Positions 1-64,000 of a stretch of DNA of 64,000 nucleotides are shown piece after piece. The stretch lies in NCBI GenBank assembly GCA_963726265.1, contig CAVSBQ010000002.1, positions 262,486 through 326,485 on the forward strand, given 5' to 3'. Positions within the stretch are counted from its first letter, which is position 1, and every line of letters begins with the position of its first letter. A program made the position numbers and the translations under genes. The DNA comes from Candidatus Aenigmatarchaeota archaeon (GTDB lineage Archaea; Aenigmatarchaeota; Aenigmatarchaeia; QMZP01; QMZT01). The notes below the pieces were generated by a model. The model made no database searches and had not been told where the DNA came from. It saw only the letters and a program-made list of their open reading frames with translations.

Positions 1-1
1 A

Positions 2-919
2 TTCATTCAGATAAACAACTTCATAGGCATAATAAAAATAAAGGGAGAGGTTGATGTTTACCTGAACATACAGGATCAAGGAACACAACTGCTCAGTTTC
101 CTCAAATCCCAGAAAAGCGGCACTAACTACATGGGAATGCTGGGTTCATATGCGGCAAAGGATACACCGGATGAATATGACAAAGAAATAACTTCGACAT
201 TGCAGAAGCTTGGAGATTATGACCTTTTCGTCCAAAATCAGAGCCAGGAAATAATAAAGGAATTCAAATCAGTAAATTCACCAGCAGGCGGACAGAATAT
301 AGGTGTTGTGATAAAACTTGACTGGCCGTTGAAAAATCACAATACGATAAACAACGGATACGGATGGAGGGATCTGTCTGGCAAAAGGGATTTCCATGGA
401 GGCCTGGACTTTGCAGTCACGGAAGAAGAAGTTTATTCCGCATACCCGACTGGTAAAGTCGTAAGGATGGGCAAGGGGTGTGAACCGTCACCAAATGTCT
501 GTGCTAATGTCGATTCTTGTGCTACAAGTAACGATCAGTATTGCTGCTGCAATAGCGGCCTTGGGAATTTCGTTGTGATAAAGCACGAAATTAGCGGAGA
601 AACTTTCTACACGCATTATGACCATCTTAAAGAGGTTTACGTCCACATGAATGACGAAATAGGTAAGGATATAATGCCAGACCAGCCTATAGCGAAGTCA
701 GGCAATACAGGGTATATACAGGGGGAGAACGGCTATCATCTTCATTTCGAAATGAGCAAGAGCGAAATTAAAAGCGATGACGCCTCCATAGACCCTTGCA
801 TCTATTTCCCACAGCCTGTGCCAGTAAACTGCGAACAGGAATCGCATCGGCCTGCTGGCCTTTCGGTTGATATACCGCTTCCTAATGGGCAGGTTGGAGA
901 GGTATCGTTGATAACATGA
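2..919 (+). CDS. M23/LytM-family zinc metallopeptidase; 5' end probably lies outside the window (first in-window ATG at 131)
   Basis: HxxxD (HGGLD) and HxH (HLHFE) motifs typical of peptidase M23. The frame is open from nt 2 with no stop upstream of the ATG at 131. ATGA overlap with the next ORF. Confidence 0.75.
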   Translation, partial: FIQINNFIGIIKIKGEVDVYLNIQDQGTQLLSFLKSQKSGTNYMGMLGSYAAKDTPDEYDKEITSTLQKLGDYDLFVQNQSQEIIKEFKSVNSPAGGQNIGVVIKLDWPLKNHNTINNGYGWRDLSGKRDFHGGLDFAVTEEEVYSAYPTGKVVRMGKGCEPSPNVCANVDSCATSNDQYCCCNSGLGNFVVIKHEISGETFYTHYDHLKEVYVHMNDEIGKDIMPDQPIAKSGNTGYIQGENGYHLHFEMSKSEIKSDDASIDPCIYFPQPVPVNCEQESHRPAGLSVDIPLPNGQVGEVSLIT

Positions 920-1665
920 AAAAAGCACAAGGCGCGGTTTTATTGGCAATAATGTTAATAGTAATTACTGTAATAATAATAAGCAGCCTTCAATTTTACT
1001 TGTCCAGCAGCATAGAAAAAAAATCAGAACTCCAATTCGATGAAGACCTTTATGTAACCGAGAATGCACTCAGGCTATCCAAGCTTTATCTGGAAACGGC
1101 CCTAGATTACTCTGTTTATCAGGCAATGTTTGATGCAGGAAAGGATGGTCTACCTAAAAACATCGATGACCTGAAAGGTAAACTCGCGTCTAAAATTTCA
1201 GAAAACATGAAAAAATACACGGAAAGGGAATTTAACTTCATAGGGAAAATAGCGAGACTTCCGACCTACGATAAAAATATGCTAACGATAGAAAAATTCG
1301 GCGAAAACGATTTAAACGTTTCAGCCACAGGAAACGGTAATATTTATTTTGAGGAAACAACAACCGTGCAAATGGAGAAAAAATACATAAGACTTGAACT
1401 TTCGTCGTATCTGGAAAGAATTTACAGTTTCAATTTCTTTGGTCTTTATGAAAAAGCGCTGGAATTCTCGAACAAAATAAACGAGTGCGAAGACGAAAAG
1501 ATAATCGACGGTATTTATGAGATTTCATTGGCGACGGACCAAAACAAAAAACCATGCAATGTCAAGGTTTCGGTTAAAGACGTCTCCCAAACCTTCCCCG
1601 TCTTCAACGGCAGGGAGGTTGCCTTCGAACCGGTCGTTTTCGAGTTCCTTGTGAGCGTCGCGTGA
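916..1665 (+). CDS. Membrane-anchored protein with a class-III (type IV pilin-like) signal-peptide-like N-terminus
   Basis: N-terminus MKKAQGAVLLAIMLIVITVIII: a basic stretch, then Q/G, then a hydrophobic helix. 4-nt overlap with the M23 peptidase gene. No other recognisable domain. Confidence 0.6.
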   Translation: MKKAQGAVLLAIMLIVITVIIISSLQFYLSSSIEKKSELQFDEDLYVTENALRLSKLYLETALDYSVYQAMFDAGKDGLPKNIDDLKGKLASKISENMKKYTEREFNFIGKIARLPTYDKNMLTIEKFGENDLNVSATGNGNIYFEETTTVQMEKKYIRLELSSYLERIYSFNFFGLYEKALEFSNKINECEDEKIIDGIYEISLATDQNKKPCNVKVSVKDVSQTFPVFNGREVAFEPVVFEFLVSVA

Positions 1666-1853
1666 GGCAGGCCGGAATATTTTATTGCCGGATTATTTTT
1701 GCACGCCCCGAGTAGTTAAAACTTTAAAAGCCAGCCTACAATTTATAAGTACGGCCAAGCTGATTGGCCAGCAGATGACAGCCAAAAGAGGCGAAAAAGC
1801 GGAACAGACTATTAGAACGAAACAACGACTGAGAAATTTAGGAGGTGCTTAGC

Positions 1854-2213
1854 ATGGCAGAAGAAAAGAGGGAAGCAAAACACGAAATCAGGGAAAACAG
1901 GCAAACCGAGGCAAGAACCGAGAGAACGGAGAGGCCGAGGTCAAGGGCGGACGACAACGTGGTATTCGTAGGTAAGAAGCCGACGATGTCATACGTCCTG
2001 GCCGTGATAACGCAGTTCTCCGAAGGGAGGAATGAGGTCCACATAAAAGCGAGAGGCCGCTCGATATCCAGGGCAGTCGATGTCGTGGAAGTCGTGAGGA
2101 ACAGGTTCGTCAACAACGTCAAGCACTCCATAGAGATAGGGACGGAGAAGCTAGTGGCCGAGAACAACATGGACATAAACGTCTCCACGATTGACATAAA
2201 ACTCGTGAAGTAA
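1854..2213 (+). CDS. albA: Alba chromatin/RNA-binding protein with a roughly 30-aa charged N-terminal extension
   Basis: Core [20 protein letters not shown]...[22 protein letters not shown] matches the Alba fold signature. GGAGGTG Shine-Dalgarno lies 7 nt upstream of the ATG at 1854; the track ORF starts at a GTG at 1845. Confidence 0.9.
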
Positions 2214-2244
2214 TCAACCAAGCAGAAAAAAAGCGGAAGTTGCC

Positions 2245-2259
2245 TTTTTCTTTTATTTT
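2245..2259 (+). terminator. Oligo-T tract downstream of albA (archaeal-type terminator candidate)
   Basis: The run ctttttcttttatttt begins about 30 nt after the albA stop. Confidence 0.35.
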
Positions 2260-2385
2260 AAAGCTTTTTCAGAAAAAGCTTTATCAAAAATCTCGCTTCC
2301 TTCCACGAAGGCTTAAGCGAAACGTGAAAATAAAAGAAATGCGGGAGCGGAGAATCGAACTCCGGAAGGCACTAAGCCACAGGAT

Positions 2386-2439
2386 TTCCTAAAGGGCTTA
2401 ATCACAGGTCAGAAGACCTCATAACCTAAGCCGAACAGA
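2386..2439 (-). other. Putative tRNA-Leu intron at the canonical 37/38 position (54 nt)
   Basis: Removal joins CAGGA-CTTAAG to A-TCCTG, giving a perfect 5-bp anticodon stem and a 7-nt loop with anticodon TAA (2441-2443). The intron contains TTAAG, which can pair with the anticodon loop. Confidence 0.7.
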
Positions 2440-2454
2440 CTTAAGTCCTGCCCC

Positions 2455-2498
2455 TTCAGCCCAAGACCACTTGGATGTACCATTCAGGTGGTCATGCG
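2455..2498 (-). other. Putative second tRNA-Leu intron in the D-arm (about 44 nt; boundaries approximate)
   Basis: The D-stem 5' half CCC and the only suitable GGG partner are separated by about 55 nt. The excess contains internal hairpins (CCAAG-TGGT-CTTGG, ACCA...TGGT). The exact junction is ambiguous. Confidence 0.5.
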
Positions 2499-2542
2499 CT
2501 TGGCCACTCGGGAACCCCCGCAATTAGAATTAATTAATCTGG

Positions 2543-2554
2543 TATTAATAAAAA
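2543..2554 (-). promoter_or_regulatory. TATA-box candidate for tRNA-Leu
   Basis: Minus strand reads CTTTTTATTAATA, centred about 27 nt upstream of tRNA position 1 (2521). Confidence 0.4.
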
Positions 2555-2571
2555 GCAGGTGCCGCCAGCGC

Positions 2572-3687
2572 TCACTTCAAGAACTTGTCTATATGTTTCC
2601 TTGCATGCTCGCGCTTCCTCGCGTGGTCGAGCAGGAACGCCTCCATCTTTTCTATGAGCATCTGCTTGAGCTCGCCTGAGAGCATCTTGCCGGATTTGTA
2701 GTCGTCGTATATCTGCTGCATCTTTTTGTCGTCGGGCTCGAACTGTGAGTAGAGGTATTGGTAGGCGACGTCGACCTCCGGGACGCCTCCTCGCTTTCGA
2801 TGCTCCGCCAGCGTGTCGCGGCCGCCGGAGAAGGCGTATTTCATTATCTTGCTCCTCGCCGTGTCAGGGTCGTCGGTGAGCGCGATGTAGGAATACGGGT
2901 CGGAGCTGGACATCTTGCCGCCTTTCAGGCCCTTGATGAACGCATGATAGGTTGACGACGGCGGCGTGAACTTGTGCTCCTTTTCGAAACGTGACGCGAT
3001 GTCCCTGCTCAGGCGGATGTGCGGGTCCTGATCCACGCCGACCGGCACGACTACGTGCCTGTAGCCGCCGAATTCCGGCAGCATGGGGTGAAGGATGTCC
3101 GCGACCTGCGTCATGACGGACACGACCTTGCCCGGCGTGATTTCGCCGTATACTGCTTTCATCTCGTTGAACGTCACCTTCTTCGCCGACATGCCGGCGA
3201 GGCGGTAAAAGGCGTTGGCCTGGTCCGGGTTTTTCGAGCGGGCACTCTGGAAGTAGAAGTCGCAGTTATTCGGCTCGAGGCCGAGAGCGATGTAGTTGAG
3301 CAGGTATTCGTTTATGGCGATTTCGCGCAGCTTCTCCATGTCGTCTATGCGCATGTTGTAGGCCTCGATGTCCGCGACGCAGATGAACACCTTCGCGCCA
3401 AGCGTCTTCTGGTGGTAGATTATCTGTTCGGCAAGGATTTTGTGGCCCAGGTGGAACTTGCCCGAAGGCATGAGCCCCGTCATCATCGCGTAGCCTTCCT
3501 TCCTCTGGAGCGCGTCGAGAATCTTGTCGAAGTCTCTGTGTCCGAACACTATGCCACGCCTCATGAGCAGGTGAGGCTCCTTCATGCGCTTGAGCAGCGG
3601 GGCGAAAGGCTGGATACCGAATTCGTCACAGAGCTTGCCGTAATCCTTGACCTCGAACGAGCCCCATGGATTGATTTCAGTCTTCAT
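2572..3687 (-). CDS. trpS: Tryptophanyl-tRNA synthetase (archaeal/eukaryal type)
   Basis: Class I motifs: HIGH-like GKFHLGH and KMSKS-like KMSSS. N-terminus INPWGSFEVKDYGKLCDEFGIQPF is typical of archaeal TrpRS. 371 aa. Confidence 0.9.
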   Translation of the reverse strand: MKTEINPWGSFEVKDYGKLCDEFGIQPFAPLLKRMKEPHLLMRRGIVFGHRDFDKILDALQRKEGYAMMTGLMPSGKFHLGHKILAEQIIYHQKTLGAKVFICVADIEAYNMRIDDMEKLREIAINEYLLNYIALGLEPNNCDFYFQSARSKNPDQANAFYRLAGMSAKKVTFNEMKAVYGEITPGKVVSVMTQVADILHPMLPEFGGYRHVVVPVGVDQDPHIRLSRDIASRFEKEHKFTPPSSTYHAFIKGLKGGKMSSSDPYSYIALTDDPDTARSKIMKYAFSGGRDTLAEHRKRGGVPEVDVAYQYLYSQFEPDDKKMQQIYDDYKSGKMLSGELKQMLIEKMEAFLLDHARKREHARKHIDKFLK

Positions 3688-3748
3688 GCAATCGCCACAG
3701 ATAATCTATATTTTGATTCGTTCGTATATATTTCAAACGCTTCCGCCG

Positions 3749-5053
3749 TCAGAGGCCCAGCACCTCCTGATATCCCGGAAGGTCGAGCAGGCCGTGGCCG
3801 CTCAGGTTGAATACAAGCGTCTTCTTCCTGCCCTCCATTTTCGCTTTTAACGCCTGGTCAATCGCCGCTTTCACGGCGAAATTGGATTCGGGCGCCGGAA
3901 TGATGCCTTCGCTTCTCGCGAAAAGCCTGCCTGCATCAAATGTTTCCCTCTGGTTATACGTGACTGACTTCACTATTTTTTTGTTAACGAGCAGACTCAG
4001 CGTGGGCGCGCAGCCGTGGTAGCGCAGGCCGCCCGCGTGTATCGCGTCGGGAATGAAATCGCAGCCCAGCGTGCACATCTTCAGCAGGGGCGTGAGCTTC
4101 CCCGTGTCGCCGAAGTCGTATTTGTAATCGCCCCTGGTCATGCTCGGCACGGCGTCCGGCTCGACTGCGATGAATTCGCATTCGCTTTTCCCCGCAAGCT
4201 TTTCGCGGATGAAAGGATACGCGAGACCGGCGAAGTTCGAGCCGCCTCCCACGCAGCCGATTATCACGTCCGGCTTCTCGTCAATCTTCTGCAGCTGCTT
4301 CTGCGTCTCCAGCCCTATGACGGTCTGATGCATGAGCACGTGGTTCAGCACGCTGCCGAGCGAATAGTTCGCTTTTTCATCCTTCGCCGCGACTTCTATC
4401 GCCTCGGAAATCGCGATTCCCAGTGAGCCAGGCGTGTCCGGCATCTGCGCGCGAATCTTTTTGCCTATCGCTGTCGTGTCGCTCGGAGATGCTACTACGT
4501 CTGCACCGAAGAGCCGCATGAGCATCCTGCGGTATGGTTTCTGTTCATAGCTCACGCGCACCATATAAACCTTGCATTTCAAGTCCACGAAAGCGCAGGC
4601 CATCGACAAGGCAGAGCCCCACTGGCCTGCGCCCGTTTCCGTCGTGAGCGTCTCCACGCCGGCTTTCGCCGCATAATACGCCTGGGCGAGCGCCGTGTTC
4701 GGCTTGTGCGAGCCGACGGGCGACAAATCCTCGCGCTTGTAGAAGATACGCACGTCATCGGGCAGCTTCAAAAATTTCTCAAGCCTGGTCGCCCTGCACA
4801 GAGGACGAGGCCTTCCTATCTTCAGAAAAAGTTCCCTCAGTTCATCGGGGATTTTCACAAAGCGCTCTTCAGCGAATTCCTGCCTTATCAATTCCTTGCA
4901 GAACAAAGGCTCCAGCATTTCCGGCTTGATTGGCTCGCCATTCGCCGGATTCAATGGCATCGGCAGCGGCTCGGGCAGGTCGGGCAGGATGTTATAGAAG
5001 TATCTGGGAAACTCGCTTTCCTCAAGCTCGACCCTGTAGCCAGAGCTGGCCAC
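3749..5053 (-). CDS. trpB: TrpB2-type tryptophan synthase beta-like PLP enzyme
   Basis: PLP-lysine motif [16 protein letters not shown] phosphate loop, and the extended N-terminus and 434-aa length typical of the TrpB2 subgroup. GTG start. Confidence 0.85.
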
Positions 5054-5101
5054 CTGTGTTTTTATTTTCGCTCGAATTTTCTTTTCTCATACTCACACCT
5101 C

Positions 5102-5308
5102 CTAAACCTGTATTTTATGCGGGTTCTGCATTGCCAGCATTACCCTCAGGGCGCGCAGTTCCTGCGCGTCTGTCACCGGCTGCATGTTGCCGCCATCAGT
5201 TCCCGTGTAAATCCCCGTATCCGTCAATACCACCTCACGCCTTTCATACATTCCGGGCGGCCTGTAGCCCATGACCTTTATCACATTGCCTATGCCGTTG
5301 CTTCTCAT
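5102..5308 (-). CDS. Small hypothetical protein (68 aa), translationally coupled to the upstream wHTH gene
   Basis: The ATG at 5308 overlaps the stop of the 5305..5640 gene as ATGA. The remainder of the 108-aa track ORF overlaps the regulator and is discounted. Confidence 0.5.
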   Translation of the reverse strand: MRSNGIGNVIKVMGYRPPGMYERREVVLTDTGIYTGTDGGNMQPVTDAQELRALRVMLAMQNPHKIQV

Positions 5309-5640
5309 GCGTCCACCTCCTTTTGAAGATTTTCGAGTATTATTTCCCCGATTTTCGTGATTTTCAACGGCTTCCCGCGGCCGTTCTCCACGAGCCCCAG
5401 CTCCTTGAGGCTGTTGACGTTCATCCACACCGTCGATTTCGGGCAGCCCATGGCGCAGGAAATCTCATCCACCGCCGAAGTAATCGTCCTCGAGCCGTCC
5501 TGTTCTGCCAGCATTCTGAGTATCTCCATCTTCCTGCCCCTGAGCACTTTGCCAGAAAGCATGACCACCGCGTTGAGAACCTCGTTCACGCTTACTGCGC
5601 CAGAATCCTCTTTCAGCCCGGAGAGATAGTTGAAAATCAT
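5305..5640 (-). CDS. Winged-helix (ArsR/MarR/TrmB-like) transcriptional regulator
   Basis: SAVDEISCAMGCPKSTVWMNVNSLKELGLVENGRGKPLKIT has an HTH-plus-wing pattern. 111 aa. Confidence 0.7.
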   Translation of the reverse strand: MIFNYLSGLKEDSGAVSVNEVLNAVVMLSGKVLRGRKMEILRMLAEQDGSRTITSAVDEISCAMGCPKSTVWMNVNSLKELGLVENGRGKPLKITKIGEIILENLQKEVDA

Positions 5641-5657
5641 CCCAAAAACCCTTTTTT

Positions 5658-5674
5658 CCTGAAGTTGCTTCAGG
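5658..5674. promoter_or_regulatory. Perfect 7-3-7 palindrome CCTGAAG-TTG-CTTCAGG upstream of the wHTH gene (operator candidate)
   Basis: Read directly from the sequence; lies 18-34 nt upstream of the ATG at 5640. Confidence 0.3.
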
Positions 5675-5926
5675 TTATGTCTCAGAAATGGGATGAAGTT
5701 TTAGAGCCTGATCCAAAACTTCATCAAACGATAGAACATGCCGGCGATGCCGTGGGCTGAAAGAAACGACAGTTCGCTTCCGGACATCGCTGCGTTTTGC
5801 ATGAGTATAAATATGAGGCTCAATTCTTATAAACCTTGTGTGCAGGATTTTCTGGAGTCTACGCTGCGCCCGCTTCGCCCGGCCGCCCGGCAAAGGATAT
5901 TTAACGGCCAAAACGAATTATAAAAC

Positions 5927-6616
5927 ATGAAAAAAAGGCCTCGCAGGAAGAAACCAAGGAAAACGAAGAAAGGGCAGGAAAACGAGCTGCGGGACATCTT
6001 CATAGAAAGCCTTTCTTTCAAGGAGCTCGTCACCTCCGCGATAGAGGTCTACAACAGGGAGACCAACGGCGTGCTGCTGGGACGGAGGACTTTCAAGGAG
6101 ATAAAGGGGGAGAAGAAGAAAGTAATCTCGATAAAGAACGTCTACCCGTTCCAGATGGAGAGGCGCACGCCCTCCGAAGTGACGCATGGCAACATAGCCG
6201 CTTTCAAGAGGGTTTTGCGCACGATCGACTCCTTCGACGCGGAGATCGTCGGCGGCTACCATTCGCACACGCCGCCGTACGACGTCGTCCGCCTTTCGCG
6301 CGGCGACATAAAATCGATAAAGGAAGACATCGAAGCGATGCTCAAGATAGGCCACAGGAGGCTCGCGAAGGGCTGGGTGGAAATCCTGCTGTCGATAAAG
6401 AGGAAGAAATACGTGAAGCCCAGCGGCAGGGAGTGGTATATCTGCGACTACATCAAGAAGCTACGCTGCTATCTCAGGACGCAGAAAAGGGTGGGTTGGG
6501 ACATCCTCCTGTCAGCCTACTGGGTGTATCCCAAAAAGGCAATAGAAGGCACCAGCACCAGAAAAACCGAGTTCGGCGTAAAGGAAGTCGCAGTCTACGT
6601 CGAGTGGATTCTATAG
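5927..6616 (+). CDS. JAB/MPN (JAMM) domain metalloprotease-like protein with a very basic N-terminus
   Basis: ETNGVLLG (conserved Glu) followed by GGYHSHTPPYDVVRLSRGD. This fits the H-S-H ... S-x-x-D pattern but with 9 rather than 7 intervening residues. N-terminus is MKKRPRRKKPRKTKKG. Confidence 0.6.
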   Translation: MKKRPRRKKPRKTKKGQENELRDIFIESLSFKELVTSAIEVYNRETNGVLLGRRTFKEIKGEKKKVISIKNVYPFQMERRTPSEVTHGNIAAFKRVLRTIDSFDAEIVGGYHSHTPPYDVVRLSRGDIKSIKEDIEAMLKIGHRRLAKGWVEILLSIKRKKYVKPSGREWYICDYIKKLRCYLRTQKRVGWDILLSAYWVYPKKAIEGTSTRKTEFGVKEVAVYVEWIL

Positions 6617-6885
6617 TGGCGAAACGGGTCCGGCCTTATTTTTAGCAGAAACGGCAAGTTCCAGAAATAATCGCATTTTTCCGGAGGTTTTTTTATTGTG
6701 TTGTAATGGCGCGTGGCACCTATCATCCCGCTTTTTTTGTCTTCAGTTGGCAGTTTTTCTGCCGCGCGGCTACTGAAACAGCACTGCTCACTTTCAGGGC
6801 TCAGAGACCCGTAAATGCATTTCGAGCAGTAGGGTTGTTCGTTTCTGAATAAACCGTATTGCCGCAGAAGGCTCTTCAGGCTCAT
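6595..6885 (-). CDS. Possible small Cys-containing hypothetical protein
   Basis: Only ORF in a 314-bp gap. A TTAAAAAG TATA-like element lies about 25-30 nt upstream. It overlaps the 3' end of the convergent JAB gene. No recognisable family. Confidence 0.3.
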   Translation of the reverse strand: MSLKSLLRQYGLFRNEQPYCSKCIYGSLSPESEQCCFSSRAAEKLPTEDKKSGMIGATRHYNTIKKPPEKCDYFWNLPFLLKIRPDPFRHYRIHST

Positions 6886-6930
6886 ATCTTGAATTGAAGA
6901 AAAACTTTTTAAGGATATGCTGTTCCTGCA

Positions 6931-8013
6931 TCAGCGCGTGACTTCGAGACTGTTCACTCTTTCAAGAAGTTCTCTCGCCTTCGCATCTTTCTCGAAATGG
7001 CGCCTGACCGGCTCAAGCAGCCCGTTCAAGTGGAAGGCGGCCGCCTTCTTCAGGTCTGCCGGATGTATCTTGCCGTCCGCATACGCCTTCTCCAGCTCAC
7101 TGTATTTCTCGAAGCTCAGGTTGCCGCCGAACTTGGCCGGCCTTTCGATTTCGAAGGCCCTGAACTTGCCGGATTCGAAGATTATGAACCTGCAGTATTC
7201 CATGACGGGGTTCTCCTCCGCCTGTTTTTCGGGGCAGTAGGCTTTCGTTATTTTCCGTTCGACTTCCGCAGGCGGGTCGGTCATGAATATCGCGGAATCC
7301 GGCTTCGACTTCGACATCTTCATGTCTATCGTCCTCTCCAGTTTGTCCTTCTCGCTGCTCGCCGGCTTGAGCAGCCCCATGAGCATGTGGTGCGAGACGA
7401 CGACGGGTTTCCAGTAGCCGAGCTTCGGCCCTATCTCGCGCGCGAGCATGTTGACCTTCCTCTGATCCATGCCGAGCTGGCAGATGTCCGCCTTCAGCTG
7501 GAATATGTCCGCTGCCTGCATACATGGATAAAGGACCTGTGACGCCTGCTGCACCTCGCTCTCCTTCCTGCCCATTATCTGGCCGCAGCGGATTATGCGG
7601 TTCACCGTGGCGTTGCGCGAAACCTGCATGACCTTCTTCCAATAATCATCGTCCTTCACGAGCTCGGACGCCCATACGAATTCGACATTCCCTACGTCGA
7701 GCCCGCAGGCCTTCCAGACCTCGATCAAATATTTGCCCACGGTCTGTATGTTCTCCAGGTTGCCGCCCATCTTGTTGTTGGCCCAGCCGTGCCAGTCCGC
7801 GACCAGCATCTTGAAGCGACAACCAGCGAGAATCATCTTGTTTATGTTTATCGCGCGGAGCAAACCCTGGGCTATGTGGACCTTGCCGCTCGGCTCGAAG
7901 CCGTCATACGCTATCGGTTGCGAATTCTTTTCGAGCAGCTCGCGCAGCTCCTGCTGGGTCACGATCTCCTCGCCTACGCGCGAAACCAGTTCGATTCTTT
8001 TTTCGAGGTTCAT
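6931..8013 (-). CDS. tyrS: Tyrosyl-tRNA synthetase
   Basis: HIGH-region EPSGKVHIAQG and KMSKSKP motif. Archaeal/eukaryal TyrRS-like sequence, 360 aa. Confidence 0.9.
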   Translation of the reverse strand: MNLEKRIELVSRVGEEIVTQQELRELLEKNSQPIAYDGFEPSGKVHIAQGLLRAININKMILAGCRFKMLVADWHGWANNKMGGNLENIQTVGKYLIEVWKACGLDVGNVEFVWASELVKDDDYWKKVMQVSRNATVNRIIRCGQIMGRKESEVQQASQVLYPCMQAADIFQLKADICQLGMDQRKVNMLAREIGPKLGYWKPVVVSHHMLMGLLKPASSEKDKLERTIDMKMSKSKPDSAIFMTDPPAEVERKITKAYCPEKQAEENPVMEYCRFIIFESGKFRAFEIERPAKFGGNLSFEKYSELEKAYADGKIHPADLKKAAAFHLNGLLEPVRRHFEKDAKARELLERVNSLEVTR

Positions 8014-8277
8014 GATTCCACTTTATAGTTTATTGCCAAAGTTAATATCTTTTTATATTCTCCAATGATGACAACACGGAATAAAGAATGCAGCCGGGCC
8101 TACATGAAGTAAGCATAGAACTCGGAGCTTTCGCTGACAGGCATAGTCCTTTTTTCAGCCAGCGGATTTTTGCTCATGACAGAATAGTGGCAGGCAGCTT
8201 ATTTAAGCGCGCCGTGCAGGAAAGGCTGGAGCATAGAACAGCCCCGTTTTATTAAAATCTCTGCCCAATAATCTATC

Positions 8278-8622
8278 ATGGGTGCATGGGAGAGCGCGAT
8301 CGGCTTCCTGCAGGCGATAGGCTTCTTCAGCCTGCTCGCCGCGCTGCTCGTCTTCATAGTCGTCTATTTCCTTCTCGTGAACCTTGTCAGAAGGAATGCG
8401 AAGCGCGAGCCCAAGAGATACGAGAAAATCATCTTCTTCATAATCGCCGTAAGCCTTGCCTCGCTGATATTCGTGTTCTCGCTTGGCGAAGGCGCTGCGC
8501 TCGTCACGACCTACATCTCCATCGCGCTTTTCCTGCTGGCGCTTTTCCTGATGTTCATGATTCTGCTGACATCCTTCTTCGGCAAGGCGGGCTGGAAGTT
8601 CTGGAAAATCGCGCCCGGGTGA
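8278..8622 (+). CDS. Small integral membrane protein (3 predicted TM helices)
   Basis: Three long hydrophobic segments. TTTTATTAAAA TATA-like box about 25-30 nt upstream of the ATG (leaderless geometry). The 292-aa antisense ORF is Arg-rich and treated as spurious. Confidence 0.6.
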   Translation: MGAWESAIGFLQAIGFFSLLAALLVFIVVYFLLVNLVRRNAKREPKRYEKIIFFIIAVSLASLIFVFSLGEGAALVTTYISIALFLLALFLMFMILLTSFFGKAGWKFWKIAPG

Positions 8623-8655
8623 AGATTTTATAAACCGGACGCCTAATTGTGTTGT

Positions 8656-9561
8656 ATGGACAGGATAAAGGATTATGACGTGGAAGACCTGGAAATCGGG
8701 AAGCTGATAGGGCAGATGAAAAACGCAGGCTTCCAGGCCACGCATCTGGCGGACGGAGTCGAAATCGTAAGGCGCATGAGGAAGGAGAAGGCGACGATTT
8801 TCCTCACGTTCACCGCGAACATGGCGGCCTCCGGCCTTCGCAGTCTGTTCGCCCGGCTCTGCGAGAAGAAGCTTGTCCACTCCATAATCACGACCGGCGG
8901 CGCGATAGAGCACGATTTCATACGCTCGTTCAGGCCGTATCTGCTCGGCGACTTCAACATGGATGATGCCGCGCTCCACAGAAAGTCTATGAACAGGATA
9001 GGCAACATAATCGTCCCGACTGAAAGATACGTTTTCCTCGAGAAGAAGCTCCAGCCGCTTTTCGCGAGGATGCATAAGCAAAACAAAGCCATAAGCCCGA
9101 GCGACATCGCATACGAACTCGGTCGCATGAGCAAGGACAAAAATTCCTTTTTATACTGGGCCGCGAAGAACGGGATTCCCGTCTTCTCGCCTGGCATAAC
9201 CGACTCGGCAATCGGGCTGCAGTCATATTTCTTCAAGCAGGATCATGAGGACTTCGTGATAGACGTCACCGGGGACATGAAAACGCTCGCGAACATCGTC
9301 CTTACCGCGAAGAAGACGGGAGGCATAATACTCGGCGGCGGGATATCGAAGCACCACGCGCTCGGCGCGAATCTCATGAGAGGCGGCCTTGACTATGCGG
9401 TCTACGTCACGACGTCCCAGCCATGGGACGGTTCGCTGTCTGGCGCGAGGACGAACGAGGCGATATCCTGGGGCAAGATAAAGGGGAAGCAAAGGAGCCA
9501 CGTGACGATTGACGGAGACGCGACGATAATCTTCCCGCTTCTGATATCGGAGTTTCTGTGA
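8656..9561 (+). CDS. dys: Deoxyhypusine synthase
   Basis: FLTFTANMAASGLR, IITTGGAIEHD and GGGISKHH blocks are typical of DHS. ATG at 8656; the track ORF starts at an upstream TTG. Confidence 0.9.
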   Translation: MDRIKDYDVEDLEIGKLIGQMKNAGFQATHLADGVEIVRRMRKEKATIFLTFTANMAASGLRSLFARLCEKKLVHSIITTGGAIEHDFIRSFRPYLLGDFNMDDAALHRKSMNRIGNIIVPTERYVFLEKKLQPLFARMHKQNKAISPSDIAYELGRMSKDKNSFLYWAAKNGIPVFSPGITDSAIGLQSYFFKQDHEDFVIDVTGDMKTLANIVLTAKKTGGIILGGGISKHHALGANLMRGGLDYAVYVTTSQPWDGSLSGARTNEAISWGKIKGKQRSHVTIDGDATIIFPLLISEFL

Positions 9562-9570
9562 GGTTTTGAA

Positions 9571-10107
9571 ATGGACCTAATCATTCTTCCCGTTGTTTTC
9601 ATAATAGGCATTCTCACGAAGTTAGCGGACCTGATAGCGGATGACGGCATAGAGATAAGATGGATTTTCTCATACGCGATTGGCGTGGTTTACGGCATCC
9701 TCATAGCATACATACTCACGACGCACCCTGTCCTTGCTCCCATAGGGCTGGCGGCCGTCCTCGCCGTTCTGCTCACCAAAAAGATTGACAGGAAACCGCA
9801 CAACATAGGCATCGCTTCCACATTCCTGTTCCTGGCCGTGTGGGGCCTGCCGAGAATAGACATACTGATGACCGCAGTTTTTCTTACGGCAGGCCTGATT
9901 GATGAAATAGGCAACGATAGGGCGGACAGTGGCAGAATAAAGGGCTCGCTGAAAAAGCTCTTCGATTACAGGCTCGTATTCGAATTGACCGCCTTCTCCG
10001 TTTCCCTAGTTACGGGAGAATGGATAATATTCCTGGGTATACTGAGTTTCGACATCGGCTATCTGCTAACCAAAAGAATCGGCAAAAAATTTGTGAAACT
10101 TAAATAG
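9571..10107 (+). CDS. Multi-pass membrane protein, unknown function
   Basis: Five or six hydrophobic segments. ATG 10 nt after the dys stop. Confidence 0.6.
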   Translation: MDLIILPVVFIIGILTKLADLIADDGIEIRWIFSYAIGVVYGILIAYILTTHPVLAPIGLAAVLAVLLTKKIDRKPHNIGIASTFLFLAVWGLPRIDILMTAVFLTAGLIDEIGNDRADSGRIKGSLKKLFDYRLVFELTAFSVSLVTGEWIIFLGILSFDIGYLLTKRIGKKFVKLK

Positions 10108-10130
10108 ATAAGTGTGCACAATTGTAATAA

Positions 10131-11396
10131 TTGCAGGTGTTTTGTATCATAGAAATTCGTTTTCTCGGCGGTTGCAGGGAAGTAGGCAAAATGGGCATGC
10201 TCGTCGACACGGGCGCGGAGAAGTTCCTGTGGGAATACGGCATAAACGTCGAGTCGTGGGGGAGGCCGATACAGCCCGAGATAAACTTCGACGCCGCCTT
10301 CGTCTCCCACGCGCATCTCGACCATTCCGGCCTGCTGCCGCAACTCTATGGCATAGGCTACGAGGGAGCGATATGCATGGAGCCGGCGACCCTCAGCTTG
10401 TTATCAATCCTTTTGCGCGACTCGCTGAAGCTGCAGAAACGCGAATGCGACACGCTCGACTACCACGCGGGCGACATAAGGAAGCTGGAAACGAACGCGA
10501 GGTTCCTGAAGCATGACGAGACCGAGGATTTCACGCTTTCGTCGGTGAGCTTCCACAACGCCGGCCACATCCCGGGCAGCGCGCTCACCCTTCTGGAAAG
10601 CCGCGGCAAGCGCATTCTATTCACAGGCGACATAAAGTTCCTGGACACGAAGCTCATGCAAGGCGCCGATACGGATTTCAAGAACATCGACCTGCTCATT
10701 TCCGAGTCGACATATTCATACAAGAACCATCCAGACAGAAGGGGCATCGAGAACGCGCTGAGGAAGGCCGTGCAGGAGACCGTTTACGCCGGCGGCGTGT
10801 GCGTCATCCCGGCCTTCGCAGTCGGCAGGACGCAGGAGCTGCTGCTGGTGCTGCAGGACATTGGCGTTCCAGTTTACATCGACGGCATGGGAGCCAAGGC
10901 GACGGAAGCGATACTCCAGCACGCGAAAAGCATTAAGGATCATAAAGCGTTAGCCAGGGCATTCTCCCGCGCGAGAAGGGTGAACAAGCGCAGCGAGAGG
11001 GACAGAATTGTCGAAAAGCCGTGCGCCATCCTTACGACAGCGGGAATGCTCAACGGCGGGCCCGTCATCGATTACATCTCCCGCCTTTACGACAGGCAGG
11101 ACTGCTCGCTCATCCTCACAGGCTACCAGGTCCCGGGTACCGCGGGCAGAAACCTTGTGGACACGGGCAGGTTCGTCAGCGGCGACCTGGACGTGAAGCC
11201 AAGCATGAGAATGGAGTTCCTCGACTTCTCCGCGCACACGGACCACGACCATCTGCTCGAGTTCTTCAGGAAGGTGAGGCCGAAAAAGATCGCTCTCGTC
11301 CACGGGGAGAAAACGGTTGAATTCGCGCAGGAACTGAAAGCGAAGGGCTTCGACGCGGTCGCGCCGCAGAACGGAGAAAGCATCAGGGTTGACTGA
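10131..11396 (+). CDS. Metallo-beta-lactamase/beta-CASP RNA-metabolising nuclease (short aCPSF2-like form, no KH domains)
   Basis: HxHxDH motif (SHAHLDHSG), FLGGCREVGK N-terminus, C-terminal HGE. Start uncertain: TTG at 10131 or GTG at 10137. Confidence 0.85.
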   Translation: MQVFCIIEIRFLGGCREVGKMGMLVDTGAEKFLWEYGINVESWGRPIQPEINFDAAFVSHAHLDHSGLLPQLYGIGYEGAICMEPATLSLLSILLRDSLKLQKRECDTLDYHAGDIRKLETNARFLKHDETEDFTLSSVSFHNAGHIPGSALTLLESRGKRILFTGDIKFLDTKLMQGADTDFKNIDLLISESTYSYKNHPDRRGIENALRKAVQETVYAGGVCVIPAFAVGRTQELLLVLQDIGVPVYIDGMGAKATEAILQHAKSIKDHKALARAFSRARRVNKRSERDRIVEKPCAILTTAGMLNGGPVIDYISRLYDRQDCSLILTGYQVPGTAGRNLVDTGRFVSGDLDVKPSMRMEFLDFSAHTDHDHLLEFFRKVRPKKIALVHGEKTVEFAQELKAKGFDAVAPQNGESIRVD

Positions 11397-11916
11397 AGAA
11401 TTTCTCAAGTGCTTCGAGCGACGTTCCGAGACCTTCAAGATAATGCTGAAGCCACCATATATCTGCTTCTCTCAGCGCACCATCGCGGAAGTCTATTGCT
11501 AATTCTGCACTACGGAGAAGTTTGTCAGCATGCATTTCACCTGCGGCCATTATGTGAGGTCTGATATAAGGTGGAGGCTCTAGCGCTGGGTAATACTTTA
11601 GCACTAATCCCTCGAATGCCTCTCCTGCGAGCTCTTCCACAAAATCTCTGGTCTTTGCAAAATATTCTAATTGTTGCAGGGTGGGTTTTTCCCGCAAAAT
11701 CCTGAAAAACATATCTCTAGCTGGTCTTCCGGTGGCTGCCATAATTCTTTGCACATAAATCTTGTTATCTGGACTTTCTATTTCCGCCATGCTTCTTTTA
11801 TGTTCGATGATGTCATACACATCGCTACAAAGATTTTTAAAAGGCAATATTTCTACCGGGCTACCAATGCATTTCTCCAATATTCCGCAATCTGGACAGT
11901 ACTCAGGATGTATCAT
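11383..11916 (-). CDS. Hypothetical protein (177 aa), AT-richer than neighbours
   Basis: Clean ORF with an ATG. Convergent 14-nt overlap with the nuclease gene. No recognised motif apart from an N-terminal CPDC. Confidence 0.5.
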   Translation of the reverse strand: MIHPEYCPDCGILEKCIGSPVEILPFKNLCSDVYDIIEHKRSMAEIESPDNKIYVQRIMAATGRPARDMFFRILREKPTLQQLEYFAKTRDFVEELAGEAFEGLVLKYYPALEPPPYIRPHIMAAGEMHADKLLRSAELAIDFRDGALREADIWWLQHYLEGLGTSLEALEKFFSQP

Positions 11917-12047
11917 GAAATCACATTAAAGTCTGTTATTTGTAACTATTTTAAAGTAGTTATTTTTATGCCTTAAAAAGCTTTGCGCGGGCCGGATTTG
12001 CACACAGAACACCATTATTCTTTAATTGACTGAATGTAATAATAATC

Positions 12048-13100
12048 ATGCTTGAAATTCCCGGGGAATACGGCAGCGGCTCGGGGACTATAGTCAGGCT
12101 CGCGACGGCTCTTTCTGCGCTTACCGGAAAACCGATAAAGATAACTGATATCAGCGCGAAGAGGCCGAGCCCTGGCCTGCACCACCAGCACCTCGAAGCG
12201 CTCAGAACGATTGCGAAGCTCTGCTCCGGGAAGCTGAAAGGGGATGAGGTCGGCTCTAAGGAAATCGAGTTCGTGCCCGGGAAAATAAAACACGGCAACT
12301 TCGACGCCGTCATCGAGACCGCGGGATCGATAGGCCTGCTAGGCTATGCGGTCATGATTCCGGCGGTTCATGCAGGCGGCAAAACGGTTTTGAGCATAAA
12401 GGGCGGCTCGACGGCGAGCCTCTGGTCGCCGCCGGTTTACTACATGGAAAACGTTCTTTTCCCGGTTCTTGCGAAGATGGGCATCGAGGCGAAGTTCGCG
12501 ATAAAAAGGCACGGCTTCTACCCCGTCGGCGGGAGCGATGTCGTTTTTGAAATAAGCCCGGCGAAGGAGATAAAGCCGCTAAGGCTCACCGAGCCCGGAG
12601 AGGTCACCACGATAACCGGCCTGTCGATAGCGAGCGCCTCGCTGAAGGACAGGAACGTCGCCGAGCGGCAGATTGCAGGCTACCGCAGGATAATAAGGAA
12701 GGAGAAAGGCGTTGACATAAAACCGCTTTATGTTGCTTCGAAATCGGCTGGCTCCGTCTTCGTGGTGTGGGCGGAGACGACGACCGGATGCATTTTATCC
12801 GGCGACCATGTCGGGGAGGAAAGGAAACCGGCGGAAGTCGTCGGGGAAGAGGCGGCGTTCAAGCTGCAGGAGGAGATGAAATACCAAGCGACCGTCGGCA
12901 ACTTCCTCGCTGACCAGCTCATCCCGTTCATGGCCCTCGCCAATGGCCGCTCCGAGATAATCGCGCCCGACCTGACCGAGCACATAAAGACGAACATCTG
13001 GCTGTGCGAGAAGTTCCTCGGCTCCAAATTCTCCGTCAAGGAAGAAGGCGAAAACTTCAGGATTTCCTGCTCCGGACGTTCCGGGCGCTCTGAAAAATAA
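12048..13100 (+). CDS. rtcA: RNA 3'-terminal phosphate cyclase
   Basis: GEYGSGSGTIVRLATALSALTGKPIKITDISAKRPSPGLHHQHL matches the RtcA N-terminal signature. 350 aa. Confidence 0.9.
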   Translation: MLEIPGEYGSGSGTIVRLATALSALTGKPIKITDISAKRPSPGLHHQHLEALRTIAKLCSGKLKGDEVGSKEIEFVPGKIKHGNFDAVIETAGSIGLLGYAVMIPAVHAGGKTVLSIKGGSTASLWSPPVYYMENVLFPVLAKMGIEAKFAIKRHGFYPVGGSDVVFEISPAKEIKPLRLTEPGEVTTITGLSIASASLKDRNVAERQIAGYRRIIRKEKGVDIKPLYVASKSAGSVFVVWAETTTGCILSGDHVGEERKPAEVVGEEAAFKLQEEMKYQATVGNFLADQLIPFMALANGRSEIIAPDLTEHIKTNIWLCEKFLGSKFSVKEEGENFRISCSGRSGRSEK

Positions 13101-13108
13101 AAATCAAA

Positions 13109-13414
13109 TCAGGCATCATTCGGGGCCGTGCCGCAGACGCTACCAAGAGAATTCCGCAATTCCAATTCCTCGTCTGCCTTTTCAACGGCGCTTCTATAAC
13201 GCTCTTTCCATGCCGCCGTACCGATTTTCCTGATTCCGGTTTTTTCGTTGAAATCTCCGGCTTTTCTCAATAACAGTTCAATTTTACCCTCAATTTCAAT
13301 TGCTTTGCCTTCATCTTCGAAATCTCCGGTGTTCAGATAAGAAATATATATTCCGAGTTTATTGCAAATTCCTACTTTTTTAAGATAGTCTCTTGCATTC
13401 CGTAACAGGCTCAT
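13109..13414 (-). CDS. Hypothetical protein (101 aa), AT-rich
   Basis: ORF with an ATG; no recognised domain. Confidence 0.45.
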   Translation of the reverse strand: MSLLRNARDYLKKVGICNKLGIYISYLNTGDFEDEGKAIEIEGKIELLLRKAGDFNEKTGIRKIGTAAWKERYRSAVEKADEELELRNSLGSVCGTAPNDA

Positions 13415-13447
13415 GCTAGATAGAATGGGAAAAAATTTTAAATACGT

Positions 13448-14062
13448 TTACTGTGCCTTGCGCCCGGCAGCAGTTCCGTAGAACTGCCGAGCGGTTATCA
13501 TGAAAACAATCAGGATACTCGCTGCAAAGCTTTCGAACATCAGTAGATTGATATACGTCGGCGGGATTCTCGTGACCGTGCCCCAGAAATAGTCGAGATA
13601 GTCGTTCGTGAGGCATATGGCCAGCACGAACAGGGCGCCGGTTATTTTAGGCTTTATTTTTGGGATGAGCATCACGCCTTCGACTGCCATGCCGAGATGC
13701 AGTATAAAGTCCAGGCCTCCTACCACCTGGTCGCCGAAAACCGCGTAATTGACCCAGTAAAGCCAGAGCGTCAGCATGGTCCAGAAGCCGTATTTTATGA
13801 CATACGCCGCCGCGAGTAGCTTGAACGTCTCGGGAATTCCTTTCCTGAAATAAAGGAGCAGGCACACTATTGAAAACAGCAGCACGGAAAGCGGGGAGTC
13901 GATTATGACTATCCACAGCGCAGGCGGCGAAGCCATCAGCTGGTTCCAGTAATAGTATATGCCGGTGAAGAAGCCTGCGACATTGGCAGCAACCAGGAAC
14001 GCGAGCATTCTCCTGCTGCCTAAAATCCTTTCAGAAAAGCTGGAAATTTTTTGGGGCAACAT
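13448..14062 (-). CDS. Multi-pass membrane protein (possibly DUF1405-like)
   Basis: Five or six TM segments. GGGAGAT SD-like element about 6 nt upstream of the ATG at 14062; alternative ATG at 14008. Confidence 0.6.
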   Translation of the reverse strand: MLPQKISSFSERILGSRRMLAFLVAANVAGFFTGIYYYWNQLMASPPALWIVIIDSPLSVLLFSIVCLLLYFRKGIPETFKLLAAAYVIKYGFWTMLTLWLYWVNYAVFGDQVVGGLDFILHLGMAVEGVMLIPKIKPKITGALFVLAICLTNDYLDYFWGTVTRIPPTYINLLMFESFAASILIVFMITARQFYGTAAGRKAQ

Positions 14063-14558
14063 TGGCTATCTCCCTGATGGGCACGCCGCCGACAAGAGAA
14101 TGCGGCGGGACGCTCTTGTTAACTAGCGAATAGGCGGCGACCTTGGAGTTGTCGCCTATGCTGACTCCGGGCAGGACGAGCGTGAGCGAGCCTATGAGCA
14201 CGCCGCTGCCTATCTTCACGTTCCCTTTTTTGTAATGATCGTTGTGGAACTCGTGCGTCACGATGGTCGTGAACGAGCCTATCGTGCAGTTGTCGCCTAT
14301 CTCTATGAGCTCGGGAAAGAATATGTCGAAGTTCGTCCCGTAGATGCGCACGTTCCTGCCTATCTTCATGCCCGTCCTCCTGTAGAGCCGGTTCTTGAAT
14401 TCGACGTCGGGCAGGAACTTGCATGCGGTTATGATCATGTAGTTGAACGCGACCCTGAGGGGATGGCGAATCTTCTTCCATTTCCTCAGCGATCTTCCCT
14501 CTTCCGGGAATTTGAAGCAGGTTATCATCCTTTTGAGATGCTGCCTTTCTTCTTCCAT
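14031..14558 (-). CDS. Hexapeptide-repeat (left-handed beta-helix) acetyltransferase
   Basis: Repeated [LIV]-G-x-x-x-x units (IGRNVRIYG, IGDNCTIGS, IGSGVLIGS, IGDNSKVAA), as in the maltose/galactoside O-acetyltransferase family. Confidence 0.8.
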   Translation of the reverse strand: MEEERQHLKRMITCFKFPEEGRSLRKWKKIRHPLRVAFNYMIITACKFLPDVEFKNRLYRRTGMKIGRNVRIYGTNFDIFFPELIEIGDNCTIGSFTTIVTHEFHNDHYKKGNVKIGSGVLIGSLTLVLPGVSIGDNSKVAAYSLVNKSVPPHSLVGGVPIREIANVAPKNFQLF

Positions 14559-14773
14559 ATTACCCCCTCGAATCTCACCTCAAGGATCCTGTGGTTCGGT
14601 ATGTGCGTTTCGCGCTCGTTATCCTTGTAACAGAAATGCGACCTTTTCAGGGACGTGATGGCCGCGCCTGACACCGTCTTCTTGTCGCCGGGCGCCCCGC
14701 GATGGACGAAAACGACTTCCGCCTCCGCCAGCTTCCCCGTCCATTTCAGCCGGTTGAGCGCCTCGAACGCCAT
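14525..14773 (-). CDS. DUF504/UPF0248 (MJ1316-like) small protein
   Basis: LNRLKW...VFVHRGAPGD...IPNHRILEVRFEGVIWKKK matches my recollection of the archaeal UPF0248 family. 82 aa. Confidence 0.7.
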   Translation of the reverse strand: MAFEALNRLKWTGKLAEAEVVFVHRGAPGDKKTVSGAAITSLKRSHFCYKDNERETHIPNHRILEVRFEGVIWKKKGSISKG

Positions 14774-14814
14774 CTTAAATGTTGTATGCAGGAGTTAAAT
14801 GCTTCGCGCCAAAA

Positions 14815-14940
14815 TCAGAGTTCAAGGTAGATGTCGAGCGAGTCGCTCTTGCCGCAGCGCGGGCATGCATCCGCGTGCTCGAAGACTATGCCGCACTTCG
14901 TGCATATCGTCTTCTCGACCAGTTCCTTCTTGCGGCCCAT
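14815..14940 (-). CDS. 41-aa zinc-ribbon protein (CxxC-x12-CxxC); below the ORF-track length cutoff
   Basis: Hand translation gives MGRKKELVEKTICTKCGIVFEHADACPRCGKSDSLDIYLEL. It fills the gap between two same-strand genes. Confidence 0.5.
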   Translation of the reverse strand: MGRKKELVEKTICTKCGIVFEHADACPRCGKSDSLDIYLEL

Positions 14941-14996
14941 GACTTCAACCCGTTAAGAATTGTGCAGAAGCGCTTTAAAAACCTGACAGTCGGGAC

Positions 14997-15701
14997 TCAG
15001 AAAACCTTTTTTATTTTCAGCGTCTCCAGCTCGACTGAAATTATCTTCGCATTGCCCGGGTTGACGCACAGCGTCCTGCCAAGCCTCTGCTTAATGCTGC
15101 CCGACACCTGCGGGGACTCGTGTATGTGGCCGTGCAGCGTGAGGAGCGGCTGCATGTCCTCGATGAATCTCCTCACCGCCTCGCTGCCCCTGTGCTCGCC
15201 GTTGTGGAGCATGTCCAGCTCCGTCCCGAGAGGCGGCGCGTGGAAGACGAACATTGTCCTGCACATGTCAAGCCTGGCGGACATTGCCCTGAGCTCCCTG
15301 TAAATCTCATCCTCCGTTTTTTCCCAGTCCTTGAGCAGGAACGGCGTCGGGTTTATGTAGGGGTAGCCCGCGATGGCGAAACCATCGAGTCTGCAGGATT
15401 TCCTGTGCAGCAGCAGCGCGCTCTTGAGCTTGTCCGCCTTCCTGAGCATGGGGGAATTCGAGGAGAAGTCGTCGTTGCCCATCATGATGAATACCGGTTT
15501 TTTCACCTGCTTCCTGAACTCGCGCAGTCGCGGCAGCAGGTAGAACTGCAGGAAGAACTTCTGGCCGCTGGGGTTGATGCCCGTCGTGATGTCGCCGCCG
15601 AACACGATGAAGTCGATGTCCCTCGCTTTCGCCAGCTCGAACATCGTCTCGTATACCTTCACAGTTCCATGGACGTCCGTCACGTAGAGGAATTTGGTCA
15701 T
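14997..15701 (-). CDS. Calcineurin-like metallophosphoesterase
   Basis: Motifs DVHG, GGD, GNDD, FHAPP and HGHIHE occur in canonical order. Confidence 0.85.
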   Translation of the reverse strand: MTKFLYVTDVHGTVKVYETMFELAKARDIDFIVFGGDITTGINPSGQKFFLQFYLLPRLREFRKQVKKPVFIMMGNDDFSSNSPMLRKADKLKSALLLHRKSCRLDGFAIAGYPYINPTPFLLKDWEKTEDEIYRELRAMSARLDMCRTMFVFHAPPLGTELDMLHNGEHRGSEAVRRFIEDMQPLLTLHGHIHESPQVSGSIKQRLGRTLCVNPGNAKIISVELETLKIKKVF

Positions 15702-15727
15702 AGAATCATCACTTGATTTAATCTTAG

Positions 15728-15837
15728 TGGACTCGTCGGGAGTTTCAAACGGACGCAGATGAAATCTGCGTCTTGCGCCTTTGAACCCGAGGCCTCTCGG
15801 ATGCGAGCCGAGCGCTCTACCACTGAGCTACGAGCCC
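15728..15837 (-). tRNA. tRNA-Ala(CGC) with a 38-nt intron in the T-loop
   Basis: Minus strand: acceptor GGGCTCG/CGAGTCC with G3:U70; D-arm GCTCAGTGGTAGAGC; anticodon arm CTCGG-CTCGCAT-CCGAG. The T-stem TCGGG/CCCGA encloses 45 nt instead of 7. 72 nt after intron removal. CCA is not encoded. Confidence 0.85.
15742..15779 (-). other. Putative tRNA-Ala intron at about position 59/60
   Basis: Removal restores T-loop TTCAAAT. The intron has a perfect 9-bp hairpin GACGCAGAT-TTC-ATCTGCGTC and a TTTGAA segment complementary to exon TTCAAA. Confidence 0.65.
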
Positions 15838-15863
15838 GTGTCGAACATTATCTTATTATTCAG

Positions 15864-15872
15864 TATATATAA
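15864..15872. promoter_or_regulatory. TATATATAA box in the divergent tRNA-Ala / 3'-phosphoesterase intergenic region
   Basis: Centred about 31 nt upstream of tRNA-Ala position 1 on the minus strand. Confidence 0.45.
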
Positions 15873-15880
15873 CTTAAAAT

Positions 15881-16246
15881 ATGCCCATATTCGTCGTCCA
15901 CGAGCATCATGCGAAACACCTGCACTGGGACCTGCGCTTAGAGATGAACGGCGTGCTGAAATCTTTCGCCGTTCCGAAGGAGCCGCCACTCGAGACGGGA
16001 GTCAAGCGCCTCGCCATCCAGGTCGAGGACCACGACCTCGAATACGGCAAGTTCGAAGGCAGGATTGCGGAAGGGTATGGCGCGGGCGAAGTGAAAATCT
16101 GGGACACCGGGCCTCTGGAGATAATAAGCAGGAAGCCGGAGAAAATCGTTTTCAAGGCTGGCGGCAAAAAGATGCGCGGCGAATACGTGCTGCTGAAGTT
16201 CAGGAAGGCCGGCGAAAAGGAATGGCTGCTTTTCAAGAAAGGCTGA
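15881..16246 (+). CDS. Stand-alone LigD-type 3'-phosphoesterase (PE) domain protein
   Basis: FVVHEHHAKHLHWDLRLE...LKSFAVPKEPP...RLAIQVEDHDLEYGKFEGRI..GYGAGEVKIWD matches the LigD PE domain signature. 121 aa. Confidence 0.85.
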   Translation: MPIFVVHEHHAKHLHWDLRLEMNGVLKSFAVPKEPPLETGVKRLAIQVEDHDLEYGKFEGRIAEGYGAGEVKIWDTGPLEIISRKPEKIVFKAGGKKMRGEYVLLKFRKAGEKEWLLFKKG

Positions 16247-16294
16247 TTCTCCCCAGCCAACCCTATTTTAATCACCTCTGTAAAATATTTTCTT

Positions 16295-16831
16295 ATGATT
16301 GACCTTTACACGTTCGTCGAGGCCGTCTGGCTCATCTGGCCGGCGTACGGGGCGAATGGCCTATGCATGCTCGCGCGTGGGAAGCGGGCCATCGACGGCG
16401 GCCGCATGTGGCGGGGCAAACAGATTTTCGGGCCTGGAAAGACGTGGGAAGGCCTCGTTCTCGGCGTGGTTGTCGCGACGCTGGTCGCGACGTTCCAGAT
16501 GCTCGTCGCGCCGTTTCTGCCGTGGAATCTTTCGCCCGTCCCGCTTGATATTGTTATCATGACGCCTCTGCTCGGCTTCCTGATGGGCCTAGGCGCGATG
16601 CTCGGGGACATAGGAGGCTCGTTCATCAAAAGGCGGTTTGGCATCGCGAGAGGGAAGCCCGCCCCTCTTCTGGACCAGCTCGACTTCATAATTGGAATGC
16701 TGGTTTTCGCTAGCCTTGTGGTCGCGTTCAAATGGGAATGGGCGGTGATAATGCTGGTGATGACACCGATAATCCATCTGACAGCGAACTTCGTGGCGTA
16801 TCTGCTCAAGCTCAAGAACGTGCCTTACTAA
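16295..16831 (+). CDS. carS: CDP-archaeol synthase
   Basis: WPAYGANG, GPGKTWEG and GSFIKRRFGI..GKPAPLLDQLDF blocks are typical of CarS (DUF46). Multi-TM, 178 aa. Confidence 0.85.
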   Translation: MIDLYTFVEAVWLIWPAYGANGLCMLARGKRAIDGGRMWRGKQIFGPGKTWEGLVLGVVVATLVATFQMLVAPFLPWNLSPVPLDIVIMTPLLGFLMGLGAMLGDIGGSFIKRRFGIARGKPAPLLDQLDFIIGMLVFASLVVAFKWEWAVIMLVMTPIIHLTANFVAYLLKLKNVPY

Positions 16832-16854
16832 TCTTGTAAAATTTTTCAGATTTT

Positions 16855-17349
16855 TTATAACTTTATGTAAAAGCGGCCCAAACAATTTGGAGGAAGAGCT
16901 TTATCTCTATGAACATAACCTATTTCTGAACCGTTAATAGAAGGCCCCTCTATCCACAAATCATCTCCATAAATAGATTTGCCATCAAAACTTCTATCGA
17001 TATGAAGTGATTTGCATAATTCAATGGGACCCAAGTCATCTCCTTTCTTAGATTCTCCTATTATATGAAGTCTGCGTATGAACACGCAGGATGGTTCACC
17101 CTCTTTATCAGTTGATATGTTTAGAAAAACTCCGCCGCGATAAGGCATTATATAAATTTTACCCGGAGGATAAAGGAGTCCTTCCTTGTTCTTGGTTCCT
17201 TTTCCAATTCCATGATAAGGCCATGTTTCGGTGATTATTCCACTCAAAACATTATCTTCGTATAGATTCCTGACCAGAATTCTTCCCATAATATCTCTGG
17301 CAACGTCCTTTGAATTTCGTGCAAAAAACTCCTCATTTAGTTTTTCCAT
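16855..17349 (-). CDS. mpg: AAG/Mpg-family 3-methyladenine (alkylpurine) DNA glycosylase
   Basis: FFARNSKDVARDIMGRILV...GIITETWPYHG...PPGKIYIMPYRGGVFLNIST...SCVFIRRL matches the Mpg family pattern. ATG at 17349 is preceded by GGAG, 4 nt after the upstream stop; an alternative TTG at 17364 would overlap by 11 nt. AT-rich. Confidence 0.8.
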   Translation of the reverse strand: MEKLNEEFFARNSKDVARDIMGRILVRNLYEDNVLSGIITETWPYHGIGKGTKNKEGLLYPPGKIYIMPYRGGVFLNISTDKEGEPSCVFIRRLHIIGESKKGDDLGPIELCKSLHIDRSFDGKSIYGDDLWIEGPSINGSEIGYVHRDKALPPNCLGRFYIKL

Positions 17350-17353
17350 AATA

Positions 17354-19921
17354 TCAGTCTCCAATTTTCTTTACCATGATGCAATGGCTAGTATCTTTAC
17401 GTCGGGTCTTAATTGTCGCCCTTTTCCATCCCAATTCATTTAATTTATACTCCGGTATTTCACCGATACCTCTATAACGTTCCAACAAAGCCAATACCTC
17501 CTGACCATTCTGAGCCATTTTAATTTTGTCAAAAATGTTTTTATTCACATAATCGGTCGTTCTTGCCGTCAATTCTTCATCCAAGCCGGTTTTCGGGTCA
17601 TAAAAAGCGAATTTTTTGCACACCTCTCCATTATCTTCCGCTTCCTGTGCAAATCTTATATCTCTTTTTGTTCTTCTTGGTGTTATGACATGAATATCCT
17701 TCCTGAATGCAAACTGATCTTCATCTAGTTTCTCGGAAGTCGGATACCCAATTTTTTTGCCAACGGCCATATGGACTCTAAAATCGCTTCCTATCGGTTC
17801 TATTGCCTTGACGAATCCTGATAATTCAGGAATCACCTCAAAGCCTAGCATGCCCAAACCTTCATATAATTTTTTCTGAATTTCTGGATCAATCAAACTT
17901 TCAGGGAGTGCCAGAATGTAGTATCCATTCTTTTTCAAAATCCTGTTGGCTTCCCTCACAGCCCCCGTTCTCTCCTCACCAAGAGATAAATAATAAAGGC
18001 CCAGCGAACATAACGCAAGATCGAATTTTTCGCCAATTAACGGAAGTTGATGAATAGAAGCCGCGATACTTGCGCCTTTTTGTTTAGAAAACTCTCTCCC
18101 TTTTCTCAACTGGTGTTCATTTATATCCAAACTTGTTATTGGAGCACCTAAAACATGAGATAAGATGGCTGGTCCCGAAGCCAAGTCTACCTTTTCGATC
18201 AAATTCTCGCCGCTTTGCACGAGTCCTTCAATTATTTTTTTATAAACAGCTGCGGTTTTTCCTGAATATGAACTCTCCCATCCGATGAGGTAATTATCTG
18301 CTATCTCCGTTCCCAATTCGCATCCATCGAGTTTGAGATGTTCCAGATACTGCCTCGCTCCTATTCCATAAAGGTTTGCGTTGTGCAGGCTGATTTTCTG
18401 CTGTGGGCTCAGCCTTCCTGCCTCCTTGGGCGACATTCTTTTTATTATCGATTTTTGCAAATGGGGTGGTTTTGCAGTCATCTGTTTTTCATCCGAAGTC
18501 AGTCTCCTTGTCCCGCCATCCATGACATAGGTTATGATATCTTTTTTGTCCTCTCTCTGCTCCCTTATACCCTCATCAATCGAACCGTATGGATTTAACA
18601 AATACTTGCCAACCAGGCTGAATATCTCAACAGGGTGTATCTGGCCCGGTCTCCACAACCTTTTATTGGCCTGTTCATACTCAGCGTCGGTGAAAGGCTC
18701 ATCCAGATGAATACCGTTTTGTGCAGCTGTCAAATCGGTTCCCAAGCTCATGGCCTGAACCATGCCGATGCAGACCCTCTTTTTGGGATTAGTCTGGAAC
18801 TCTATTCTTCCTTTTTCCCTATCGCTCCATGGCTCACTCTCTTTCCTGTGCAAACTCACGGTTCCGTCTAACCTGACCACACCGGCATCCTTGTATCTAT
18901 CCTCCAACACTTCTGTAACGCCGTCCCTGAAATGGGAGCTGAATATGACAACCTTTTCGCCTTTGCTCAGCTCCCTTTCGACTATTTTGTCCAAGGCATC
19001 GTATTTTGCCGAGGGAACAGTTTCTAAAATTTTTCTGAGGCCTTCATCATTTATGCAAGCGGGGTCTACCAAAGCTGGATTTATAAGAGCCTTCTCTAAC
19101 TCCATAAGCTTTCTGAACGCATTAAGGTCTTTGCGTTGATATATTTCCGTATAAATTCTTTCTTGATCAGCATTGAGAACCACCGGTATTATGTGATGCG
19201 TGATGGGCGGCAAATTGATAACATCCTCTGTTTCCCTTCTCAGCATTTTTCCGCCAGGCCCGCTCAGCATCCAGCAAAGAACTGTTGGGTCCTTTCCATA
19301 AGCTTTGTCAACATCCTCGGCTGTCGGGAATTTGTCCGGATAGAGCATGCTCACCAAGGTAAATGCATCATCTATCGTATTGGGTATAGGAGTTCCAGAA
19401 AGCAGCGCTAAATATCTAACGTTATCGGCAAGTTCTTTTATCGCTTTGGTGCGGGAAGCGAGGGGATTCCTGGAGATGTGGATTTCGTCCCCTATCAAAA
19501 AATCGAATCCTATTTCCTTTAATCTTGACACGGTATCTCTGTTGGTCTGTATTTTTTCGCCATGGAGGTCATAGAGGAGCTCATAGTTTATCAGAGTGAA
19601 ATCGGAATCCTTCGCCCTTTTCAAGTCTTTCTCGATGGTATCAGCATATACCGGCACTATTTTTTGCGGCGTTTTGAAATATTTTGCCAGCTCTCTTTGC
19701 CAGTGTTCCTTTAGAAATGCCGGAGAAACTACCAAAGCCCTTATTTTATTGCCGGTTTTGCTTTCAAATGCGTCTTTCGCAAGCCCTGCAACCGCTGTCT
19801 TGTAAAGGCCCATATCATAAGCCAATAGCGCTCTTTCATTGTCTGTAATGAACTTTACCCCCTCTACCGTGGAGATGTGAGGGAAATCCACGTATTTCGA
19901 TATCAAATTATATTTTCCCAT
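17354..19921 (-). CDS. SNF2-family helicase fused to a C-terminal class-I SAM-dependent methyltransferase domain (855 aa)
   Basis: Helicase motifs: DMGLYKT (variant Walker A), DEIH, LSGTPIPN, and LGTDLTAAQNGIHLDEPFTDAEYEQANKRLWRPGQ. MTase motifs: VDLASGPA (motif I), FDLALCSLGLYY, ILKKNGYYIL. No DPPY/NPPY DNA-MTase motif seen. AT-rich. Confidence 0.8.
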   Translation of the reverse strand: MGKYNLISKYVDFPHISTVEGVKFITDNERALLAYDMGLYKTAVAGLAKDAFESKTGNKIRALVVSPAFLKEHWQRELAKYFKTPQKIVPVYADTIEKDLKRAKDSDFTLINYELLYDLHGEKIQTNRDTVSRLKEIGFDFLIGDEIHISRNPLASRTKAIKELADNVRYLALLSGTPIPNTIDDAFTLVSMLYPDKFPTAEDVDKAYGKDPTVLCWMLSGPGGKMLRRETEDVINLPPITHHIIPVVLNADQERIYTEIYQRKDLNAFRKLMELEKALINPALVDPACINDEGLRKILETVPSAKYDALDKIVERELSKGEKVVIFSSHFRDGVTEVLEDRYKDAGVVRLDGTVSLHRKESEPWSDREKGRIEFQTNPKKRVCIGMVQAMSLGTDLTAAQNGIHLDEPFTDAEYEQANKRLWRPGQIHPVEIFSLVGKYLLNPYGSIDEGIREQREDKKDIITYVMDGGTRRLTSDEKQMTAKPPHLQKSIIKRMSPKEAGRLSPQQKISLHNANLYGIGARQYLEHLKLDGCELGTEIADNYLIGWESSYSGKTAAVYKKIIEGLVQSGENLIEKVDLASGPAILSHVLGAPITSLDINEHQLRKGREFSKQKGASIAASIHQLPLIGEKFDLALCSLGLYYLSLGEERTGAVREANRILKKNGYYILALPESLIDPEIQKKLYEGLGMLGFEVIPELSGFVKAIEPIGSDFRVHMAVGKKIGYPTSEKLDEDQFAFRKDIHVITPRRTKRDIRFAQEAEDNGEVCKKFAFYDPKTGLDEELTARTTDYVNKNIFDKIKMAQNGQEVLALLERYRGIGEIPEYKLNELGWKRATIKTRRKDTSHCIMVKKIGD

Positions 19922-21404
19922 AGTTTTTCCCGCCTTTATATTCAGGATTCGGAATTCGTGAATTCGCGTTTCTGATCAAATCATAATTTTGTATGTCGTT
20001 TAAGTTGTCGTATAATTTGCACCACAATCTTTTGACGAACTCGTTTTGTTCGCTGTCTGCCTTTTGCTTTATCTCCGATACGGTTCTTTCCGGATTATCG
20101 TAAAAATTCCTTCTGACCTGTTTTTCAAGAAGTTTATAGAATTCATGTTCTAGGCGAGGGTCCTGATCAAGGAATTCTGGCGGTATCCGCCTAATATAAT
20201 CTTCTGCCGGGAGATTGGACCTGCCCACCGTTATATCGCCAAGGTATGGCCCCAAGGACCAAACGGAGAATTTGACAGAACCCGGTATCATCCTCGACAC
20301 TATATGGTTGAAAACGTATTCCTTGCTTTCATGGCCGTTTTCTCCGAAAGAAGAAAGGATGGCGCTAATGGTTTCTCTCAGTCTTTCATCACTTTTGATA
20401 TAATCTGTGAAATCTTGTGAAGATTCAAATTTTCTGAAAGATCTCTTATATCTTGGATGCAGAACATCCTTTCTTTGAGCAAGTTCTTCTTCTGATAAAC
20501 CCTGTTCTTTGAGAGAAGTATATTTTTGAATTGCCCGCTTCATGATATTTTTTACAGTTGCACCACTCAAACCGGCATATCTGGCAATTTTTTCGAAGTT
20601 ATCGGTTGTTGTATATAGTTTTTCCAGAACAATATCAACTTGTTCTTGAAGAATACCTCCTCCTAGCCTTCGATATTTTGGATTTAGTTTTCCTTCTTCT
20701 ATTAATTGTTCCATAATTCTTCGCACAGCATTAAAATCTAGACCGATATCCTTACTAATTTTTTTGATGTTATCATGTGTAGTCGATAATTTTTCAAAAA
20801 TAATGTCAACCTGTCTTTTAACAATACGTCCTACTCTTAGGTATTGTGAGTCTAGTTTTCCTTCTTCTATCAATTTTTGCATAATTTTTCGAACAGTTGT
20901 ATCATCTAGACTAATATCTTTGCTAATTTTTACTAGGCTATCGTTAGTTGTGGAGAGTTTTTCTAGGATAATGTCAACTTGTTCTTGAACAATACTATTT
21001 GGTAATCTTAAATATTTTGGATGTAATACGTCATTTCTTTTTAGCAGTTCTCCATCGGAAAGACCTTGCTCTTTTAGTAAAAGATATTTTTGTATTGCGT
21101 TGTTCATAATTTTCTTTACAAGTTCATCAGATCTTTCAATATCTTTGCCGATTTTTTTTAAACTATCATGGGTTGTCGAAAGTTTTTCTAAAAGAACACC
21201 AACTTCTTCTGATGTAATATATCTTCGGTGTCTTCGATATTTTGGATCTAATTTTCCTTCTTTTATTGACTGCTCCATTATTTTTTTTAGATAATAGTGA
21301 TTGTATAATGCAACCTCTCTGCCAATTTTTGCTAGGCTATCGTTAGTTGTGGAGAGTTTTTCTATCACTTTTTCTTCTATTTTTTTTGATATTCTTTTTG
21401 GCAT
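19908..21404 (-). CDS. Protein with five tandem HTH-like repeats plus a roughly 170-aa C-terminal domain of unknown function
   Basis: EKL(S/Y)TT(N/H/T)D motif recurs at residues 15, 73, 148, 204 and 261, each followed by KI.KDI......V(K/R)(K/R)IM. 14-nt overlap with the downstream helicase gene. Confidence 0.7.
   Translation of the reverse strand: MPKRISKKIEEKVIEKLSTTNDSLAKIGREVALYNHYYLKKIMEQSIKEGKLDPKYRRHRRYITSEEVGVLLEKLSTTHDSLKKIGKDIERSDELVKKIMNNAIQKYLLLKEQGLSDGELLKRNDVLHPKYLRLPNSIVQEQVDIILEKLSTTNDSLVKISKDISLDDTTVRKIMQKLIEEGKLDSQYLRVGRIVKRQVDIIFEKLSTTHDNIKKISKDIGLDFNAVRRIMEQLIEEGKLNPKYRRLGGGILQEQVDIVLEKLYTTTDNFEKIARYAGLSGATVKNIMKRAIQKYTSLKEQGLSEEELAQRKDVLHPRYKRSFRKFESSQDFTDYIKSDERLRETISAILSSFGENGHESKEYVFNHIVSRMIPGSVKFSVWSLGPYLGDITVGRSNLPAEDYIRRIPPEFLDQDPRLEHEFYKLLEKQVRRNFYDNPERTVSEIKQKADSEQNEFVKRLWCKLYDNLNDIQNYDLIRNANSRIPNPEYKGGKNYGKI
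20439..21392 (-). repeat. Intragenic tandem repeats (5 units of about 56-75 codons) encoding the HTH-like modules
   Basis: Includes a 41-nt DNA repeat with a single mismatch (aattttt[a/g]ctaggctatcgttagttgtggagagtttttcta) at 20925-20965 and 21324-21364. Confidence 0.8.
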
Positions 21405-21590
21405 TTGTTCACCAAATTAACTACTATTTAATGATTATTAGAAAGGTTTATAAATCACTAGAATCCGGCAATTTGGACTATTTAGAGTTTCGTATCAAGG
21501 TTATCGCTCCATGTCGAATTAACCTGCATACAATCTGGGGAATCTGGGAAAATCTTTTTTATGCAACTCCACCTATTAGTATTGTTCTAT

Positions 21591-22193
21591 ATGCATGGCA
21601 AGTTCATCGTCTTCGAGGGGATTGACAAGTCGGGCAAGGCTACGCAGGCGAAGCTGCTGTGCGAACACCTACACGCGAAAGGCGCGCACGTGGTTTACAC
21701 GGCAGAGCCGAGCCCGAACAACCCGGCCGGAAGGCTGATAAAGGACTGGCTGGCCGGCAGGTTAGAAATGACGAGCGGCGAGGCGATAACGCTGCTCTAC
21801 ACGGCCGATCGCTTCGAACATCTGAAGAGGGTGATACTGCCCAACATCGCGGAGGGCAGGAATGTCGTGTGCGACCGCTACTTCTACTCGACCATTGCAT
21901 ACGAATCGGCGATTTTCAACATTGATGCGGCATGGATAAAGAAGCTGCACGAGAACGTGCGCAAGCCTGATCTCGTGATTTACATCGACATAGCGCCCGA
22001 TGTCTCGCTGGCGCGAAAGCGCAGTCGACCAGACGACCGCCTCGAGAAGGTCGAGCTGCTGCGCAAGGTGAGGGATGCATATCACAGGATGGCGAAGGAC
22101 GAGGGCTTCTTTGTCGTGGACGGCGACCGGACGAAGGACGAGGTGTTTGCAGACGTGAAGAAAATCTGCGAGAGGTTTCTGGAAATCAGATAA
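21591..22193 (+). CDS. tmk: Thymidylate kinase
   Basis: P-loop FIVFEGIDKSGKATQ plus the DRY motif. ATG at 21591 with a TATA-like CTTTTTTATG about 30 nt upstream. Confidence 0.85.
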   Translation: MHGKFIVFEGIDKSGKATQAKLLCEHLHAKGAHVVYTAEPSPNNPAGRLIKDWLAGRLEMTSGEAITLLYTADRFEHLKRVILPNIAEGRNVVCDRYFYSTIAYESAIFNIDAAWIKKLHENVRKPDLVIYIDIAPDVSLARKRSRPDDRLEKVELLRKVRDAYHRMAKDEGFFVVDGDRTKDEVFADVKKICERFLEIR

Positions 22194-22241
22194 CAATGAC
22201 AACAATGAAGAGATTTATAAAACCAAAAATGATATTAATAT

Positions 22242-23357
22242 ATGGGCCACCAGATTAGAGCACCGAAAGGCAATAACGCCGTCAACGGTGGCAACGACAG
22301 CAACGGCAAGGACAAGTATGAAGGCCGCGGCTTCTGCGCAGCGCTTTACAAGCAGGGCAGGACCAAGCGCATGGAATCCAGCAACGTCAAAGACTTCTTC
22401 CCCATGATTTCGAAGGCGACGGTTGCATGGATAGATTACGTCGTGAACGACTTTGAAGACGAAAGCCTGGAGGCCGCCACGTCGCTGGGCTTCAGCAAGC
22501 TTCTCGTCAAAAACATGATAAAATGCACCGCCAGCGGCTACGAAGATTTCGTCAACGAGGTCGGCGTGTTCCTGCCGGCGATGCGCGTCGACGGCTTCGA
22601 GGTGAGCCTGGATCCGCTGCTCATATTCATAAAGAAAAACGTCATGGTCACCATACACTCCAAGGAGACCAAAAGATTCTTCCGAGTGAGGCGATACGCA
22701 GAAACGCTCCTGCGCAAGCTGCCGCGCAAAACCCTGCAGACGGACAAGATGACCCTCCTTCTCATGCGCATCATCGACGAGAACAACGCGCGCAACTTCG
22801 ACCACCTGAGGGAAATCGAGGAGCAGGGCGACAAGATGAGCGAGGACCTTTCGGACCCCAAAACGCCGAGGCAGATACTTGGCCCGAAGATTCACCAGAT
22901 GAAGCACGCGCTCATAGTCTACCTGGGCGGGCTGTGGTCGACCGTGGACACGCTGAACTCGCTGCGCTACGGCGACGCGGACCTGCTCACGGACAATACG
23001 AGGATACTGGACAGGCTCGGCGGCCTGGTCGGCGAGGTCCATTCCCAGATCGGCCTGGCGGAGCACCTCAGCGAGGTCCTGGCGAGCGGCCTGGAAGTCC
23101 TGCAGTCGATTTACAATAACCAGCTCCAGATCCTGAACAACAGGCTCGCGCTGCTCGTTTCTTACCTGACCATCATCGGTACCGCGCTGCTCGTGCCGAA
23201 CACCATAGCGACGGTCGCCGGCAACTCCATGTTCAATTTCACAAAAGACGACGTGGGCTGGTATCTCACGCTCATAGTCGTTTCGACCGTTGTCGCGACC
23301 GCATTTTCCTGGTGGGCGCTGAAGAAGGTGCACCTGCTGCCCAGCAAGCCCGAATGA
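22242..23357 (+). CDS. corA: CorA-like divalent cation transporter with a non-canonical pore motif
   Basis: Soluble N-domain plus two C-terminal TM helices. GNSMFNF occupies the position of the YGMNF signature. ATTTATAAAA box about 25 nt upstream of the ATG at 22242; alternative ATG at 22371. Confidence 0.7.
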   Translation: MGHQIRAPKGNNAVNGGNDSNGKDKYEGRGFCAALYKQGRTKRMESSNVKDFFPMISKATVAWIDYVVNDFEDESLEAATSLGFSKLLVKNMIKCTASGYEDFVNEVGVFLPAMRVDGFEVSLDPLLIFIKKNVMVTIHSKETKRFFRVRRYAETLLRKLPRKTLQTDKMTLLLMRIIDENNARNFDHLREIEEQGDKMSEDLSDPKTPRQILGPKIHQMKHALIVYLGGLWSTVDTLNSLRYGDADLLTDNTRILDRLGGLVGEVHSQIGLAEHLSEVLASGLEVLQSIYNNQLQILNNRLALLVSYLTIIGTALLVPNTIATVAGNSMFNFTKDDVGWYLTLIVVSTVVATAFSWWALKKVHLLPSKPE

Positions 23358-23399
23358 GACGAACGACGAACATGGGAATGCAACCAATAAATACAACCC

Positions 23400-24191
23400 A
23401 TGACAACATTAGGGTATCGGATTATGGGTGTTATGTTCTCTAAAATCTTCATCTCGTGGAAGAAGGATTACGGCGAGAAGGTCGCGCTCAAGGTTTTGTC
23501 CATACTCAGGCAATACGCCATCCCATACGCTTTCGACGAACCGAAAGACTGTGACCTCGCGATACTCATAGGCGGCGACGGCACGCTGCTTAAGCACCAG
23601 TCATCGCTGGAGTGCCCCATCCTCGGCATAAACCCCGGCAAGTCTGTGGGGCATTACATGACCATGACCAACGGCGACTTCGAGCGGAAGCTGGGTAAGG
23701 TCATCGACGGAGAGGAAGGGAAGGATTTTTTCATCAGGGCATATCCGAGGCTGGAAGCGAGCATAAACAGGACGCCGGTCCCGTTCCTGGCGCTCAACGA
23801 GGTGCTGATATCGCCCATTTACGTAAGAAGAACGTTTGACTCCGAACTGACGACCGGGAGCAGGAAAACGAAGGAAAGGAACTCCGGCATACTGGTCTAC
23901 ACGCCGGACGGCTCTTACGCGTATGCCGGCTCTGCCGGAGCGAAATCGCTTAAGGCGGAAGCGAAATTCGGCGTGGCCGCCATCGCTCCTTACTGGGGCA
24001 GGCTGAAGAAAGGCGAAATCACGCTTAAAGACGGCTGTACGACCGTCAAATGCCTTACTGACGAAGGCGAGCTCTGCGTGGACGGTCAGGAGGAGCAGCT
24101 CTGCAGGCTAAAAGAGAACGACGTCGTGAGCGTGAAGAGAAGCAGGAAGCCTGCCAAGATAATCTGCTTCACCAAACATAAAAAGGCCTGA
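23400..24191 (+). CDS. nadK: NAD kinase
   Basis: GGDGT motif (ILIGGDGTLL) and NEV motif (LALNEVLI). 263 aa. Confidence 0.8.
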   Translation: MTTLGYRIMGVMFSKIFISWKKDYGEKVALKVLSILRQYAIPYAFDEPKDCDLAILIGGDGTLLKHQSSLECPILGINPGKSVGHYMTMTNGDFERKLGKVIDGEEGKDFFIRAYPRLEASINRTPVPFLALNEVLISPIYVRRTFDSELTTGSRKTKERNSGILVYTPDGSYAYAGSAGAKSLKAEAKFGVAAIAPYWGRLKKGEITLKDGCTTVKCLTDEGELCVDGQEEQLCRLKENDVVSVKRSRKPAKIICFTKHKKA

Positions 24192-24293
24192 TTCTGCGTT
24201 TTTTTACCCCAGAACAGCGAATTTTACTATATTAATTAATAAAGGACCCGCCAAAAGGAGAAAGATTTATATAGGTGCAGCCAATTATGATGT

Positions 24294-24620
24294 ATGAACA
24301 AAGAAGCAATCGGTAGATACGCATTTATCGTTGGACTAGTGATTTCAGTGATTGCAGGGTTTGTCAGCATAGGTGCTACGGGACTCGCGGCACTGGTCGT
24401 TCTGGGGCTCATCGTTGGGTTCCTTAACGTGACTGGCGCAGAGGTGCAGAAGTTCCTTATGGGAACGATTGCGCTGATGCTTGTCGGCTCGGTGCTGGGC
24501 GTCGTGCTCAATGCGCTCCCATATGTGCCAGGGATACTTTCAGCATTCACATCATTCGTGGCAGGAGCAGCATTGCTAGTATCGCTCAAGGAAGTCTACA
24601 CGATAACCAAAACCCAGTGA
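24294..24620 (+). CDS. Small membrane protein (3-4 TM)
   Basis: Hydrophobic throughout. TTTATATA box 20-30 nt upstream of the ATG. Confidence 0.6.
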   Translation: MNKEAIGRYAFIVGLVISVIAGFVSIGATGLAALVVLGLIVGFLNVTGAEVQKFLMGTIALMLVGSVLGVVLNALPYVPGILSAFTSFVAGAALLVSLKEVYTITKTQ

Positions 24621-24675
24621 TCTTAGAGACGAACAACGATAACAGTTTCCTTTTTCTTTTTATTTTACCGAAAAC

Positions 24676-24690
24676 CGAAAGCTTTATATG
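24676..24690 (+). promoter_or_regulatory. BRE/TATA candidate (CGAAAGC-TTTATATG) for the DUF5320-DUF134 pair
   Basis: Purine-rich BRE-like element followed by TTTATAT, about 55 nt upstream of the ATG at 24742, which has its own GGAGGTG SD. Confidence 0.4.
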
Positions 24691-24741
24691 TATTATGAAT
24701 ATATATTCATTATGAGAATAAATTTATCGGGAGGTGAAAAT

Positions 24742-24960
24742 ATGCCAAGAGGAGACGGAACAGGCCCTAACGGAAAGGGACCAGCAGGATGGGGCATGGG
24801 ACCTTGCGGACGTGGTAATGGGAGAAGGTTTTGGGCGTGCAGACCTTTTAATGCAGACCCTGCCAGAGCGGACGACAAGGAATTCCTCAAAAAAGAGAAG
24901 GAAATACTCGAAAAAGAAATCGAGATGATAGACAAAAGGTTAAAAGAACTTGAAAAATAA
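24742..24960 (+). CDS. DUF5320-family protein
   Basis: Characteristic MPRGDGTGPNGKGP...GPCGRG start and C-terminal coiled-coil. GGAGGTG SD upstream of the ATG at 24742. Confidence 0.75.
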   Translation: MPRGDGTGPNGKGPAGWGMGPCGRGNGRRFWACRPFNADPARADDKEFLKKEKEILEKEIEMIDKRLKELEK

Positions 24961-24968
24961 GATAAAAT

Positions 24969-25307
24969 ATGCCACCGAGGCCTAGGATACAAAGAAGGGT
25001 TTTCTGTAATCCGGAATTCACCTACTTCAAACCGGCAGGTGCAAGAATAGTGGAGCTGGAAGAAATCGTCCTGACCGTTGATGAGTTCGAAGCTATAAGA
25101 CTGAGGGACCACGAGGGGCTGGAGCAGACGCAAGCGGCTGAAAAAATGGGCATCTCCCAGCCTACCTTCCAGCGGCTTTACGAGAGCGCCAGGAAGAAGA
25201 TAGCCGACGCGATCGTGAACGGCAAGGCGATAAAAATAGAAGGCGGTTCTTATAAAATAACGAGAGGCAGAGGCTTCGGAAGAAGATTCCGCGGCAGAAT
25301 GGATTAG
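24969..25307 (+). CDS. DUF134/UPF0251 predicted DNA-binding protein
   Basis: MPPRPR..R.....P....FKPAG...L..DEFEAIRL.D.EGL.Q..AAEKMGISQPTFQR......RKKIADA pattern of the family. Confidence 0.8.
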   Translation: MPPRPRIQRRVFCNPEFTYFKPAGARIVELEEIVLTVDEFEAIRLRDHEGLEQTQAAEKMGISQPTFQRLYESARKKIADAIVNGKAIKIEGGSYKITRGRGFGRRFRGRMD

Positions 25308-25331
25308 CAGCTATACCTTATTTTCTGAAAA

Positions 25332-26747
25332 TCACCCGAACAGGAAGAACTCGATGGCGAGCACGCCGCAGGCGGCGAGGATGACCAGGGGTATGACCAG
25401 CAGGCCGAGCTCCGCGAAGCCGCGATACGTTATGGCCTGATCCTTGTCCTTCAGGATCTTCACCCACATTATGCCCGCGAGCGCGCCTATCAGCGTGATG
25501 TTCGCCCCGAGGTTGCTGCCGATTATGAGCGAGAATATCGACGCGAGCTTCGTGCTGGCGGGCATGACGAACTGGGAACTTTCCGTGATTTTCGTGAACA
25601 GCACGGTCATGGGCTGGTTGTTGACCAGGTTGGCGGCGAAGCTGGACAGGAAGCCCATGGACAGGACGGCAACGAAGATGTTGGAGGATATCGAAGAAAA
25701 GAAGGCCGCTGCGGCGTCAGTGACGCCGCTCACGACGAGCGCCTCGACCATTATGAACGAGCACGCGAGAAACGGGATGATTTTCCAGGGCATGCGCTCG
25801 GCTATCATGTGGAGGCGGAATTCATACACCTTGGTCGCACGGCGGCGGAAGTATCTCTGGAAGATGTTGTAGTATTTCAGGTGCTCCTTGTAGTATTCCT
25901 CGAACGCCATTGCGGAATCGTAGACGAAGAGCGCCAGCGCAAAGAGCAGCGAGACCTGCCACATCTCGAGGCCCAGTAATGGCGAAAGGAACAGCGTTAC
26001 CAGCGTGAGGCAGAAGGTCGCGAATGTCACGGCGGCGCAGTTCCTGTCCTTGAGGAAGTCGTCCGGGTTTACGTCCTTCGGGACCCTGAAAGTGATGCTG
26101 ACGTTGTTCCTGAATACGGAATAAAGGAGCGCCAGGCACGTCAGGCCCGCGGCGAGCGTGGGCAGGACCATCCAGAAGGAATATTCGATGATGTTTATGC
26201 CGCTGGCCGAAGCCGCGATGATGTTCGTCGGGTTGCCCACGTAAAGGAACATGCTCCAGATGTTGGCGGCGAAGAACTCGGCTATCAGATAGGGGAGGAC
26301 CCTGATCTTCGCGTGCCTGCCGAAGTAGAAGATGATGGGCGTGAGCGTGAGGATGACGATGTCGTTCGAGGTGAACAGCGTGATGAAGCCGCTGAGGAAG
26401 TAGAAGTAGAAGAACAGCTTGCGCCCGTCGCCGCCCGAGCGCATGATGAGCTTCAGGGCGACGTATTCGAAGAAGCCCGTGCTGTCCAGCGATATCGCGA
26501 TGTACGCGACGGACATGAAGAGGATGATTATGGTGTAGGGGCTGAAGCCCTCCCTTCCGACCAGGGAGGCGAATGCCTGGCCAGGGCTCAGGACTCCGGA
26601 AAGCAGGATTATGAGCACGCCGAGCACGCTGCCGAAGGCGTAATCGAGCTTTAGCCCGCGGCCGATGTATGGGAGCTTTACCGTCGTCGGCCTGATTATG
26701 AAGAATATCGCCACGAGGAAGGCGAGCAGGATGAAGATTATCCCCAT
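25332..26747 (-). CDS. ArsB/NhaD-superfamily ion/anion permease
   Basis: About 12 TM segments. Start placed at ATG 26747 (MGIIFILLAF), with TTAATTTTTATC about 28 nt upstream; the longest ORF extends to 26843. Confidence 0.7.
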   Translation of the reverse strand: MGIIFILLAFLVAIFFIIRPTTVKLPYIGRGLKLDYAFGSVLGVLIILLSGVLSPGQAFASLVGREGFSPYTIIILFMSVAYIAISLDSTGFFEYVALKLIMRSGGDGRKLFFYFYFLSGFITLFTSNDIVILTLTPIIFYFGRHAKIRVLPYLIAEFFAANIWSMFLYVGNPTNIIAASASGINIIEYSFWMVLPTLAAGLTCLALLYSVFRNNVSITFRVPKDVNPDDFLKDRNCAAVTFATFCLTLVTLFLSPLLGLEMWQVSLLFALALFVYDSAMAFEEYYKEHLKYYNIFQRYFRRRATKVYEFRLHMIAERMPWKIIPFLACSFIMVEALVVSGVTDAAAAFFSSISSNIFVAVLSMGFLSSFAANLVNNQPMTVLFTKITESSQFVMPASTKLASIFSLIIGSNLGANITLIGALAGIMWVKILKDKDQAITYRGFAELGLLVIPLVILAACGVLAIEFFLFG

Positions 26748-26866
26748 ATTATCTATTGGGCCGGTGGACTGATAAAAATTAAGGCCTGGGAACCCGGGGA
26801 AGGAAAACTTTAAAAGGCACGGTTCGATAATTTTCTCAAACAAAATGCAGTCATAGGTAGAAATAG

Positions 26867-28396
<1,530 letters not shown>

Positions 28397-28400
28397 TAAT

Positions 28401-29219
28401 ATGACATCGCCAAAAGAGACAGGCCTCGACGGTAAGATTCTGAACATGCTTTCGGGCAGGCCGCTGAACGTCGCGAAGCTCATGCTGAAGGACGGCGAGA
28501 TAGACCACCTGCAGGATTACGCGAACACGGTCTCCATCAAGCGCCTGGGCTACAACGACCACGGCCCGGTCCACATGAGGAAGGTCGTCATTAACGCCCT
28601 CGTGATGATGGACCTGCTCAACAAGGCGGGAGTCAGGTTCAACCTCGAGGACGAAGGCGCAGGCTCGTTCGAGGACAGCAAGATCGCCGTGATGCTGGCG
28701 TCCTTCCTGCACGACATAGGCATGAGCGTCGGCCGCGAAAGGCATGAGAACGCCGCGGCCATGCTGGCGCTCCCCATCCTGGACCGCATCCTCGGCCATG
28801 CATACAGGGACGATCTCCAGCGCAGGGTCATCGTGCGCTCCATGGTCATAGAAGGGATACTCGGCCACATGGGCAGCCAGAAGATCGAATCGCTGGAAGC
28901 CGGCATAATCCTGATAGCGGACGGCTGCGACATGGAGAAAGGACGCGCTCGAATACCGATGATAATCAAGGAGTCGGTAAAGGAATCGGCCGTAGGCAAG
29001 ATGGGCGACATCCACAAGTATTCCTCGTCCTCGATACAGAAGGTCACGATAGAGAAAGGCCAGGAACGGCCGATAAAAATCACGGTCGAGATGGATTCTC
29101 CCGTGGGGTTCTTCCAGGTCGAGGAAGTCCTGCTGAAGAAAATCAACTCGAGCCCGGTCAAGCCGCACATCGAGCTTTACGCCGGCGTCGCGGGCCAGAA
29201 GATGAAGTGCTACCTGTAG
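28401..29219 (+). CDS. HD-domain phosphohydrolase
   Basis: H...HD motif (FLHDIGMS) plus downstream His/Asp residues. 272 aa. Confidence 0.7.
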   Translation: MTSPKETGLDGKILNMLSGRPLNVAKLMLKDGEIDHLQDYANTVSIKRLGYNDHGPVHMRKVVINALVMMDLLNKAGVRFNLEDEGAGSFEDSKIAVMLASFLHDIGMSVGRERHENAAAMLALPILDRILGHAYRDDLQRRVIVRSMVIEGILGHMGSQKIESLEAGIILIADGCDMEKGRARIPMIIKESVKESAVGKMGDIHKYSSSSIQKVTIEKGQERPIKITVEMDSPVGFFQVEEVLLKKINSSPVKPHIELYAGVAGQKMKCYL

Positions 29220-29272
29220 TGCCACGCAAAGAAAAGGTTATTAAATTTAACGGCAAAATATAGTTGTTCTCC

Positions 29273-30576
<1,304 letters not shown>

Positions 30577-32473
30577 TTATCTTTTCTGCTTGATTTTGCC
30601 GAGCTCTACGTTTAGCTCGCCCATCACGATGGCGGGGTTTATCTTCCCTCTCACTTTCTGCATGACCAGGCCCAGGAGGATTTTTTCGCCGCGCTCGTCG
30701 CCGATGAGCTCCTTGTTTTCATCGAGCGTATTATGGATTATTATCCTGAGGTCTTCGATGCTCAGCGGGCGGATTTTCGTCTTCCTGATGGCGTTGTCTA
30801 TGTGTATGTCTGGGTGCGCAGCGAGCTCTTTCAGCACGCCGGGAATCGCTTCCTTCGTGAGCCTGCCTTCCTTCAGCTTTTCGAACAGCGCGATGAAGTG
30901 GCTTTCCTGAAGTTTTTCCACATCTATGCCTTCTTTCCTTTTCAGGTAGGGCAGCGTGGATACCAGCGTGGTCGCGATGACCTTCGGGTCCGCGCCAGTC
31001 CTGACAAGCGCGTCGAAAAGCTGCTTCTTCCCAGCCTTGACCACCTGCTTAGTTATCTCCTTGCTTATGCGGAATTTGCGGACAAGCTCCTTGGCGTGGC
31101 GCTCCTCCTTCTCTTCCAGGAGTTCGGGAAGGCTCTTCCTGATTTCCGCGAGTTTGTGGTGCGTGATTCTTATCGGCGGGACGTCGGTCTCCGGGTAAAG
31201 CCTTGCCGCCCCGGGCAGCGGGCGCATGAATTCGGTGTCGCCGTTCTCCAGCGCCTTTCTCACTTCCTGCGGCACGCCGTCGACAAGCTGGTTTATGCGC
31301 CCTGCGACTATGCCCATCACTTTCTCGACGGCGTCCTTTTCGCCGACCGCGATTATGAGCGTGTCGCCTGCGCCCGCTTTCATCTCGTGCTTCAGCTTCT
31401 CGAAGTCCTTCGTCGAGCCTGTATTTTTCCAGGTCCTCGTCGCTGTGTATTATGCCTTTCAGCTCGGATTTCGCCCTGACGTAATTCGCTATCTCATTCC
31501 CCAGCGTTCGCGTCGGCGTGAGCTGCCTTTTGAGGAAGCCCGCGAAACCCGGGATAAGGATTGCATACGTCGCCTTGTCCCTGGTTATCTTCGATTCCGA
31601 GCCTTTGAAAATATGCGAAACATGAACGACTTTCGGTTTCACGTGTTTGAAGCCGCTTTTGTGCAGCTCGTCCTTTATCGCGAGCAGGTTCGCCTGACGC
31701 AGCATCTCGTTCCCGACGAGCTTCGGAATCATCTTCAGCTCCTGCGCGCCCTTTATCTCGACGCGTCGCGCCTCCGCGATGGAAACGTTGATGTCCTGGC
31801 GAATCGTTCCCAGGCCGCGCTTGACCCTTTCCGTAGAGCGGACAATCATGCCAAGTTTCTCCGCGACCTCGCGCGCCTGCTCTGGCGAGCGGATGTCGGG
31901 CGACGTGCCTATCTCGACGAGCGGGATGCCGAGCCTGTCGAGCCCGTAGAACACGCGGTTCCCCTCTCTCCCCATTATCTGGCAGCTCTCCTCCTCAAGG
32001 CAGATGTTCGCTATGCCGACCTCGCCGAACGACGTCTTCATCTTCCCGTCCAGCCCTGCCACAGCGGTTCTCTGGAAGCCCGAGGTGTTCGAGCCATCCA
32101 AAACAGTCTTCCTCATCACGTGGATTTCTTCAGGCACCTCGCATTTGAGCATCCCGGCTACGGTCAGGACAATATCAAGCGCCTCCGCATTCATCGCATG
32201 CGGGGGCTCCTCATCCAGCTCAATAAGGCAGGTTTCTTCAGGATAGACCCTGTAGACGAACTCCGTTCCTTTGGCCACTTCGCCGAGCGCGGCCACATCG
32301 ATTTCGCCGGTCTCGCCCGCGACCACGCGCAGCCTGCGCACGACCTCAGCCTGCGGCTTCGCTTCCGAAAAGCGAGCCCTGCAGCCGCAGAAGAGCTTGC
32401 GCTCCGTGTCGAGCTGCTGGTGGATTTCGATGCCGCATTTCAGCCTTAACTTTGAATAGTCGATTTCACTCAT
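30577..32473 (-). CDS. gatE: Glu-tRNA(Gln) amidotransferase subunit E; +1 frame disruption near 31405
   Basis: The N-terminal 474-aa ORF is GatE-like up to ...IIHSDEDLEKY. The rest (FEKLKHEMKAGAGDTLIIAV... through the YqeY-like tail) continues in the 268-aa ORF one frame over. Confidence 0.85.
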
Positions 32474-33055
32474 TCAATCATTCTCCAAAAGCTTTATTGT
32501 ATGATTCAGCAGAGTTTTGTATGTCTGGACCTTATTCCTGATAGTTTTTTTGATTTCAGGAAAGAAAATCTTTTTCTCCATGTCCCTGTCAATTTTTTCA
32601 GAAATCCATTCAAAAGTTTCCTTTAGCCCAATATCGTTTCTCTTTGCAATCCAAGGTAAAATGAGAAACCTATCTATATGCCCCAGAGCGTCGGCTGTGG
32701 CGAGTATCTTCGCTTCCAGACTCTTAGGGAGATACCCGTCTCTGCACCGATGTGAAATTATCGCATTGGAAACCTTTTTTATCATGTCTTCCGGATAACC
32801 CATCTTTCTCATTATCCTTTCAGCTTCCATCGCCCCCGTAATATGGTGGTCCTCGTTTCCGTGGCTCTCTATTGTGTTGTCATGAAGCCAAGCAGCTATT
32901 TCGACGACCTCTTTGTTCGCCCCGAATTTCCTGGCCATATCAAGCGAATATTTCACAACGGGTTTTACATGAAACCTGAAAAAAAGTTTCGAAAGCTCAT
33001 CATATTTTTTTGAATTCTCCAGAGCAATTTTCTTGATTTCTTCGATTCTATTCAT
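32474..33055 (-). CDS. HD-domain hydrolase (193 aa), AT-rich
   Basis: WLHD motif with flanking His residues and a distal ATADALGH. Its stop codon directly abuts the gatE ATG. Confidence 0.7.
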   Translation of the reverse strand: MNRIEEIKKIALENSKKYDELSKLFFRFHVKPVVKYSLDMARKFGANKEVVEIAAWLHDNTIESHGNEDHHITGAMEAERIMRKMGYPEDMIKKVSNAIISHRCRDGYLPKSLEAKILATADALGHIDRFLILPWIAKRNDIGLKETFEWISEKIDRDMEKKIFFPEIKKTIRNKVQTYKTLLNHTIKLLEND

Positions 33056-33076
33056 TCAATCCCTCTGCAGATATTC

Positions 33077-33634
33077 TTAGCGGACATCCTTGATGCTCCT
33101 CAGGACTTTGAGATAAATCTTTTCAAGCTTCATCTCCTTTACTTTCTTTTCAAGGTATTTTTTGTCCAGCCCCTTTCCCTGCTTAAGCAATACGTATTTC
33201 GCATCAGTCAGATCTTTTTCGCTTCTGAATAGCAGTTTGAATACCACCACATCTTCTGGTGAATTTATCCAGACTTTTTGCCCGTAAAAATTCACTTTCC
33301 TTCTTCTTCTGAACGTTTCCCTGCCGAGTTCCGTGTAAACGCCCTTGACATCAAGCCTGTACGGAGACTTGTCATCAAAAACCGTGAAATGACTTTTCTC
33401 GTCGAGCGCGAGTTTCACGCCGTCCTCGTCAACGGAAAAGTGGTTTTTCTTGAGGAAACCGGCGAATTCGCCGATTCTGCCACCAAGTTGTATGACGATG
33501 TCGATGTCGGCGCTAGTCCTCGGCATCCCATAGTAAGCGACGCTTACGGCTCCGACCAGCATGTACGGGATTTTTTTCTCGTTCAGAAACCTCGTGACAA
33601 TCCTTATGATTTCATCGTATCCTCTCATGTGCAT
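33077..33634 (-). CDS. Minimal nucleotidyltransferase-fold protein (MNT/DUF6036-like)
   Basis: LVGAVSVAYYGMPRTSADIDIVI resembles the G-x-S...D-x-D NTase core of small archaeal/bacterial NTases. AT-rich. Confidence 0.6.
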   Translation of the reverse strand: MHMRGYDEIIRIVTRFLNEKKIPYMLVGAVSVAYYGMPRTSADIDIVIQLGGRIGEFAGFLKKNHFSVDEDGVKLALDEKSHFTVFDDKSPYRLDVKGVYTELGRETFRRRRKVNFYGQKVWINSPEDVVVFKLLFRSEKDLTDAKYVLLKQGKGLDKKYLEKKVKEMKLEKIYLKVLRSIKDVR

Positions 33635-33830
33635 CCCCGTTTCTGTAAATCTTTTTCAGTTCAATGACCAGCTCTTTCTCGCTGATTTTTGGTTTTTTTG
33701 CTCTGATGGAACCTATGCAAATATTCATCACGGCCCTGTTCATGTCAGCCATCGCCTCAAGCGACCTGCTGCCGTGCAGCTTTCTCATCTGCCTGACTTC
33801 GGGCATCAGTTCCCTTTTTTCATGGCTCAT
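33612..33830 (-). CDS. Small hypothetical protein (72 aa) upstream of the NTase-like gene
   Basis: The ATG at 33830 overlaps the gatD stop as ATGA. 23-nt overlap with the NTase-like gene. Taken from an internal Met of the 173-aa track ORF. Confidence 0.45.
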   Translation of the reverse strand: MSHEKRELMPEVRQMRKLHGSRSLEAMADMNRAVMNICIGSIRAKKPKISEKELVIELKKIYRNGDAHERIR

Positions 33831-35213
33831 TGCCCTGCCTCGCTTAGTTTTTTTGCAGAAAAAGCATCCGTTTCCGTGCGGGTCGTTATCTCGCCCGCAT
33901 AGCTCGTGCGCATCATCTCCCTGATTTTTTCCATGCTTTTCGTCTTGCCGAGCACCCACATGAGCTTTATGTATGCAGTTTCGGTGAGCATGTCCTCGCC
34001 GGGTATCGCTCCGGATTCTATGAAAAGCTTGCGCAGGTTCGTGTAGACGTAAGGATTGACCCTGCCGTAAATCGTCTGTGACGTGACGACAAACGGAATC
34101 GCTTCCGAATGCTTTTTGATTATGGTCGTCCACGGCTTGCTCGAGACCTCGGTAGGCACGTGGCCCATGCCCGTCCCCTCGATGACGAAGCCCTTCGCGC
34201 CGTTCTTTACGTGATGCTCGATGACATTCGGGTGCGAGCCCGGATAGGCCCTGAGGATTGCGACGTTCGGCTCGATTTTCGCGTCGACCTCCACTCGTTT
34301 TTTATCGTCCCTTTTCCTGTGATTCGCGTTCGTTATTTCCATTCTTCCGCTGGGAAATATCTTCGCCAGCGCGGCCTCGTTTATGGGCTGGAAGGCGTCG
34401 CGCCTGGTCGTGTGCATTTTCCTGACCTTCGTCCCGCGGATGAAATGGCAGTAGTCGTCGTTCGTGCTGCCATGCATGCACACCCCGACCTCGGCGATGT
34501 CCGAGATCGCTATGCGCGAAGCGCATATGAGGTTCATGCCAGCGTCGGAAGAGCCGCGGTCGCTGGAGCGCTGCGCGCCGACCAGAACGACTGGCTTGTA
34601 AAGGTTGCGCAGGAAAAAGGACAACGCCGCGGAAGTGTAGTGCAGCGTGTCCGTGCCGTGCGTGATTATAACGCCTTTCTTGCCAACGTTCAGCTCCTTC
34701 GCGACGTGCCTCGCTATTTTTGCCCAGTCCATCGGGCTCCATGTCCTCGCTCATCTTGTTGAGCGGGCTGGACATCTCAAGGTTGACTATGTGAGAAAGC
34801 TCGGGGATGTTGTGCAGAAGTTCTTTGGGATTCTCGACTGCGTAGACGCCGCCTGTCCTGTAATCCACGCGGGAAGCGATGGTGCCGCCCGTCGAGATGA
34901 GCGCGACTTTCGGCTTGTTCGCGTCGAACCTGACCTCGAGCAGGCTTTTGTTCGTCCTGCCGAACTCGTATTTCGCTTCCTCACCGACTTCCCTGGGCTC
35001 GCGCTCATGAGACTTCGCAATCTTCAGGCCGGCCATGTCAAAGCCGACGTTGTAGCCGCTGTCGAGCTTGATGATAACCGTCTTCTCGTCCCCGTGCAAT
35101 GGCTTCGGCATGAGCAGGCCGGCGTATTTCTTCCCATCTTTCTCGACAAGGACCCTGTCGCCGACGGCTATTTTCTTGTCGTCAAGAATCCGCTGTATTT
35201 CGTGAGAATACAT
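33827..35213 (-). CDS. gatD: Glu-tRNA(Gln) amidotransferase subunit D; +1 frame disruption near 34733
   Basis: The N-terminal part (MYSHEIQRILDD...ALISTGGTIASRVDY...SEDMEP) is in one frame. The asparaginase-like remainder (DWAKIARHV...ITHGTDTLHYT...) is one frame over. Confidence 0.85.
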
Positions 35214-35238
35214 AATTAGAATATGCCGCAAGTTTATA

Positions 35239-36132
35239 TTAAACTTGCATTCTGGTGATATAATCTTTAAGTTTATTATAAAAATCTGTGTGCAACGGAA
35301 TACCGCTTTCGGCCGCAACCATCGCATTAAACGTGGCCTCTTCATATCTTTTCATGACGCCTAAAGGTAAGGAATGGCCATACCAGGCCAGAAGGTTTTT
35401 CTTGTTAAGTGATATCGCTTTCCTAAAAAGCCTTTCCGCAACTTCGTAATTCCTGTGCGCGTAATAACAGGAACCAATGTTGTAATAGATTTCAGAAAAG
35501 GCCTCTTCCCTGCTCATGCCGCTCATGAAAAAGCCGTAATCAAGTTCTGTTCTTGAATTGTATTTTTCCCAGACAGCGTCATCCATGAATTCGCTCCAGT
35601 TGGGATGGAAACTCTTACGGGTTCCATCGCTTCCGTTCCATATCAGATAGCAGTGATATTTGTCAGGAGACCATGTCCTGGTCTTGGCCAGCGATATGGG
35701 AAAATCCATTTTCTCCCTCAGTTTTTCCCCGACGTCAAGGTGTATGAAACAGGAAACATCACAGTCCAGCATTTTGCTGTCCAGTGCCTCACCCAGTAAC
35801 ATGACATTTTTACCGGTATTGAATTTGGGTTTTTGGTTCATAATTTCGTTAATTATCAACATGTTTTCAGGGCCTTTCTCCGGCCTGCATCTTTCCATCG
35901 CCGTTTCTGCGATGTCCGAAAGGATTTCGCGCGCATTGCTCAGGCTGAAATTGTAGCCGATGCCACTTGAATAACGGTGCTCGACGGTTACAGCGGCGTC
36001 CCCGAAGGTTTTCCTTTCCAAAATCCCGATCTCTGGATCCTTCTTATCAGATGCGACGCTGCCGAAAACAGCTAGGCCTGCGCCTGCTATTGTCACATCC
36101 TTCAGGAATTCCCTTCGTCTGATGACTGCCAT
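35239..36132 (-). CDS. Secreted hypothetical protein with a twin-arginine (Tat) signal and a TPR-like C-terminus
   Basis: MAVIRRREFLKDVTIAGAGLAVFGSVA fits RRxFLK plus an h-region. C-terminal YYAHRNYEVAERLFRKAISLN is TPR-like. AT-rich. Confidence 0.6.
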   Translation of the reverse strand: MAVIRRREFLKDVTIAGAGLAVFGSVASDKKDPEIGILERKTFGDAAVTVEHRYSSGIGYNFSLSNAREILSDIAETAMERCRPEKGPENMLIINEIMNQKPKFNTGKNVMLLGEALDSKMLDCDVSCFIHLDVGEKLREKMDFPISLAKTRTWSPDKYHCYLIWNGSDGTRKSFHPNWSEFMDDAVWEKYNSRTELDYGFFMSGMSREEAFSEIYYNIGSCYYAHRNYEVAERLFRKAISLNKKNLLAWYGHSLPLGVMKRYEEATFNAMVAAESGIPLHTDFYNKLKDYITRMQV

Positions 36133-36178
36133 GCTTTAGACTTTGTCCAAAAATTTTAAAAACAGATGCGGAAGGGCT

Positions 36179-36445
36179 TCATACCTTTACGCGTGCCATC
36201 CTGGGCCCGAAGAAAATCCCAGGGTTGTCGCTAAAGGAATAACCTTCTTCCCTTTTATCTTTCAGAACTTCCCGTAAATAGTGATTGAATTCATACCTTC
36301 CAAGAGGCATCAAACCGCATTCACTTTCTGCTATGCGCTGCAGGGAAAAAACGTACATCTCAGGCCAGCCGTGATTTATTTCACGGTAGTGTTCAAGCGC
36401 CTTTGAAATCGATCTTCTTATCAAATGACCGGAAAGCAAATCCAT
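36179..36445 (-). CDS. Hypothetical protein (88 aa)
   Basis: ORF with an ATG in an AT-rich patch; no recognised domain. Confidence 0.4.
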   Translation of the reverse strand: MDLLSGHLIRRSISKALEHYREINHGWPEMYVFSLQRIAESECGLMPLGRYEFNHYLREVLKDKREEGYSFSDNPGIFFGPRMARVKV

Positions 36446-36513
36446 TCCATCTTATTGCCCGAAAATTTTTTAAATGTATACTATGCCAGAACGGGCGGGT
36501 TTTACGCGAGTTT

Positions 36514-38073
36514 TTAAGCGAACTCGCCCAAGGCCATCTGCTTCTTTGCGTGTCGTCTGCGCGGCGGCTCGGCGGCTTCGCCGCGCATCTCGTAAAGCGT
36601 CTTCCTCATGACGCTTTCCTTCCTCTGCGCGGTCCAGTAATACGCCTCGTCGCGCGTATGCTTGGCTATGAGAATGATTATCCTGCCGACCTTCGTTCTT
36701 CCCACCCGTCCGCGGCGCTGGATGGAACGAATCTCGCTGGGAACCGGCTCGTAGAAAATGGCGAGCTCCATTTCCGGGATATCGATGCCCTCCTCCCCTA
36801 TTGATGTCGTGACCAAGACATTGTATGTGCCTTCCCTGAATTCATCGATGCGCTGCTTCTGCTCGAGCTGCGACATCCCATCCTTCTGCCCCATGAACTC
36901 GCCCGGCCTCGCGCCGTCGACGTTCGAGAGCGTCTTCACGAGCTCCCTTACCATCTCCCTGTAGTTGGCGAACAGTATTATTTTCGAATCGGGTTTTGCG
37001 CGCAGCTGGCTGCTGATGATTTCGCTGAGCTTCGCCATCTTAGGATGCTTGCGCCCCTCGGCTTCAAGCGCCTCGGCCAGCTTCATCGCCCTAAGCACGC
37101 CTTTGTCGCGCAGCACGCTTCTCGACGACCTTGCCTTGTCCGACGAAAGCTTGCGAAAATAGTTCCAGAGCGAGGTTATGCCCTGCGTCTCAAGCAGGCC
37201 GAGAGCGTGCTCGAGCTTTATCGCCTGCGCGACGAGCGACACGCCCCAGAATTTCCTGAAGTCCCTCGACGGGTTGGCCATGAGCTTGCCCTGGAGTTCG
37301 ATCAGGTCGCGCTTGCTGATGATGCCGACGGGCTTGTTGAAGCCGATTTTTTTGAGCTTCTCCAGCCTGTCCATGTAGGCTTTCCTCAGATGCTTCCCGA
37401 GCTCAACGAAAGCGTCAGGCAGGTTGACGTAAACCCACTCGACCTGCTTCTCCTGGACCCAAGGCCCGACGTCATGGTCGCTTTCCGTGCGTATCTCCAC
37501 GTCGCGTATGCCGAGGTTGTCCATTATCGTCTTTATCTTCGCCTTCGTTCCTCCTGGCGAGGCAGTGAGGCCGAGAATCCTCCTGTTCTTCGCCTGCTCC
37601 GCATAAACCTTCGCTATGAACGGGTAAGCGTAATCGCCTATCGAATGATGCGCTTCATCGAAAACCAGAAGCGAGAAATCTGACAAATCGAGCCTTTTTT
37701 CCTGGAGGTCGTTCTCTATGGTCTGAGGCGTCGCGAAAATGATGCTGGCATTTTTGTAGAGCTCCTGCCTGCTCTCCGGCTTCGTCTTGCCGGTCACGAG
37801 CACAAAACTGTCATCGGGTAAATCGATGACGCGCCTGAACGAGCCGAGATGCTGTTCGGTTAGCGGCCTGGTCGGGGCCATGACCAGCACTTTCGAGCCC
37901 GGGAATTTCTGCAGACGGAAAACAGACAGCGCAATCGCTATCGGAGTCTTGCCCAGTCCCGTTGGTAACACGCAGAGCAGGTCGCTGGCTACCGCGCGGC
38001 CGAGAATCGCCTCCTGGTACAGCCGGGATTCCAGCGTGCCCTTCTTTATCATCGGATGTTCGACGAATGCCAT
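36514..38073 (-). CDS. hef: Hef/FANCM (ERCC4-related) superfamily-2 helicase, helicase module only
   Basis: RLYQ, LPTGLGKT, DEAHH, TASPG and QRRGRVGR motifs. Start placed at ATG 38073 (MAFVEHPMI), clear of the upstream gene. No ERCC4 nuclease or HhH domain. Confidence 0.8.
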   Translation of the reverse strand: MAFVEHPMIKKGTLESRLYQEAILGRAVASDLLCVLPTGLGKTPIAIALSVFRLQKFPGSKVLVMAPTRPLTEQHLGSFRRVIDLPDDSFVLVTGKTKPESRQELYKNASIIFATPQTIENDLQEKRLDLSDFSLLVFDEAHHSIGDYAYPFIAKVYAEQAKNRRILGLTASPGGTKAKIKTIMDNLGIRDVEIRTESDHDVGPWVQEKQVEWVYVNLPDAFVELGKHLRKAYMDRLEKLKKIGFNKPVGIISKRDLIELQGKLMANPSRDFRKFWGVSLVAQAIKLEHALGLLETQGITSLWNYFRKLSSDKARSSRSVLRDKGVLRAMKLAEALEAEGRKHPKMAKLSEIISSQLRAKPDSKIILFANYREMVRELVKTLSNVDGARPGEFMGQKDGMSQLEQKQRIDEFREGTYNVLVTTSIGEEGIDIPEMELAIFYEPVPSEIRSIQRRGRVGRTKVGRIIILIAKHTRDEAYYWTAQRKESVMRKTLYEMRGEAAEPPRRRHAKKQMALGEFA

Positions 38074-38131
38074 GTAAATGCACTGAATAAGAAATCGCAG
38101 GAGGTCATAAAAAGTTTGACAAGGCGGCAAA

Positions 38132-39043
38132 TCACTCACACAGCCACGGATACGCCTTCTTGACTTCCTCCACGAAGTTCTCGTGGGTGTAGACTCCCAG
38201 CTCGGAGATGATGGCCGTGACCAGGTCGGGATTTATGCGCTCGAAGCACGGGTTCTCGATTTTTATCCCCCTTGGAGCGCCGGGCCAGATTTCCTTCGCA
38301 GGCCGGAGCTCGATTTTTTCCTCGCGGCCATATATCCCCTCCGGGTCGAACTTCCACGAGTCGCCGCAGGCGTAAAGGGGAATGTCGTATTTGTCGGCTA
38401 TGACGGCGAAAAGCTCCGAGCCTATCTTGTTGTATATCTTCGTCGTCGTCACTGCGTCGAAGCCGAATAATATGATGTCCGATTTCTTGAGCGCGATCCT
38501 CGCCGCGGAGTCGACGAAATGGGTGACGGGGATTTTCATCTTCGCGAGCTCTTTCGCGGTGATTCTTCCCTGGAACAGCGGTCGCGCCTCCGTGTTGCAG
38601 ACCCGGAATTTCCTGCCGTCCGCCTTCGCTTCTTTCAGGATTGCCATGACCGTCGACGAATGGCAGTGCGTGAAGACGACCATGCCGTTCTCGATTTTCT
38701 TCGCCCCGATTTCGGCTATGGTCTGCTGCGCGGAATCGAAGTGTTCCAAGGTTTCGGAGCACATGATGCGCAGCCGCTTCTTCAGGTCGTGGACGTTCCT
38801 GTCATGCGACTGGAGCGAGTCGATGACATACGCTATGGCGTTCCTCATGAGCGGCTCGGTCGGCCGCGAAGAGAAAAGCAATTTTTTCGCCTTCTCAAGT
38901 TCGGAGAAAAAGACCGCGGTAGAATGCGTTTTAAGCGGCAGGCCGCGGTGCTCGATAGCCTGGACGGCGTTTATTGCGACGTTTTCCGCGCCCTGTATCT
39001 TTACCGCCTTTATGTCGCGGAGTATCTTCTCGAACTTGTCCAT
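38132..39043 (-). CDS. eIF-2B alpha/beta/delta-family protein (aIF-2B subunit or ribose-1,5-bisphosphate isomerase-like)
   Basis: Family-typical IQGAENVA N-domain and a Rossmann-like C-domain (VFTHCHSSTV...). 303 aa. Confidence 0.75.
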   Translation of the reverse strand: MDKFEKILRDIKAVKIQGAENVAINAVQAIEHRGLPLKTHSTAVFFSELEKAKKLLFSSRPTEPLMRNAIAYVIDSLQSHDRNVHDLKKRLRIMCSETLEHFDSAQQTIAEIGAKKIENGMVVFTHCHSSTVMAILKEAKADGRKFRVCNTEARPLFQGRITAKELAKMKIPVTHFVDSAARIALKKSDIILFGFDAVTTTKIYNKIGSELFAVIADKYDIPLYACGDSWKFDPEGIYGREEKIELRPAKEIWPGAPRGIKIENPCFERINPDLVTAIISELGVYTHENFVEEVKKAYPWLCE

Positions 39044-39088
39044 GTTAAGAATTTGTCCCAGGCGGCTTAAATTTGTCTGGCTTTGCCG

Positions 39089-39667
39089 CTAGTCTTTCGC
39101 CGGCTTGACCTTCAGGCCGATCCCTTCAAGCCGCTTCTTGAAGTTGTTGAGCGCGGTGTTGATGTCGACCAGGCTGCGGCCGCCAGTGCAGATTATTTTT
39201 CCCGAGCCGAAAAGAAGGAACGCCGTTCGCGGGCTTTTCATCCTGTAGACGAGGCCGGGGAACTGCTCGGGCTCGTATTCGACCTCTTCCAGCGACATGG
39301 CGATTTCCTCGAGCATGAGCCTCGGCTTGACTTCGATTCTCGTCGAGGCAACGATGTTCTCGATGTTTATGTTGAACTTGGTCGGCATGGACGTCCCGGT
39401 CTTCTTTATGTCGAGGACGATTTTCCTCATGGCCTCCTTCGCCATCGCTATGCTCTTCGCTCCGGTGCAGACTATCTTGCCTGATGAAAAAATGAGCGCG
39501 GCCGCTCGCGGATCTTTAATCCTGTAGACGAGGCCGGGGAACTGCTCGGGCTCGTATTCGGTGTTGCCCATCTTCTCAACGAGCTTGTTCAGCACGATCT
39601 TCCTGCCCAAAACGGCGAAGGCCACTACGTTTTCGACTTTTATGTGAAATTCCACCACAAGCAACAC
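39089..39667 (-). CDS. tbp: TATA-box binding protein
   Basis: Two direct repeats, each with ENVVA/ENIVAS...YEPEQFPGLVYR...FSSGKIVCTG / FGSGKIICTG. GTG start with TATA-like elements immediately upstream. Confidence 0.9.
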   Translation of the reverse strand: MLLVVEFHIKVENVVAFAVLGRKIVLNKLVEKMGNTEYEPEQFPGLVYRIKDPRAAALIFSSGKIVCTGAKSIAMAKEAMRKIVLDIKKTGTSMPTKFNINIENIVASTRIEVKPRLMLEEIAMSLEEVEYEPEQFPGLVYRMKSPRTAFLLFGSGKIICTGGRSLVDINTALNNFKKRLEGIGLKVKPAKD

Positions 39668-39725
39668 CCTTTATACATTATTTGTATATAGCCACATAAA
39701 TAGTTCTTCGGAAAAAGCCCTTCTG

Positions 39726-41003
39726 CTAAGCCTTTTCACGGCCGAAAAGCCTGCTCTGCTTCGATGCCCCGGCCGTTCCTTTGCTTCGCGCCTCCTGCGC
39801 CTTCAGCAGGAATTTCTCCGCATCCTCCGCCCTGTCTTCGGCCAGCAGCTCGAACAGGCCTTCGAAATGCTTCGGGTCGAGTCCCGCTTTCGTCAGATTC
39901 TCGAGCAGGATTTTCCTGCCCATGTCCTCGACCGAGAGCTTGTGCTCTTCCAGCGTCTTGGTGGGGAGCGCCTTCTCTTCCTTCTCCTTTTTGAAAGAAA
40001 GTATGAGCCTGCTGCCGAATTTCATCTCCACGTCCTTCGCAAGCGTTTCGGCCTTGCCTTTCAGGTCGAGCCTCACTATCGCCTTTTTGTCAGGGTTAGC
40101 CGCGGCGATTTCGTGCAGCTCCTTCTCAAGCGCCTCTTTGTCGTCCGCCCCGAACTGCCTCACATAGACCCTGCGCTGGTTCTCGAGCGGAATCCAGTAG
40201 AAGCGCACGCCGCCCCTGTCTATGAACTTCGTCGCTTTCGGCGGGTCGCTCGCGAGGTCGCGCATTGAAGTCTCGACTATCCAGAAGCCCTTCGGCTCTT
40301 CTGATTCGTCCTTTATCTGGGTGGGCACGAGCGAACCGGTAAGGATGAAAGGTTTGCCCGCATAATCGGCATGCTTCGCCTCGTGTATGTGGCCGTTGAC
40401 ATAGAGGTCGAAGCCCTTCGGCAGCTTGTCCAGGCCGAGCGTATGCTGCGCGTAGAGGAACTCGGCAATCGACTGGTGGAGGACGATGATGTTGAAGCAA
40501 CCGTGCTCTGGCGCAGGATTCCAGTTAGACAGCACGCTTTCCGCATACTGGTCGGGAACGCCCGACATGCCCTGTATGGCGACGCGTTCCCCGTCCTTCT
40601 CGAATATCACGCCGTTGCAGTGCAGGTATGTCAGGAAGCCAGCCTTCTCAAGCGCCTCGACCGGATTCAGAAATCCCTTCGTGCGCCGCTCGTGCGTGCC
40701 GTGTATCGCGACGGTGGGTATGCCCATGAGCGCGATTTCCGAAACCTTGGATATGTCCTTCCCGATGCCCTGCACGAGCTTGAGGCCGCTTTGCTCGAGC
40801 AGCGGGGGAATCATCAGTTCCATCGCCTTCGTCAGCGTCTCGGCGTCGGGGCTCCGCGTATCGAAAATGTCGCCGGCGAAAAGAATCAGGTCGCAGCCCA
40901 GCGTCTTGCCTATCGCTTCCCTGAAGGCATCGAACGGGTCTTCCGCGCGCTCGCTGCCCGCGCCGAAGCCGAAATGGAAATCCGAAAGGATTGCGATTCT
41001 CAT
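39726..41003 (-). CDS. mre11: Mre11/SbcD-family DNA repair metallophosphoesterase
   Basis: Motifs DFHFG, AGDIFD, HGTHE and NGHIHE. 425 aa. Confidence 0.75.
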   Translation of the reverse strand: MRIAILSDFHFGFGAGSERAEDPFDAFREAIGKTLGCDLILFAGDIFDTRSPDAETLTKAMELMIPPLLEQSGLKLVQGIGKDISKVSEIALMGIPTVAIHGTHERRTKGFLNPVEALEKAGFLTYLHCNGVIFEKDGERVAIQGMSGVPDQYAESVLSNWNPAPEHGCFNIIVLHQSIAEFLYAQHTLGLDKLPKGFDLYVNGHIHEAKHADYAGKPFILTGSLVPTQIKDESEEPKGFWIVETSMRDLASDPPKATKFIDRGGVRFYWIPLENQRRVYVRQFGADDKEALEKELHEIAAANPDKKAIVRLDLKGKAETLAKDVEMKFGSRLILSFKKEKEEKALPTKTLEEHKLSVEDMGRKILLENLTKAGLDPKHFEGLFELLAEDRAEDAEKFLLKAQEARSKGTAGASKQSRLFGREKA

Positions 41004-41147
41004 GCTTTCAACCCACTCTCATGGATATAATGGCGAAGGGTAATAAAAATAATCGTATGCAAGAAATCTGTTAAACATGTAACCACCAGAAAGAAGCTAC
41101 AATAATAAAGTATTTAAATCTGTTATTCAAAAGTTATTTGTGATAAC

Positions 41148-41333
41148 ATGAGTGACGACTTTAGAAAGGAATTTAGTGACATGAGTGGAGAAGCGGAACG
41201 AACCAGGAAAAACTATGTTGTTCTAGGCCCATACAACAGTACACCGCCATGGGACGGGCACTTTGCCGATACGGGCGTTAGCCAACGCGCACAATCTACA
41301 AGAGACGTGAAAGGGGCAAACTTATTTATTTAG
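41148..41333 (+). CDS. Possible small hypothetical protein (61 aa)
   Basis: ORF in an AT-rich patch; no recognised domain. Confidence 0.3.
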   Translation: MSDDFRKEFSDMSGEAERTRKNYVVLGPYNSTPPWDGHFADTGVSQRAQSTRDVKGANLFI

Positions 41334-41359
41334 GATTTTTGCCGTATAGGAACGAGTGA

Positions 41360-41791
41360 ATGAACATGAAAGGATACAAAGGATTCAAAGGGCATTTTTT
41401 TGTTTCTGATAAAGGGAATATCGACGCTGTCGTTGAAGCCCTTAACAATGCGTACATTTATGTAATGGGACTTGAACCGCGATACATTGCTACTGGCGGT
41501 AAAATGCATACGAATGATGATGGCTCTAGAAGGCCAGTATACAACAAAGACAGCGGGTGGATTAGCGATGCCGAAGGAACCCAGCTCGCAGTGGTGCATG
41601 AGCCCGGAAATGTCCCGAGGACAACCGCAACTGGCTCCGTGATTGAAAATCCGCGGCTTGTGGAAATATTCGCGACAGGAAGTTTAGACGCCAAATTGAT
41701 AATGACGTTCATCGAAAGGACTATGCTTGAAAAAGGTTTTGAAATTGGCATGAATCCTTCTGAATACCTTTATACAATTGGCGACGCCTGA
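41360..41791 (+). CDS. Hypothetical protein (143 aa)
   Basis: ORF with an ATG in an AT-rich patch between mre11 and purF; no recognised domain. Confidence 0.45.
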   Translation: MNMKGYKGFKGHFFVSDKGNIDAVVEALNNAYIYVMGLEPRYIATGGKMHTNDDGSRRPVYNKDSGWISDAEGTQLAVVHEPGNVPRTTATGSVIENPRLVEIFATGSLDAKLIMTFIERTMLEKGFEIGMNPSEYLYTIGDA

Positions 41792-41862
41792 ATATCTCAT
41801 TGTCATGAGCGTAAGCCAGGCTGTGGCCCAAAACTTAAAAATCCATGCGCCAATAAAATAAA

Positions 41863-43300
41863 ATGTCAGGCATAATCGGCATCTTCTCGGTGGATGACAA
41901 GAACATAATGGACGACCTGTTCTACGGCCTCGCGGCCCTGCAGCATCAGCGGGGAAGAAGGCTGCGGCATAAGCGTCAACAACGGCAAATATTTTCACAC
42001 GCTTTCCAGCGATGGTCCGGTCTACTACTTCCTCAAGGACAAGCTGGAAGGCCTGAAAAGGCTGAAGCCATCGATGGGCATAGGCCACACGCTCTACGAA
42101 AGGAGCGGGGACCTGCAGCCCGTCGAGCAGTGGGGCGACCAGAACGTGAACATCTCGCTGGCAATGGACGGGGTCCTGCTCGGATTCGGGGAGAAAAAGC
42201 ACGACAGCGTGATGCGCACGCTGTTCCTCGATTACCTGAGGGAGGATGGCAATTTCTATTCGGCCGCCAGGAAGCTGATGGAAAAGCTCGATGGCAGGGG
42301 CCCTTACAGCGTGGTCATAGCGGTCAGGAAAGGCGGTAAATTTTATCTTATCGCTTTCCGCGACCCGAAGGGCATAAAGCCGCTGTGCCTGGGCAGGAAG
42401 GATAATGTTTACGTGATAGCGTCGGAGACCAAGGCGCTGGACAGCCTGGAAGCGGCCTTCGTCAAGGACGTGGAGCCCGGAGAGGTGCTCATCATCTCCA
42501 AGGGCGGCATGGAATCGAGGGTGGTCAGGAAGGACCGCCACGCCCACTGCGCCTTCGAATGGATATACTTCGCGGACCCGACGTCGTCAATCGAGGGCAG
42601 GAACGTTTACCTAGTGAGGAAAACTCTCGGGGAGAAGCTTGCCCGGAGATACCCGCTTGACGTTGACGTTGTCATAGCCTCCCCGGATTCCGGCAGGGGG
42701 GTCGCAATCGGCTACCAGCAGGAGCTGTGCAGGATAAAACAGAAGTTCGTGCCCTTCGAGGAGGCCAGCGTAAAGAATCCCGGAGCGAAGAGGACGTTTC
42801 AAGTGGAAAACCCCCAGGAAAGGGTGATGGCCGCCAGGACGAAGTTTTTCATAAACAAGGAAGTGGTCAGGGGCAAGAAGGTCGCGTGCGGCGACGACAG
42901 CATAGTGAGGGGCACGGTCTTCAGGGACGGCATGGTCTACAAGCTGAGGGCGGCAGGAACCGAGGCGATTATATCGGTCATATCGTGCCCGCCGCTTGCA
43001 TACCCGTGCATAAAGGACCCGAAAGGCAAGACCTTCGCCGCGCAGGGGCTGACGGGCACGGTTGAGGAAATAGGGGAAAAGGTCGCGAAGAAAATTAACG
43101 TCGACAAGGTCTGCTACCCGACCATAGAGGAAATGGACCAGGCCATAGGCCACACGGACACGTGCAAGGCCTGCTTCAACGGCGTATATCCCATCAGGAA
43201 AAAGTTCATCTTCTGCAACGGCGAAGGCGGGGAAAGGAACATCGCGTTTTTCATAAACAAGGGCAGGGCAAAGGAGAAAAGAAGCGGAAGCGGCGAGTGA
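41863..43300 (+). CDS. purF: Amidophosphoribosyltransferase; +1 frame disruption near 41953; N-terminal MSG rather than MCG
   Basis: Frame A gives MSGIIGIF...LFYGLAALQHQR. Frame B gives EEGCGISV...SMGIGHTLYE... and the PRPP loop GDDSIVRGT. Confidence 0.8.
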
Positions 43301-43301
43301 G

Positions 43302-44285
43302 TCAGCTCATCCAGCCTATGTCCGAGTCGTCCGTCCTCCATCTCGGGTCGACGTCGGCTTTTTCTGTTTTAATGTTTTGCCCGGCTTTGTGAGCGAGTAT
43401 GCCGGTCCATGCAATCATCGCGCCGTTGTCGCCAGCGAATTCGCGCGGGACGACCTTGAACTTCGCTCCCCGCTCCTCGCACATTTTGTTGAGCATTTCC
43501 TGCAGGCGCATGTTCGCAGCGACGCCGCCCGTGAGCAGGACCTGGTCCTTGCCGAGATGCGCGAGCGCGCGCTCCGTGACCTCGGTCAGCATTGAAAAGA
43601 AGACCTCCTGGATGGAGTAACAAATATTTTCGAGTGGCTCGCCCTTCTCATGCTTCTTTATGCATTCTGTCACTATGCCGGAGAACGACAAATCCATGCC
43701 CTTCACGACGTAGGGAAGCTCTATCCATTTCCCATTTTTTGCGAGCTGCTCTATTTTGGGAGCTTGCGGAAAATCGAGGCCCACAGCGCGGCCGAACTTG
43801 TCTAGCGCGTTTCCGATGCCGATGTCCATGCACTCGCCGAAAACGCGGTAGCGGCCGCTAGCGAAGGAAATAATCTGCGTGTTGCCGCCCGAAACATAAA
43901 CCACGACAGGGTCTTCGTAGCCGGACGTGAGTCTGCCGATTTCGATATGGGCTATGCAGTGGTTCACAGGCGCGAGCGGCAGCTTGTTTTTTTCAGCGAG
44001 CTCTTTCGCCAGCGCTAGGCCTTTGTGCAGGCACGGAGGCAGGCCAGGACCGCGAGAATACGCAATTAAACCCATGTCCTCGATTTTCAGCTTCGCTTTC
44101 TCCAGCGCCGCGCCGAGGACTGAATGTTTCGCTTCTTCATGATGCTTTCCCGCATCCATGGGGATTATGCCCCAGCCGGCCTTCGGCTTGTATACCGAGC
44201 GCTCATTAGCGAGCACGCGGCCTTTGTCGTCGCATATGCCGATGCCGAAAGTGTGAGCGGTGGATTCGATGCCCAAGCAAATCAT
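43302..44285 (-). CDS. kae1: Kae1 (tRNA t6A37 threonylcarbamoyltransferase, KEOPS catalytic subunit)
   Basis: MICLGIESTAHTFGIGI, HCIAHIE and SGGNTQ motifs. ATG at 44285; the track ORF starts at a TTG at 44294. Confidence 0.9.
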   Translation of the reverse strand: MICLGIESTAHTFGIGICDDKGRVLANERSVYKPKAGWGIIPMDAGKHHEEAKHSVLGAALEKAKLKIEDMGLIAYSRGPGLPPCLHKGLALAKELAEKNKLPLAPVNHCIAHIEIGRLTSGYEDPVVVYVSGGNTQIISFASGRYRVFGECMDIGIGNALDKFGRAVGLDFPQAPKIEQLAKNGKWIELPYVVKGMDLSFSGIVTECIKKHEKGEPLENICYSIQEVFFSMLTEVTERALAHLGKDQVLLTGGVAANMRLQEMLNKMCEERGAKFKVVPREFAGDNGAMIAWTGILAHKAGQNIKTEKADVDPRWRTDDSDIGWMS

Positions 44286-44343
44286 AAATTTCAATTATAT
44301 TTAGATGTTTATAAAATGCAAGACAAAATGGTAATATGATAAT

Positions 44344-46014
44344 ATGATATCCGACAAACCACTGCCCGAAGGGCAGCAATATGACATTATAATCATAACC
44401 GGCGACGCCTATGCAGACCATCCGCTGTGCGGCGCGGCAGTCATAGCGCGAACGCTTGAAAGCGAAGGCTATTCGGTAGGCATAATCGAGACTCCGGACT
44501 GGCTCGACGATGAGGAATTCACGAAGCTCGGCGAGCCGCGGCTTTTCTTCGGCATTACAGCAGGGGCGATGGACAGCATGCTCGACAACTACACGCCGCT
44601 GATAAAGGAGCGTGACGAAGACGAGCACAAACGCTACACTCCGCAGAAGCCGGACCGCGCGGTGATAGTTTACGCGAACATGATAAGACGCAGCTACAAG
44701 AAGACACCCATGGTGCTTGGCGGCGTCGAAGCGTCGCTGCGGCGATTCGCGCACTTCGACTACTGGAGCAACAAGCTTAGAAGGTCGATACTCCCTGAAT
44801 CGAGGGCGGAAATCCTAGCTTATGGTAACGCGGAGCATGCGATAGTCGAGATTGCGAAGAGGCTGGAAAAAAACGAAGCGCTGGACGGCATAGAAGGCAC
44901 GTGCGTCGCAAGGAACGAGGCGCCTCACGGCTTCAGAATCATGCCTTCGTTCGATGAAGTCGCCGCCGACAAAATGAAGTTCTGCAAGATGCAGCTCATG
45001 TTCAGCAACGACGAGAACCTCGCGCAGAAGACTGGCGACAAGTTCATCCTGCAATACAAAAGCCACCGCTACACGCCCGAAGAGCTCGACAAAACCTACG
45101 AGCTTCCCTACTCCCGCGACATCCCGGAGAAAGCGGAGTATCTAAAGGGCATGCAGTTCAGCGTCCTTACGCATCGCGGCTGCATAGGCAACTGCAGCTT
45201 CTGCTCCATCACACTGCATCAGGGTACGCGCATCGTTTCGCGCTCGGAGGCTTCGATACTGCGCGAAATCGCCTCACTGACGAAACACAAGGATTTCAAG
45301 GGCTACATCGACGACCTCGGCGGGCCGTCTGCGAACATGTACGGCATGGACTGCCACGTGTGCAAAGGCAACTGCCTAGTGTGCAACCATCTGGACCGCA
45401 GCCACTCGAAGCTGATCATGCTCATGGAGAAGGCGAGGCAAATTCCCGGCGTGAAGAAGATTTTCGTGCGCTCCGGCATACGCTACGATCTCGCGCTCGA
45501 GTCAAGGCAATACATCAAGGAGATTTCAAGGCACCATATTTCAGGCTACCTGAAAATCGCGCCGGAGCACTGCAACCCCCACGTCCTCAAGCTCATGAAC
45601 AAATACGTGCCCGGCAGCTTGGAGAAGTTCGTTTCCGTTTTCGGGGAAATAAACAAGGGAACGGGCCAGACGCTCAAATACTACGTCATAGCCGCGCATC
45701 CCGGCAGCTCCAAAATAGAAAACGACGAACTGAAGAAGTTCGTCGCAAAGGTCGGGCGCGACGCGATAATCCAGACGTTCACGCCCACGCCCATGAGCCT
45801 CAGCACGTGCATGTATTACACGGGCATGGACCCGCGCACCGGGAAGCCGGTCTACGTCCCGCGCGGCTTCAGGGACAAGAAAATCCAGAAGAACGAGCTG
45901 ATGTTTTCCATACACGGCATGCGCGCGGCCAGCATACCAAAGCGCCAGGACTTCCGCGCATCTAAAAACAAGCATCAGGCCGGACATCAAGGCAAGCGGC
46001 ATAAAATGTTTTAA
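44344..46014 (+). CDS. ygiQ: YgiQ/UPF0313-family radical SAM protein
   Basis: N-terminus ITGDAYADHPLCGAAVIARTLESEGYSVGII and CxxxCxxC (CIGNCSFC). 556 aa. Confidence 0.85.
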   Translation: MISDKPLPEGQQYDIIIITGDAYADHPLCGAAVIARTLESEGYSVGIIETPDWLDDEEFTKLGEPRLFFGITAGAMDSMLDNYTPLIKERDEDEHKRYTPQKPDRAVIVYANMIRRSYKKTPMVLGGVEASLRRFAHFDYWSNKLRRSILPESRAEILAYGNAEHAIVEIAKRLEKNEALDGIEGTCVARNEAPHGFRIMPSFDEVAADKMKFCKMQLMFSNDENLAQKTGDKFILQYKSHRYTPEELDKTYELPYSRDIPEKAEYLKGMQFSVLTHRGCIGNCSFCSITLHQGTRIVSRSEASILREIASLTKHKDFKGYIDDLGGPSANMYGMDCHVCKGNCLVCNHLDRSHSKLIMLMEKARQIPGVKKIFVRSGIRYDLALESRQYIKEISRHHISGYLKIAPEHCNPHVLKLMNKYVPGSLEKFVSVFGEINKGTGQTLKYYVIAAHPGSSKIENDELKKFVAKVGRDAIIQTFTPTPMSLSTCMYYTGMDPRTGKPVYVPRGFRDKKIQKNELMFSIHGMRAASIPKRQDFRASKNKHQAGHQGKRHKMF

Positions 46015-46058
46015 AACCAGAAACCGAATAAGAATATCGCCAAAGGTGGGGAAACTGC

Positions 46059-47374
46059 ATGATAAAGGTTCTTCTCATAGGCAACGGCGCGCGAGAGCAT
46101 GCGATTGCCGAAGCGATACGCCGCTCGCCGCAGACCCACTGCGCTCTTTTCCTACATGAAGGCGAACAATCCAGGAATTCGAAGCCTCTCACAGAAATGC
46201 GAGCTGGGCGATTACAATGATATCGGGAAGATGACTGATTTTGCAAAACATGTCGCCGCGGACTTCTGCGTGGTCGGGCCTGAAGCTCCGCTGGATTACG
46301 GCGCGGTGGACGCGCTCGCGAAGAGCCGGCGTCCCGTCGGTCGGGCCTGTGAAAGAACTGGCGAAGCTCGAGACGTCGAAAGCGTTCACTCGACTGCTCG
46401 CGCAGAAATACAAAATTCCCGGCTCGCCGCAGTTCGAAGTGTTCAAAAACATGAACGGCATCAGGGAATTTTTGCATTCGCTCGCTTCTTTCGTGGTCAA
46501 GCCGGACGGCCTGACGGGCGGCAAAGGTGTTATGGTTCACGGGGAGCATTTGAAAAATGCGGAGGACGCGCTCAGATACTGCGAGGAAGTTTTGAAGGCC
46601 CATGCATCCGTCATCGTCGAGGAGAAACTGGAAGGCGAGGAGTTCTCGCTGCAGAGCTTCACTGACGGCAGATTCGTGCTCGATTCGCCGCCCGCGCAGG
46701 ACCACAAGAGGGCGTATGTGAATGACGAGGGTCCCAATACTGGCGGCATGGGCTCTTATTCATGCACGGACCATCTCCTTCCCTTCATCACGAAAAGCGA
46801 CCTGGAGGAAGCGCATCGCATAACCGAGCTGATGGCGAAGGCAATCGAGAAAGAGACTGGAACGCTCTATAAGGGCGTCATGTACGGCGGCTTCATGGTG
46901 ACGCGCGACGGCGTGAAACTGCTCGAATACAACGCGCGGCTCGGCGACCCCGAGGCCATGAACGTGCTCCCGATACTCAGGAGCGATTTCATAGACCTAT
47001 GCTATGGCATCGTCAACGGCAGCCTTTCGAAAGCCAAAACTCATTTTGAAAACAGGTCTACCGTATGCAAATACGTCGTACCCAGGGGTTATCCTGACAA
47101 CCCCGTCAAGGGAGAGAAAATCGAGGTTCCGAATGCGCCGAGGGCGAAGATGTATTATGCGTCCGTCGACCAGAGACCAGAAGGCTTATACATGAGCGGC
47201 TCCCGCGCAATCGCTTTCGTTGGAGTGTCGCAGGATTTCGGCGAGGCGGAAAAAATCGCCGAGGAAGCCGTCAGGTCGGTAAAGGGGAGCGTGTTCCACA
47301 GGCCTGACATAGGGACGAAGGCGCTGCTCGAGAAACGCGTGCGCCACATGGAAATGCTGAGAGGGAAGCCATGA
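46059..47374 (+). CDS. purD: Phosphoribosylamine-glycine ligase; two +1 frame disruptions (about 46152 and 46327)
   Basis: Frame 0 gives MIKVLLIGNGAREHAIAEAIRRSPQ. Frame +1 gives ALFSYMKANNPG...FCVVGPEAPLDYGAVDALAKS. Frame +2 gives GVPSVGPVKELAKLETSKAF...VVKPDGLTGGKGV... through to the end. Confidence 0.85.
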
Positions 47375-48222
47375 CTGCAAAAATACTTGACGGCAGGAAA
47401 CTCTCGAACGAAATATGCCTGCAGCTGAAGAGGAAAACCGAGCGCCTTAAAAGCAAAGGGATTATCCCGAGGCTGGACATTATACTTGTCGGAGAGGACG
47501 CGGCTTCGAAGCTTTACGTGAGGAACAAGATTCGCGCTTCCGAGCAGATAGGCATGAAAGGCGAGCTACACAGCTTTCCGGAAAAAACCAGCGGAGAAAA
47601 AGTTGCAAGCCTGATAAAAAAGCTCAACGCGGACAAAAACGTGCACGGCATCCTCGTGCAGCTGCCGCTGCCTTCGCATCTTGACGAGCAGAAGATTCTC
47701 GATACGATAACGCCGGAGAAAGATGTCGACGGCCTGACCGCATGCAGCATCGGAAGACTTGCAGGCGGCGAAGCACTGTTCGAGCCGTGCACGCCGAAAG
47801 GCATAATGAAGCTCCTCGATCACGCAAGAATCCCGATCGAGGGGGAAAATGCGGTGGTCATAGGCAGGAGCAACATCGTGGGAAAGCCCATGGCGCTCAT
47901 GCTGCTGAAAAGGAACGCGACCGTGACCATATGCCATTCCAAAACAAAGCGCCTCCAGGAGCACACGAAAAACGCCGACATACTTGTGGCAGCGGTAGGG
48001 AAGGCGAACTTCGTTAAGGAAAGCATGGTGAAGAAAGGCGCGGTCGTCATAGACGCCGGCATAAACCGCAGCGGAGGAAAAATCTGCGGAGACGTTGATT
48101 TTGCGAAGGTGAGGGACAGGGCATCGGCCATAACGCCCGTACCAGGCGGGGTCGGGCCGCTCACCGTAGCGATGGTTATCGAGAACACGCTGATTGCGGC
48201 TGAAAGACTACTCCAGAAATAG
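47371..48222 (+). CDS. folD: Bifunctional methylenetetrahydrofolate dehydrogenase/methenyl-THF cyclohydrolase
   Basis: ILVQLPLP, DVDG, GRSNIVGKP and PVPGGVGP motifs. ATGA overlap with purD. Confidence 0.9.
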   Translation: MTAKILDGRKLSNEICLQLKRKTERLKSKGIIPRLDIILVGEDAASKLYVRNKIRASEQIGMKGELHSFPEKTSGEKVASLIKKLNADKNVHGILVQLPLPSHLDEQKILDTITPEKDVDGLTACSIGRLAGGEALFEPCTPKGIMKLLDHARIPIEGENAVVIGRSNIVGKPMALMLLKRNATVTICHSKTKRLQEHTKNADILVAAVGKANFVKESMVKKGAVVIDAGINRSGGKICGDVDFAKVRDRASAITPVPGGVGPLTVAMVIENTLIAAERLLQK

Positions 48223-48656
48223 CTGCACGCAAGTCTTAAATCCTTTTGCGGAAAATAAGAAAAAATGGGAAAGAACAAGATATTTTCGGTTCACAATCCA
48301 TATGCCCAAGGCGAGCGGAGGCTCGGTTTCATATTTCATCTACTTGGTGCACGTAACCCATGGGGGAGTGGGGAACAGTCTGGCGGAAAAAACCAATGGA
48401 GTTTATCACAGCGCCTCCAATAATGTAAAAACCGGCCCGCTTTCACGAGACCAGATGCATCACTGGAATTACGCCTACAAGAGCGGCATAAAAAGCTACA
48501 AGATTCTCGGCACATTAAGAAAAATTCAGACATGATATATTGCCGCAGGAAACCCAGTCGGAAATTTTCTTCATATGAAACCTATAAAAAACAGAGAATC
48601 AGATAATTATTTGTTATGAGCATAGTGATGCTTAGGTAATCGTCAGGAGGGTTATT

Positions 48657-49271
48657 ATGACGGTCAAGATAGGTGTTTTGGGTTCGACGAAGGGAACGGA
48701 CATGCAGGCGCTTATAGACGCGATAAGCAGGAAGCAGCTGGACGCGCAGATAGTCTGCGTGATTTCGAACAAGGAAGATGCTTACATTCTCGAGCGCGCG
48801 AGGGATCACAGCATAGAAGCCATATTCCTCGAATACGAGGGAGGGAAACAGATCCTTTTCGACAAGGCTGCCGCCCATGAGTTCGACAAACGCGGCGCGG
48901 AACTCATCCTGCTCATAGGCTTCATGCGCGTAGTCTCGCCGTGGTTCTGCACCCATTACGAGAACAGGCTCATGAACATCCATCCGTCGCTGCTCCCGCT
49001 GTTCGCTGGAGGCAAAGACCTAAACGTGCACGAAGAGGTCCTTAAAATGGGCCTGAAGGTCACTGGCTGCACGCTCCACTTCGTGACCGCTGACGTGGAC
49101 AGGGGGCCGATAATCATGCAGATGCCCGTACCAGTCGACGACAACGACACGACTGAGTCGCTTAAGGCGAAGGTCCAGGCCGCGGAGCAGAATGTCATGC
49201 TCGAGGCCATAAGGCTCTTCGGCGAGGGCAAGATAAAAGTCGAAGGCAACAAGGTGAAGCTTCTCAGATGA
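48657..49271 (+). CDS. purN: Phosphoribosylglycinamide formyltransferase
   Basis: NIHPSLLP and the HFV..D.D.GPII motif. AGGAGGG SD upstream. Confidence 0.9.
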   Translation: MTVKIGVLGSTKGTDMQALIDAISRKQLDAQIVCVISNKEDAYILERARDHSIEAIFLEYEGGKQILFDKAAAHEFDKRGAELILLIGFMRVVSPWFCTHYENRLMNIHPSLLPLFAGGKDLNVHEEVLKMGLKVTGCTLHFVTADVDRGPIIMQMPVPVDDNDTTESLKAKVQAAEQNVMLEAIRLFGEGKIKVEGNKVKLLR

Positions 49272-50839
49272 AAATAAGACGCGCTCTGATTTCGGTCACG
49301 GACAAGAGAGGGATAGTCGAGTTTGCAAAATCCCTCGAGAAGCTAGATGTTGAAATAATCTCGACCGGGGGGACGGCAAAGGTTCTTAAGGAAAACGGCG
49401 TGAGGCTTGTTCCCATCGAAGAGTTCACCGGCCTGCCCGAGATGATGGACGGCCGCGTCAAGACGCTGCACCCGAAAGTCCACGGCGGGATTCTCGCTGT
49501 CCGCGAAAACAAAAGCCACATGGAGCAGGCGTCAGGCCACGGCATAAGCATGATAGACATGGTCGTCGTGAACCTGTACGCGTTCAGGAAGACTGTCGAG
49601 GCGGGCGCATCGCACGAGGAAACTATCGAGAACATAGACATCGGAGGGCCGGCGCTGGTACGCTCGTCCGCCAAGAACTACAGGGACGTCGTCATAGTAA
49701 CGGACCCGGAAGATTACGGCATGGTCCTGGAAAAGATAAAGAAGGACGGGGACGTGGACCTTCGCACCCGTGAGACGCTGGCCCTGAAAGCCTTCAGAAT
49801 GACAGGCGATTACGACAGCGACATTGAAAGCTACCTGTCCAGGAAATTCACCGGCAAGGAAATGATCAGGCTGAAACTGAGCGGGGGAAAAGAGCTTCGC
49901 TACGGCGAGAACTGGCACCAGAAGGCGAAGATTTACGCCGAGGAAGGCGGGGCTTCGATAGCGAACGCAAAGCAGCTCCAGGGCAAGGAGATGTCGTACA
50001 ACAACTACCTCGACGCGGAAAGCGCGCTTGACGCCGTGCAGGAGCTTAAAATATTCGGCGGTAATGGAGCGGTCGTCGTGAAGCACACGAACCCGTGCGG
50101 TTTCGCCACCGGCGCTTCGCTCCGGGAGGCGCTCGAGAACGCGTGGAAAGGCGACCCCTTGTCGGCGTTCGGCGGCGTCATAGCGCTAACGAAGCAGGCG
50201 GATAAGGAAACGGCAGAATTCCTAAAGGAAAATTTCGTGGAAATAGTAATCGCTCCGGCTTTCGCGGATAAGGCGCTAGAGGTTTTCAAGGAGAAGAAAA
50301 ACCTGCGGCTTCTTGAAGTGCCGGATTTTTCCCCGGAAAATATCCATTTCAGGTTCCTTTCTGGAGCGATACTCCAGCAGGAGAGAGACGAGGGATACAC
50401 CGACAAAAAGGATTTCAGGAGCGTGACGAAAATTGATTTTCCTGAAAATAAAAAGGACCTCGCGCTGTTCGCATGCCTCGCGTGCAAGCACACGAAATCG
50501 AATGCTATCGTCATCGCGCGCGAATACAGGCCCGGCTTCTATCACGTGATTGGCATGGGCGCCGGCCAGCCGAACCGCGTCACTTCGCTGAAGATAGCGA
50601 TAGAAAAGACCAAGGACAATCTCAGGCTGATGCACCTTCCGGACCACGAGATTTCAAACTGCGTCCTTGCGAGCGACTCGTTTTTCCCGTTCTCCGATTC
50701 AATCGATGAGGCCGAAAAGCACGGCATCCGCTTCATTGTCCAGCCTGGAGGGTCGGTCAAGGACAGCGAAGTGATAGAAACATGCAACCTCCACGGCATA
50801 GCGATGATCTTCACCGGACGGCGCATGTTCAAGCATTAA
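49268..50839 (+). CDS. purH: Bifunctional AICAR transformylase/IMP cyclohydrolase
   Basis: ALISVTDKRGIVEFA, VKTLHPKVHGGIL and the C-terminal QPGGSVKD. ATGA overlap with purN. Confidence 0.9.
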   Translation: MKIRRALISVTDKRGIVEFAKSLEKLDVEIISTGGTAKVLKENGVRLVPIEEFTGLPEMMDGRVKTLHPKVHGGILAVRENKSHMEQASGHGISMIDMVVVNLYAFRKTVEAGASHEETIENIDIGGPALVRSSAKNYRDVVIVTDPEDYGMVLEKIKKDGDVDLRTRETLALKAFRMTGDYDSDIESYLSRKFTGKEMIRLKLSGGKELRYGENWHQKAKIYAEEGGASIANAKQLQGKEMSYNNYLDAESALDAVQELKIFGGNGAVVVKHTNPCGFATGASLREALENAWKGDPLSAFGGVIALTKQADKETAEFLKENFVEIVIAPAFADKALEVFKEKKNLRLLEVPDFSPENIHFRFLSGAILQQERDEGYTDKKDFRSVTKIDFPENKKDLALFACLACKHTKSNAIVIAREYRPGFYHVIGMGAGQPNRVTSLKIAIEKTKDNLRLMHLPDHEISNCVLASDSFFPFSDSIDEAEKHGIRFIVQPGGSVKDSEVIETCNLHGIAMIFTGRRMFKH

Positions 50840-50864
50840 AAAGCAGAGAGCGATTATTTCTTTT

Positions 50865-52181
50865 ATGAATTACGGGCAGGCGACGGGCTACATACAGCGA
50901 CTGAACAGGTTCGGCATAAAGCTCGGCCTGGAGAGAATCGAAAGGCTGCTTTCGCTTTTGGGCAATCCTCAGGACAGCTTCCGCTCCGTGCTTGTGGCAG
51001 GAACGAGCGGCAAAGGGTCGACTGTGGTCATGCTCGGCTCTGTCCTGAAAGAGGCTGGCTACAGGACGGGCGTTTTCACCAAGCCGCATCTTTTCGATTT
51101 CAGGGAACGGATATCGATTGACGGCAAAATGATTTCTGAAAGGGATTTCGTGCGGCTTGTGAAAAAAATCAAGCCTTACGCAGAAAAGGTCGCAAAGGAA
51201 TCCGAAAGCCCGACGTTCTTCGAGTTCGTGACCGCGATGGCCTTCGAACATTTCAGGGAGAAGCGCGTCGACTTCGCCGTCCTTGAAGTCGGGCTTGGAG
51301 GAAGGCTGGACGCGACGAACGTAGTGAAGCCAGAGGTCTCCGTAATCACGAACGTCTCGCTGGAGCACACCGAAATCCTCGGCGGCACGCCTGAAAAAAT
51401 CGCAGTGGAAAAGGCAGGGATAATCAGGAAAAACGGAATTCTCATCACCGCCTCTGAAAACCCAAAGGCGTTCGCGGTGCTTGAAAAAATATGCAGGGAG
51501 AGAAACGCGAAATTCGTCAGGGCGCCGGAGCTGAAGAACGCGAAATCGACGGAGTTTGGGAATGAATTCGATTTTGAAGGGACGAAAATTTCCATTCACC
51601 TTGCAGGCAGGTTCCAGCTTAAGAACGCCGCATGCGCGCTCGCTGCGCTGCGCTCGCTTACGCCGCCGATACCGAGCAGCGCGATAAAAAAAGGTATGGA
51701 AAAGGCGAGATGGTCCGGCCGCTTTGAGCTGATGAAAAACGGAAGGAAGGTCCTGCTCGACGGCGCGAAGGATGTCGAGGCGATGAAAAGCCTCGCGGCC
51801 TCGCTGGACCTGATAAGGCATGAAAGGCTTTACACCGTTTTCGGCGCGTCGAAAGACAAGCTGATCCCGGAAATGCTGCAGGCCATTTCAGGCAAGACGG
51901 ATTTTTTCGTGCTGACGAAGCACAAGGTCATGGGCAGGGGAGTGGAGCCGGCTGAACTGGCAAAGGAAGCACAAAAACACGGGAAGGATTTCCTGATTGC
52001 CGATGACGTAAAAAGTGCGGTGAAAAAGGCGATGCAGCTAGCGGGGAAGAACGACCTTGTCCTGGTCACGGGCTCGCTCTTCACCGTCGCGGAAGCGAGG
52101 GAGCTTTGGTTCAGGAAGAAGGCAAAAATGGGGCGCGAGTTCAACGAGAACGTTTCTGTCAGGCACGCCAAGCAGGACTGA
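50865..52181 (+). CDS. folC: Folylpolyglutamate synthase/dihydrofolate synthase
   Basis: Mur-ligase P-loop VAGTSGKGST with FolC-type overall organisation. 438 aa. Confidence 0.85.
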   Translation: MNYGQATGYIQRLNRFGIKLGLERIERLLSLLGNPQDSFRSVLVAGTSGKGSTVVMLGSVLKEAGYRTGVFTKPHLFDFRERISIDGKMISERDFVRLVKKIKPYAEKVAKESESPTFFEFVTAMAFEHFREKRVDFAVLEVGLGGRLDATNVVKPEVSVITNVSLEHTEILGGTPEKIAVEKAGIIRKNGILITASENPKAFAVLEKICRERNAKFVRAPELKNAKSTEFGNEFDFEGTKISIHLAGRFQLKNAACALAALRSLTPPIPSSAIKKGMEKARWSGRFELMKNGRKVLLDGAKDVEAMKSLAASLDLIRHERLYTVFGASKDKLIPEMLQAISGKTDFFVLTKHKVMGRGVEPAELAKEAQKHGKDFLIADDVKSAVKKAMQLAGKNDLVLVTGSLFTVAEARELWFRKKAKMGREFNENVSVRHAKQD

Positions 52182-52199
52182 GCCTGCAGTTATTTGCTT

Positions 52200-52802
52200 T
52201 TATTTTTTGCAGCTGATTGTGCCTTTCTCCGTTACTATCTTGTGAACCCTGACGTCGAACCTGTCGGTCGGGATCTGCTCGACTATCTGGAAATCGTAGG
52301 CCAGCGCGACAAGCGGGACGTTCTTCTTGAGCTTCTTGAGAAACCTGTCGTAAAAGCCGCGGCCGTAGCCTATCCTGTTGCCTTTTTTGTCGAAGGCTAT
52401 GCCGGGGATGATGACGAGGTCTATCTTGTCCAGCGGGAATTGCTTCGGATGCATGGGAACGGGTATGCCGAACGCTCCCGGTGAAAGCTCGTTGAGGTCG
52501 TGTATCTCCGAAATGAGCAGCTCCTTATTTTTAGGCTTCGCGAAAGGCACGAGTATCTTCTTGCCTTTCCTGAGGGATTGTGAAATCATCCTGTCGGTCC
52601 TGACCTCGCCCTTTACGGAAACGTAGAAAAGGATTATGTTGGCTTTGCTGAATTCGGGGAGCTTGAACAGTTTCTCGCGTATGGCGCAGTCCTTGCAGTG
52701 CTTTTCGCCCTTCCTGTGTTTGTCCCTTCTCTCGAGGATTCTCCTACGTATGTGATGCTTCATCCTGTGAATCCTGTGGATGACCCGTTTCATATTATAC
52801 AT
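52200..52802 (-). CDS. 5-formyltetrahydrofolate cyclo-ligase
   Basis: C-terminal GIAFDKKGNRIGYGRGFYDRFL motif of the MTHFS family. Basic N-terminal extension. Confidence 0.8.
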   Translation of the reverse strand: MYNMKRVIHRIHRMKHHIRRRILERRDKHRKGEKHCKDCAIREKLFKLPEFSKANIILFYVSVKGEVRTDRMISQSLRKGKKILVPFAKPKNKELLISEIHDLNELSPGAFGIPVPMHPKQFPLDKIDLVIIPGIAFDKKGNRIGYGRGFYDRFLKKLKKNVPLVALAYDFQIVEQIPTDRFDVRVHKIVTEKGTISCKK

Positions 52803-52902
52803 AATTGTAGTAACTAGTTAAAAAACAAGCGCATGTATTCGTATTTTCTATGAAGGAAATTTTTTATTGCCAAGGCCCATAGTTATTGTATTCGGTGAAT
52901 GC

Positions 52903-53388
52903 ATGTGGGTTGTGGGAGTAGGCTACATGGAGGGTCACAGGGACCCGCTCGGGGAGAACACGAAAGCAGATATTCTGGGGCTCGGCCTATCCAAGGTCAG
53001 CGGCGTCAGGACGCTGCAGACCTACGTCATCGAAGGCGTGAAAAGGAGCGATGCCGAGCGCGCCGGCAGTGAGCTTCTGGCGGATAGCATATTGCAGTAT
53101 TTTAACATCGCGCCGTTCTCGGAGAGCGGGAAGCACCTGAAGGGGCTCGTGAAAAACGTGAGACGTGGCGCCTGGGCGATTGAGGTCTTCTTCAGGCCGG
53201 GCGTCATGGACGTCGCCGGGCTTTCGGTGGCGAAGGCGATAGAAGTGATGGGCATAAAAAATGCGAAGGTCAGGACGGGCACGACCTACATTATTGAAGG
53301 CAGTCTCAGCGAAAAGGACGTCAAAGCCGTCTGCGAAAAATGCCTGGCCAACAAGCTGATACAGACTTATGATTACAGGAAGCTGTGA
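52903..53388 (+). CDS. purS: PurS, apparently two tandem PurS-like modules in one polypeptide
   Basis: Two segments each resemble PurS: HRDPLGEN...LGL..V..VRT...Y.IEG and RPGVMDVAGLSVAKAIEVMGIKNAKVRTGTTYIIEG...CEKCLANKLIQTYDY. ATG at 52903; the track ORF starts at a TTG at 52867. Confidence 0.7.
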   Translation: MWVVGVGYMEGHRDPLGENTKADILGLGLSKVSGVRTLQTYVIEGVKRSDAERAGSELLADSILQYFNIAPFSESGKHLKGLVKNVRRGAWAIEVFFRPGVMDVAGLSVAKAIEVMGIKNAKVRTGTTYIIEGSLSEKDVKAVCEKCLANKLIQTYDYRKL

Positions 53389-55781
53389 GGGAAATGAAAA
53401 CTAAAATCAAAACCGGCACAAGAGAAATCGCAATACTCGGCATGGACGAGAGGCAGCTGGAATACGTATCGAGTAAGCTCATGCTCGCGCTCAACACTGA
53501 GGAGATGCGCAAGATTCAGCAGTATTTCAGGAAGCTCGGCCGCAACCCTACGGACATAGAGCTCGAGACGTTCGCGCAGACGTGGTCAGAACATTGCATG
53601 CACAAGACCTTCCGCGGCAACGTCGAATACAATGGGAAGCGGATAGAAAGCCTGCTGAAGACCTACATAATAAAAGCGACGAAGGAGCTCGCCTTCCCAT
53701 GGTGCGTCCATGTTTTCGAGGACAACGCGGGCATAGTCAAGCTCGACGACAAGCACAACATAGCGGTGAAGGTCGAGACGCACAACCATCCGAGCGCGCT
53801 CGACCCTTACGGCGGAGCGGGCACGGGTTCAGGCGGCGTTTTCCGCGACGTGATGGGCGTCGGGGCGAAACCGATTCTCTCGACCGACGTCCTGTTTTTC
53901 GGCCCTCCTGATTATCCGCACGACAAGCTTCCGAAGGGCGTCCTGCACCCGAAGCGTTTGATGAAAGGCGTGGTCGCCGGCATACGCGACTACGGCAACA
54001 GGATGGGCATCCCGACGGCTAATGGCGGCTTCGGCTTCCATGAAGGTTACATAGGCAACCCGCTGGTTTATGCAGGATGCCTCGGCATAATACCGAAGGA
54101 AAAATACGTGCGCGACCCGAAGGCGGGAGACAAAGTGGTTCTGGCCGGCGGCCGCACAGGCCGCGACGGCATACACGGCGTGACCTTCGCATCGCTCGAA
54201 CTCTCGACCGAATCCGAGAAGACATCTAGCGGCGCAGTCCAGATAGGCAACGCTATCGAAGAAAAACGCGTCCTCGACGGCCTGCTCACGGCAAGGGACA
54301 GACGCGGAAAACCCCTTTATTCAGCGGTCACGGATTGCGGCGGCGGCGGGCTTAGCTCTGCGGTCGGTGAAATGGGCAAGAAGACGGGCGTGAAAGTCTG
54401 GCTCGATAAAGTGCCGCTGAAATACACGGGCCTCGAACCGTGGGAAATCTGGATATCGGAGGCGCAGGAGAGGATGATATTCGCGGTTCCGAAGGCGAAC
54501 GTTGACGAAGTCCTTGAAATCTTCAGGAACGAGAACACGGACGCGACCGTAATCGGAGAATTCACGGGCGACGAAAAGCTCACGCTCATGTTCAGGGGGA
54601 ATGTTATCGGCAAGCTGGACATGGCTTTCCTGCACGACGGCTTCCCGAAGGTCGAGAGGAAGGCGGAGTTCAAAATAAAGGAATTGCGCGACCCTGACCT
54701 TCCGGATGCGAAGGCTTTCGGCAGCGACCTCAAGGCGATACTCGGCTCGCCGACTGTTGCTAGCAAGGAATGGGTCATAAGGCAATACGACCACGAGGTC
54801 CAGGCCAGGACGGTCGTGAAACCTATCCATGGCCACGGCGGGCCGGGCGACGCATGCGTGCTCAGGCCGCTATATGACAACTGGAAGGGCATCGTCGTCT
54901 CGAACGGCTTCAACCCGAGGTTCTCGGACAACCCTTACGACATGGCGCTATCAGCGATTGACGAGGCCATGCGCAACAACGTGTGCTGCGGAGGTCGACG
55001 AATAGCGCTGCTCGACAACTTCTCGTGGGGCAATCCCGAGAAGCCCGACCGGCTTGGAGCGTTGGTCGAGGCAGTGAAGGCATGTTACGACGGCGCGAAG
55101 GGTTTCCGCGCGCCTTTCATATCGGGCAAGGATTCTCTTTACAACGAATACAGCCTAGGCAGCAGGCAAAAAACGAAGGCATCAGAAACGATTTCCATAC
55201 CATATACGCTGGTGGTGACCGCTGTCGGCGTGATGCCTGACATAAGGAAGGCCGTCACCATGGACTTGAAAGAGGAAGGCAACCCGGTCTATATGGTCGG
55301 CGATACGAAGGATGAAATGGCTGGCTCCCATTATTACATGGTAAAGCGCAGGAAGGGCGGACGTGTTCCCGGCGTCGAATTCCCTGCCGCGAGGACTGCG
55401 ATGGAAAAGATGACGGCTGCGATGGACAGAGGCGTCGTGCGCGCATGCCACGACTGCTCGGAGGGCGGGCTCGCCGTTGCCGCCGCGGAGATGTGCTTCG
55501 CCGGAGGCCTGGGCATGAAAATTGATTTGAAAAAAGTGCTGCAGAAGGGTATCAGGAAAAACTACAAGCTGTTATTCTCCGAGAGCAACTCGAGATTCGT
55601 GGTCGAAGTGGAGAAGGCGAAAGCGCATGAATTCGAGAAGATAATGGAGCACCGCGCCTCGAGAATCGGAGAAGTGACGGCCGACAAAAAGCTGGTTGCC
55701 ACCGGCCTGAACGGCGGCAAAGTCTTGAATGAAGATGTTGACGGCCTGAAAAAGGCATGGAGAAAGACTTTCAACTGGTGA
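53385..55781 (+). CDS. purL: FGAM synthase II
   Basis: WSEHCMHKTF, VETHNHPSALDPYGGAGTG and two AIR-synthase-like repeats. GTG at 53385 overlaps the purS stop; alternative ATG at 53394. Confidence 0.9.
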   Translation: MREMKTKIKTGTREIAILGMDERQLEYVSSKLMLALNTEEMRKIQQYFRKLGRNPTDIELETFAQTWSEHCMHKTFRGNVEYNGKRIESLLKTYIIKATKELAFPWCVHVFEDNAGIVKLDDKHNIAVKVETHNHPSALDPYGGAGTGSGGVFRDVMGVGAKPILSTDVLFFGPPDYPHDKLPKGVLHPKRLMKGVVAGIRDYGNRMGIPTANGGFGFHEGYIGNPLVYAGCLGIIPKEKYVRDPKAGDKVVLAGGRTGRDGIHGVTFASLELSTESEKTSSGAVQIGNAIEEKRVLDGLLTARDRRGKPLYSAVTDCGGGGLSSAVGEMGKKTGVKVWLDKVPLKYTGLEPWEIWISEAQERMIFAVPKANVDEVLEIFRNENTDATVIGEFTGDEKLTLMFRGNVIGKLDMAFLHDGFPKVERKAEFKIKELRDPDLPDAKAFGSDLKAILGSPTVASKEWVIRQYDHEVQARTVVKPIHGHGGPGDACVLRPLYDNWKGIVVSNGFNPRFSDNPYDMALSAIDEAMRNNVCCGGRRIALLDNFSWGNPEKPDRLGALVEAVKACYDGAKGFRAPFISGKDSLYNEYSLGSRQKTKASETISIPYTLVVTAVGVMPDIRKAVTMDLKEEGNPVYMVGDTKDEMAGSHYYMVKRRKGGRVPGVEFPAARTAMEKMTAAMDRGVVRACHDCSEGGLAVAAAEMCFAGGLGMKIDLKKVLQKGIRKNYKLLFSESNSRFVVEVEKAKAHEFEKIMEHRASRIGEVTADKKLVATGLNGGKVLNEDVDGLKKAWRKTFNW

Positions 55782-55807
55782 GCGCGGAAAGGGATGATGG
55801 TGAAAAG

Positions 55808-56560
55808 ATGGTAAAAACGCTTGTGCTGCGCGTCGATGGGACGAACTGTGACGAAGAGACTGCGTACGCTTTCAAGCTCGCGGGCTCCGAAACCGAAGTC
55901 GTCCACATCAACGAGCTGATACGGGGGAGGAAAGCGCTGGAGGATTTCCAGATAGTCGCGATACCGGGCGGCTTCGCGCACGGCGACGACGTCGCTTCAG
56001 GCAAGATACTCGCCACCCTGATAAGGTTCAAACTCAACAGGGATTTCATAAGGTTCATAGAAAGCGGGCGGCTGGTCATAGGCATATGCAACGGCTTCCA
56101 GGCTATCGTGAAGGCCGGACTTTTGCCTGCATTCGCCGGCTTCGGACGGCAGGAAGCCACGCTGGCCGGCAACGACTCCGGCTATTTCATCGACAGGTGG
56201 GTCCGCCTGCGACTCGTCAACAAGGGCAAGTGCATTTTCACGCGCGGCATGAAGGGCGAGATATTCGTGCCCGTAAACCACGGCGAGGGGAAGTTCGTCG
56301 CGTCTCCGGAAATAATAAGAAAACTGGAAGCAAAGGACCAAGTCGTCTTCAGGTATGTCGACAACCCGAACGGCTCGCTCAACGACATCGCGGGCATATG
56401 CAACACTGAAGGCAACGTGTTCGGCCTCATGCCGCACCCGGAAAAATTCGTATCGAAATACACGCACCCCCACTGGACGAGGGTCAGGAACCTGCCGGAG
56501 GAGGGCGACGGCCTGGCTATTTTCAAGAATGCCGTCGCATACGCGAGAAGGAAATTCTGA
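55808..56560 (+). CDS. purQ: FGAM synthase I (glutaminase subunit)
   Basis: GGFAHGDD, catalytic GICNGFQ and MPHPE motifs. ATG at 55808 follows a GGTGA SD and lies clear of the purL stop. Confidence 0.9.
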   Translation: MVKTLVLRVDGTNCDEETAYAFKLAGSETEVVHINELIRGRKALEDFQIVAIPGGFAHGDDVASGKILATLIRFKLNRDFIRFIESGRLVIGICNGFQAIVKAGLLPAFAGFGRQEATLAGNDSGYFIDRWVRLRLVNKGKCIFTRGMKGEIFVPVNHGEGKFVASPEIIRKLEAKDQVVFRYVDNPNGSLNDIAGICNTEGNVFGLMPHPEKFVSKYTHPHWTRVRNLPEEGDGLAIFKNAVAYARRKF

Positions 56561-56637
56561 AGCCGCAGAGGCAGCAGTAAAATATTTAAAGTAGTCCTAC
56601 AAAATAATTAATTAAATATAAACAGGAGTTAGATAAA

Positions 56638-56814
56638 ATGGCGTTTAGAGAAAGACGTTTCGAAGAAAGATCGGAAAGAAGAGACTTCAGACCACGCGAG
56701 ATGCACAAAGCTGTTTGTTCTGAGTGCGGAAAAGAGTGCGAAGTCCCGTTCAAGCCCACAGAGGGCAGACCGGTTTTCTGCAGAGACTGCTTTGCAAAAA
56801 GGAAGAGATTTTAG
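56638..56814 (+). CDS. 58-aa CxxC-x17-CxxC zinc-ribbon protein; below the ORF-track cutoff
   Basis: Hand translation gives MAFRERRFEERSERRDFRPREMHKAVCSECGKECEVPFKPTEGRPVFCRDCFAKRKRF. AGGAG SD about 9 nt upstream. Confidence 0.7.
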   Translation: MAFRERRFEERSERRDFRPREMHKAVCSECGKECEVPFKPTEGRPVFCRDCFAKRKRF

Positions 56815-56928
56815 AAGGGGACGCGCAGGTAGTTAGCCCGGATGCTTCGAAGTCCGGGCATTAATGCGTGAACTGGTTTAGCTGAAGCCACGTCTGAAAA
56901 AGAAATTAGCTAAAACAAAAAAAAGCAG

Positions 56929-58335
56929 CTAAAGCGCTACCGCGATGAGCGCGCAGATGACTATCGCGGCTGCCGAAACCAGAAGCCCGGCCTTGATAAG
57001 GTCCTTGAGCCTGACATAGCTGGTGGAATAGGCGATCGTCGTCGGCGGCGTGCCGCTCGGCATTATGAAGTCAAGCGATACGCCCACGCCCGCCAGCAGC
57101 GCGAGCATCCTCGGATTGACGCCTGCCACGACGGCAAGCGGAATCATCATAGGTACCATCACCGACGCCGCGGCCGTGTTGCTGGCGAAGGCGGTAAGCG
57201 CGACGCCGAAGGTTATTATGACAAGCGCCACTACCAGCGCGGGCTGGCTCGTTATAGCGCCTCCAAGAACGTTGGCCATGGTCACGTCAAGGCTCGATGC
57301 GTGCATGGCGAAGCCGAGCGAGATGCCGCCGCCTATCAGGATGAGCGACGGCCAGTCGAGCTTCCTGAAGTCTTCCGTGTTGAGCAGGCCGAAGGCGTAG
57401 AGAAGGAAGATGGGCACGAGCGAAATCGTGCCTATGTCAAGCTTGTGGATTTCCGTCGTCAGCCACAGCACGACCGTAATCGCGAAAATGGCCAGCACTT
57501 CCTTCTGTTTTTTGTCCAGTTTCCTCTTGACGTCGCTTATGTCTATTTTCCTGACCTCGGGCCTGAAGAGCAGCGTGAGGATGATGAAGGTCGAGAGCAC
57601 TAGCGCTATCATCATGGGGAGGCCGTAGTAGGACCAGTCGATGAAGCCGAAAGAATAGCCCGCCTGACCGAGGAATTTTGCGACCAGGACGTTGGGCGTG
57701 CTGCCGACCATCGTGCCAAGCCCTCCGATGGTGGCCGCGAAGCCTATGCCCAGGACCATGGACTTGCCGAAGTTCGATTTCAGGGGAAGCATCCTGTTTT
57801 CTTTCAGTATGATGAGGCCTATCGGCATCATTAACGCTGCGGCCGCGGAGTTAGCCATCCACATGGACAGGAACGCCGTCACCGCCATGATGCTCAGCAG
57901 GACCATTCTCGGCTTTGAGCCGCGGTGCACGAGCTTGTGGCCGAGGTATTCGTCGACCTTGTATTTGCTTAAAGCGAGCGCAATCGCGAAGCCGCCCAGC
58001 ACGAGGACGACGATGGAATCAAAGAACGGCGAGAATGCCTCCGCGGGCTTGAAGCCGCCGAGCACCACGAGCGCGAAGGGTATGGCCAGCGCGGTGACGT
58101 GCAAAGGGACGATTTCAGAAAGCCAGAGCACCAGCGCGGATATCGTAATCGCGAACACTATCTGCTGCGGCGTCCCGAAGCCCAGGAAATAAGACGACAG
58201 GAGAACCGAAAACGCCATGCCGACGATGACGAACACGAGCCTCTTCCACACGCTGGTGCCGCGCGCGCCGTGGACGGCAATGTGATGCACGGGATGCATC
58301 TTATGCTGCTTCGCTTGCCCGTGTCCGCGTCCCAT
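56929..58335 (-). CDS. DASS/SLC13-family (divalent anion:Na+ symporter-like) permease
   Basis: About 12 TM segments with internal pseudo-repeats carrying SNxAAA-type loops (NSAAAALM, SNTAAASVM). Confidence 0.75.
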   Translation of the reverse strand: MGRGHGQAKQHKMHPVHHIAVHGARGTSVWKRLVFVIVGMAFSVLLSSYFLGFGTPQQIVFAITISALVLWLSEIVPLHVTALAIPFALVVLGGFKPAEAFSPFFDSIVVLVLGGFAIALALSKYKVDEYLGHKLVHRGSKPRMVLLSIMAVTAFLSMWMANSAAAALMMPIGLIILKENRMLPLKSNFGKSMVLGIGFAATIGGLGTMVGSTPNVLVAKFLGQAGYSFGFIDWSYYGLPMMIALVLSTFIILTLLFRPEVRKIDISDVKRKLDKKQKEVLAIFAITVVLWLTTEIHKLDIGTISLVPIFLLYAFGLLNTEDFRKLDWPSLILIGGGISLGFAMHASSLDVTMANVLGGAITSQPALVVALVIITFGVALTAFASNTAAASVMVPMMIPLAVVAGVNPRMLALLAGVGVSLDFIMPSGTPPTTIAYSTSYVRLKDLIKAGLLVSAAAIVICALIAVAL

Positions 58336-58402
58336 AATATTTATTTTGGGCGAAGTGGGATAAAAACCAAAATCTTATAAAACATCAGCCGATAGATTAG
58401 TT

Positions 58403-58816
58403 ATGAAAGTTCTGATAATATGCGGGAGCGAGAGCGACCTCGAAGTCGCGAGAAGGGCGGAAGACGTCCTGAAGAGGAACAAGGTTGCGTTCGACATACG
58501 CGTGTCGTCCGCGCACCGGGACCCGAAAGGCACCGAGAGCATAGTGAGGAGCACGGACGCCGACGTGATAATCGCTGTTGCAGGATTGTCGGCCGCGCTG
58601 CCGGGCTTCGTCTCATCGCTTACGGACAAGCCGGTCATCGGCGTTCCCGTCGGGGTGAAGCTCGACGGCCTCGATGCGCTGCTTTCGATGATGCAGATGC
58701 CATCCGGCGTGCCTGTGGCGACGGTCGGGATAGACAACGGGAAGAACGCCGCGGAGCTTGCGATACGCATCCTTAAACTCAAGGGGAAGGCCGGGACCGG
58801 CAGAAAACAGAAGTGA
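58403..58816 (+). CDS. purE: Phosphoribosylaminoimidazole carboxylase catalytic subunit / N5-CAIR mutase family
   Basis: GSESD, SAHR and AGLSAALPG motifs. Confidence 0.9.
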   Translation: MKVLIICGSESDLEVARRAEDVLKRNKVAFDIRVSSAHRDPKGTESIVRSTDADVIIAVAGLSAALPGFVSSLTDKPVIGVPVGVKLDGLDALLSMMQMPSGVPVATVGIDNGKNAAELAIRILKLKGKAGTGRKQK

Positions 58817-58820
58817 TGAA

Positions 58821-59801
58821 ATGGTCGATGAGTCAGCCATCAGGAGACAGATTCCCCACGCCCTTGAAAAGACGGATTTCAAATTAGGCAGGAAATACGA
58901 GGGCAAGGTGAGGGACAACTACATACTCACTGACAAGAGGATTATAATCACGACGGACAGGATTTCCGCCTTCGACCGCGTGCTCGGCACGATACCGTTC
59001 AAGGGCCAGGTCCTGAACCAGCTTGCAGCTTTCTGGTTTGACAAGACGAAGCACATCGCCAGGAATCACGTCATCGATGTTCCCGACCCGAATGTCGTGG
59101 TCGCAAAGGAATGTAAACCGATTCCTGTAGAGATGGTCGTGCGCGGCTACATCACCGGCGTGACGACGACTTCGGCCTGGTACAACTACCAGCGGGGCGT
59201 CAGAGACTTTTGTGGCGTCCGACTACCGGAGGGATTGCGCAAGGACCAGAAGTTCGAGAAGCCCATAATAACGCCGACGACGAAAGGCGGCGTGGGAGAA
59301 CACGACAGGCCGATCTCGGGCGAGGACGCGATACGCGAAGGCCTGGTCTCGCGCGAGCTTTTCAAAAAGATGTCAGATGCCTCGCTCAGGCTTTTCGATT
59401 TCGGTTCGCGCTTCGTCGCGAAGCACGGCCTGATTCTTGTCGACACGAAATATGAGTTCGGCCTGAACGAAGGCGAGCTGGTGCTCATGGACGAGATTCA
59501 CACTCCCGATTCGTCGAGGTTCTGGTTCGCCGACACCTACAAGCAGCTTTTCGAAAGCGGGCAGGAGCAGAGGAAGCTCGACAAGGAATACGTGAGGACG
59601 TGGCTCGCTGACCAGGGTTATCTGGGAGAAGGGAAGCCGCCGAAACTGACTTCCGAAGTCGTGACGGAGGCGGCGAAGAGATACATAAAAGTCTATGAAA
59701 AGATAACCGGCAGCCACTTCGAAGTCGTCGAAGGCAGCGTTGCCGAAAGGATAAGGAAGAACCTGGAGAGCAAAGGTTATCTGAAAGTGAGCGAGGGGTG
59801 A
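58821..59801 (+). CDS. purC: SAICAR synthetase (long form)
   Basis: GKVRDNY, TDRISAFD, LVDTKYEFG and DEIHTPDSSRFW motifs. ATG at 58821 lies just after the purE stop. Confidence 0.9.
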   Translation: MVDESAIRRQIPHALEKTDFKLGRKYEGKVRDNYILTDKRIIITTDRISAFDRVLGTIPFKGQVLNQLAAFWFDKTKHIARNHVIDVPDPNVVVAKECKPIPVEMVVRGYITGVTTTSAWYNYQRGVRDFCGVRLPEGLRKDQKFEKPIITPTTKGGVGEHDRPISGEDAIREGLVSRELFKKMSDASLRLFDFGSRFVAKHGLILVDTKYEFGLNEGELVLMDEIHTPDSSRFWFADTYKQLFESGQEQRKLDKEYVRTWLADQGYLGEGKPPKLTSEVVTEAAKRYIKVYEKITGSHFEVVEGSVAERIRKNLESKGYLKVSEG

Positions 59802-59806
59802 TGGTT

Positions 59807-61147
59807 ATGGCGATACATCCGATAGAATACCGTTATTGTTCCGAGGAGATGACTGCGGTCTTCGAGGAGGAGGCGAAGCTGCAGAAGTGGCTTGACGTGG
59901 AAGCTTCGCTCGCTCGCGCGCATGCGCAGCTCGGCAACATCCCCAAGAAAGCTGCGGAAGAAATCGCGAAGAAGGCGGACACGCAGTTCGTGACGCTGGA
60001 CCGCGTCCATGAAATCGATGATGAGATACATCACGACCTCATGGCGATGGTGCGCGCTCTTACCGAAGCCGCAGGCGACGCAGGCAAGTTCGTGCATTAC
60101 GGCGCGACGTCCTACGACATAGAAGATACCGCGCTCGCACTGCAGCTGCGCGATGCGATAGAGATAATCGAGGGCAACCTGAAAAAGCTCAAAGACACGC
60201 TGGTCACGCTCACCAGGAAGAACAGGGACGTAGTCTGCATAGGCAGGACGCACGGCCAGCATGCCGTTCCAACGACGTATGGCTTGAAATTTGCCAACTG
60301 GCTCTGCGAAATCCAGCGAGACGTCGACCGGCTAGACCAGGCGAAGAAACGCATTCTCGTCGGCAAGATGACAGGCGCGGTCGGAACGCAGGCGACGTTC
60401 GGCGAGAACGCGAGGCGCCTGCAGTCGCTTATCATGAAGGACCTCGGCCTTTCGTCCGTGATGGTCTCGACGCAGGTCATCCAGCGCGACAGACATGCTG
60501 AACTCGTTTTCGTGCTAGCGCTCATCGGCTCGACGCTCGAGAAGATAGCGAAAGAACTCCGCAACCTCCAGCGCACTGAGATAGGCGAGGTGCTGGAAAG
60601 CTTCGGCAGCAAGCAGGTCGGCAGCTCCACCATGCCTCACAAGCGAAACCCGTGGAAGTCGGAGAACATATGCTCTCTCGCGCGCGTGCTCAAGTCGCAC
60701 GTCATGGTGGCGCTGGACAACAACCCCATGGAGCATGAGCGCGACCTCACCAACTCGGCTAATGAGAGAATCATCTTCGCGGAGAGCTTCATGCTGCTCG
60801 ACTTCATGCTCAGGCGCATCAGCGACATCCTCATCAGCATGGAGCTGCAGCACGGCAGGATACAGGAGAACCTCGATTTGACGAAGGGGCTGGTCATGAG
60901 CGAGAAGATAATGATTGCGCTGGTCAAAAAAGGCATAGGCCGCCAGGACGCGCACGAGATTATGCGCAAGGCAGCGATGGAGTCGTATGCGAAAGGCGCA
61001 TCGCTCAAGGAAATCCTTCTGAAAAACCCGCAGGTAAAGAAATACTTTAACGCAAAAGAGCTCGAGCGCCTCCTCGACCCGCGCAACTACATAGGCACGG
61101 CAAGGGAACAGGTCGACGACGTGCTGAAGGCAATTGGTAAAAAATAA
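59807..61147 (+). CDS. purB: Adenylosuccinate lyase
   Basis: Fumarate-lyase signature GSSTMPHKRNP. GAGGGGTG SD 6-7 nt upstream of the ATG at 59807; in-frame GTG/ATG alternatives at 59798 and 59801. Confidence 0.9.
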   Translation: MAIHPIEYRYCSEEMTAVFEEEAKLQKWLDVEASLARAHAQLGNIPKKAAEEIAKKADTQFVTLDRVHEIDDEIHHDLMAMVRALTEAAGDAGKFVHYGATSYDIEDTALALQLRDAIEIIEGNLKKLKDTLVTLTRKNRDVVCIGRTHGQHAVPTTYGLKFANWLCEIQRDVDRLDQAKKRILVGKMTGAVGTQATFGENARRLQSLIMKDLGLSSVMVSTQVIQRDRHAELVFVLALIGSTLEKIAKELRNLQRTEIGEVLESFGSKQVGSSTMPHKRNPWKSENICSLARVLKSHVMVALDNNPMEHERDLTNSANERIIFAESFMLLDFMLRRISDILISMELQHGRIQENLDLTKGLVMSEKIMIALVKKGIGRQDAHEIMRKAAMESYAKGASLKEILLKNPQVKKYFNAKELERLLDPRNYIGTAREQVDDVLKAIGKK

Positions 61148-61196
61148 TTTTCTCTTTTTCATCCAAACTTAAAAATATCTGCTACATATTATTTAC

Positions 61197-62288
61197 ATGG
61201 CTGAAGATTTCATGGAGATAAACAGCTCCGAAAACCAGAAGGAGAAAAAGGAATTCACCTACGCGAATGCGGGCGTCGACATCGAGAAGGTCAAGCATGC
61301 GCATTCGAGCATGGCAGAGCTTTTCAGGCAGACTTTTTCCAACAGGTTCGACAAGTTCGGCCGCGTGATGAGCGAGATAGGCCATTACGCAGGCATGATA
61401 GACATAGGCGGCGGAAGGCTTCTGGCGATCCACGTCGACGGCGTGGGGACAAAAACGCTGGTTGCCCATGCCATGAGGAAATACGACACCATCGGCATCG
61501 ATTGCGTCGCGATGAACGTGAACGACCTGATATGCATGGGCGCCGAGCCGACGACGCTGGTTGATTACATCGCGCTCGAGAAGACGGACGAGCGCGTGAT
61601 AAGCGAGATAGCGAAGGGCCTCGCGAAGGCGGCGAAGGAAGCGGGCATTGCGATTGTCGGCGGCGAGACCGCGATAATGCCTGACGTCGTAAAGGGCTTT
61701 GACCTGGCAGCGACTTCGCTCGGAGTCGTGTATCGCGACAGGGTAGTCACGGGCGAGAATATGGTGCCAGGCGACATCGTCATAGGGCTCGAGAGCTCCG
61801 GCATTCATTCGAACGGGCTCTCGCTGGCAAGGAAGCTCCTTCTCTCAAGGTTCGACATCGGGACTTATGTAAAAGAACTCGACTGCACCGCCGGCGAGGA
61901 GCTGCTCAAGCCGACGAGGATTTACGTCAAGCCCGTGCTAGAGGTCCTGCAGAACTGCAAGGTCCACGGCCTCGCCCACATAACGGGCGGCGCTTTCTCG
62001 AAGCTCGCGCGCATAGGCAACAAAGCGAACGTGGGCTTCGACATAAAGCTTCCCAAGCCGACGAAGCCAGTCTTCAAAATGCTGCAGAAGTTTGGTACGC
62101 TGAGCGACCGCGAAATGTTCCGCACGTTCAACATGGGAGTCGGCTTCATAATAGTCGTCCCCGGCGAGGAGCCGGAAGACTACGAGCGCGTCGCGGACGT
62201 TCTGAAAAAACATAAAATGCCCCACGCGGTGATAGGCAAGGTCACGCAGGTGCGCAAGATTCTGGTGAACGGCGTGGACGTGGCCTAG
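61197..62288 (+). CDS. purM: AIR synthetase
   Basis: DGVGTK and GGETA motifs. TTAAAAATAT box about 25 nt upstream of the ATG. Confidence 0.9.
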   Translation: MAEDFMEINSSENQKEKKEFTYANAGVDIEKVKHAHSSMAELFRQTFSNRFDKFGRVMSEIGHYAGMIDIGGGRLLAIHVDGVGTKTLVAHAMRKYDTIGIDCVAMNVNDLICMGAEPTTLVDYIALEKTDERVISEIAKGLAKAAKEAGIAIVGGETAIMPDVVKGFDLAATSLGVVYRDRVVTGENMVPGDIVIGLESSGIHSNGLSLARKLLLSRFDIGTYVKELDCTAGEELLKPTRIYVKPVLEVLQNCKVHGLAHITGGAFSKLARIGNKANVGFDIKLPKPTKPVFKMLQKFGTLSDREMFRTFNMGVGFIIVVPGEEPEDYERVADVLKKHKMPHAVIGKVTQVRKILVNGVDVA

Positions 62289-62398
62289 GACAACATTCTT
62301 AGCGGCTTTGCACTAAACTCCTTTCTGATTTTAATGATAATATCTTTTGAATTTTAGGGACAATGAAGATATTTAAAACTTTATGAAAGTGTATTCTT

Positions 62399-62818
62399 AT
62401 GAACATAATGAAAGGAATAGCAGGTTATATTGGAATACCCGTACTGGTGGTCGCCGGTGCAGCAACCGGTCTACATTATTACTACACCCATAACGTGCGT
62501 AGTTATGATTTTTTTTCCGGAAAAACATTTTCAAAAGTAGATTTTCCTCTCTCTGATACAAGGATTAGTATAAAAGACAATTCAACGATGATATTCAGAA
62601 GCAAATTTTTTGGGGGAAGTGTTCATTACTCAGATAATGATGGGGATGGAACTGTCGATCAAATATATGAATATGATTCCCATTTGGCTAGAGGCGGTGG
62701 AAGTAGGGCTTTTGATAGATCTACGGATTTTGATAGACATCCTGAAAAATTCAAAAAAGCCGATATAGACTTCCGAAGACAGATAAGAAGATTCAAACCA
62801 CTCATGAGCAAGAAATAA
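62399..62818 (+). CDS. N-terminally membrane-anchored hypothetical protein (139 aa), AT-rich
   Basis: One N-terminal TM segment. DNDGDGTVD resembles a Ca-binding (EF-hand/dockerin-like) loop. Confidence 0.5.
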   Translation: MNIMKGIAGYIGIPVLVVAGAATGLHYYYTHNVRSYDFFSGKTFSKVDFPLSDTRISIKDNSTMIFRSKFFGGSVHYSDNDGDGTVDQIYEYDSHLARGGGSRAFDRSTDFDRHPEKFKKADIDFRRQIRRFKPLMSKK

Positions 62819-63090
62819 TATCCCATTCTGAACTTCAATCAGATGAACCGAAAATAAGCGTCACCGAATAAAAGTTCGTTTATTTTTAGGTTCCGAAGTT
62901 CCGTTATTGGCTTATTTATACGTATTTTCATACTTTTAACAGTTTATTCAACTAAATAAATATATTATTGTAGAAAATACATAAAATATTATTATTTTGG
63001 AACAAAATTCCAATTTAATGCGTTTATTTTGCAATAAATGGTTTTAGCTTAAGTCTTTTCTTTTTTGCTAAAAGTTTTTTCTAAAAAGCT

Positions 63091-64000
63091 TTACTTGTGC
63101 GCGAAATAGATAACGATTTCCCCGCCGTCATTCGCATCGACCCTGCCGAAACCTATGCGCTCCATCTGGATTACGCTGTCTGGCTTGAGCCTCGCCATCT
63201 CAGGCTCGCCGATGCCGCGCAGCATGCCGTCTTTGGTGACTATTGCGACTTTCACGTGCGGCTCGCTGACCCACTGGAGCTTCTGCATGTCCTTCATGAC
63301 CTCGTCGCCCATGCACTTTGCCTTCCTGACCAGTGAGACGTTGCACAATCCTTTGAGTCGGATGACGCTGCCCTTGAACTTCTCGAAGTCCTGATTGGAG
63401 ATGAAAATGTTTTTGGGGTCGAGCGGGACCTTCTTCTTGCCGCGCTCCGGGAAATCCGGGTGCAGCGCTTCGAAGACTTCGCGCTTTTCCGGAAAGCCTT
63501 CCGGCTGCAGGTTGACCGGGTCGATGACGGCCATGTAGCGGTTCGCGAGCGGGTCAATAATCTTGCGGTTGTGCGCGTCGAGATTGTCCCAGCTCAGTTC
63601 GATGTCGTTCTTGCTAAGCCCGCATTGCATGGCGAGATTCTTTATGGCATCGGGCTGGAAGCCGCGCCTGAGAAGAGCGCGGATTGTGGGAAGCTTCGGG
63701 TCATCCCAGCCGGTGACTTCGCCTTTCGCCATCATTTCCCTGATGTCCCTTGTGTGGACCGCGCCGCCCTGAAAGCGGATCATGCCGAAGTTGACGACAT
63801 TGGTGAATTCCCAGCCGAACATGCCGGCTATCGCTTTCTGCACGGCCGTGTTGTGCTCGTGCTCCTTTCCCCTGAACACGTGCGTTATTTTGAGTTCATG
63901 ATCGTCGATTGCGCAGGAAAAATTGTAGAGCGGCCACGCGGAAAATTTCGTCCCTTTTAGCGGATGAGGCGTCCTGTTGACCCTGAAAACGGGCGGGTCG
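63091..64000 (-). CDS. gltX: Glutamyl-tRNA synthetase (archaeal GluRS/GlxRS type); 5' end outside the window
   Basis: The frame is open to the window edge (DPPVFRVNRTPHPLKGTKFSAWPLYNFSCAIDDHELKITHVFRGKEHEHN...). The class I GlxRS core and C-terminal anticodon-binding barrel are present. Confidence 0.85.
   Translation of the reverse strand, partial: DPPVFRVNRTPHPLKGTKFSAWPLYNFSCAIDDHELKITHVFRGKEHEHNTAVQKAIAGMFGWEFTNVVNFGMIRFQGGAVHTRDIREMMAKGEVTGWDDPKLPTIRALLRRGFQPDAIKNLAMQCGLSKNDIELSWDNLDAHNRKIIDPLANRYMAVIDPVNLQPEGFPEKREVFEALHPDFPERGKKKVPLDPKNIFISNQDFEKFKGSVIRLKGLCNVSLVRKAKCMGDEVMKDMQKLQWVSEPHVKVAIVTKDGMLRGIGEPEMARLKPDSVIQMERIGFGRVDANDGGEIVIYFAHK

Follow-up and report, generated by a model that had tools for sequence, protein, structure and literature searches.

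Introns located in the T-loop of archaeal tRNAs are known from ARMAN-2 (Candidatus Micrarchaeum acidiphilum), whose pre-tRNA-Cys(GCA) carries a 13-nt intron at position 59/60 within a relaxed hBH motif (Fujishima et al. 2011, NAR; PMC3239211), a 59/60 substrate that the epsilon2 splicing endonuclease (EndA) of this organism cuts in vitro (PMC3239211). The pre-tRNA-Pro(GGG) of ARMAN-2 contains T-loop introns at both 53/54 and 59/60 (PMC3239211, Figure 1C), and interrupted genes account for 56% of its tRNA genes (PMC3239211). The ARMAN-2 EndA has Y236, H251 and K282 as its catalytic triad, together with broad specificity and an ARMAN-type specific loop bearing the lysine K161 (PMC3488258), and this loop and its lysine confer cleavage of the relaxed T-loop substrate (Hirata et al. 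2012; PMC3488258). Regarding the spread of introns among tRNA genes, PMC4090602 and PMC4033280 summarise the work of Fujishima et al. (2010, Mol Biol Evol 27:2233) on Thermoproteales, in which transposed tRNA introns are near-identical across isoacceptors and positions. T-loop or DPANN cases are not mentioned in a 2026 preprint on Asgard tRNA introns.

The locus presented here lies on the minus strand of the window (the whole stretch of DNA that was analysed, 64,000 nt) and corresponds to G000:C2:278213-278322 in assembly coordinates. It is read as a functional tRNA-Ala(CGC) gene that contains an intron, from a small Micrarchaeota-like (DPANN) archaeon, a reading to which a probability of roughly 90% is given. 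In the following list of its parts, G002 is the genome of a relative from the same genus, MFE stands for minimum free energy and BHB for bulge-helix-bulge.

15728-15837, minus strand: whole tRNA-Ala(CGC) gene, with a precursor body of 110 nt and a mature body of 72 nt, as given by the cloverleaf, the fold and the ARAGORN call on the spliced form.
15780-15837, minus strand: 5' exon, tRNA positions 1-59, 98% identical to the G002 ortholog over 58 nt.
15742-15779, minus strand: intron of 38 nt between positions 59 and 60; its excision restores the cloverleaf, and precisely this stretch is missing from the syntenic G002 gene.
15728-15741, minus strand: 3' exon, composed of U60, CCCGA, CGAGUCC (with U70) and A73, as read from the sequence, the G002 ortholog and ARAGORN on the spliced form.
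15782-15785, minus strand: exon strand of the central BHB helix, U54 U55 C56 A57, with 4 of 4 pairs to intron UGAA.
15744-15747, minus strand: intron strand of the central BHB helix, UGAA, intron nt 33-36, from the MFE fold and the alignments.
15741-15743, minus strand: 3' splice-site bulge A-C-U60, a 3-nt bulge of the MFE fold that separates the central helix from the T-stem; the cut is placed after its second base.
15779-15781, minus strand: 5' splice-site region A58-A59-G, relaxed, with the cut placed before G, the first intron base.
15752-15772, minus strand: 9-bp hairpin cassette GACGCAGAU-UUC-AUCUGCGUC within the intron; all of its cells pair across 10 family members.
15864-15872, minus strand: TATA-like box UUAUAUAUA, 27-35 nt upstream of G1, read from the sequence.

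The initial annotation, made from the letters of the DNA, had proposed a tRNA-Ala(CGC) with canonical arms, a G3:U70 pair and a 38-nt T-loop intron at 59/60, and every one of these elements was found on the minus strand. The acceptor arm pairs GGGCUCG with CGAGUCC, including G3:U70, with A73 as the discriminator and UA after its 5' strand. Then come the D-arm GCUC-AGUGGUA-GAGC and a G, the anticodon arm CUCGG-CUCGCAU-CCGAG, in which the anticodon CGC occupies 15803-15805, and the variable region AGGCC. The T-stem UCGGG (15786-15790)/CCCGA (15736-15740) encloses 45 nt, as had been claimed. The 5' exon holds the acceptor 5' strand, the D-arm, the anticodon arm, the variable region, the T-stem 5' strand and U54-A59, and CCA is absent from the gene sequence. 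Upstream of the gene, the AT-rich box is kept in the syntenic alignment with G002 and is likely an archaeal promoter element.

Removal of the 38 nt leaves UUCAAA followed by U, the T-loop TTCAAAT that had been predicted for the excision of 15742-15779. This excised form is a cloverleaf, scored 33/33 by an ad hoc scorer and called as tRNA-Ala(cgc) by ARAGORN under default settings. On the unspliced window ARAGORN found no tRNA, and the Rfam tRNA model (RF00005) assigns 38.4 bits to the interrupted gene, covering its 5' two-thirds only and with a local end. The G002 ortholog is an uninterrupted 72-nt tRNA-Ala(CGC) that has the T-loop UUCAAAU and is one D-loop base off the predicted spliced product; it reaches 69.3 bits on the Rfam tRNA model (gathering score 29), a value taken here by proxy as the covariance score of the spliced form, given that both are near-identical. 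Orthologs were retrieved from 41 related genomes with the 110 nt as BLAST query, their loci were then parsed, and the G002 gene sits at the syntenic locus, both flanks being ~74% identical over 2 kb, including the promoter box and the start of the downstream gene. This intronless ortholog from the same genus is regarded as the strongest support for the predicted junction.

The boundary bases of the intron, which ends in ...UUUGAAAC, differ from those of the exons (A59 versus the intron-final C, and the intron-initial G versus U60), and no other pair of cuts yields an identical product. ARAGORN with the option -ps95 was discarded as a means of choosing the junction, since at this lowered threshold it accepts 174 different excisions and cannot fix it; the junction thus rests on BHB geometry and on the orthologs. 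A second intact tRNA-Ala(CGC) gene, a possibility contemplated in the initial annotation, was looked for and none was found in the 88%-complete assembly, while only one CGC anticodon arm in tRNA context occurs in the whole genome. A 'CGC' reading of a tRNA-Tyr gene at C2:839644 proved to be a spurious parse, rejected by ARAGORN.

The intron and tRNA structure at 15728-15837 exceeds chance expectation, the RNAfold MFE of the 110-nt precursor being -47.4 kcal/mol (z = -3.35 versus dinucleotide shuffles). Besides the cloverleaf with its T-stem, the MFE fold shows exon UUCAAA paired with intron UUUGAA, the 3-nt bulge ACU and the hairpin; both the perfect 9-bp hairpin and the TTTGAA segment complementary to exon TTCAAA, anticipated from the DNA letters, are indeed present in the intron. 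In the MFE fold the central helix grows to 6 bp, since A58 and A59 are able to pair with U31 and U32 of the intron. Alternatively, A58, A59 and the first intron G are bulged opposite one U on the 5' side, in a loop that is closed by G.U, C-G and G-C pairs and then by the hairpin. The 6-bp helix of the MFE fold and the location of the 5' splice site outside any pre-formed 3-nt bulge count against the reading favored here.

In canonical BHB introns, as those at 37/38, an outer helix is followed by a 4-bp helix and the cuts occur after the second base of 3-nt bulges, each of which follows the 4-bp helix in the 3' direction of its own strand. When applied to the tRNA-Ala(CGC) precursor, this rule places the 3' cut between C and U60 of the ACU bulge, and the 5' cut between A59 and the intron G. 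The central helix is kept in 12/12 T-loop introns of the tRNA-Ala genes of relatives, with 4/4 pairs in 10 of them and 3/4 in the other 2, and the geometry of the 3' bulge beside the T-stem is the same in all 12. The Ala(CGC) intron lacks the strict hBHBh' arrangement and displays the relaxed hBH one, consisting of the T-stem (h), the bulge AC-U60 (B) and the UUCA/UGAA helix (H), and the label hBH (BHL-like) is used rather than strict hBHBh' because its 5' bulge is relaxed. The BHB-type substrate envisaged initially is supported by the 3-nt 3' bulge and the perfect 4-bp helix, hBH being the more precise label. The paralogous intron of tRNA-Gly(CCC), from the same family, exhibits a clean 3-nt 5' bulge and a strict hBHBh' motif.

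Regarding the enzymes, the genome contains one splicing-endonuclease gene (EndA ORF, L001:853-2049), which encodes 398 aa with tRNA_int_endo and tRNA_int_endo_N domains and matches PDB entry 4fz2. Its residues 8-398 align to residues 8-387 of 4fz2_A, the ARMAN-2 epsilon2 EndA (E=2e-108), and it covers all three units of the ARMAN-2 enzyme (alphaN, alpha and betaC) as a single polypeptide. The catalytic Tyr, His and Lys lie in conserved contexts (FRIYFPG, EWIHS and KKTF), and the specificity-loop lysine is conserved too, GVYK being aligned to GTYK of ARMAN-2. The genome is therefore predicted, by homology, to encode the EndA type able to cut relaxed motifs, its activity being likewise a prediction. 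A gene for the RtcB ligase is also present (518 bits). The nearest Atlas clusters for this EndA belong mostly to Microcaldota, as the phylum Micrarchaeota is now called; this affinity may serve as a lead for the lineage, and is not a classification.

The sequence, the structure, the empty orthologous site and the enzyme genes are all documented, and the following pathway can be proposed from them. An upstream TATA-type promoter would drive the synthesis of a precursor with a 110-nt body, in which the T-stem would fold normally, and U54-A57 would pair with intron UGAA to form the central 4-bp helix of the bulge-helix-bulge. The 3' cut would occur between C and U60 in the canonical 3-nt bulge, between the central helix and the T-stem, and the 5' cut between A59 and G, symmetrically opposite it on the far side of the helix, where the bulge or internal loop is less regular. 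The closure of this 5' loop by the short G.U/C-G/G-C helix and the 9-bp hairpin would produce the relaxed hBH motif. Both cuts would be carried out by the single epsilon2-type EndA of the genome, acting as a broad-specificity homodimer of the three-unit protein, and RtcB would then ligate the exons into a 72-nt tRNA with the T-loop UUCAAAU, to which CCA would be added later. The Ala(CGC) intron is one copy of a hairpin-cassette family whose members interrupt many tRNAs of this archaeal family, be it at 59/60, at 37/38 or within the D-loop. That the tRNA-Ala(CGC) gene is transcribed, its precursor cut at precisely these bonds and its exons ligated is a prediction.

A genome-wide census of intron positions, as the initial annotation had suggested, was carried out by a scan for closure of the acceptor and the T-arm, BHB-filtered excision and cloverleaf scoring, with an ARAGORN check of the spliced forms. 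It parsed 40 tRNA genes, 10 uninterrupted and ~30 interrupted (~75%), although ~9 of these parses, mostly for class II tRNAs, are poor (score <=31 or odd lengths) and their positions unreliable. ARAGORN reports only 14 uninterrupted tRNA genes in the 1.13 Mb, and Rfam gives 27 hits. Six genes were found to carry 59/60 introns, namely Ala CGC (38 nt), Ala UGC (49 nt), Asp GUC (38 nt), Gly CCC (39 nt), Glu CUC (58 nt) and Lys CUU (42 nt); ARAGORN accepts four of the five besides Ala CGC after splicing, the parse of the other intron of Lys CUU not being clean. Introns are also found at 37/38 (the commonest site), in the D-loop, at 12/13, 13/14, 22/23 and 29/30, and in the variable region, and several of the tRNA introns in the genome exceed 100 nt. 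The sole well-formed tRNA-Asp gene found carries a 59/60 intron, which argues that such introns are spliced in the cell.

That both tRNA genes of the window are interrupted, as had been remarked, is true but reflects this genome-wide property (~30/40). The second one, tRNA-Leu(UAA), at 2340-2521 of the window on the minus strand (C2:264825-265006), parses with two introns, of 41 nt in the D-arm region (~22/23) and of 54 nt at 37/38, and its spliced parse attains the full cloverleaf score. Outside the window, G000:C2:184153-184264 (plus strand) holds a perfect tRNA-Gly(CCC) cloverleaf with a 39-nt 59/60 intron of the hairpin family, where ARAGORN by default calls an 'intronless' 75-nt tRNA-Gly(ccc) at 184152-184226 that is without Rfam support and is probably wrong. 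Also outside the window, G000:C2:135736-135845 (plus strand) is a tRNA-Ala(GGC) with a 38-nt variable-region intron (~45/46), which ARAGORN -i mislabels as a tRNA-Leu(taa) with an anticodon-loop intron.

Among the orthologous Ala(CGC) genes of the related genomes, those of G002, G005, G016, G036 and G039 are intronless, those of G003 and G006 have a D-loop intron only, and those of G001, G008, G009, G015, G018, G019, G030 and G033 carry 59/60 introns of unrelated or diverged sequence, of 32-115 nt. The introns of these last 8 relatives each show a 4-bp helix and a 3-nt bulge adjoining the T-stem. In G012 and G017, which belong to another genus, the syntenic Ala(CGC) genes have introns of the hairpin family at 59/60. 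The idea that the intron was gained recently by copying from tRNA-Asp was considered and set aside, since these syntenic genes are filled too, and precise loss in G002 is at least as likely as gain; both filled and empty orthologous sites occur within one genus. An Rfam scan of the loci of 18 relatives missed most of the interrupted tRNAs. An ORF at 14997-15701 (minus strand; ATGACCAAATTCCTC...) starts 27 nt downstream of the 3' end of the tRNA, and it also stands beside tRNA-Ala(CGC) in G002, G012 and G017, which makes this tRNA-gene pair syntenic across genera.

Over 60 nt, the Ala(CGC) T-arm plus intron shares 92% identity with its counterpart in tRNA-Asp(GUC) from the same genome (C2:840711-840821), and the Gly(CCC) intron is a third family member in this genome, its hairpin showing a compensatory change from A-U to G-C. 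Elsewhere in the genome this hairpin recurs in tRNA-Thr(CGU) and tRNA-Ala(UGC), where the intron that contains it is in the D-loop, and in tRNA-Cys, where that intron is at 37/38. The tRNA-Ala(UGC) gene (C2:483565-483724, minus strand) combines its D-loop cassette intron with a 49-nt intron at 59/60, and a cassette-like palindrome, GCAGAA-N5-UUCUGC, is observed just upstream of it (G000:C2:483741-483757). A structure consisting of the T-stem, the 4-bp helix, the 3-bp inner helix and the 9-bp hairpin was evaluated on an alignment of 10 family members at 59/60, which come from 7 genomes and represent several isoacceptors. In this alignment 97.5% of the cells are paired, versus 28-49% when the partners are slid by 1-3 columns, and 7 pairs, 3 of them in the 9-bp hairpin, are changed on both sides, a figure that 0/500 shuffles reach.

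The GAMGCRGRTNNNAYCYGCKTC pattern is present in 1-10 copies per genome in 16/22 sampled genomes of the same taxonomic family, and in 3/14, 1/5 and 0/37 genomes of sister families, while the reversed-pattern control gave 0 hits in all sampled genomes. When 25 cassette copies of relatives were sampled, 13 parsed as tRNA genes and 12 of these contain the cassette inside an intron, either at 59/60 (Glu, Ala CGC twice, Ser, Val), in the D-loop (Ala GGC, Glu, Thr, Arg) or at 37/38 (Lys, Met, Cys); the exception is a G002 tRNA-Leu, where it falls outside the introns chosen by the parser, and the remaining 12/25 give no parse under the two-intron limit. Homologous introns are thus found in non-orthologous tRNA genes and at different tRNA positions, and the distribution of the family across tRNAs, loop positions and genera suggests copying between genes. 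In addition, the stem variant is largely characteristic of each genome: GAU/AUC occurs in all listed copies of the present genome (G000), G004 and G015, and GGU/ACC in G002 and G014, with mixed variants in G012, G017, G018 and G021. Such uniformity within genomes suggests concerted evolution, gene conversion or bursts of copying. We give even odds to the broader idea that the cassette GAMGCRGRU-N3-AYCYGCKUC is actively copied or homogenised among tRNA genes within Micrarchaeota genomes. If this were true, the lineage would provide a clean natural system for the gain, loss and conversion of archaeal tRNA introns, and the cassette stem might be what a protein, or the copying mechanism, recognises.

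The hairpin cassette being a repeated and apparently mobile element, it might have inactivated a dispensable tRNA-Ala(CGC) and left a pseudogene, with GCG codons read by tRNA-Ala(UGC); that gene does exist, and tRNA-Ala(CGC) is not strictly required, because tRNA-Ala(UGC) could in principle read GCG codons. This explanation is nevertheless improbable considering that the exons are 98-100% conserved relative to G002 between flanks of just ~74% identity, that the insertion maintains the exact BHB geometry, and that a cassette at 59/60 is also found in the only well-formed tRNA-Asp and in Gly(CCC), both of which must splice for translation. Moreover, the putative substitute tRNA-Ala(UGC) has a 59/60 intron itself, and the genome encodes the enzyme type known to cut such sites (PMC3239211).

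It also appears quite improbable that the intron is real but has a different junction, for example with both cuts one base earlier, or that it is not excised by EndA. Cuts one base earlier would leave the 7-nt T-loop UUCAACU, which is tRNA-like and is seen in the G005 ortholog, and the poor definition of the 5' bulge would accommodate them; on the contrary, the nearest intronless ortholog, that of G002, has UUCAAAU, the canonical BHB rule places the 3' cut between C and U60, and the same register is kept in 12/12 T-loop introns of the tRNA-Ala genes of relatives. As to excision by means other than EndA, 38 nt are far below the size of a self-splicing group I intron. Group I introns have a catalytic core of more than ~200 nt with P1-P9 and usually interrupt the anticodon loop; the group I reading was rejected on the 38-nt length and the T-loop site, together with the lack of any Rfam intron family match in the window, and a C/D-box guide RNA reading was dropped because the intron has no C box. 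An assembly or chimera artefact, which a metagenome-type assembly of 4 contigs might invite, is extremely improbable: a 951-nt contig (X4) from an independent public run spans 15654-16300 with the intron in place and no intron-skipping joint, and homologous introns occupy the same site in many independently assembled relatives. No intron-skipping contig was reported from four DNA runs, which does not show that intronless alleles are absent, and the other contigs from these runs are mostly short, match the conserved 5' exon alone, and probably derive from other tRNAs and other organisms. The public runs listed as holding the sequence are 8 metagenomes, apparently of DNA and none of RNA, from freshwater sediment, sediment and wetland.

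Since 59/60 hBH introns cut by an epsilon2 EndA were already published for ARMAN-2 in 2011, the functional intron-containing tRNA-Ala(CGC) gene is a well-supported and ordinary case, which adds one more to the small known set of 59/60 T-loop introns from ARMAN-type archaea. What it contributes is a same-genus ortholog with an empty site, a genome in which six introns lie at 59/60 and a hairpin-cassette family, useful as material on how archaeal tRNA introns spread, while knowledge of the splicing mechanism is unchanged. For annotation, standard finders miss the Ala(CGC) gene, and genomes of this lineage will seem to be without tRNA-Ala(CGC) and many other tRNAs unless non-canonical introns are modelled.

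The closest known counterpart of the present intron is that of ARMAN-2 pre-tRNA-Cys, with which it shares the 59/60 T-loop site, the relaxed hBH/BHL motif, an epsilon2 EndA and the same or a close lineage. Unlike it, the gene described here belongs to the Ala CGC isoacceptor, its intron measures 38 rather than 13 nt and contains a conserved 9-bp hairpin, and its splicing is predicted. As with ARMAN-2 pre-tRNA-Pro(GGG), a 59/60 intron occurs in a genome where most tRNA genes are interrupted, at a rate higher here (~75%, 30/40 parsed) than in ARMAN-2 (56%); however, pre-tRNA-Pro has two adjacent T-loop introns with strict hBHBh' motifs, whereas Ala(CGC) has a single intron with a relaxed one. 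As PMC4090602 and PMC4033280 present them, the Thermoproteales families resemble the cassette in being distributed over several tRNAs and sites (in the present genome 59/60 of Ala CGC, Asp GUC and Gly CCC, the D-loop of Thr CGU and Ala UGC, and 37/38 of Cys), and differ from it in their phylum, in their alpha2beta2 rather than epsilon2 enzyme, and in that the present family is defined by a short sequence-conserved hairpin cassette. Because of the irregular 5' bulge, alpha4 or alpha'2 enzymes would probably not cut the Ala(CGC) site (PMC3239211, PMC3488258). Finally, with the canonical 37/38 hBHBh' intron it would share the cleavage chemistry, the logic of the motif and the RtcB ligase, while differing in that it interrupts the T-loop instead of the anticodon loop, the T-stem replaces the anticodon stem as the outer helix, and the 5' bulge is irregular.

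Follow-up and report, generated by a model that had tools for sequence, protein, structure and literature searches.

What does a compact, AT-rich block of three genes do between two housekeeping genes of a DPANN archaeon, and how did it get there? The block fills positions 16855-21404 of a 64,000-nucleotide stretch of DNA from a Candidatus Aenigmatarchaeota archaeon, which was analyzed as a whole and is referred to here as the window. It is bordered on the left by the CDP-archaeol synthase gene carS (16295-16831, plus strand; Pfam CarS-like, 154 bits) and on the right by the thymidylate kinase gene tmk (21561-22193, plus strand; Pfam Thymidylate_kin, 149 bits), and the 10 window genes checked against Pfam, including the neighbors of the block, are of housekeeping types. 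The GC content of the block is 39.7% as compared to 53.3% for the remaining window, in which other segments of 4.55 kb have a mean GC of 0.538 (sd 0.017) and a minimum of 0.489; carS has a GC content of 0.54-0.61 and is 88-93% identical to carS of the sister strains L055 and L056. The edges in GC are sharp, at ~16.8 and ~21.6 kb, and the tetranucleotide distance of the block is the largest in the window. The initial annotation had judged by eye that the block is far more AT-rich than its flanks and had taken it for a foreign insertion; the sliding-window GC and tetranucleotide analyses, in which the block stands out from the rest of the window, agree with both statements.

The comparison of strains leads to the same conclusion. 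The insertion site is empty in strain L055, where carS and tmk are separated by a 28-nt spacer, and in strain L056 the three genes are bracketed by a direct repeat of the carS 3' end (24/26 nt, at 1857-1883 and 6933-6959). The left copy of this att-like repeat is located at 16802-16827 (plus strand) in the window, at the 3' end of carS. No second copy of the 26-nt pattern was found in the window with up to 3 mismatches allowed, and the segment at 21502-21535 (no strand assigned), whose similarity to 16799-16830 is weak and gapped and which aligns with the intact right-hand copy of L056, is best described as a degenerate remnant of that copy. Because the composition, the empty site and the att-like repeat all point in the same direction, we conclude that horizontal transfer brought in an island of ~4.7 kb between carS and tmk on the chromosome of a DPANN archaeon. 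Judging from IMPDH, this host is most likely a member of the Aenigmatarchaeota. An assembly chimera at 16.85 or 21.4 kb is ruled out by the recurrence of the junctions in independent assemblies, the left one in L001, L056 and L057 and the tmk-side one in L056, L142 and L143. An integrase or recombinase was found neither in the island of the window nor in L056, L142 or L143. The earlier statement that integrases and flanking repeats are missing thus holds for the window, but L056 does carry a repeat, and the statement that no tRNA adjoins the block has to be withdrawn: Rfam places a tRNA at 15782-15837 (minus strand), 1 kb from the cassette, which by eye is an intron-bearing tRNA-Ala(CGC), whereas ARAGORN detected none. 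The nearest homologs show 52% identity (contig L002) and 48% identity (Nanohaloarchaea), as compared to 29-34% for the copies in the Aenigmatarchaeota. In low-GC DPANN genomes, the GC content of the cassette equals that of its flanks, and in many of these the module resides among housekeeping genes with a native composition, a setting that also fits a cellular, non-conflict role.

The three genes are chained on the minus strand, as first described. The most upstream gene encodes an adaptor of 498 aa (19908-21404), followed by a fusion of an SNF2 ATPase and a methyltransferase of 855 aa (17354-19921) and a protein with the fold of the alkyladenine glycosylase AAG (16855-17364 as the longest open reading frame, 16855-17349 from the ATG). 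The ATG start of the latter, which gives a protein of 164 aa, was also chosen by independent gene calls. The overlap of 14 nt between the adaptor and the fusion genes at 19908-19921 is real upon re-examination, and so is the junction of the fusion and AAG-fold genes, which reads TGA-TATT-ATG, with the stop codon at 17354, the ATG at 17349 and a GGAG sequence 10-13 nt upstream of it. The region upstream of the adaptor gene (21408-21501; no strand assigned) shares 89-92% identity with L056, L142 and L143, next to HTH-array coding DNA that cannot be aligned, and contains a TATA-like TTTATAA at 21448-21454, which is 44-50 nt upstream of the adaptor ATG. This region is probably the promoter of the operon.

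The same arrangement recurs across ultra-small archaea and bacteria. Among 61 non-redundant loci with the short form of the fusion, an adaptor with the conserved C-terminal domain discussed below (PCD) is adjacent in 40/61, often as 2-3 paralogs, an Mpg-like (AAG-fold) gene is present in 28/61 and a DUF488 gene in 10/61, with both of the latter in 0/61. In the 20 loci whose two flanks each extend over 2.5 kb or more, the corresponding numbers are 12 with the Mpg-like gene, 5 with DUF488 and 3 with neither, and any other gene family recurs in 4 loci at most. Furthermore, a search that began from two of the Mpg-like proteins returned the same SNF2-methyltransferase. In bacteria, the SNF2 and methyltransferase domains are found in one chain of 1,100-1,900 aa, with HNH_repeat/HTH arrays at the N-terminus in three of these forms (L038, L042 and L141), while the PCD is fused N-terminally to SNF2 in L028. 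Since the genes co-localize in dozens of DPANN loci, as was asked for at the outset, and the adaptor and motor are fused in bacteria, the data support the view that the three genes represent one functional module. Chance adjacency is rejected because the arrangement recurs so widely. The distribution is patchy, such that closely related strains differ in whether they have the cassette, and the module has clearly been transferred horizontally across DPANN phyla and into bacteria. Neither GenBank phages nor PLSDB plasmids contain a match to the methyltransferase half, and IMG/VR yielded relatives of the SNF2 part only, so that the fusion is absent from these collections. No description of the module was found in the literature. 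The PDB and NCBIfam hold no information on DUF488, and some of the literature matches to this name were false and refer to DUF4886.

The adaptor consists of two parts that evolve very differently. The N-terminal part (residues 1-310; 20475-21404, minus strand) is an array of five direct repeats of ~57 aa with EKL[SY]TT motifs, for which the HTH matches in Pfam are weak; homologous adaptors have strong HTH_23, HTH_28 and HNH_repeat arrays, and the array is predicted to target the module to DNA. The five HTH-type repeats reported in the initial annotation are thus present, but the conserved part of the protein is limited to the C-terminal ~170 residues, and the array is variable and swappable. 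In L056, the array contains 7 repeats and is 53% identical to that in the window, whereas in L143 it has been replaced altogether by one with no detectable similarity, although the remaining cassette is 96.6% identical and the PCD ~97% identical to the window. The lengths of the adaptors in related strains are 462, 498 (window) and 615 aa. The PCD (approximately residues 311-498; 19911-20474, minus strand), as delineated with an iterative HMM, is encoded by 1-3 genes that abut the fusion gene in nearly every archaeal locus. It matched no Pfam family or PDB sequence, its profile retrieved one protein from an index of 5.8 billion proteins, and Foldseek matched nothing to an AF2 model built from two sequences (pLDDT 73.7; best E 0.76, TM ~0.2). 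By these profile and model comparisons, the C-terminal domain of the adaptor is novel. The gene fusion and adjacency suggest that the PCD, for which the model is moderately confident, docks onto the fusion protein.

The fusion protein itself (17354-19921, minus strand) combines an SNF2 ATPase, a class I SAM methyltransferase and a C-terminal extension, an architecture that is shared by ~20 homologs. The SNF2-type translocase module covers residues 1-480 (18482-19921, minus strand; SNF2-rel_dom 87.4 bits, Helicase_C 30 bits), and a weak ResIII match is part of the same ATPase core. Residues K41, D145-E146-x-H148 and Q417/R421/R424 of the ATPase motifs vary little or not at all among 16 aligned homologs, and the SAM motif residues D579, G583, P584 and D599 are likewise conserved in this alignment, with D579, G583 and D599 invariant. 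The best match of the SNF2 part is to the phage family phrog_62 (“DNA helicase,” 225 bits). The extension (residues 746-855; 17357-17686, minus strand) has no match in Pfam and forms an alpha/beta unit in the model (pLDDT 70-94); its final ~60 residues are missing from the 15 other family members in the alignment.

The methyltransferase domain (residues ~515-745; 17687-18379, minus strand) matches Methyltransf_11 with 43.7 bits (cut-off 21.2) and, like the SNF2-rel_dom, Helicase_C and Pur_DNA_glyco matches in the island, exceeds the Pfam cut-off. In the AF2 model, it adopts a Rossmann fold (pLDDT 87.3) for which the top Foldseek match is nucleomethylin (2ZFU, TMt 0.76), and the family profile also matches 2ZFU with the longest coverage (E 1.7e-11). 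PF05148 was matched by 15/16 family members; the window domain scored 18.8-21.7 bits, which is below the cut-off of 27, and two bacterial long forms passed it (L029 with 35.1 and L038 with 30.7 bits). Judging from the model and the profile, the closest relatives of the domain appear to be nucleomethylin and Rrp8, followed by Bud23. The absence of DPPY/NPPY-type motifs was noted early on, and a regular-expression search for [DNS]PP[YFWH] in the 855 aa found none, nor did the fusion match N6_N4_Mtase in Pfam. Methyltransf_11-type enzymes also modify proteins and small molecules, and the closest characterized relatives act on rRNA, which counts against DNA as the substrate.

The third protein (16855-17349, minus strand) matches PF02245 (Pur_DNA_glyco) with 63.7 bits over residues 12-148 (cut-off 27), so that the fold and family assigned to it at first are correct, but the catalytic residue and other characteristic residues of the glycosylase are not there. 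An alignment to human AAG and its E125Q mutant (1EWN) places a tryptophan, Trp43, at the position of the catalytic Glu125 (human numbering, ETEAY motif), and among the homologs linked to the fusion gene 0/30 have Glu or Asp at this site (21 Gly, 3 Trp, 3 Ala, 2 Gln and 1 Ser). The loop with His136 is absent from the window protein and deleted in 117/151 close relatives, which mostly have Arg in place of Tyr159 and vary at the site of Tyr162. The equivalents of Tyr127, Asn169 and Arg182 are mostly retained, as in human AAG and bacterial Mpg, with which the protein shares its fold. In contrast to these, it is ~40 residues shorter, the intercalating Tyr162 is not conserved, and it always adjoins the SNF2-methyltransferase instead of being free-standing. 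The scores are below all equivalog cut-offs in NCBIfam (best match TIGR00567 with 55.4 bits and a cut-off of 116; equivalog models 27-54 bits with cut-offs of 182-272). Its sequence places the protein in a subfamily of short AAG-fold proteins that lack both Glu125 and the His136 loop and for which the activity of a canonical alkylpurine glycosylase cannot be assumed. E. coli TAG (3-methyladenine DNA glycosylase I) has no catalytic carboxylate, yet removes cationic 3-methyladenine, and therefore the loss of Glu125 need not abolish the excision of a labile methylpurine. TAG differs in that it is a stand-alone housekeeping enzyme with an unrelated helix-hairpin-helix fold.

Does the module belong to a known system? 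In DISARM (DrmD and DrmMI), BREX (BrxHI/II and PglX), Zorya type I (ZorD) and Dpd (DpdE), an SNF2-family ATPase is likewise encoded together with a nucleic-acid-modifying enzyme, on mobile islands with a patchy distribution. However, the similarity of the SNF2 part to their helicases in NCBIfam is generic and far below the cut-offs (DrmD 51.7/610, ZorD 46/1500, DpdE 34.5/500), as is that to RapA, and DrmA/B/C, PglX/Z, ZorA/B/C and DpdA/B/C are all missing. The methyltransferase is Rrp8-like and fused to the helicase rather than of the N6-adenine or C5-cytosine DNA type, neither a nuclease nor a PLD domain is present, and two parts come in addition, namely the multi-HTH adaptor and a protein of either the Glu-less AAG-fold or the DUF488 type. 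PADLOC gave nothing above its threshold beyond generic SNF2 similarity, and no match for the Mpg-like protein. Membership in DISARM, Zorya, Dpd or BREX is therefore rejected on account of the low family scores and the absent partner genes.

The logic is that of the type I restriction-modification systems, in which a separate and fast-swapping specificity subunit also directs an ATP-driven translocase and a SAM methyltransferase, and where several specificity paralogs may also be encoded at one locus. Yet, the module has an HTH array with a novel helical domain instead of HsdS with two target-recognition domains, an SNF2 motor instead of an HsdR-type helicase with a nuclease, and neither an NPPY motif nor an endonuclease domain. 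No nuclease domain or specificity-subunit family of type I or III systems was found with Pfam, NCBIfam or PADLOC. The view that the combination corresponds to no named system, be it DISARM, BREX, Dpd or type I/III restriction-modification, has thus been upheld.

We hypothesize, with about an even chance of being right, that the island encodes a mobile module, targeted by an adaptor and driven by ATP, which methylates a base in nucleic acid and is partnered with a protein that binds or excises methylpurines. The HTH array of the adaptor would bind the chosen DNA and its C-terminal domain would recruit the translocase, so that ATP-driven translocation or unwinding by SNF2 exposes bases. The methyltransferase may then install an N-methylpurine of the kind made by its relatives, m1A or something similar to m7G or m3A. 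The AAG-fold protein could flip out and bind the methylpurine or, alternatively, excise it without a general base in the manner of TAG, and the DUF488 protein would replace it in other lineages. With DNA as the presumed substrate, the module might serve in a conflict-type role, either the exclusion of foreign DNA or the maintenance of the element; since it has no nuclease or other effector, a defence outcome would be without an obvious executor. In a broader form, which we put forward tentatively and with some doubt, it would represent a hitherto unrecognized class of DNA-modification systems that is specific to the ultra-small episymbionts (DPANN archaea and CPR bacteria). In these, exchangeable HTH arrays would program the SNF2-coupled methyltransferase of the Rrp8 type so that an N-methylpurine resembling a lesion (m1A, m3A or m7G) is written into DNA, and a dedicated pseudo-glycosylase, either the Glu-less AAG fold or DUF488, would read or remove the mark, such that immunity or epigenetic control would have arisen from repurposed DNA-damage chemistry.

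We also considered the possibility that the module is a cellular regulator of chromatin or transcription, in which HTH adaptors bring an SNF2 remodeler to specific loci, the methyltransferase places its mark on DNA or on a chromatin protein such as histone, Alba or HU, and the third protein, AAG-fold or DUF488, binds DNA in an auxiliary role. The best match in structure, nucleomethylin, is associated with chromatin, several adaptor paralogs per locus could address different loci, no nuclease or toxin was found, and the low-GC DPANN copies are native in composition and located beside SRP54, ScpA/B and ribosomal proteins. This account is nonetheless rather unlikely given the patchy presence among close strains, the clear signs that the module has moved horizontally between DPANN phyla and to bacteria, and the wholesale swap of the HTH array between cassettes of ~97% identity, which would sooner be expected in conflict or specificity systems than in housekeeping regulators. 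We regard an RNA-directed module as improbable: the Rrp8-like domain would make m1A (or m7G) in rRNA or tRNA, SNF2 would remodel an RNP or act co-transcriptionally on RNA polymerase like RapA, to which there is weak similarity, and the AAG-fold protein would bind RNA, since formyltransferase has a C-terminal domain that binds tRNA and is related to the AAG fold. The rRNA base methyltransferases Rrp8/nucleomethylin and Bud23 are indeed the closest to the domain, Rrp8/nucleomethylin (PF05148) making m1A in the large-subunit rRNA; a motif for DNA amino-methylation is lacking and the loss of the catalytic residue fits a role outside DNA repair. However, SNF2 ATPases are double-strand DNA translocases, and the domain, unlike Rrp8, is fused to such an ATPase and partnered with adaptors that are predicted to bind DNA through arrays of HTH/HNH_repeat modules. 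The RapA score of 32 bits is far below the cut-off of 576, and a strain-variable, imported module is unlike the genes for rRNA modification.

Two further explanations were weighed. The surveillance of alkylation damage, which was the alternative offered in the initial annotation, would have the SNF2 motor scan DNA and the Mpg homolog remove alkylated purines. Some SNF2 proteins act in DNA repair in other organisms, the Pur_DNA_glyco fold is present, and a repair-type gene for a LigD_N phosphoesterase is located near the island; strain L055, with its empty site, has this gene as well, so that it is no part of the island. Repair needs neither a SAM methyltransferase nor swappable HTH arrays, presence varies among strains, the module is horizontally transferred, and with Glu125 absent from all of the linked homologs and the His136 loop deleted, we find this explanation very improbable. 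Decidedly improbable, too, is a modification-only selfish or exclusion module on a decayed integrative element that has lost its integrase, with methylation protecting its own DNA or marking host DNA against a restriction activity encoded elsewhere. It would account for the att-like repeat with its empty site, the degenerate right-hand repeat and loss of a neighboring gene in the window, the IS110 transposase that adjoins the cassette in L002, and the similarity of the SNF2 part to a phage helicase family, but none of the four related strains has an integrase, the fusion is absent from the viral and plasmid collections, and no cognate restriction gene recurs nearby.

Should DNA prove to be what the module methylates, the DNA modification repertoire of prokaryotes would gain an enzyme of a new type, which is Rrp8-like and coupled to SNF2, and possibly a new modified base as well. 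The module would also give the AAG fold minus its catalytic residue a first role and show how a targeting subunit with swappable HTH arrays can be modular in nature. Since it is restricted to DPANN archaea and CPR-type bacteria, it is a candidate for biology that is specific to these little-understood episymbionts, which are evidently linked by cross-domain transfer. As a genomic result alone, the island represents a testable three-gene system with Walker K41, SAM D579 and Trp43 as clear sites for mutation.

Some smaller observations concern the surroundings of the cassette. In sister strains, it is adjoined by extra genes for proteins of 190 aa and 257 aa, which have no match in Pfam or PHROG and were rejected as integrase fragments, and a low-GC open reading frame of the window at 62399-62818 is unrelated to the extra gene of these strains. 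On the right-hand flank, the true start codon of tmk is probably the ATG at 21591.

The cassette consists of three chained minus-strand ORFs, as proposed in the initial annotation: an adaptor gene at 19908-21404 (498 aa) and a gene for a SNF2-methyltransferase fusion at 17354-19921 (855 aa), both with coordinates confirmed by the ORF list, and a gene for a protein with an AAG fold at 16855-17349 (164 aa from the ATG in independent gene calls). The 14-nt overlap between the first two ORFs was confirmed, as was the junction of the last two, which reads TGA-TATT-ATG with a GGAG motif 10-13 nt upstream of the ATG. For the AAG-fold ORF the mechanical list takes a longer form that reaches a TTG at 17364, whereas the independent gene calls take the ATG. 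A 95-nt stretch upstream of the cassette, with a TATA-like TTTATAA, is kept at 89-92% in the sister strains. In profile searches of the three proteins, which had been recommended at the outset, SNF2-rel_dom, Helicase_C, Methyltransf_11 and Pur_DNA_glyco scored above the Pfam cut-off, while the five-fold repeat of about 57 aa in the adaptor gave weak HTH matches.

The impression by eye that the block is more AT-rich than its flanks is borne out by a GC content of 39.7%, against 53.3% in the rest of the window. Windows of equal length elsewhere in the stretch have a mean of 0.538 (sd 0.017, minimum 0.489), the shift at each edge (about 16.8 and 21.6 kb) takes no more than 200 nt, and the cassette is also the strongest tetranucleotide outlier within the window. 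A chimeric contig can be dismissed, since both junctions are present in other, independent assemblies. The flanks carry housekeeping genes, namely a metallophosphoesterase, LigD_N and carS to the left and tmk, CorA, NAD kinase and IMPDH to the right. Among named sequences, the IMPDH has its closest relatives (66-77% identity) exclusively in Candidatus Aenigmarchaeota, which makes a DPANN archaeon the most likely host. In one sister strain (L055; carS 88% identical to that of the window) the site is empty, with carS followed by 28 nt and then tmk. In another (L056) carS and tmk are separated by the same three genes plus, on the tmk side, an extra gene of 190 aa, and the 3′ end of carS forms a direct repeat (24/26 nt) that brackets the three genes; of the right-hand copy the window keeps a degenerate form, and it lacks the extra gene. 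The nearest homologues of the fusion outside the species are found in an unassigned contig (L002; 52%) and in a Nanohaloarchaeon (48%), and two copies from Aenigmatarchaeota share just 29-34% identity with that of the window. Furthermore, the GC content of the module equals that of its flanks in low-GC DPANN genomes (0.352 versus 0.353 in L002; 0.293 versus 0.296 in the locus L008), whereas it is 13 points lower in the window lineage. The GC contrast, the empty site, the bracketing repeat and the higher identity to homologues other than the Aenigmatarchaeota copies thus support the earlier suggestion of a foreign insertion, and on this comparative evidence we conclude that the island is imported, probably by site-specific integration. 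No integrase had been noticed near the cassette, and none was found in any of the four related strains.

Several minor features of the locus were observed. An IS110-family transposase (5407-6642 of L002) follows the closest foreign cassette copy, about 500 nt downstream. The claim that no tRNA adjoins the island did not hold, in that a gene read by eye as tRNA-Ala(CGC), with G3:U70 as its identity pair, lies 1 kb away at 15727-15837 (minus strand), with LigD_N and carS in between. A non-canonical intron of about 37 nt interrupts its T-loop; the Rfam match (38.4 bits) is limited to 15782-15837, and ARAGORN does not detect the gene. The sister strains have a gene of 306-310 aa between LigD_N and carS (L055 494-1414; L056 401-1333) with a weak LigD primase-polymerase match, which the window lacks, its LigD_N and carS being separated by 48 nt (16247-16294). 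The extra gene between the cassette and tmk (L056 6957-7529, minus; and in two further cassette-bearing strains, L142 4961-5734, plus, and L143 3989-4762, plus), which is absent from the window, encodes a lipoprotein-like product of 190 or 257 aa, whose N-terminus is hydrophobic and which contains a DGDG motif. Neither Pfam nor PHROG gave a match for it, and the two versions share 25% identity.

The locus set, which combined one genome per species, metagenome contigs and contigs from exact-sequence look-ups, comprised 80 loci after redundancy removal at 95% identity; the fusion is of the short, archaeal type in 61 of these. The question of whether homologues of the three genes co-localise elsewhere is answered by the DPANN loci. 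One or more genes for proteins sharing a C-terminal domain of about 170 aa (PCD) with the 498-aa adaptor are adjacent in 40 of the 61 short-form loci, often as two or three tandem paralogs, and an Mpg-like gene lies within a few genes in 28. In 10 other short-form loci a DUF488-N3a gene takes its place; the two accessory genes are mutually exclusive (both together in 0/61), and of the 20 loci flanked by 2.5 kb or more on each side, 12 have the Mpg-like gene, five DUF488 and three neither. Beyond these, no gene family is shared by more than four loci, and nucleases are absent. Where the Mpg-like gene is missing, one or two small DUF488-N3a proteins (PF22751) follow the adaptor (L016, L018, L019, L022, L033, L158, L159, L164, L167, L172 and L176), scoring 51-55 bits where Pfam was run. 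A reverse search from the Mpg-like protein (full HMMER scan) gave 523 matches, and the genomic context of two of these proteins leads back to a SNF2-methyltransferase. The bacterial relatives, from CPR phyla, Fermentibacteria and contigs labeled “uncultured Gammaproteobacteria,” are single chains of 1,100-1,900 aa. N-terminal HNH_repeat/HTH arrays were seen in three of those tested and SNF2 plus Methyltransf_8/11 in all except one (L028), where the PCD is directly N-terminal to SNF2, a fusion which shows that adaptor and motor work together. Searches of IMG/VR, GenBank phages and PLSDB plasmids did not find the SNF2-methyltransferase fusion.

Sixteen homologues of the fusion show no variation in ATPase motifs I, II and VI or in the SAM-binding motifs, and a motif search confirmed that the methyltransferase has no DPPY/NPPY motif. 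An AF2 model of residues 490-855 (pLDDT 87.3) had as its best PDB match the methyltransferase domain of nucleomethylin (2ZFU; E 7e-9, TMt 0.76), followed by generic class I methyltransferases and Bud23. Likewise, the family profile matched 2ZFU at 1.7e-11 with the longest coverage, and PF05148 was matched by 15 of the 16 members, with two long forms above its cut-off. Rrp8/nucleomethylin makes m1A and Bud23 makes m7G in rRNA.

The small protein had been described as an AAG-type glycosylase, and its Pur_DNA_glyco match stands, but Trp replaces the catalytic Glu125 in an alignment to human AAG, in which the E125Q crystal construct 1EWN marks the site. By its catalytic residue, the protein therefore does not qualify as AAG/Mpg. 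At this position Glu and Asp are absent from all 30 non-redundant homologues linked to the fusion (G21, W3, A3, Q2, S1), the His136-bearing loop is deleted and the Tyr162 position is not conserved, while Tyr127, Asn169 and Arg182 are mostly kept. Canonical ETEAY proteins are confined to the weaker matches of the global search. Four Glu-less proteins from that search (P0202, P0256, P0254, P0239) have N-terminal extensions of 90-215 aa, which by eye look like the HNH_repeat/HTH modules of the adaptor.

The description of the adaptor as a protein with five HTH repeats was correct as to the repeats, but the conserved part is the C-terminal domain. Across loci conservation is limited to this domain, for which no relatives were found by sequence or fold, and the N-terminal parts are HTH_23, HTH_28 or HNH_repeat arrays that differ in number and type. 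Between the window and L143, the DNA is 96.6% identical from the Mpg-like gene through the PCD; in the HTH array the coding DNA is unalignable and the proteins have no similarity. The L056 adaptor has seven repeats of the window type (53% identity), with the PCD 85% and the fusion 88% identical. L143 and another locus, L144, both from metagenome Ga0315295, represent two cassette alleles in one sample; their fusion proteins are 98% and 88% identical to that of the window, and their HTH arrays differ, in adaptors of 462 and 615 aa.

We are highly confident that the island is imported, that its genes form one conserved module, that the AAG fold is Glu-less and that the adaptor is variable. The anatomy argues for a DNA-directed machine, in which the HTH arrays would select DNA, the PCD would tether them to the SNF2 motor, and the motor would expose bases to an Rrp8-type base N-methyltransferase. 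The methylation product may then be handled by the AAG-fold protein, or by DUF488 in other lineages. Because much of the flipped-base pocket is kept and the general base is missing, the AAG-fold protein could be either a methylpurine reader or an exciser restricted to cationic bases that are intrinsically labile. TAG of E. coli is such a restricted exciser, likewise without a catalytic carboxylate. What is methylated, which mark results and what the module does biologically are our inferences, and an adaptor-targeted, motor-driven base-methylating module with an AAG-fold partner is a reading to which we give even chances.

The mobility, the patchy distribution, the paralogy of the adaptor and the wholesale swapping of its arrays lead us to favor a conflict-type or specificity-driven role. 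The module may instead serve a regulatory role, with which its lack of a nuclease and its native look in many DPANN genomes are consistent. The initial annotation recognized no named system, and indeed the module did not qualify as DISARM, Zorya, Dpd, BREX or type I/III R-M when tested for membership. Closest in logic are the type I R-M systems, which likewise pair a swappable specificity subunit with a translocase and a methyltransferase, but the parts of the module are unrelated to theirs and it has no nuclease. A full-text search found no description of it in the literature. We class it among the helicase-coupled modification modules, as a new variant; it seems rather doubtful that the module represents an entirely new kind of DNA-modification system.

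Elsewhere in the window, the long antisense ORF at 22215-23396 (minus) opposite CorA at 22242-23357 (plus) and similar pairs were dismissed as compositional artifacts of GC-rich parts, not genes. Further low-GC patches (0.32-0.44), which may be additional imported segments, are located at 1-1750, 11501-12000, 32501-33500, 41001-41500 and 62251-63250. In the patch at 62.3-63.2 kb lies an ORF of 139 aa (62399-62818), whose product has a hydrophobic helix at the N-terminus and contains the motif DNDGDG.

What the first reader, a model, noticed from the sequence alone, without database searches (positions are those of the whole stretch)
17354..19921. SNF2 helicase with a variant Walker A, fused to a non-DNA-type class-I methyltransferase and an uncharacterised C-terminal tail
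**Helicase part**
- The SNF2 motifs (DEIH, LSGTPIPN, the motif V/VI block ending in RPGQ) are clear.
- Motif I reads DMGLYKT, where SNF2 proteins normally have GLGKT. The second Gly is replaced by Tyr, which questions ATPase competence.

**C-terminal parts**
- Residues ~545-725 (nt 17747-18289) carry VDLASGPA / FDLALCSL / LKKNGYYIL, typical of Methyltransf_11/25-like enzymes rather than N6A/N4C/C5 DNA MTases.
- The last ~130 aa have no recognisable motif.

I do not know of a characterised example of this fusion architecture in archaea.
Basis: partly seen in the sequence, partly recalled or inferred. Interest (0 to 1): 0.62.

Follow-up and report, generated by a model that had tools for sequence, protein, structure and literature searches.

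The report
DNA motor fused to Rrp8-like methyltransferase
A tiny (DPANN-type) archaeon carries an imported three-gene cassette: a DNA-tracking motor fused to an RNA-type methyl-adding enzyme, a DNA-binding adaptor, and a look-alike of a DNA-repair enzyme that lacks the usual catalytic residue. No paper or defence catalogue searched describes this set, and what it methylates is unknown.

Summary
Window 17354-19921 (-) is one 855-aa ORF with an SNF2 ATPase (residues 21-426), a class-I SAM methyltransferase (577-723) and a folded tail. Motif I reads DMGLYKT (Tyr40 for the second Gly).

- **Not an artefact.** The same fusion occurs in at least 125 sequence clusters from independent assemblies.
- **Tyr40 is not decay.** It is kept in a clade of three and in an 88%-identical relative. 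The family lost this Gly about six times (Y, F, R, Q) while keeping Lys/Thr, DExH and motif VI. The SNF2 part has dN/dS 0.07.
- **The methyltransferase** is nearest to Rrp8/nucleomethylin, an rRNA m1A enzyme, not to DNA methylases.
- **The "motif-less" tail** is a basic linker, a conserved strand-helix that packs on the methyltransferase, and an optional helical/hairpin extension.

The gene is the core of a module. An adaptor protein (variable DNA-binding repeats plus a conserved helical domain, fused to the motor in other lineages) accompanies it in nearly all loci. An AAG/MPG-like protein without the catalytic Glu accompanies it in about half. Here the 4.7-kb, 40% GC cassette is inserted between carS and tmk.

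Most likely it is an adaptor-targeted, motor-driven methylation machine acting on DNA or something bound to it. The substrate is untested.

The parts
17354..19921 (-). SNF2 ATPase / class-I methyltransferase fusion gene (P0001, 855 aa)
   Evidence: ORF and translation. Pfam domains. The same architecture occurs in 125 of 155 family sequences; the other 30 are mostly short fragments, 26 of them under 400 aa.
19079..19861 (-). SNF2 N-terminal lobe (residues 21-281), with DEIH (145-148) and LSGTPIPN (174-181)
   Evidence: PF00176 at 1.2e-24. phrog_62 at 2e-66. Closest solved structure is SsoRad54 1z63, 9e-20.
19796..19816 (-). Motif I / Walker A, D36-M-G-L-Y40-K-T42, with Tyr in place of the second Gly
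   Evidence: Also LYKT in P0004, P0005 and L049. F, R or Q at this position in other members. About six independent replacements on the SNF2 tree.
18644..19006 (-). SNF2 C-terminal lobe (Helicase_C, residues 306-426), with motif VI Q417..R421..R424PGQ just after it
   Evidence: PF00271. Q417 and R421 are invariant in A1.
18215..18430 (-). Helical segment before the methyltransferase core (residues 498-569), carrying the family-invariant Y544, W548 and Y560
   Evidence: Model helices H9-80, pLDDT 85-97. Invariant Y45, W49 and Y61 in A3 numbering.
17753..18193 (-). Rossmann-fold SAM methyltransferase core (residues 577-723). Motif I is VDLASGPA. D598 lies at the end of strand 2. Also contains FDLALCSL and REANRILKKNGYYIL.
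   Evidence: PF08241 at 4.5e-11. AlphaFold2 pLDDT 95-98. Foldseek top hit 2zfu (RRP8/nucleomethylin), E 1.4e-8, TM 0.77 on the target. 8 of 12 relatives hit Pfam Methyltransf_8.
17615..17752 (-). Basic, low-confidence linker (residues 724-769)
   Evidence: pLDDT 59-86. Family median K+R is 25% against 15% overall, net charge +3.
17519..17614 (-). Conserved strand(s) plus helix (residues 770-801; E-[IV]-C-x-x-F-A-F ... L-x-x-R-L-x-x-Y) that belong to the methyltransferase module
   Evidence: F771 is invariant (F272 of A3). pLDDT 91-97.
17357..17518 (-). Optional C-terminal extension (residues 802-855): helices then a beta-hairpin. The topology is compatible with a winged helix; this was not tested.
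   Evidence: DSSP of the model. Present in P0008/9/10/12 and absent in P0004-P0007. dN/dS of the tail is 0.16.
19908..21404 (-). Adaptor/partner gene (P0002, 498 aa), whose stop overlaps the fusion gene's start by 14 nt. It has five wHTH-like repeats (about nt 20439-21404) and a conserved all-helical C-domain (residues 323-498, nt 19911-20438).
   Evidence: Weak HTH family hits. DNA repeats D1-D3. The C-domain is shared by the partners of all loci and by the N-terminal extension of the fused long forms. AlphaFold2 pLDDT 84, with no PDB fold match.
16855..17349 (-). AAG/MPG-like gene (164 aa from the ATG at 17349, 4 nt after the fusion gene's stop) that lacks the catalytic Glu
   Evidence: PF02245 at 63.7 bits. 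The alignment to human AAG puts Trp at Glu125 and deletes the His136 loop. The same loss is seen in all 7 module-linked copies, while canonical MPGs of the phylum keep E-[TV]-E-A-Y. The 164-aa form is supported by P0174.
16832..21560 (.). Inserted cassette between carS (16295-16831, +) and tmk (21561-22193, +); GC 39.7% against 53.3% for the rest of the window
   Evidence: Flank identities. carS and tmk are 17-26 nt apart in two congeners and 666 nt apart in a third. GC values.
21447..21455 (-). TATA-like TTTATAAAT, 43-51 nt upstream of the partner's ATG; a possible cassette promoter (inference only)
   Evidence: Read from the sequence; not tested.

Best explanation
P0001 is the enzymatic core of a horizontally acquired three-gene module of DPANN archaea.

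**Shown**
- It is one polypeptide that joins an SNF2-type ATPase, an Rrp8/nucleomethylin-like class-I SAM methyltransferase, and a folded tail.
- This methyltransferase type occurs almost only fused to SNF2.
- A partner protein with variable tandem DNA-binding repeats and a conserved helical C-domain lies next to it in nearly all loci. In other lineages that partner is fused to the motor's N-terminus.
- An AAG/MPG-like protein without the canonical catalytic Glu lies next to it in about half of the lineages.
- All three genes are under purifying selection.
- In this genome the cassette is an insertion.

**Inferred**
1. The partner docks through its C-domain and chooses DNA sites through its fast-evolving repeats.
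2. The SNF2 part still binds and hydrolyses ATP despite Tyr40, and tracks along or distorts duplex DNA.
3. This presents a substrate to the fused methyltransferase. The substrate is most likely a purine base in the tracked DNA, less likely a nascent RNA or a DNA-bound protein.
4. The AAG-like protein then binds (reads), or processes in a non-canonical way, the methylated base.

**Biological role (inferred).** The patchy distribution, foreign composition and diversifying targeting subunits point to genome conflict or DNA marking rather than housekeeping.
For: **Fusion and domains**
- Domain calls, alignment and family census.

**ATPase site**
- Walker Lys/Thr, DExH and motif VI are kept across 94-96 members. 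The Gly was replaced about six times independently.
- The Tyr is kept in an 88%-identical relative, and dN/dS of the SNF2 part is 0.07. The housekeeping gene carS gives 0.06.

**Methyltransferase**
- AlphaFold2 pLDDT is 90.4.
- The best fold match is 2zfu, RRP8/nucleomethylin.
- 8 of 12 relatives hit Pfam Methyltransf_8.
- SAM-binding D579, G583 and D598 are conserved.
- The linker is basic.

**Partner**
- Its C-domain is conserved next to the motor in the window and in L001-L004, L024-L028, L030 and L032. It is fused in P0006/9/10/12.
- Long forms carry HTH arrays.
- The repeats evolve 5-7 times faster in amino-acid changes than the rest, and the partner length differs (498 against 615 aa) between 88%-identical cassettes.

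**AAG-like protein**
- It is adjacent in 7 lineages, in different gene orders.
- It is the only PF02245 gene in those genomes, and forms a low-scoring subfamily (47-64 bits against 100-244 for canonical copies).
- The catalytic Glu is absent in all copies.
- One more copy sits next to an SNF2-less HNH-repeat/methyltransferase fusion.

**Insertion and distribution**
- Insertion between carS and tmk, with low GC.
- Present in 13 of 371 genomes of the phylum and in none of 20 same-genus or same-family genomes.
Against: - No biochemical data exist and no substrate is shown.
- Every close structural or profile relative of the methyltransferase acts on RNA, small molecules or unknown substrates. No DNA-methylase family matches.
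- About half of the loci have no AAG-like gene, so it is not essential to the core.
- A Tyr in place of the P-loop Gly is not known to me in any active SNF2 enzyme, so the motor could be slow or could bind ATP without hydrolysing it.
- No nuclease or other effector typical of defence systems is fused or conserved nearby.
- PADLOC gives only generic SNF2 hits.
- Two acidic residues specific to the module-linked AAG-like subfamily could rebuild an active site, so "reader" rather than "excision enzyme" is open. These are the Asp of F/L-D-G and the Glu of L-W-I-E.
- An earlier checked note of this scan priced the "lesion-type DNA methylation" reading at only 5%.
Confidence: 0.42

Rival explanations
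1. RNA-directed machine. The SNF2 part rides on DNA, or with RNA polymerase as RapA does. The Rrp8-like domain methylates RNA (nascent transcripts, rRNA or tRNA), as its nearest relatives do.
For: - The best fold match is RRP8/nucleomethylin. Bud23 and TrmM are also near the top.
- Relatives hit Pfam Methyltransf_8.
- Yeast Rrp8 makes m1A645 of 25S rRNA (PMC6085284, found).
- NCBIfam gives a weak RapA hit.
Against: - An rRNA or tRNA modification enzyme should be conserved among relatives. This gene is in 13 of 371 genomes of the phylum and is absent from congeners. It also arrived by insertion.
- Its conserved companions are DNA-binding repeat proteins and a DNA base-flipping fold.
Confidence: 0.17
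2. Chromatin-protein methyltransferase. The motor is a remodeler-like enzyme, and the methyltransferase modifies a DNA-bound protein (histone, Alba, or the partner itself).
For: - The closest solved relatives of the SNF2 part are SsoRad54 and eukaryotic remodelers.
- Methyltransf_11-type enzymes include protein methyltransferases (established knowledge).
- Nucleomethylin is a chromatin-associated protein (established knowledge).
Against: - This does not explain the linkage to an AAG-like base-binding protein in seven lineages.
- No protein-methyltransferase family stands out in the profile or fold searches.
- The patchy, mobile distribution is odd for a chromatin regulator.
Confidence: 0.1
3. 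Dead motor. Tyr40 abolishes ATP hydrolysis, and the SNF2 part serves only as a DNA-binding or nucleotide-sensing scaffold for the methyltransferase.
For: - The Gly before the Walker Lys is nearly universal in P-loop NTPases and in SNF2 proteins (established knowledge; alignment to 1z63).
- 14-15 of 94-96 family members have lost it.
Against: - The catalytic Lys/Thr, DExH Glu and both motif VI arginines are retained in the Y, F, R and Q variants. A scaffold would not need them.
- dN/dS is 0.07.
- MCM proteins work with Ala or Ser at this position (my own knowledge), so the Gly is not absolutely required.
Confidence: 0.15
4. Artefact. Two genes were joined by an assembly or sequencing error.
For: A first-stage note reports several frame disruptions elsewhere in this genome (not checked here).
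Against: - The fused architecture recurs in 125 sequences from Logan, ENA, JGI and NCBI assemblies.
- An 88%-identical copy on an independent metagenome contig is collinear over all 855 residues.
- The junction region is a confidently folded helical segment conserved in the family.
Confidence: 0.01

Closest known systems
DNMT5 (Cryptococcus neoformans and other eukaryotes)
   Same: One polypeptide joins an SNF2 ATPase and a SAM methyltransferase. In DNMT5 the ATPase step is required for methylation, independently of nucleosomes (bioRxiv 10.1101/2020.01.05.895227, found).
   Different: DNMT5 carries a cytosine-5 DNA methyltransferase domain and is eukaryotic. Here the methyltransferase is Rrp8/Methyltransf_11-like and lies C-terminal to the motor. 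The system also has a separate adaptor and an AAG-like companion, and no C5 family matches.
Rrp8 / nucleomethylin (Pfam Methyltransf_8; PDB 2zfu)
   Same: It is the best structural match of the methyltransferase module. Weak to moderate profile matches occur across the family. The FD-x-A-x-C-S-L and EANR-[IV]-L-K signatures are shared, though that comparison rests on my recollection of the Rrp8 motifs and is a lead only.
   Different: Rrp8 is a stand-alone nucleolar rRNA m1A enzyme. P0001 scores 18.8-21 bits, below the Pfam cut-off of 27. It is fused to a DNA motor and occurs in a mobile cassette.
DISARM (DrmD SNF2 helicase with DrmMI/MII methylases), Zorya ZorD, Dpd DpdE
   Same: These are prokaryotic SNF2 ATPases working with DNA modification or defence. 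They are the best PADLOC and NCBIfam hits of the SNF2 part.
   Different: The hits cover only the generic SNF2 core and lie far below the curated cut-offs (51-74 bits against 500-1500). The cassette has three genes flanked by carS and tmk, with no DrmA/B/C, ZorA/B/C or Dpd genes. Their methylases are DNA-type and are separate genes.
DarB-type methylase-helicase polyvalent proteins of phages and plasmids; Type ISP restriction enzymes
   Same: A DNA-tracking SF2 motor and a methyltransferase in one polypeptide, found in mobile or conflict contexts (established knowledge).
   Different: Those carry N6-adenine DNA methylase domains, and Type ISP enzymes also carry a nuclease. No phage record covers more than 54% of P0001, and only its SNF2 part. 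No IMG/VR contig encodes the methyltransferase module.
Human AAG / bacterial Mpg (PF02245), for the downstream gene
   Same: P0003 passes the Pfam cut-off and aligns to human AAG over the fold. Tyr127 and Asn169 equivalents are kept.
   Different: The catalytic Glu125 is replaced: Trp here, and Ala, Gly or Cys in relatives. The His136 loop is deleted and Tyr159 becomes Met. It forms a separate low-scoring subfamily found only beside targeted methyltransferase genes.

Membership tests
SNF2 family ATPases (PF00176 + PF00271) | Profile match above the curated cut-offs for both lobes | tested here: met
   87.4 bits against 24.9, and 30 bits against 23.5. SsoRad54 1z63 matches at 9e-20 over residues 32-465.
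SNF2 family ATPases (PF00176 + PF00271) | Canonical motif I G-x-G-K-T | tested here: not met
   It reads G38-L-Y40-K-T, so the second Gly is Tyr. Lys and Thr are kept.
SNF2 family ATPases (PF00176 + PF00271) | Motif II DExH, motif III (S/T)GTP, and motif VI arginines | tested here: met
   D145-E146-I-H, S175-G-T-P, and Q417/R421/R424; invariant or nearly invariant in A1 and across the family.
SNF2 family ATPases (PF00176 + PF00271) | DNA-stimulated ATP hydrolysis and translocation | not testable with these tools
   Only indirect evidence: dN/dS 0.07 and about six independent replacements of the Gly with the other motifs kept.
Class-I SAM methyltransferases (Methyltransf_11, PF08241) | Profile match above the cut-off and a Rossmann fold with SAM-binding motif I and an acidic residue after strand 2 | tested here: met
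   43.7 bits against 21.2. Model pLDDT is 95-98 over the core, with more than 1000 class-I methyltransferase fold matches. D579, G583 and D598 are conserved.
Rrp8 / nucleomethylin (Methyltransf_8, PF05148) | Profile match above the Pfam gathering score (27 bits) | tested here: not met
   P0001 scores 18.8-21 bits. 8 of 12 relatives match at E <= 0.01, the best at 7.7e-9.
Rrp8 / nucleomethylin (Methyltransf_8, PF05148) | Closest fold | tested here: met
   2zfu_B ranks first, with E 1.4e-8, TM 0.77 on the target and rmsd 3.8. The E-values of other class-I methyltransferases are close behind.
Rrp8 / nucleomethylin (Methyltransf_8, PF05148) | N1-adenine methylation of large-subunit rRNA | not testable with these tools
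The patchy distribution argues against a housekeeping rRNA role.
DNA methyltransferases (N6A/N4C with (D/N/S)PP(Y/F); C5) | Match to a DNA-methylase family, or the catalytic DPPY / PCQ motifs | tested here: not met
   No such family appears among the Pfam or NCBIfam hits. The post-strand-4 motif is FDLALCSL.
DNMT5-type SNF2-methyltransferase fusions | Cytosine-5 methyltransferase domain fused to SNF2 | tested here: not met
   There is no C5 domain, and the methyltransferase is Methyltransf_11/8-like.
DISARM | DrmA, DrmB (DUF1998) and DrmC/DrmE with DrmD and a DNA methylase in one locus | tested here: not met
   The cassette holds three genes between carS and tmk. DrmD models score 51.7 bits against a cut-off of 610.
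DarB-like methylase-helicase polyvalent proteins | N6-adenine DNA methylase domain N-terminal to the helicase, on phage or plasmid | tested here: not met
   Phage hits cover only residues ~14-478. No IMG/VR locus matches. Plasmids were not searched.
AAG/MPG glycosylases (PF02245), for the neighbour P0003 | Profile match above the cut-off | tested here: met
   63.7 bits against 27.
AAG/MPG glycosylases (PF02245), for the neighbour P0003 | Catalytic Glu (human Glu125), and the pocket residues His136 and Tyr159 | tested here: not met
   Trp stands at the Glu125 position, the His136 loop is deleted, and Met stands at Tyr159. The same Glu loss is seen in all 7 module-linked copies, whereas 5 canonical MPGs of the phylum keep E-[TV]-E-A-Y.

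The most novel reading that the evidence does not exclude
The module is a programmable write-and-read system for an unusual DNA base methylation.

- Interchangeable repeat-array adaptors dock on an SNF2 motor.
- The motor's Rrp8-like domain puts a ring-nitrogen methyl group (m1A, m3A or m7G type) on purines of selected DNA.
- The catalytically rewired AAG-like protein reads or removes that mark.
- The outcome would be a new kind of self/non-self marking or anti-invader weapon in ultra-small archaea.

Tolerance of Tyr, Phe, Arg or Gln in the Walker A loop would then be a family-specific adaptation of the motor.
Probability: 0.1. Interest if true: 0.85.

Novelty: new variant of a known kind. Interest (0 to 1): 0.62.

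Why it matters
Motor-coupled methyltransferases are known with DNA-type methylases (DNMT5, DISARM, DarB, Type ISP). Here the motor carries an RNA-type (Rrp8-like) methyltransferase. It has its own family of exchangeable DNA-binding adaptors and, in half of the lineages, an AAG look-alike without the usual catalytic residue.

- **If the substrate is DNA,** this would be a new route to DNA base methylation, with a built-in reader or eraser, in organisms with very small genomes.
- **If the substrate is RNA or protein,** it would be a new way of delivering such enzymes along DNA.
- **The Walker A loop.** The family also offers a natural experiment on how much the P-loop Gly before the Walker Lys can be changed in an SF2 motor.

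The system is small (three genes). Its activities could be tested directly with proteins made in laboratory strains.

Tried and rejected
**Searches that gave little or nothing**
- Sequence search of the methyltransferase against PDB gave only structural-genomics methyltransferases of unknown substrate.
- The search for related loci with the 12-row alignment failed because it had no conserved stretch. With 5 rows it found only two true relatives in genome contigs, a Nanohaloarchaea MAG and an unnamed archaeon.
- IMG/VR has no locus.
- Phage records match only the SNF2 part.
- PADLOC gives only generic SNF2 hits, nothing for the AAG-like gene and only weak hits for the partner.
- The partner C-domain has no PDB fold match; the best E-value is 0.33.
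- Cluster look-ups gave few names: a Nanoarchaeota archaeon, and an IMG name "SNF2 family helicase/SAM-dependent methyltransferase".
- Three literature searches found no description of the architecture.

**Checks on the cassette**
- No target-site duplication or terminal repeats flank it.
- ARAGORN finds no tRNA nearby.
- No integrase lies in the cassette.

**Readings considered and rejected**
- Sequencing-error fusion.
- Membership of DISARM, Zorya or Dpd.
- A DNA-type methylase.
- A housekeeping MPG that merely happens to lie nearby. Every PF02245 gene in module-bearing genomes is the adjacent one.


Full report
**1. The observation**

Window 17354-19921 on the minus strand is a single 855-aa ORF.
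- Pfam places an SNF2-related domain at residues 21-281 (87.4 bits; cut-off 24.9).
- Helicase_C is at 306-426.
- Methyltransf_11 is at 579-669 (43.7 bits; cut-off 21.2). Weaker generic class-I methyltransferase hits follow, plus a sub-threshold hit to Methyltransf_8, the Rrp8 family.
- Motif I reads D36-M-G-L-Y40-K-T42.
- The closest solved structure of the motor part is the Sulfolobus SNF2/Rad54 core 1z63 (9e-20). The alignment puts LLAYDMGLYKT against CLADDMGLGKT.

**2. The fusion is real and defines a family**

- A word-indexed search found full-length relatives with the same Pfam architecture from Logan, ENA, JGI and NCBI assemblies. They are 52% to 26% identical, and one is annotated as Aenigmarchaeota.
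- An exhaustive search with only residues 490-855 (linker, methyltransferase, tail) found 222 representative clusters at E <= 1e-3 and 101 at E <= 1e-10. Almost all are 770-1800 aa long, with the match at the C-terminus.
- Of 155 sequences examined, 125 carry the SNF2 domain. The other 30 are mostly short fragments, 26 of them under 400 aa. So this methyltransferase type is found essentially only fused to SNF2.
- An independent metagenome contig (L049) carries an 88%-identical, collinear 859-aa copy.
- One lineage (L032) has the parts as three separate genes in the order SNF2, partner, methyltransferase. That is a natural split and not a frameshift.
- The sequencing-error reading is therefore rejected.

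**3. The Walker A variant**

- Tyr at the second Gly is shared by the three closest relatives, which form one clade with 100% support. It is also present in L049.
- Across 94-96 family members with this region aligned, the position is Gly in 80-81, Phe in 6, Arg in 4, Tyr in 3 and Gln in 1-2. The following Lys is invariant. The residue after it is Thr or Ser in all but two (Cys). The DExH box and motif VI are largely kept.
- On a FastTree of the SNF2 domain built without the motif I columns, the position changed about six times. The minimum possible is four, and well-supported branches force at least five.
- Against L049, the SNF2 part has dN 0.049, dS 0.69 and dN/dS 0.07. That matches the neighbouring housekeeping gene carS at 0.06.
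- This does not prove ATPase activity. It does show that the variant is neither an error nor decay, and that residues needed only for nucleotide binding and hydrolysis are still under selection.
- From my own knowledge, I know of no active SNF2 enzyme with an aromatic residue here. MCM proteins tolerate Ala or Ser at the equivalent place.

**4. The methyltransferase and the tail**

- AlphaFold2 on residues 490-855 with a 40-row alignment gave pLDDT 90.4 and pTM 0.89.
- The parts of the model are:
  - four helices at protein residues 498-569;
  - a Rossmann core at 577-723;
  - a low-confidence basic linker at about 724-769;
  - a confidently placed strand pair and helix at 770-801;
  - helices and a beta-hairpin at 802-852.
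- The family alignment shows these invariant or nearly invariant residues:
  - Y544, W548 and Y560 in the helices;
  - D579, S582, G583 and P584 in motif I;
  - D598-x-N600 after strand 2;
  - D634, C638 and S639 after strand 4;
  - R651, E657, N659 and R660;
  - G702, K723 and F771.
- The last 54 residues are missing in the closest relatives P0004-P0007 but present in P0008 and in the long forms.
- The linker is basic across the family. Median K+R is 25% against 15% overall.
- Foldseek against PDB ranks the nucleomethylin/RRP8 domain 2zfu first (E 1.4e-8, TM 0.77 on the target). Uncharacterised class-I methyltransferases, Bud23, TrmM and small-molecule methyltransferases follow with similar E-values.
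- A profile of the family also reaches 2zfu by sequence (8.8e-4), though generic methyltransferases score higher.
- 8 of 12 relatives hit Pfam Methyltransf_8, the best at 7.7e-9.
- Yeast Rrp8 makes m1A645 of 25S rRNA (PMC6085284).
P0001 itself stays below that family's cut-off.

**5. The upstream gene is an obligate partner**

- P0002 (19908-21404, overlapping the fusion gene's start by 14 nt) has five wHTH-like repeats and a 176-residue C-terminal domain.
- That C-domain is shared by the genes next to the fusion gene in L001-L004, L024, L026 (two copies), L027, L028 (three copies), L030 and L032, whether upstream or downstream. A truncated homologue (L025) lacks the C-domain hit. In these partners the N-terminal repeats belong to different repeat types, such as HTH-like and homing-endonuclease-associated repeats.
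- The same domain forms the N-terminal extension of the fused long forms P0006, P0009, P0010 and P0012. Another long form carries HTH arrays. This is Rosetta-stone evidence for a physical complex.
- The C-domain is predicted all-helical (pLDDT 84) and matches nothing in PDB.
- Between the window and L049, the C-domain is 86% identical. The repeats are 54% identical (dN 0.36), and the protein is 498 aa here against 615 aa in L049. That fits a specificity element that changes fast.

**6. The downstream gene is an AAG/MPG look-alike tied to the module**

- P0003 is 164 aa from the ATG at 17349, which lies 4 nt after the fusion gene's stop. It passes the PF02245 cut-off.
- An MPG-like gene lies next to the fusion gene in the window/L049, L001, L002/L007 (cut by the contig end), L024, L026, L032 and, weakly, L029. 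Three different gene orders are seen. That is 7 of about 15 distinct lineages.
- In the 13 genomes of the phylum that carry the fusion, PF02245 occurs in four, once each, and every time adjacent to the fusion.
- In the whole phylum sample, canonical MPGs score 100-244 bits. The module-linked ones score 47-64 bits.
- The alignment to human AAG puts Trp at the catalytic Glu125, deletes the His136 loop, and puts Met at Tyr159.
- All seven module-linked copies read E-T-[AGWC]-[APG]-[YF], where five canonical MPGs of the same phylum read E-[TV]-E-A-Y.
- Two acidic positions are specific to the linked subfamily: the Asp of F/L-D-G and the Glu of L-W-I-E. An alternative active site therefore cannot be excluded.
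- dN/dS is 0.10.
- One further copy, in a same-family genome (L039), carries Asp at the catalytic position. It sits directly before a 777-aa protein that joins four homing-endonuclease-type repeats to a class-I methyltransferase without any SNF2 domain. This is independent support for a link between the AAG-like protein and DNA-targeted class-I methyltransferases.

**7. Origin and distribution**

- The cassette (16832-21560) has 39.7% GC. The rest of the window has 53.3%, and the flanking genes have 56-58%.
- The flanks are CDP-archaeol synthase and thymidylate kinase.
- In three congeners, carS and tmk are adjacent: 17 and 26 nt apart in two, and 666 nt in the third. The wider gene order is otherwise largely conserved. 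The cassette is therefore an insertion.
- No flanking repeats, integrase or tRNA were found.
- It is the only SNF2 gene in this 1.13-Mb genome by tblastn.
- The methyltransferase module is present in 13 of 371 genomes of the phylum and in none of the 20 same-genus or same-family genomes.
- The host is an archaeon. It has an archaeal SSU rRNA. It belongs to the same class as the Aenigmarchaeota MAG that encodes P0008.
- Named relatives are Nanohaloarchaea, Nanoarchaeota and Aenigmarchaeota.

**8. Mechanism**

- Three of the four components have DNA-related folds: an SNF2 duplex-DNA translocase, tandem DNA-binding repeats, and a base-flipping glycosylase fold.
- The most economical reading is that the adaptor brings the motor to chosen DNA. 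ATP-driven tracking or distortion then exposes a substrate to the fused methyltransferase, and the AAG-like protein handles the methylated purine. I put this at about 0.4.
- The weak point is the substrate. The methyltransferase's relatives act on RNA or on other non-DNA substrates. Half of the loci lack the AAG-like gene, and no nuclease effector is conserved.
- An RNA-directed reading and a protein-directed reading remain open.

**9. Comparison with known systems, and novelty**

- The module works like the motor-coupled methyltransferases: DNMT5, DISARM, DarB-type proteins and Type ISP enzymes.
- It fails the defining features of each. It has no C5 or N6 DNA-methylase domain, no DrmA/B/C, no nuclease, and no phage or IMG/VR counterpart.
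- I found no description in the literature searched.
- I file it as a new variant of a known kind.

**10. Earlier notes of this scan**

- Notes on other genomes describe the same module in DPANN archaea and CPR bacteria. They are AI notes and are not independent evidence.
- I re-derived the loss of the catalytic Glu, the adaptor tail and the Rrp8-like fold on this window's own sequences.
- One checked note priced the "lesion-type DNA methylation" reading at 5%. That led me to keep the bold reading at 0.1.

**11. Limits**

- There is no biochemistry.
- The structures are predictions seen only as summaries.
- The tree is a FastTree.

Noticed in passing
L039:1278-4076 (G334, same family as the window's genome): An AAG/MPG-like gene with Asp at the catalytic position (I-T-A-T-D-A-Y) is followed directly by a 777-aa protein. 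That protein has four homing-endonuclease-type repeats fused to a class-I methyltransferase and has no SNF2 domain. It looks like an SNF2-less version of the module.
   Followed up: partly
L032:720-5242 (G185): SNF2 (468 aa), partner (452 aa) and methyltransferase (360 aa) are three separate, abutting genes. A divergently oriented AAG-like gene lies next to them. This is a natural split of the fusion.
   Followed up: partly
L028:6134-10060; L026:3727-7219; L033:3960-8065: The adaptor gene is multiplied: three tandem paralogues in L028 and two in L026. L033 has four tandem paralogous genes that phmmer does not link to the other adaptors. This suggests exchangeable specificity subunits.
   Followed up: partly
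L049:1784-3631 versus window 19908-21404: In an 88%-identical copy of the cassette at the same carS/tmk site, the adaptor is 615 aa instead of 498 aa. Its repeats are only 54% identical, while its C-domain is 86% identical. A 190-aa ORF without Pfam hits lies between tmk and the adaptor in that contig.
   Followed up: partly
L024:14341-14892; L026:7494-8375; L001:5407-6642: Single-instance neighbours of the module: a NERD nuclease-related domain gene, an AP_endonuc_2 / xylose-isomerase-like TIM barrel gene, and an IS110 transposase.
   Followed up: no
window 21447-21455: A TATA-like TTTATAAAT lies 43-51 nt upstream of the adaptor's start codon, in the 156-nt spacer before tmk. It is a possible promoter for the three-gene operon.
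   Followed up: no
window 1-64000: ARAGORN reports no tRNA gene in the whole window. First-stage notes nevertheless describe intron-bearing tRNA-Ala (15728-15837) and tRNA-Leu (2340-2521) genes. If those are real, their introns defeat the standard search.
   Followed up: no
whole genome G000: By tblastn (E < 1e-5) the cassette's SNF2 gene is the only SNF2-family gene in this 1.13-Mb genome. The AAG-like gene is its only PF02245 gene.
   Followed up: partly
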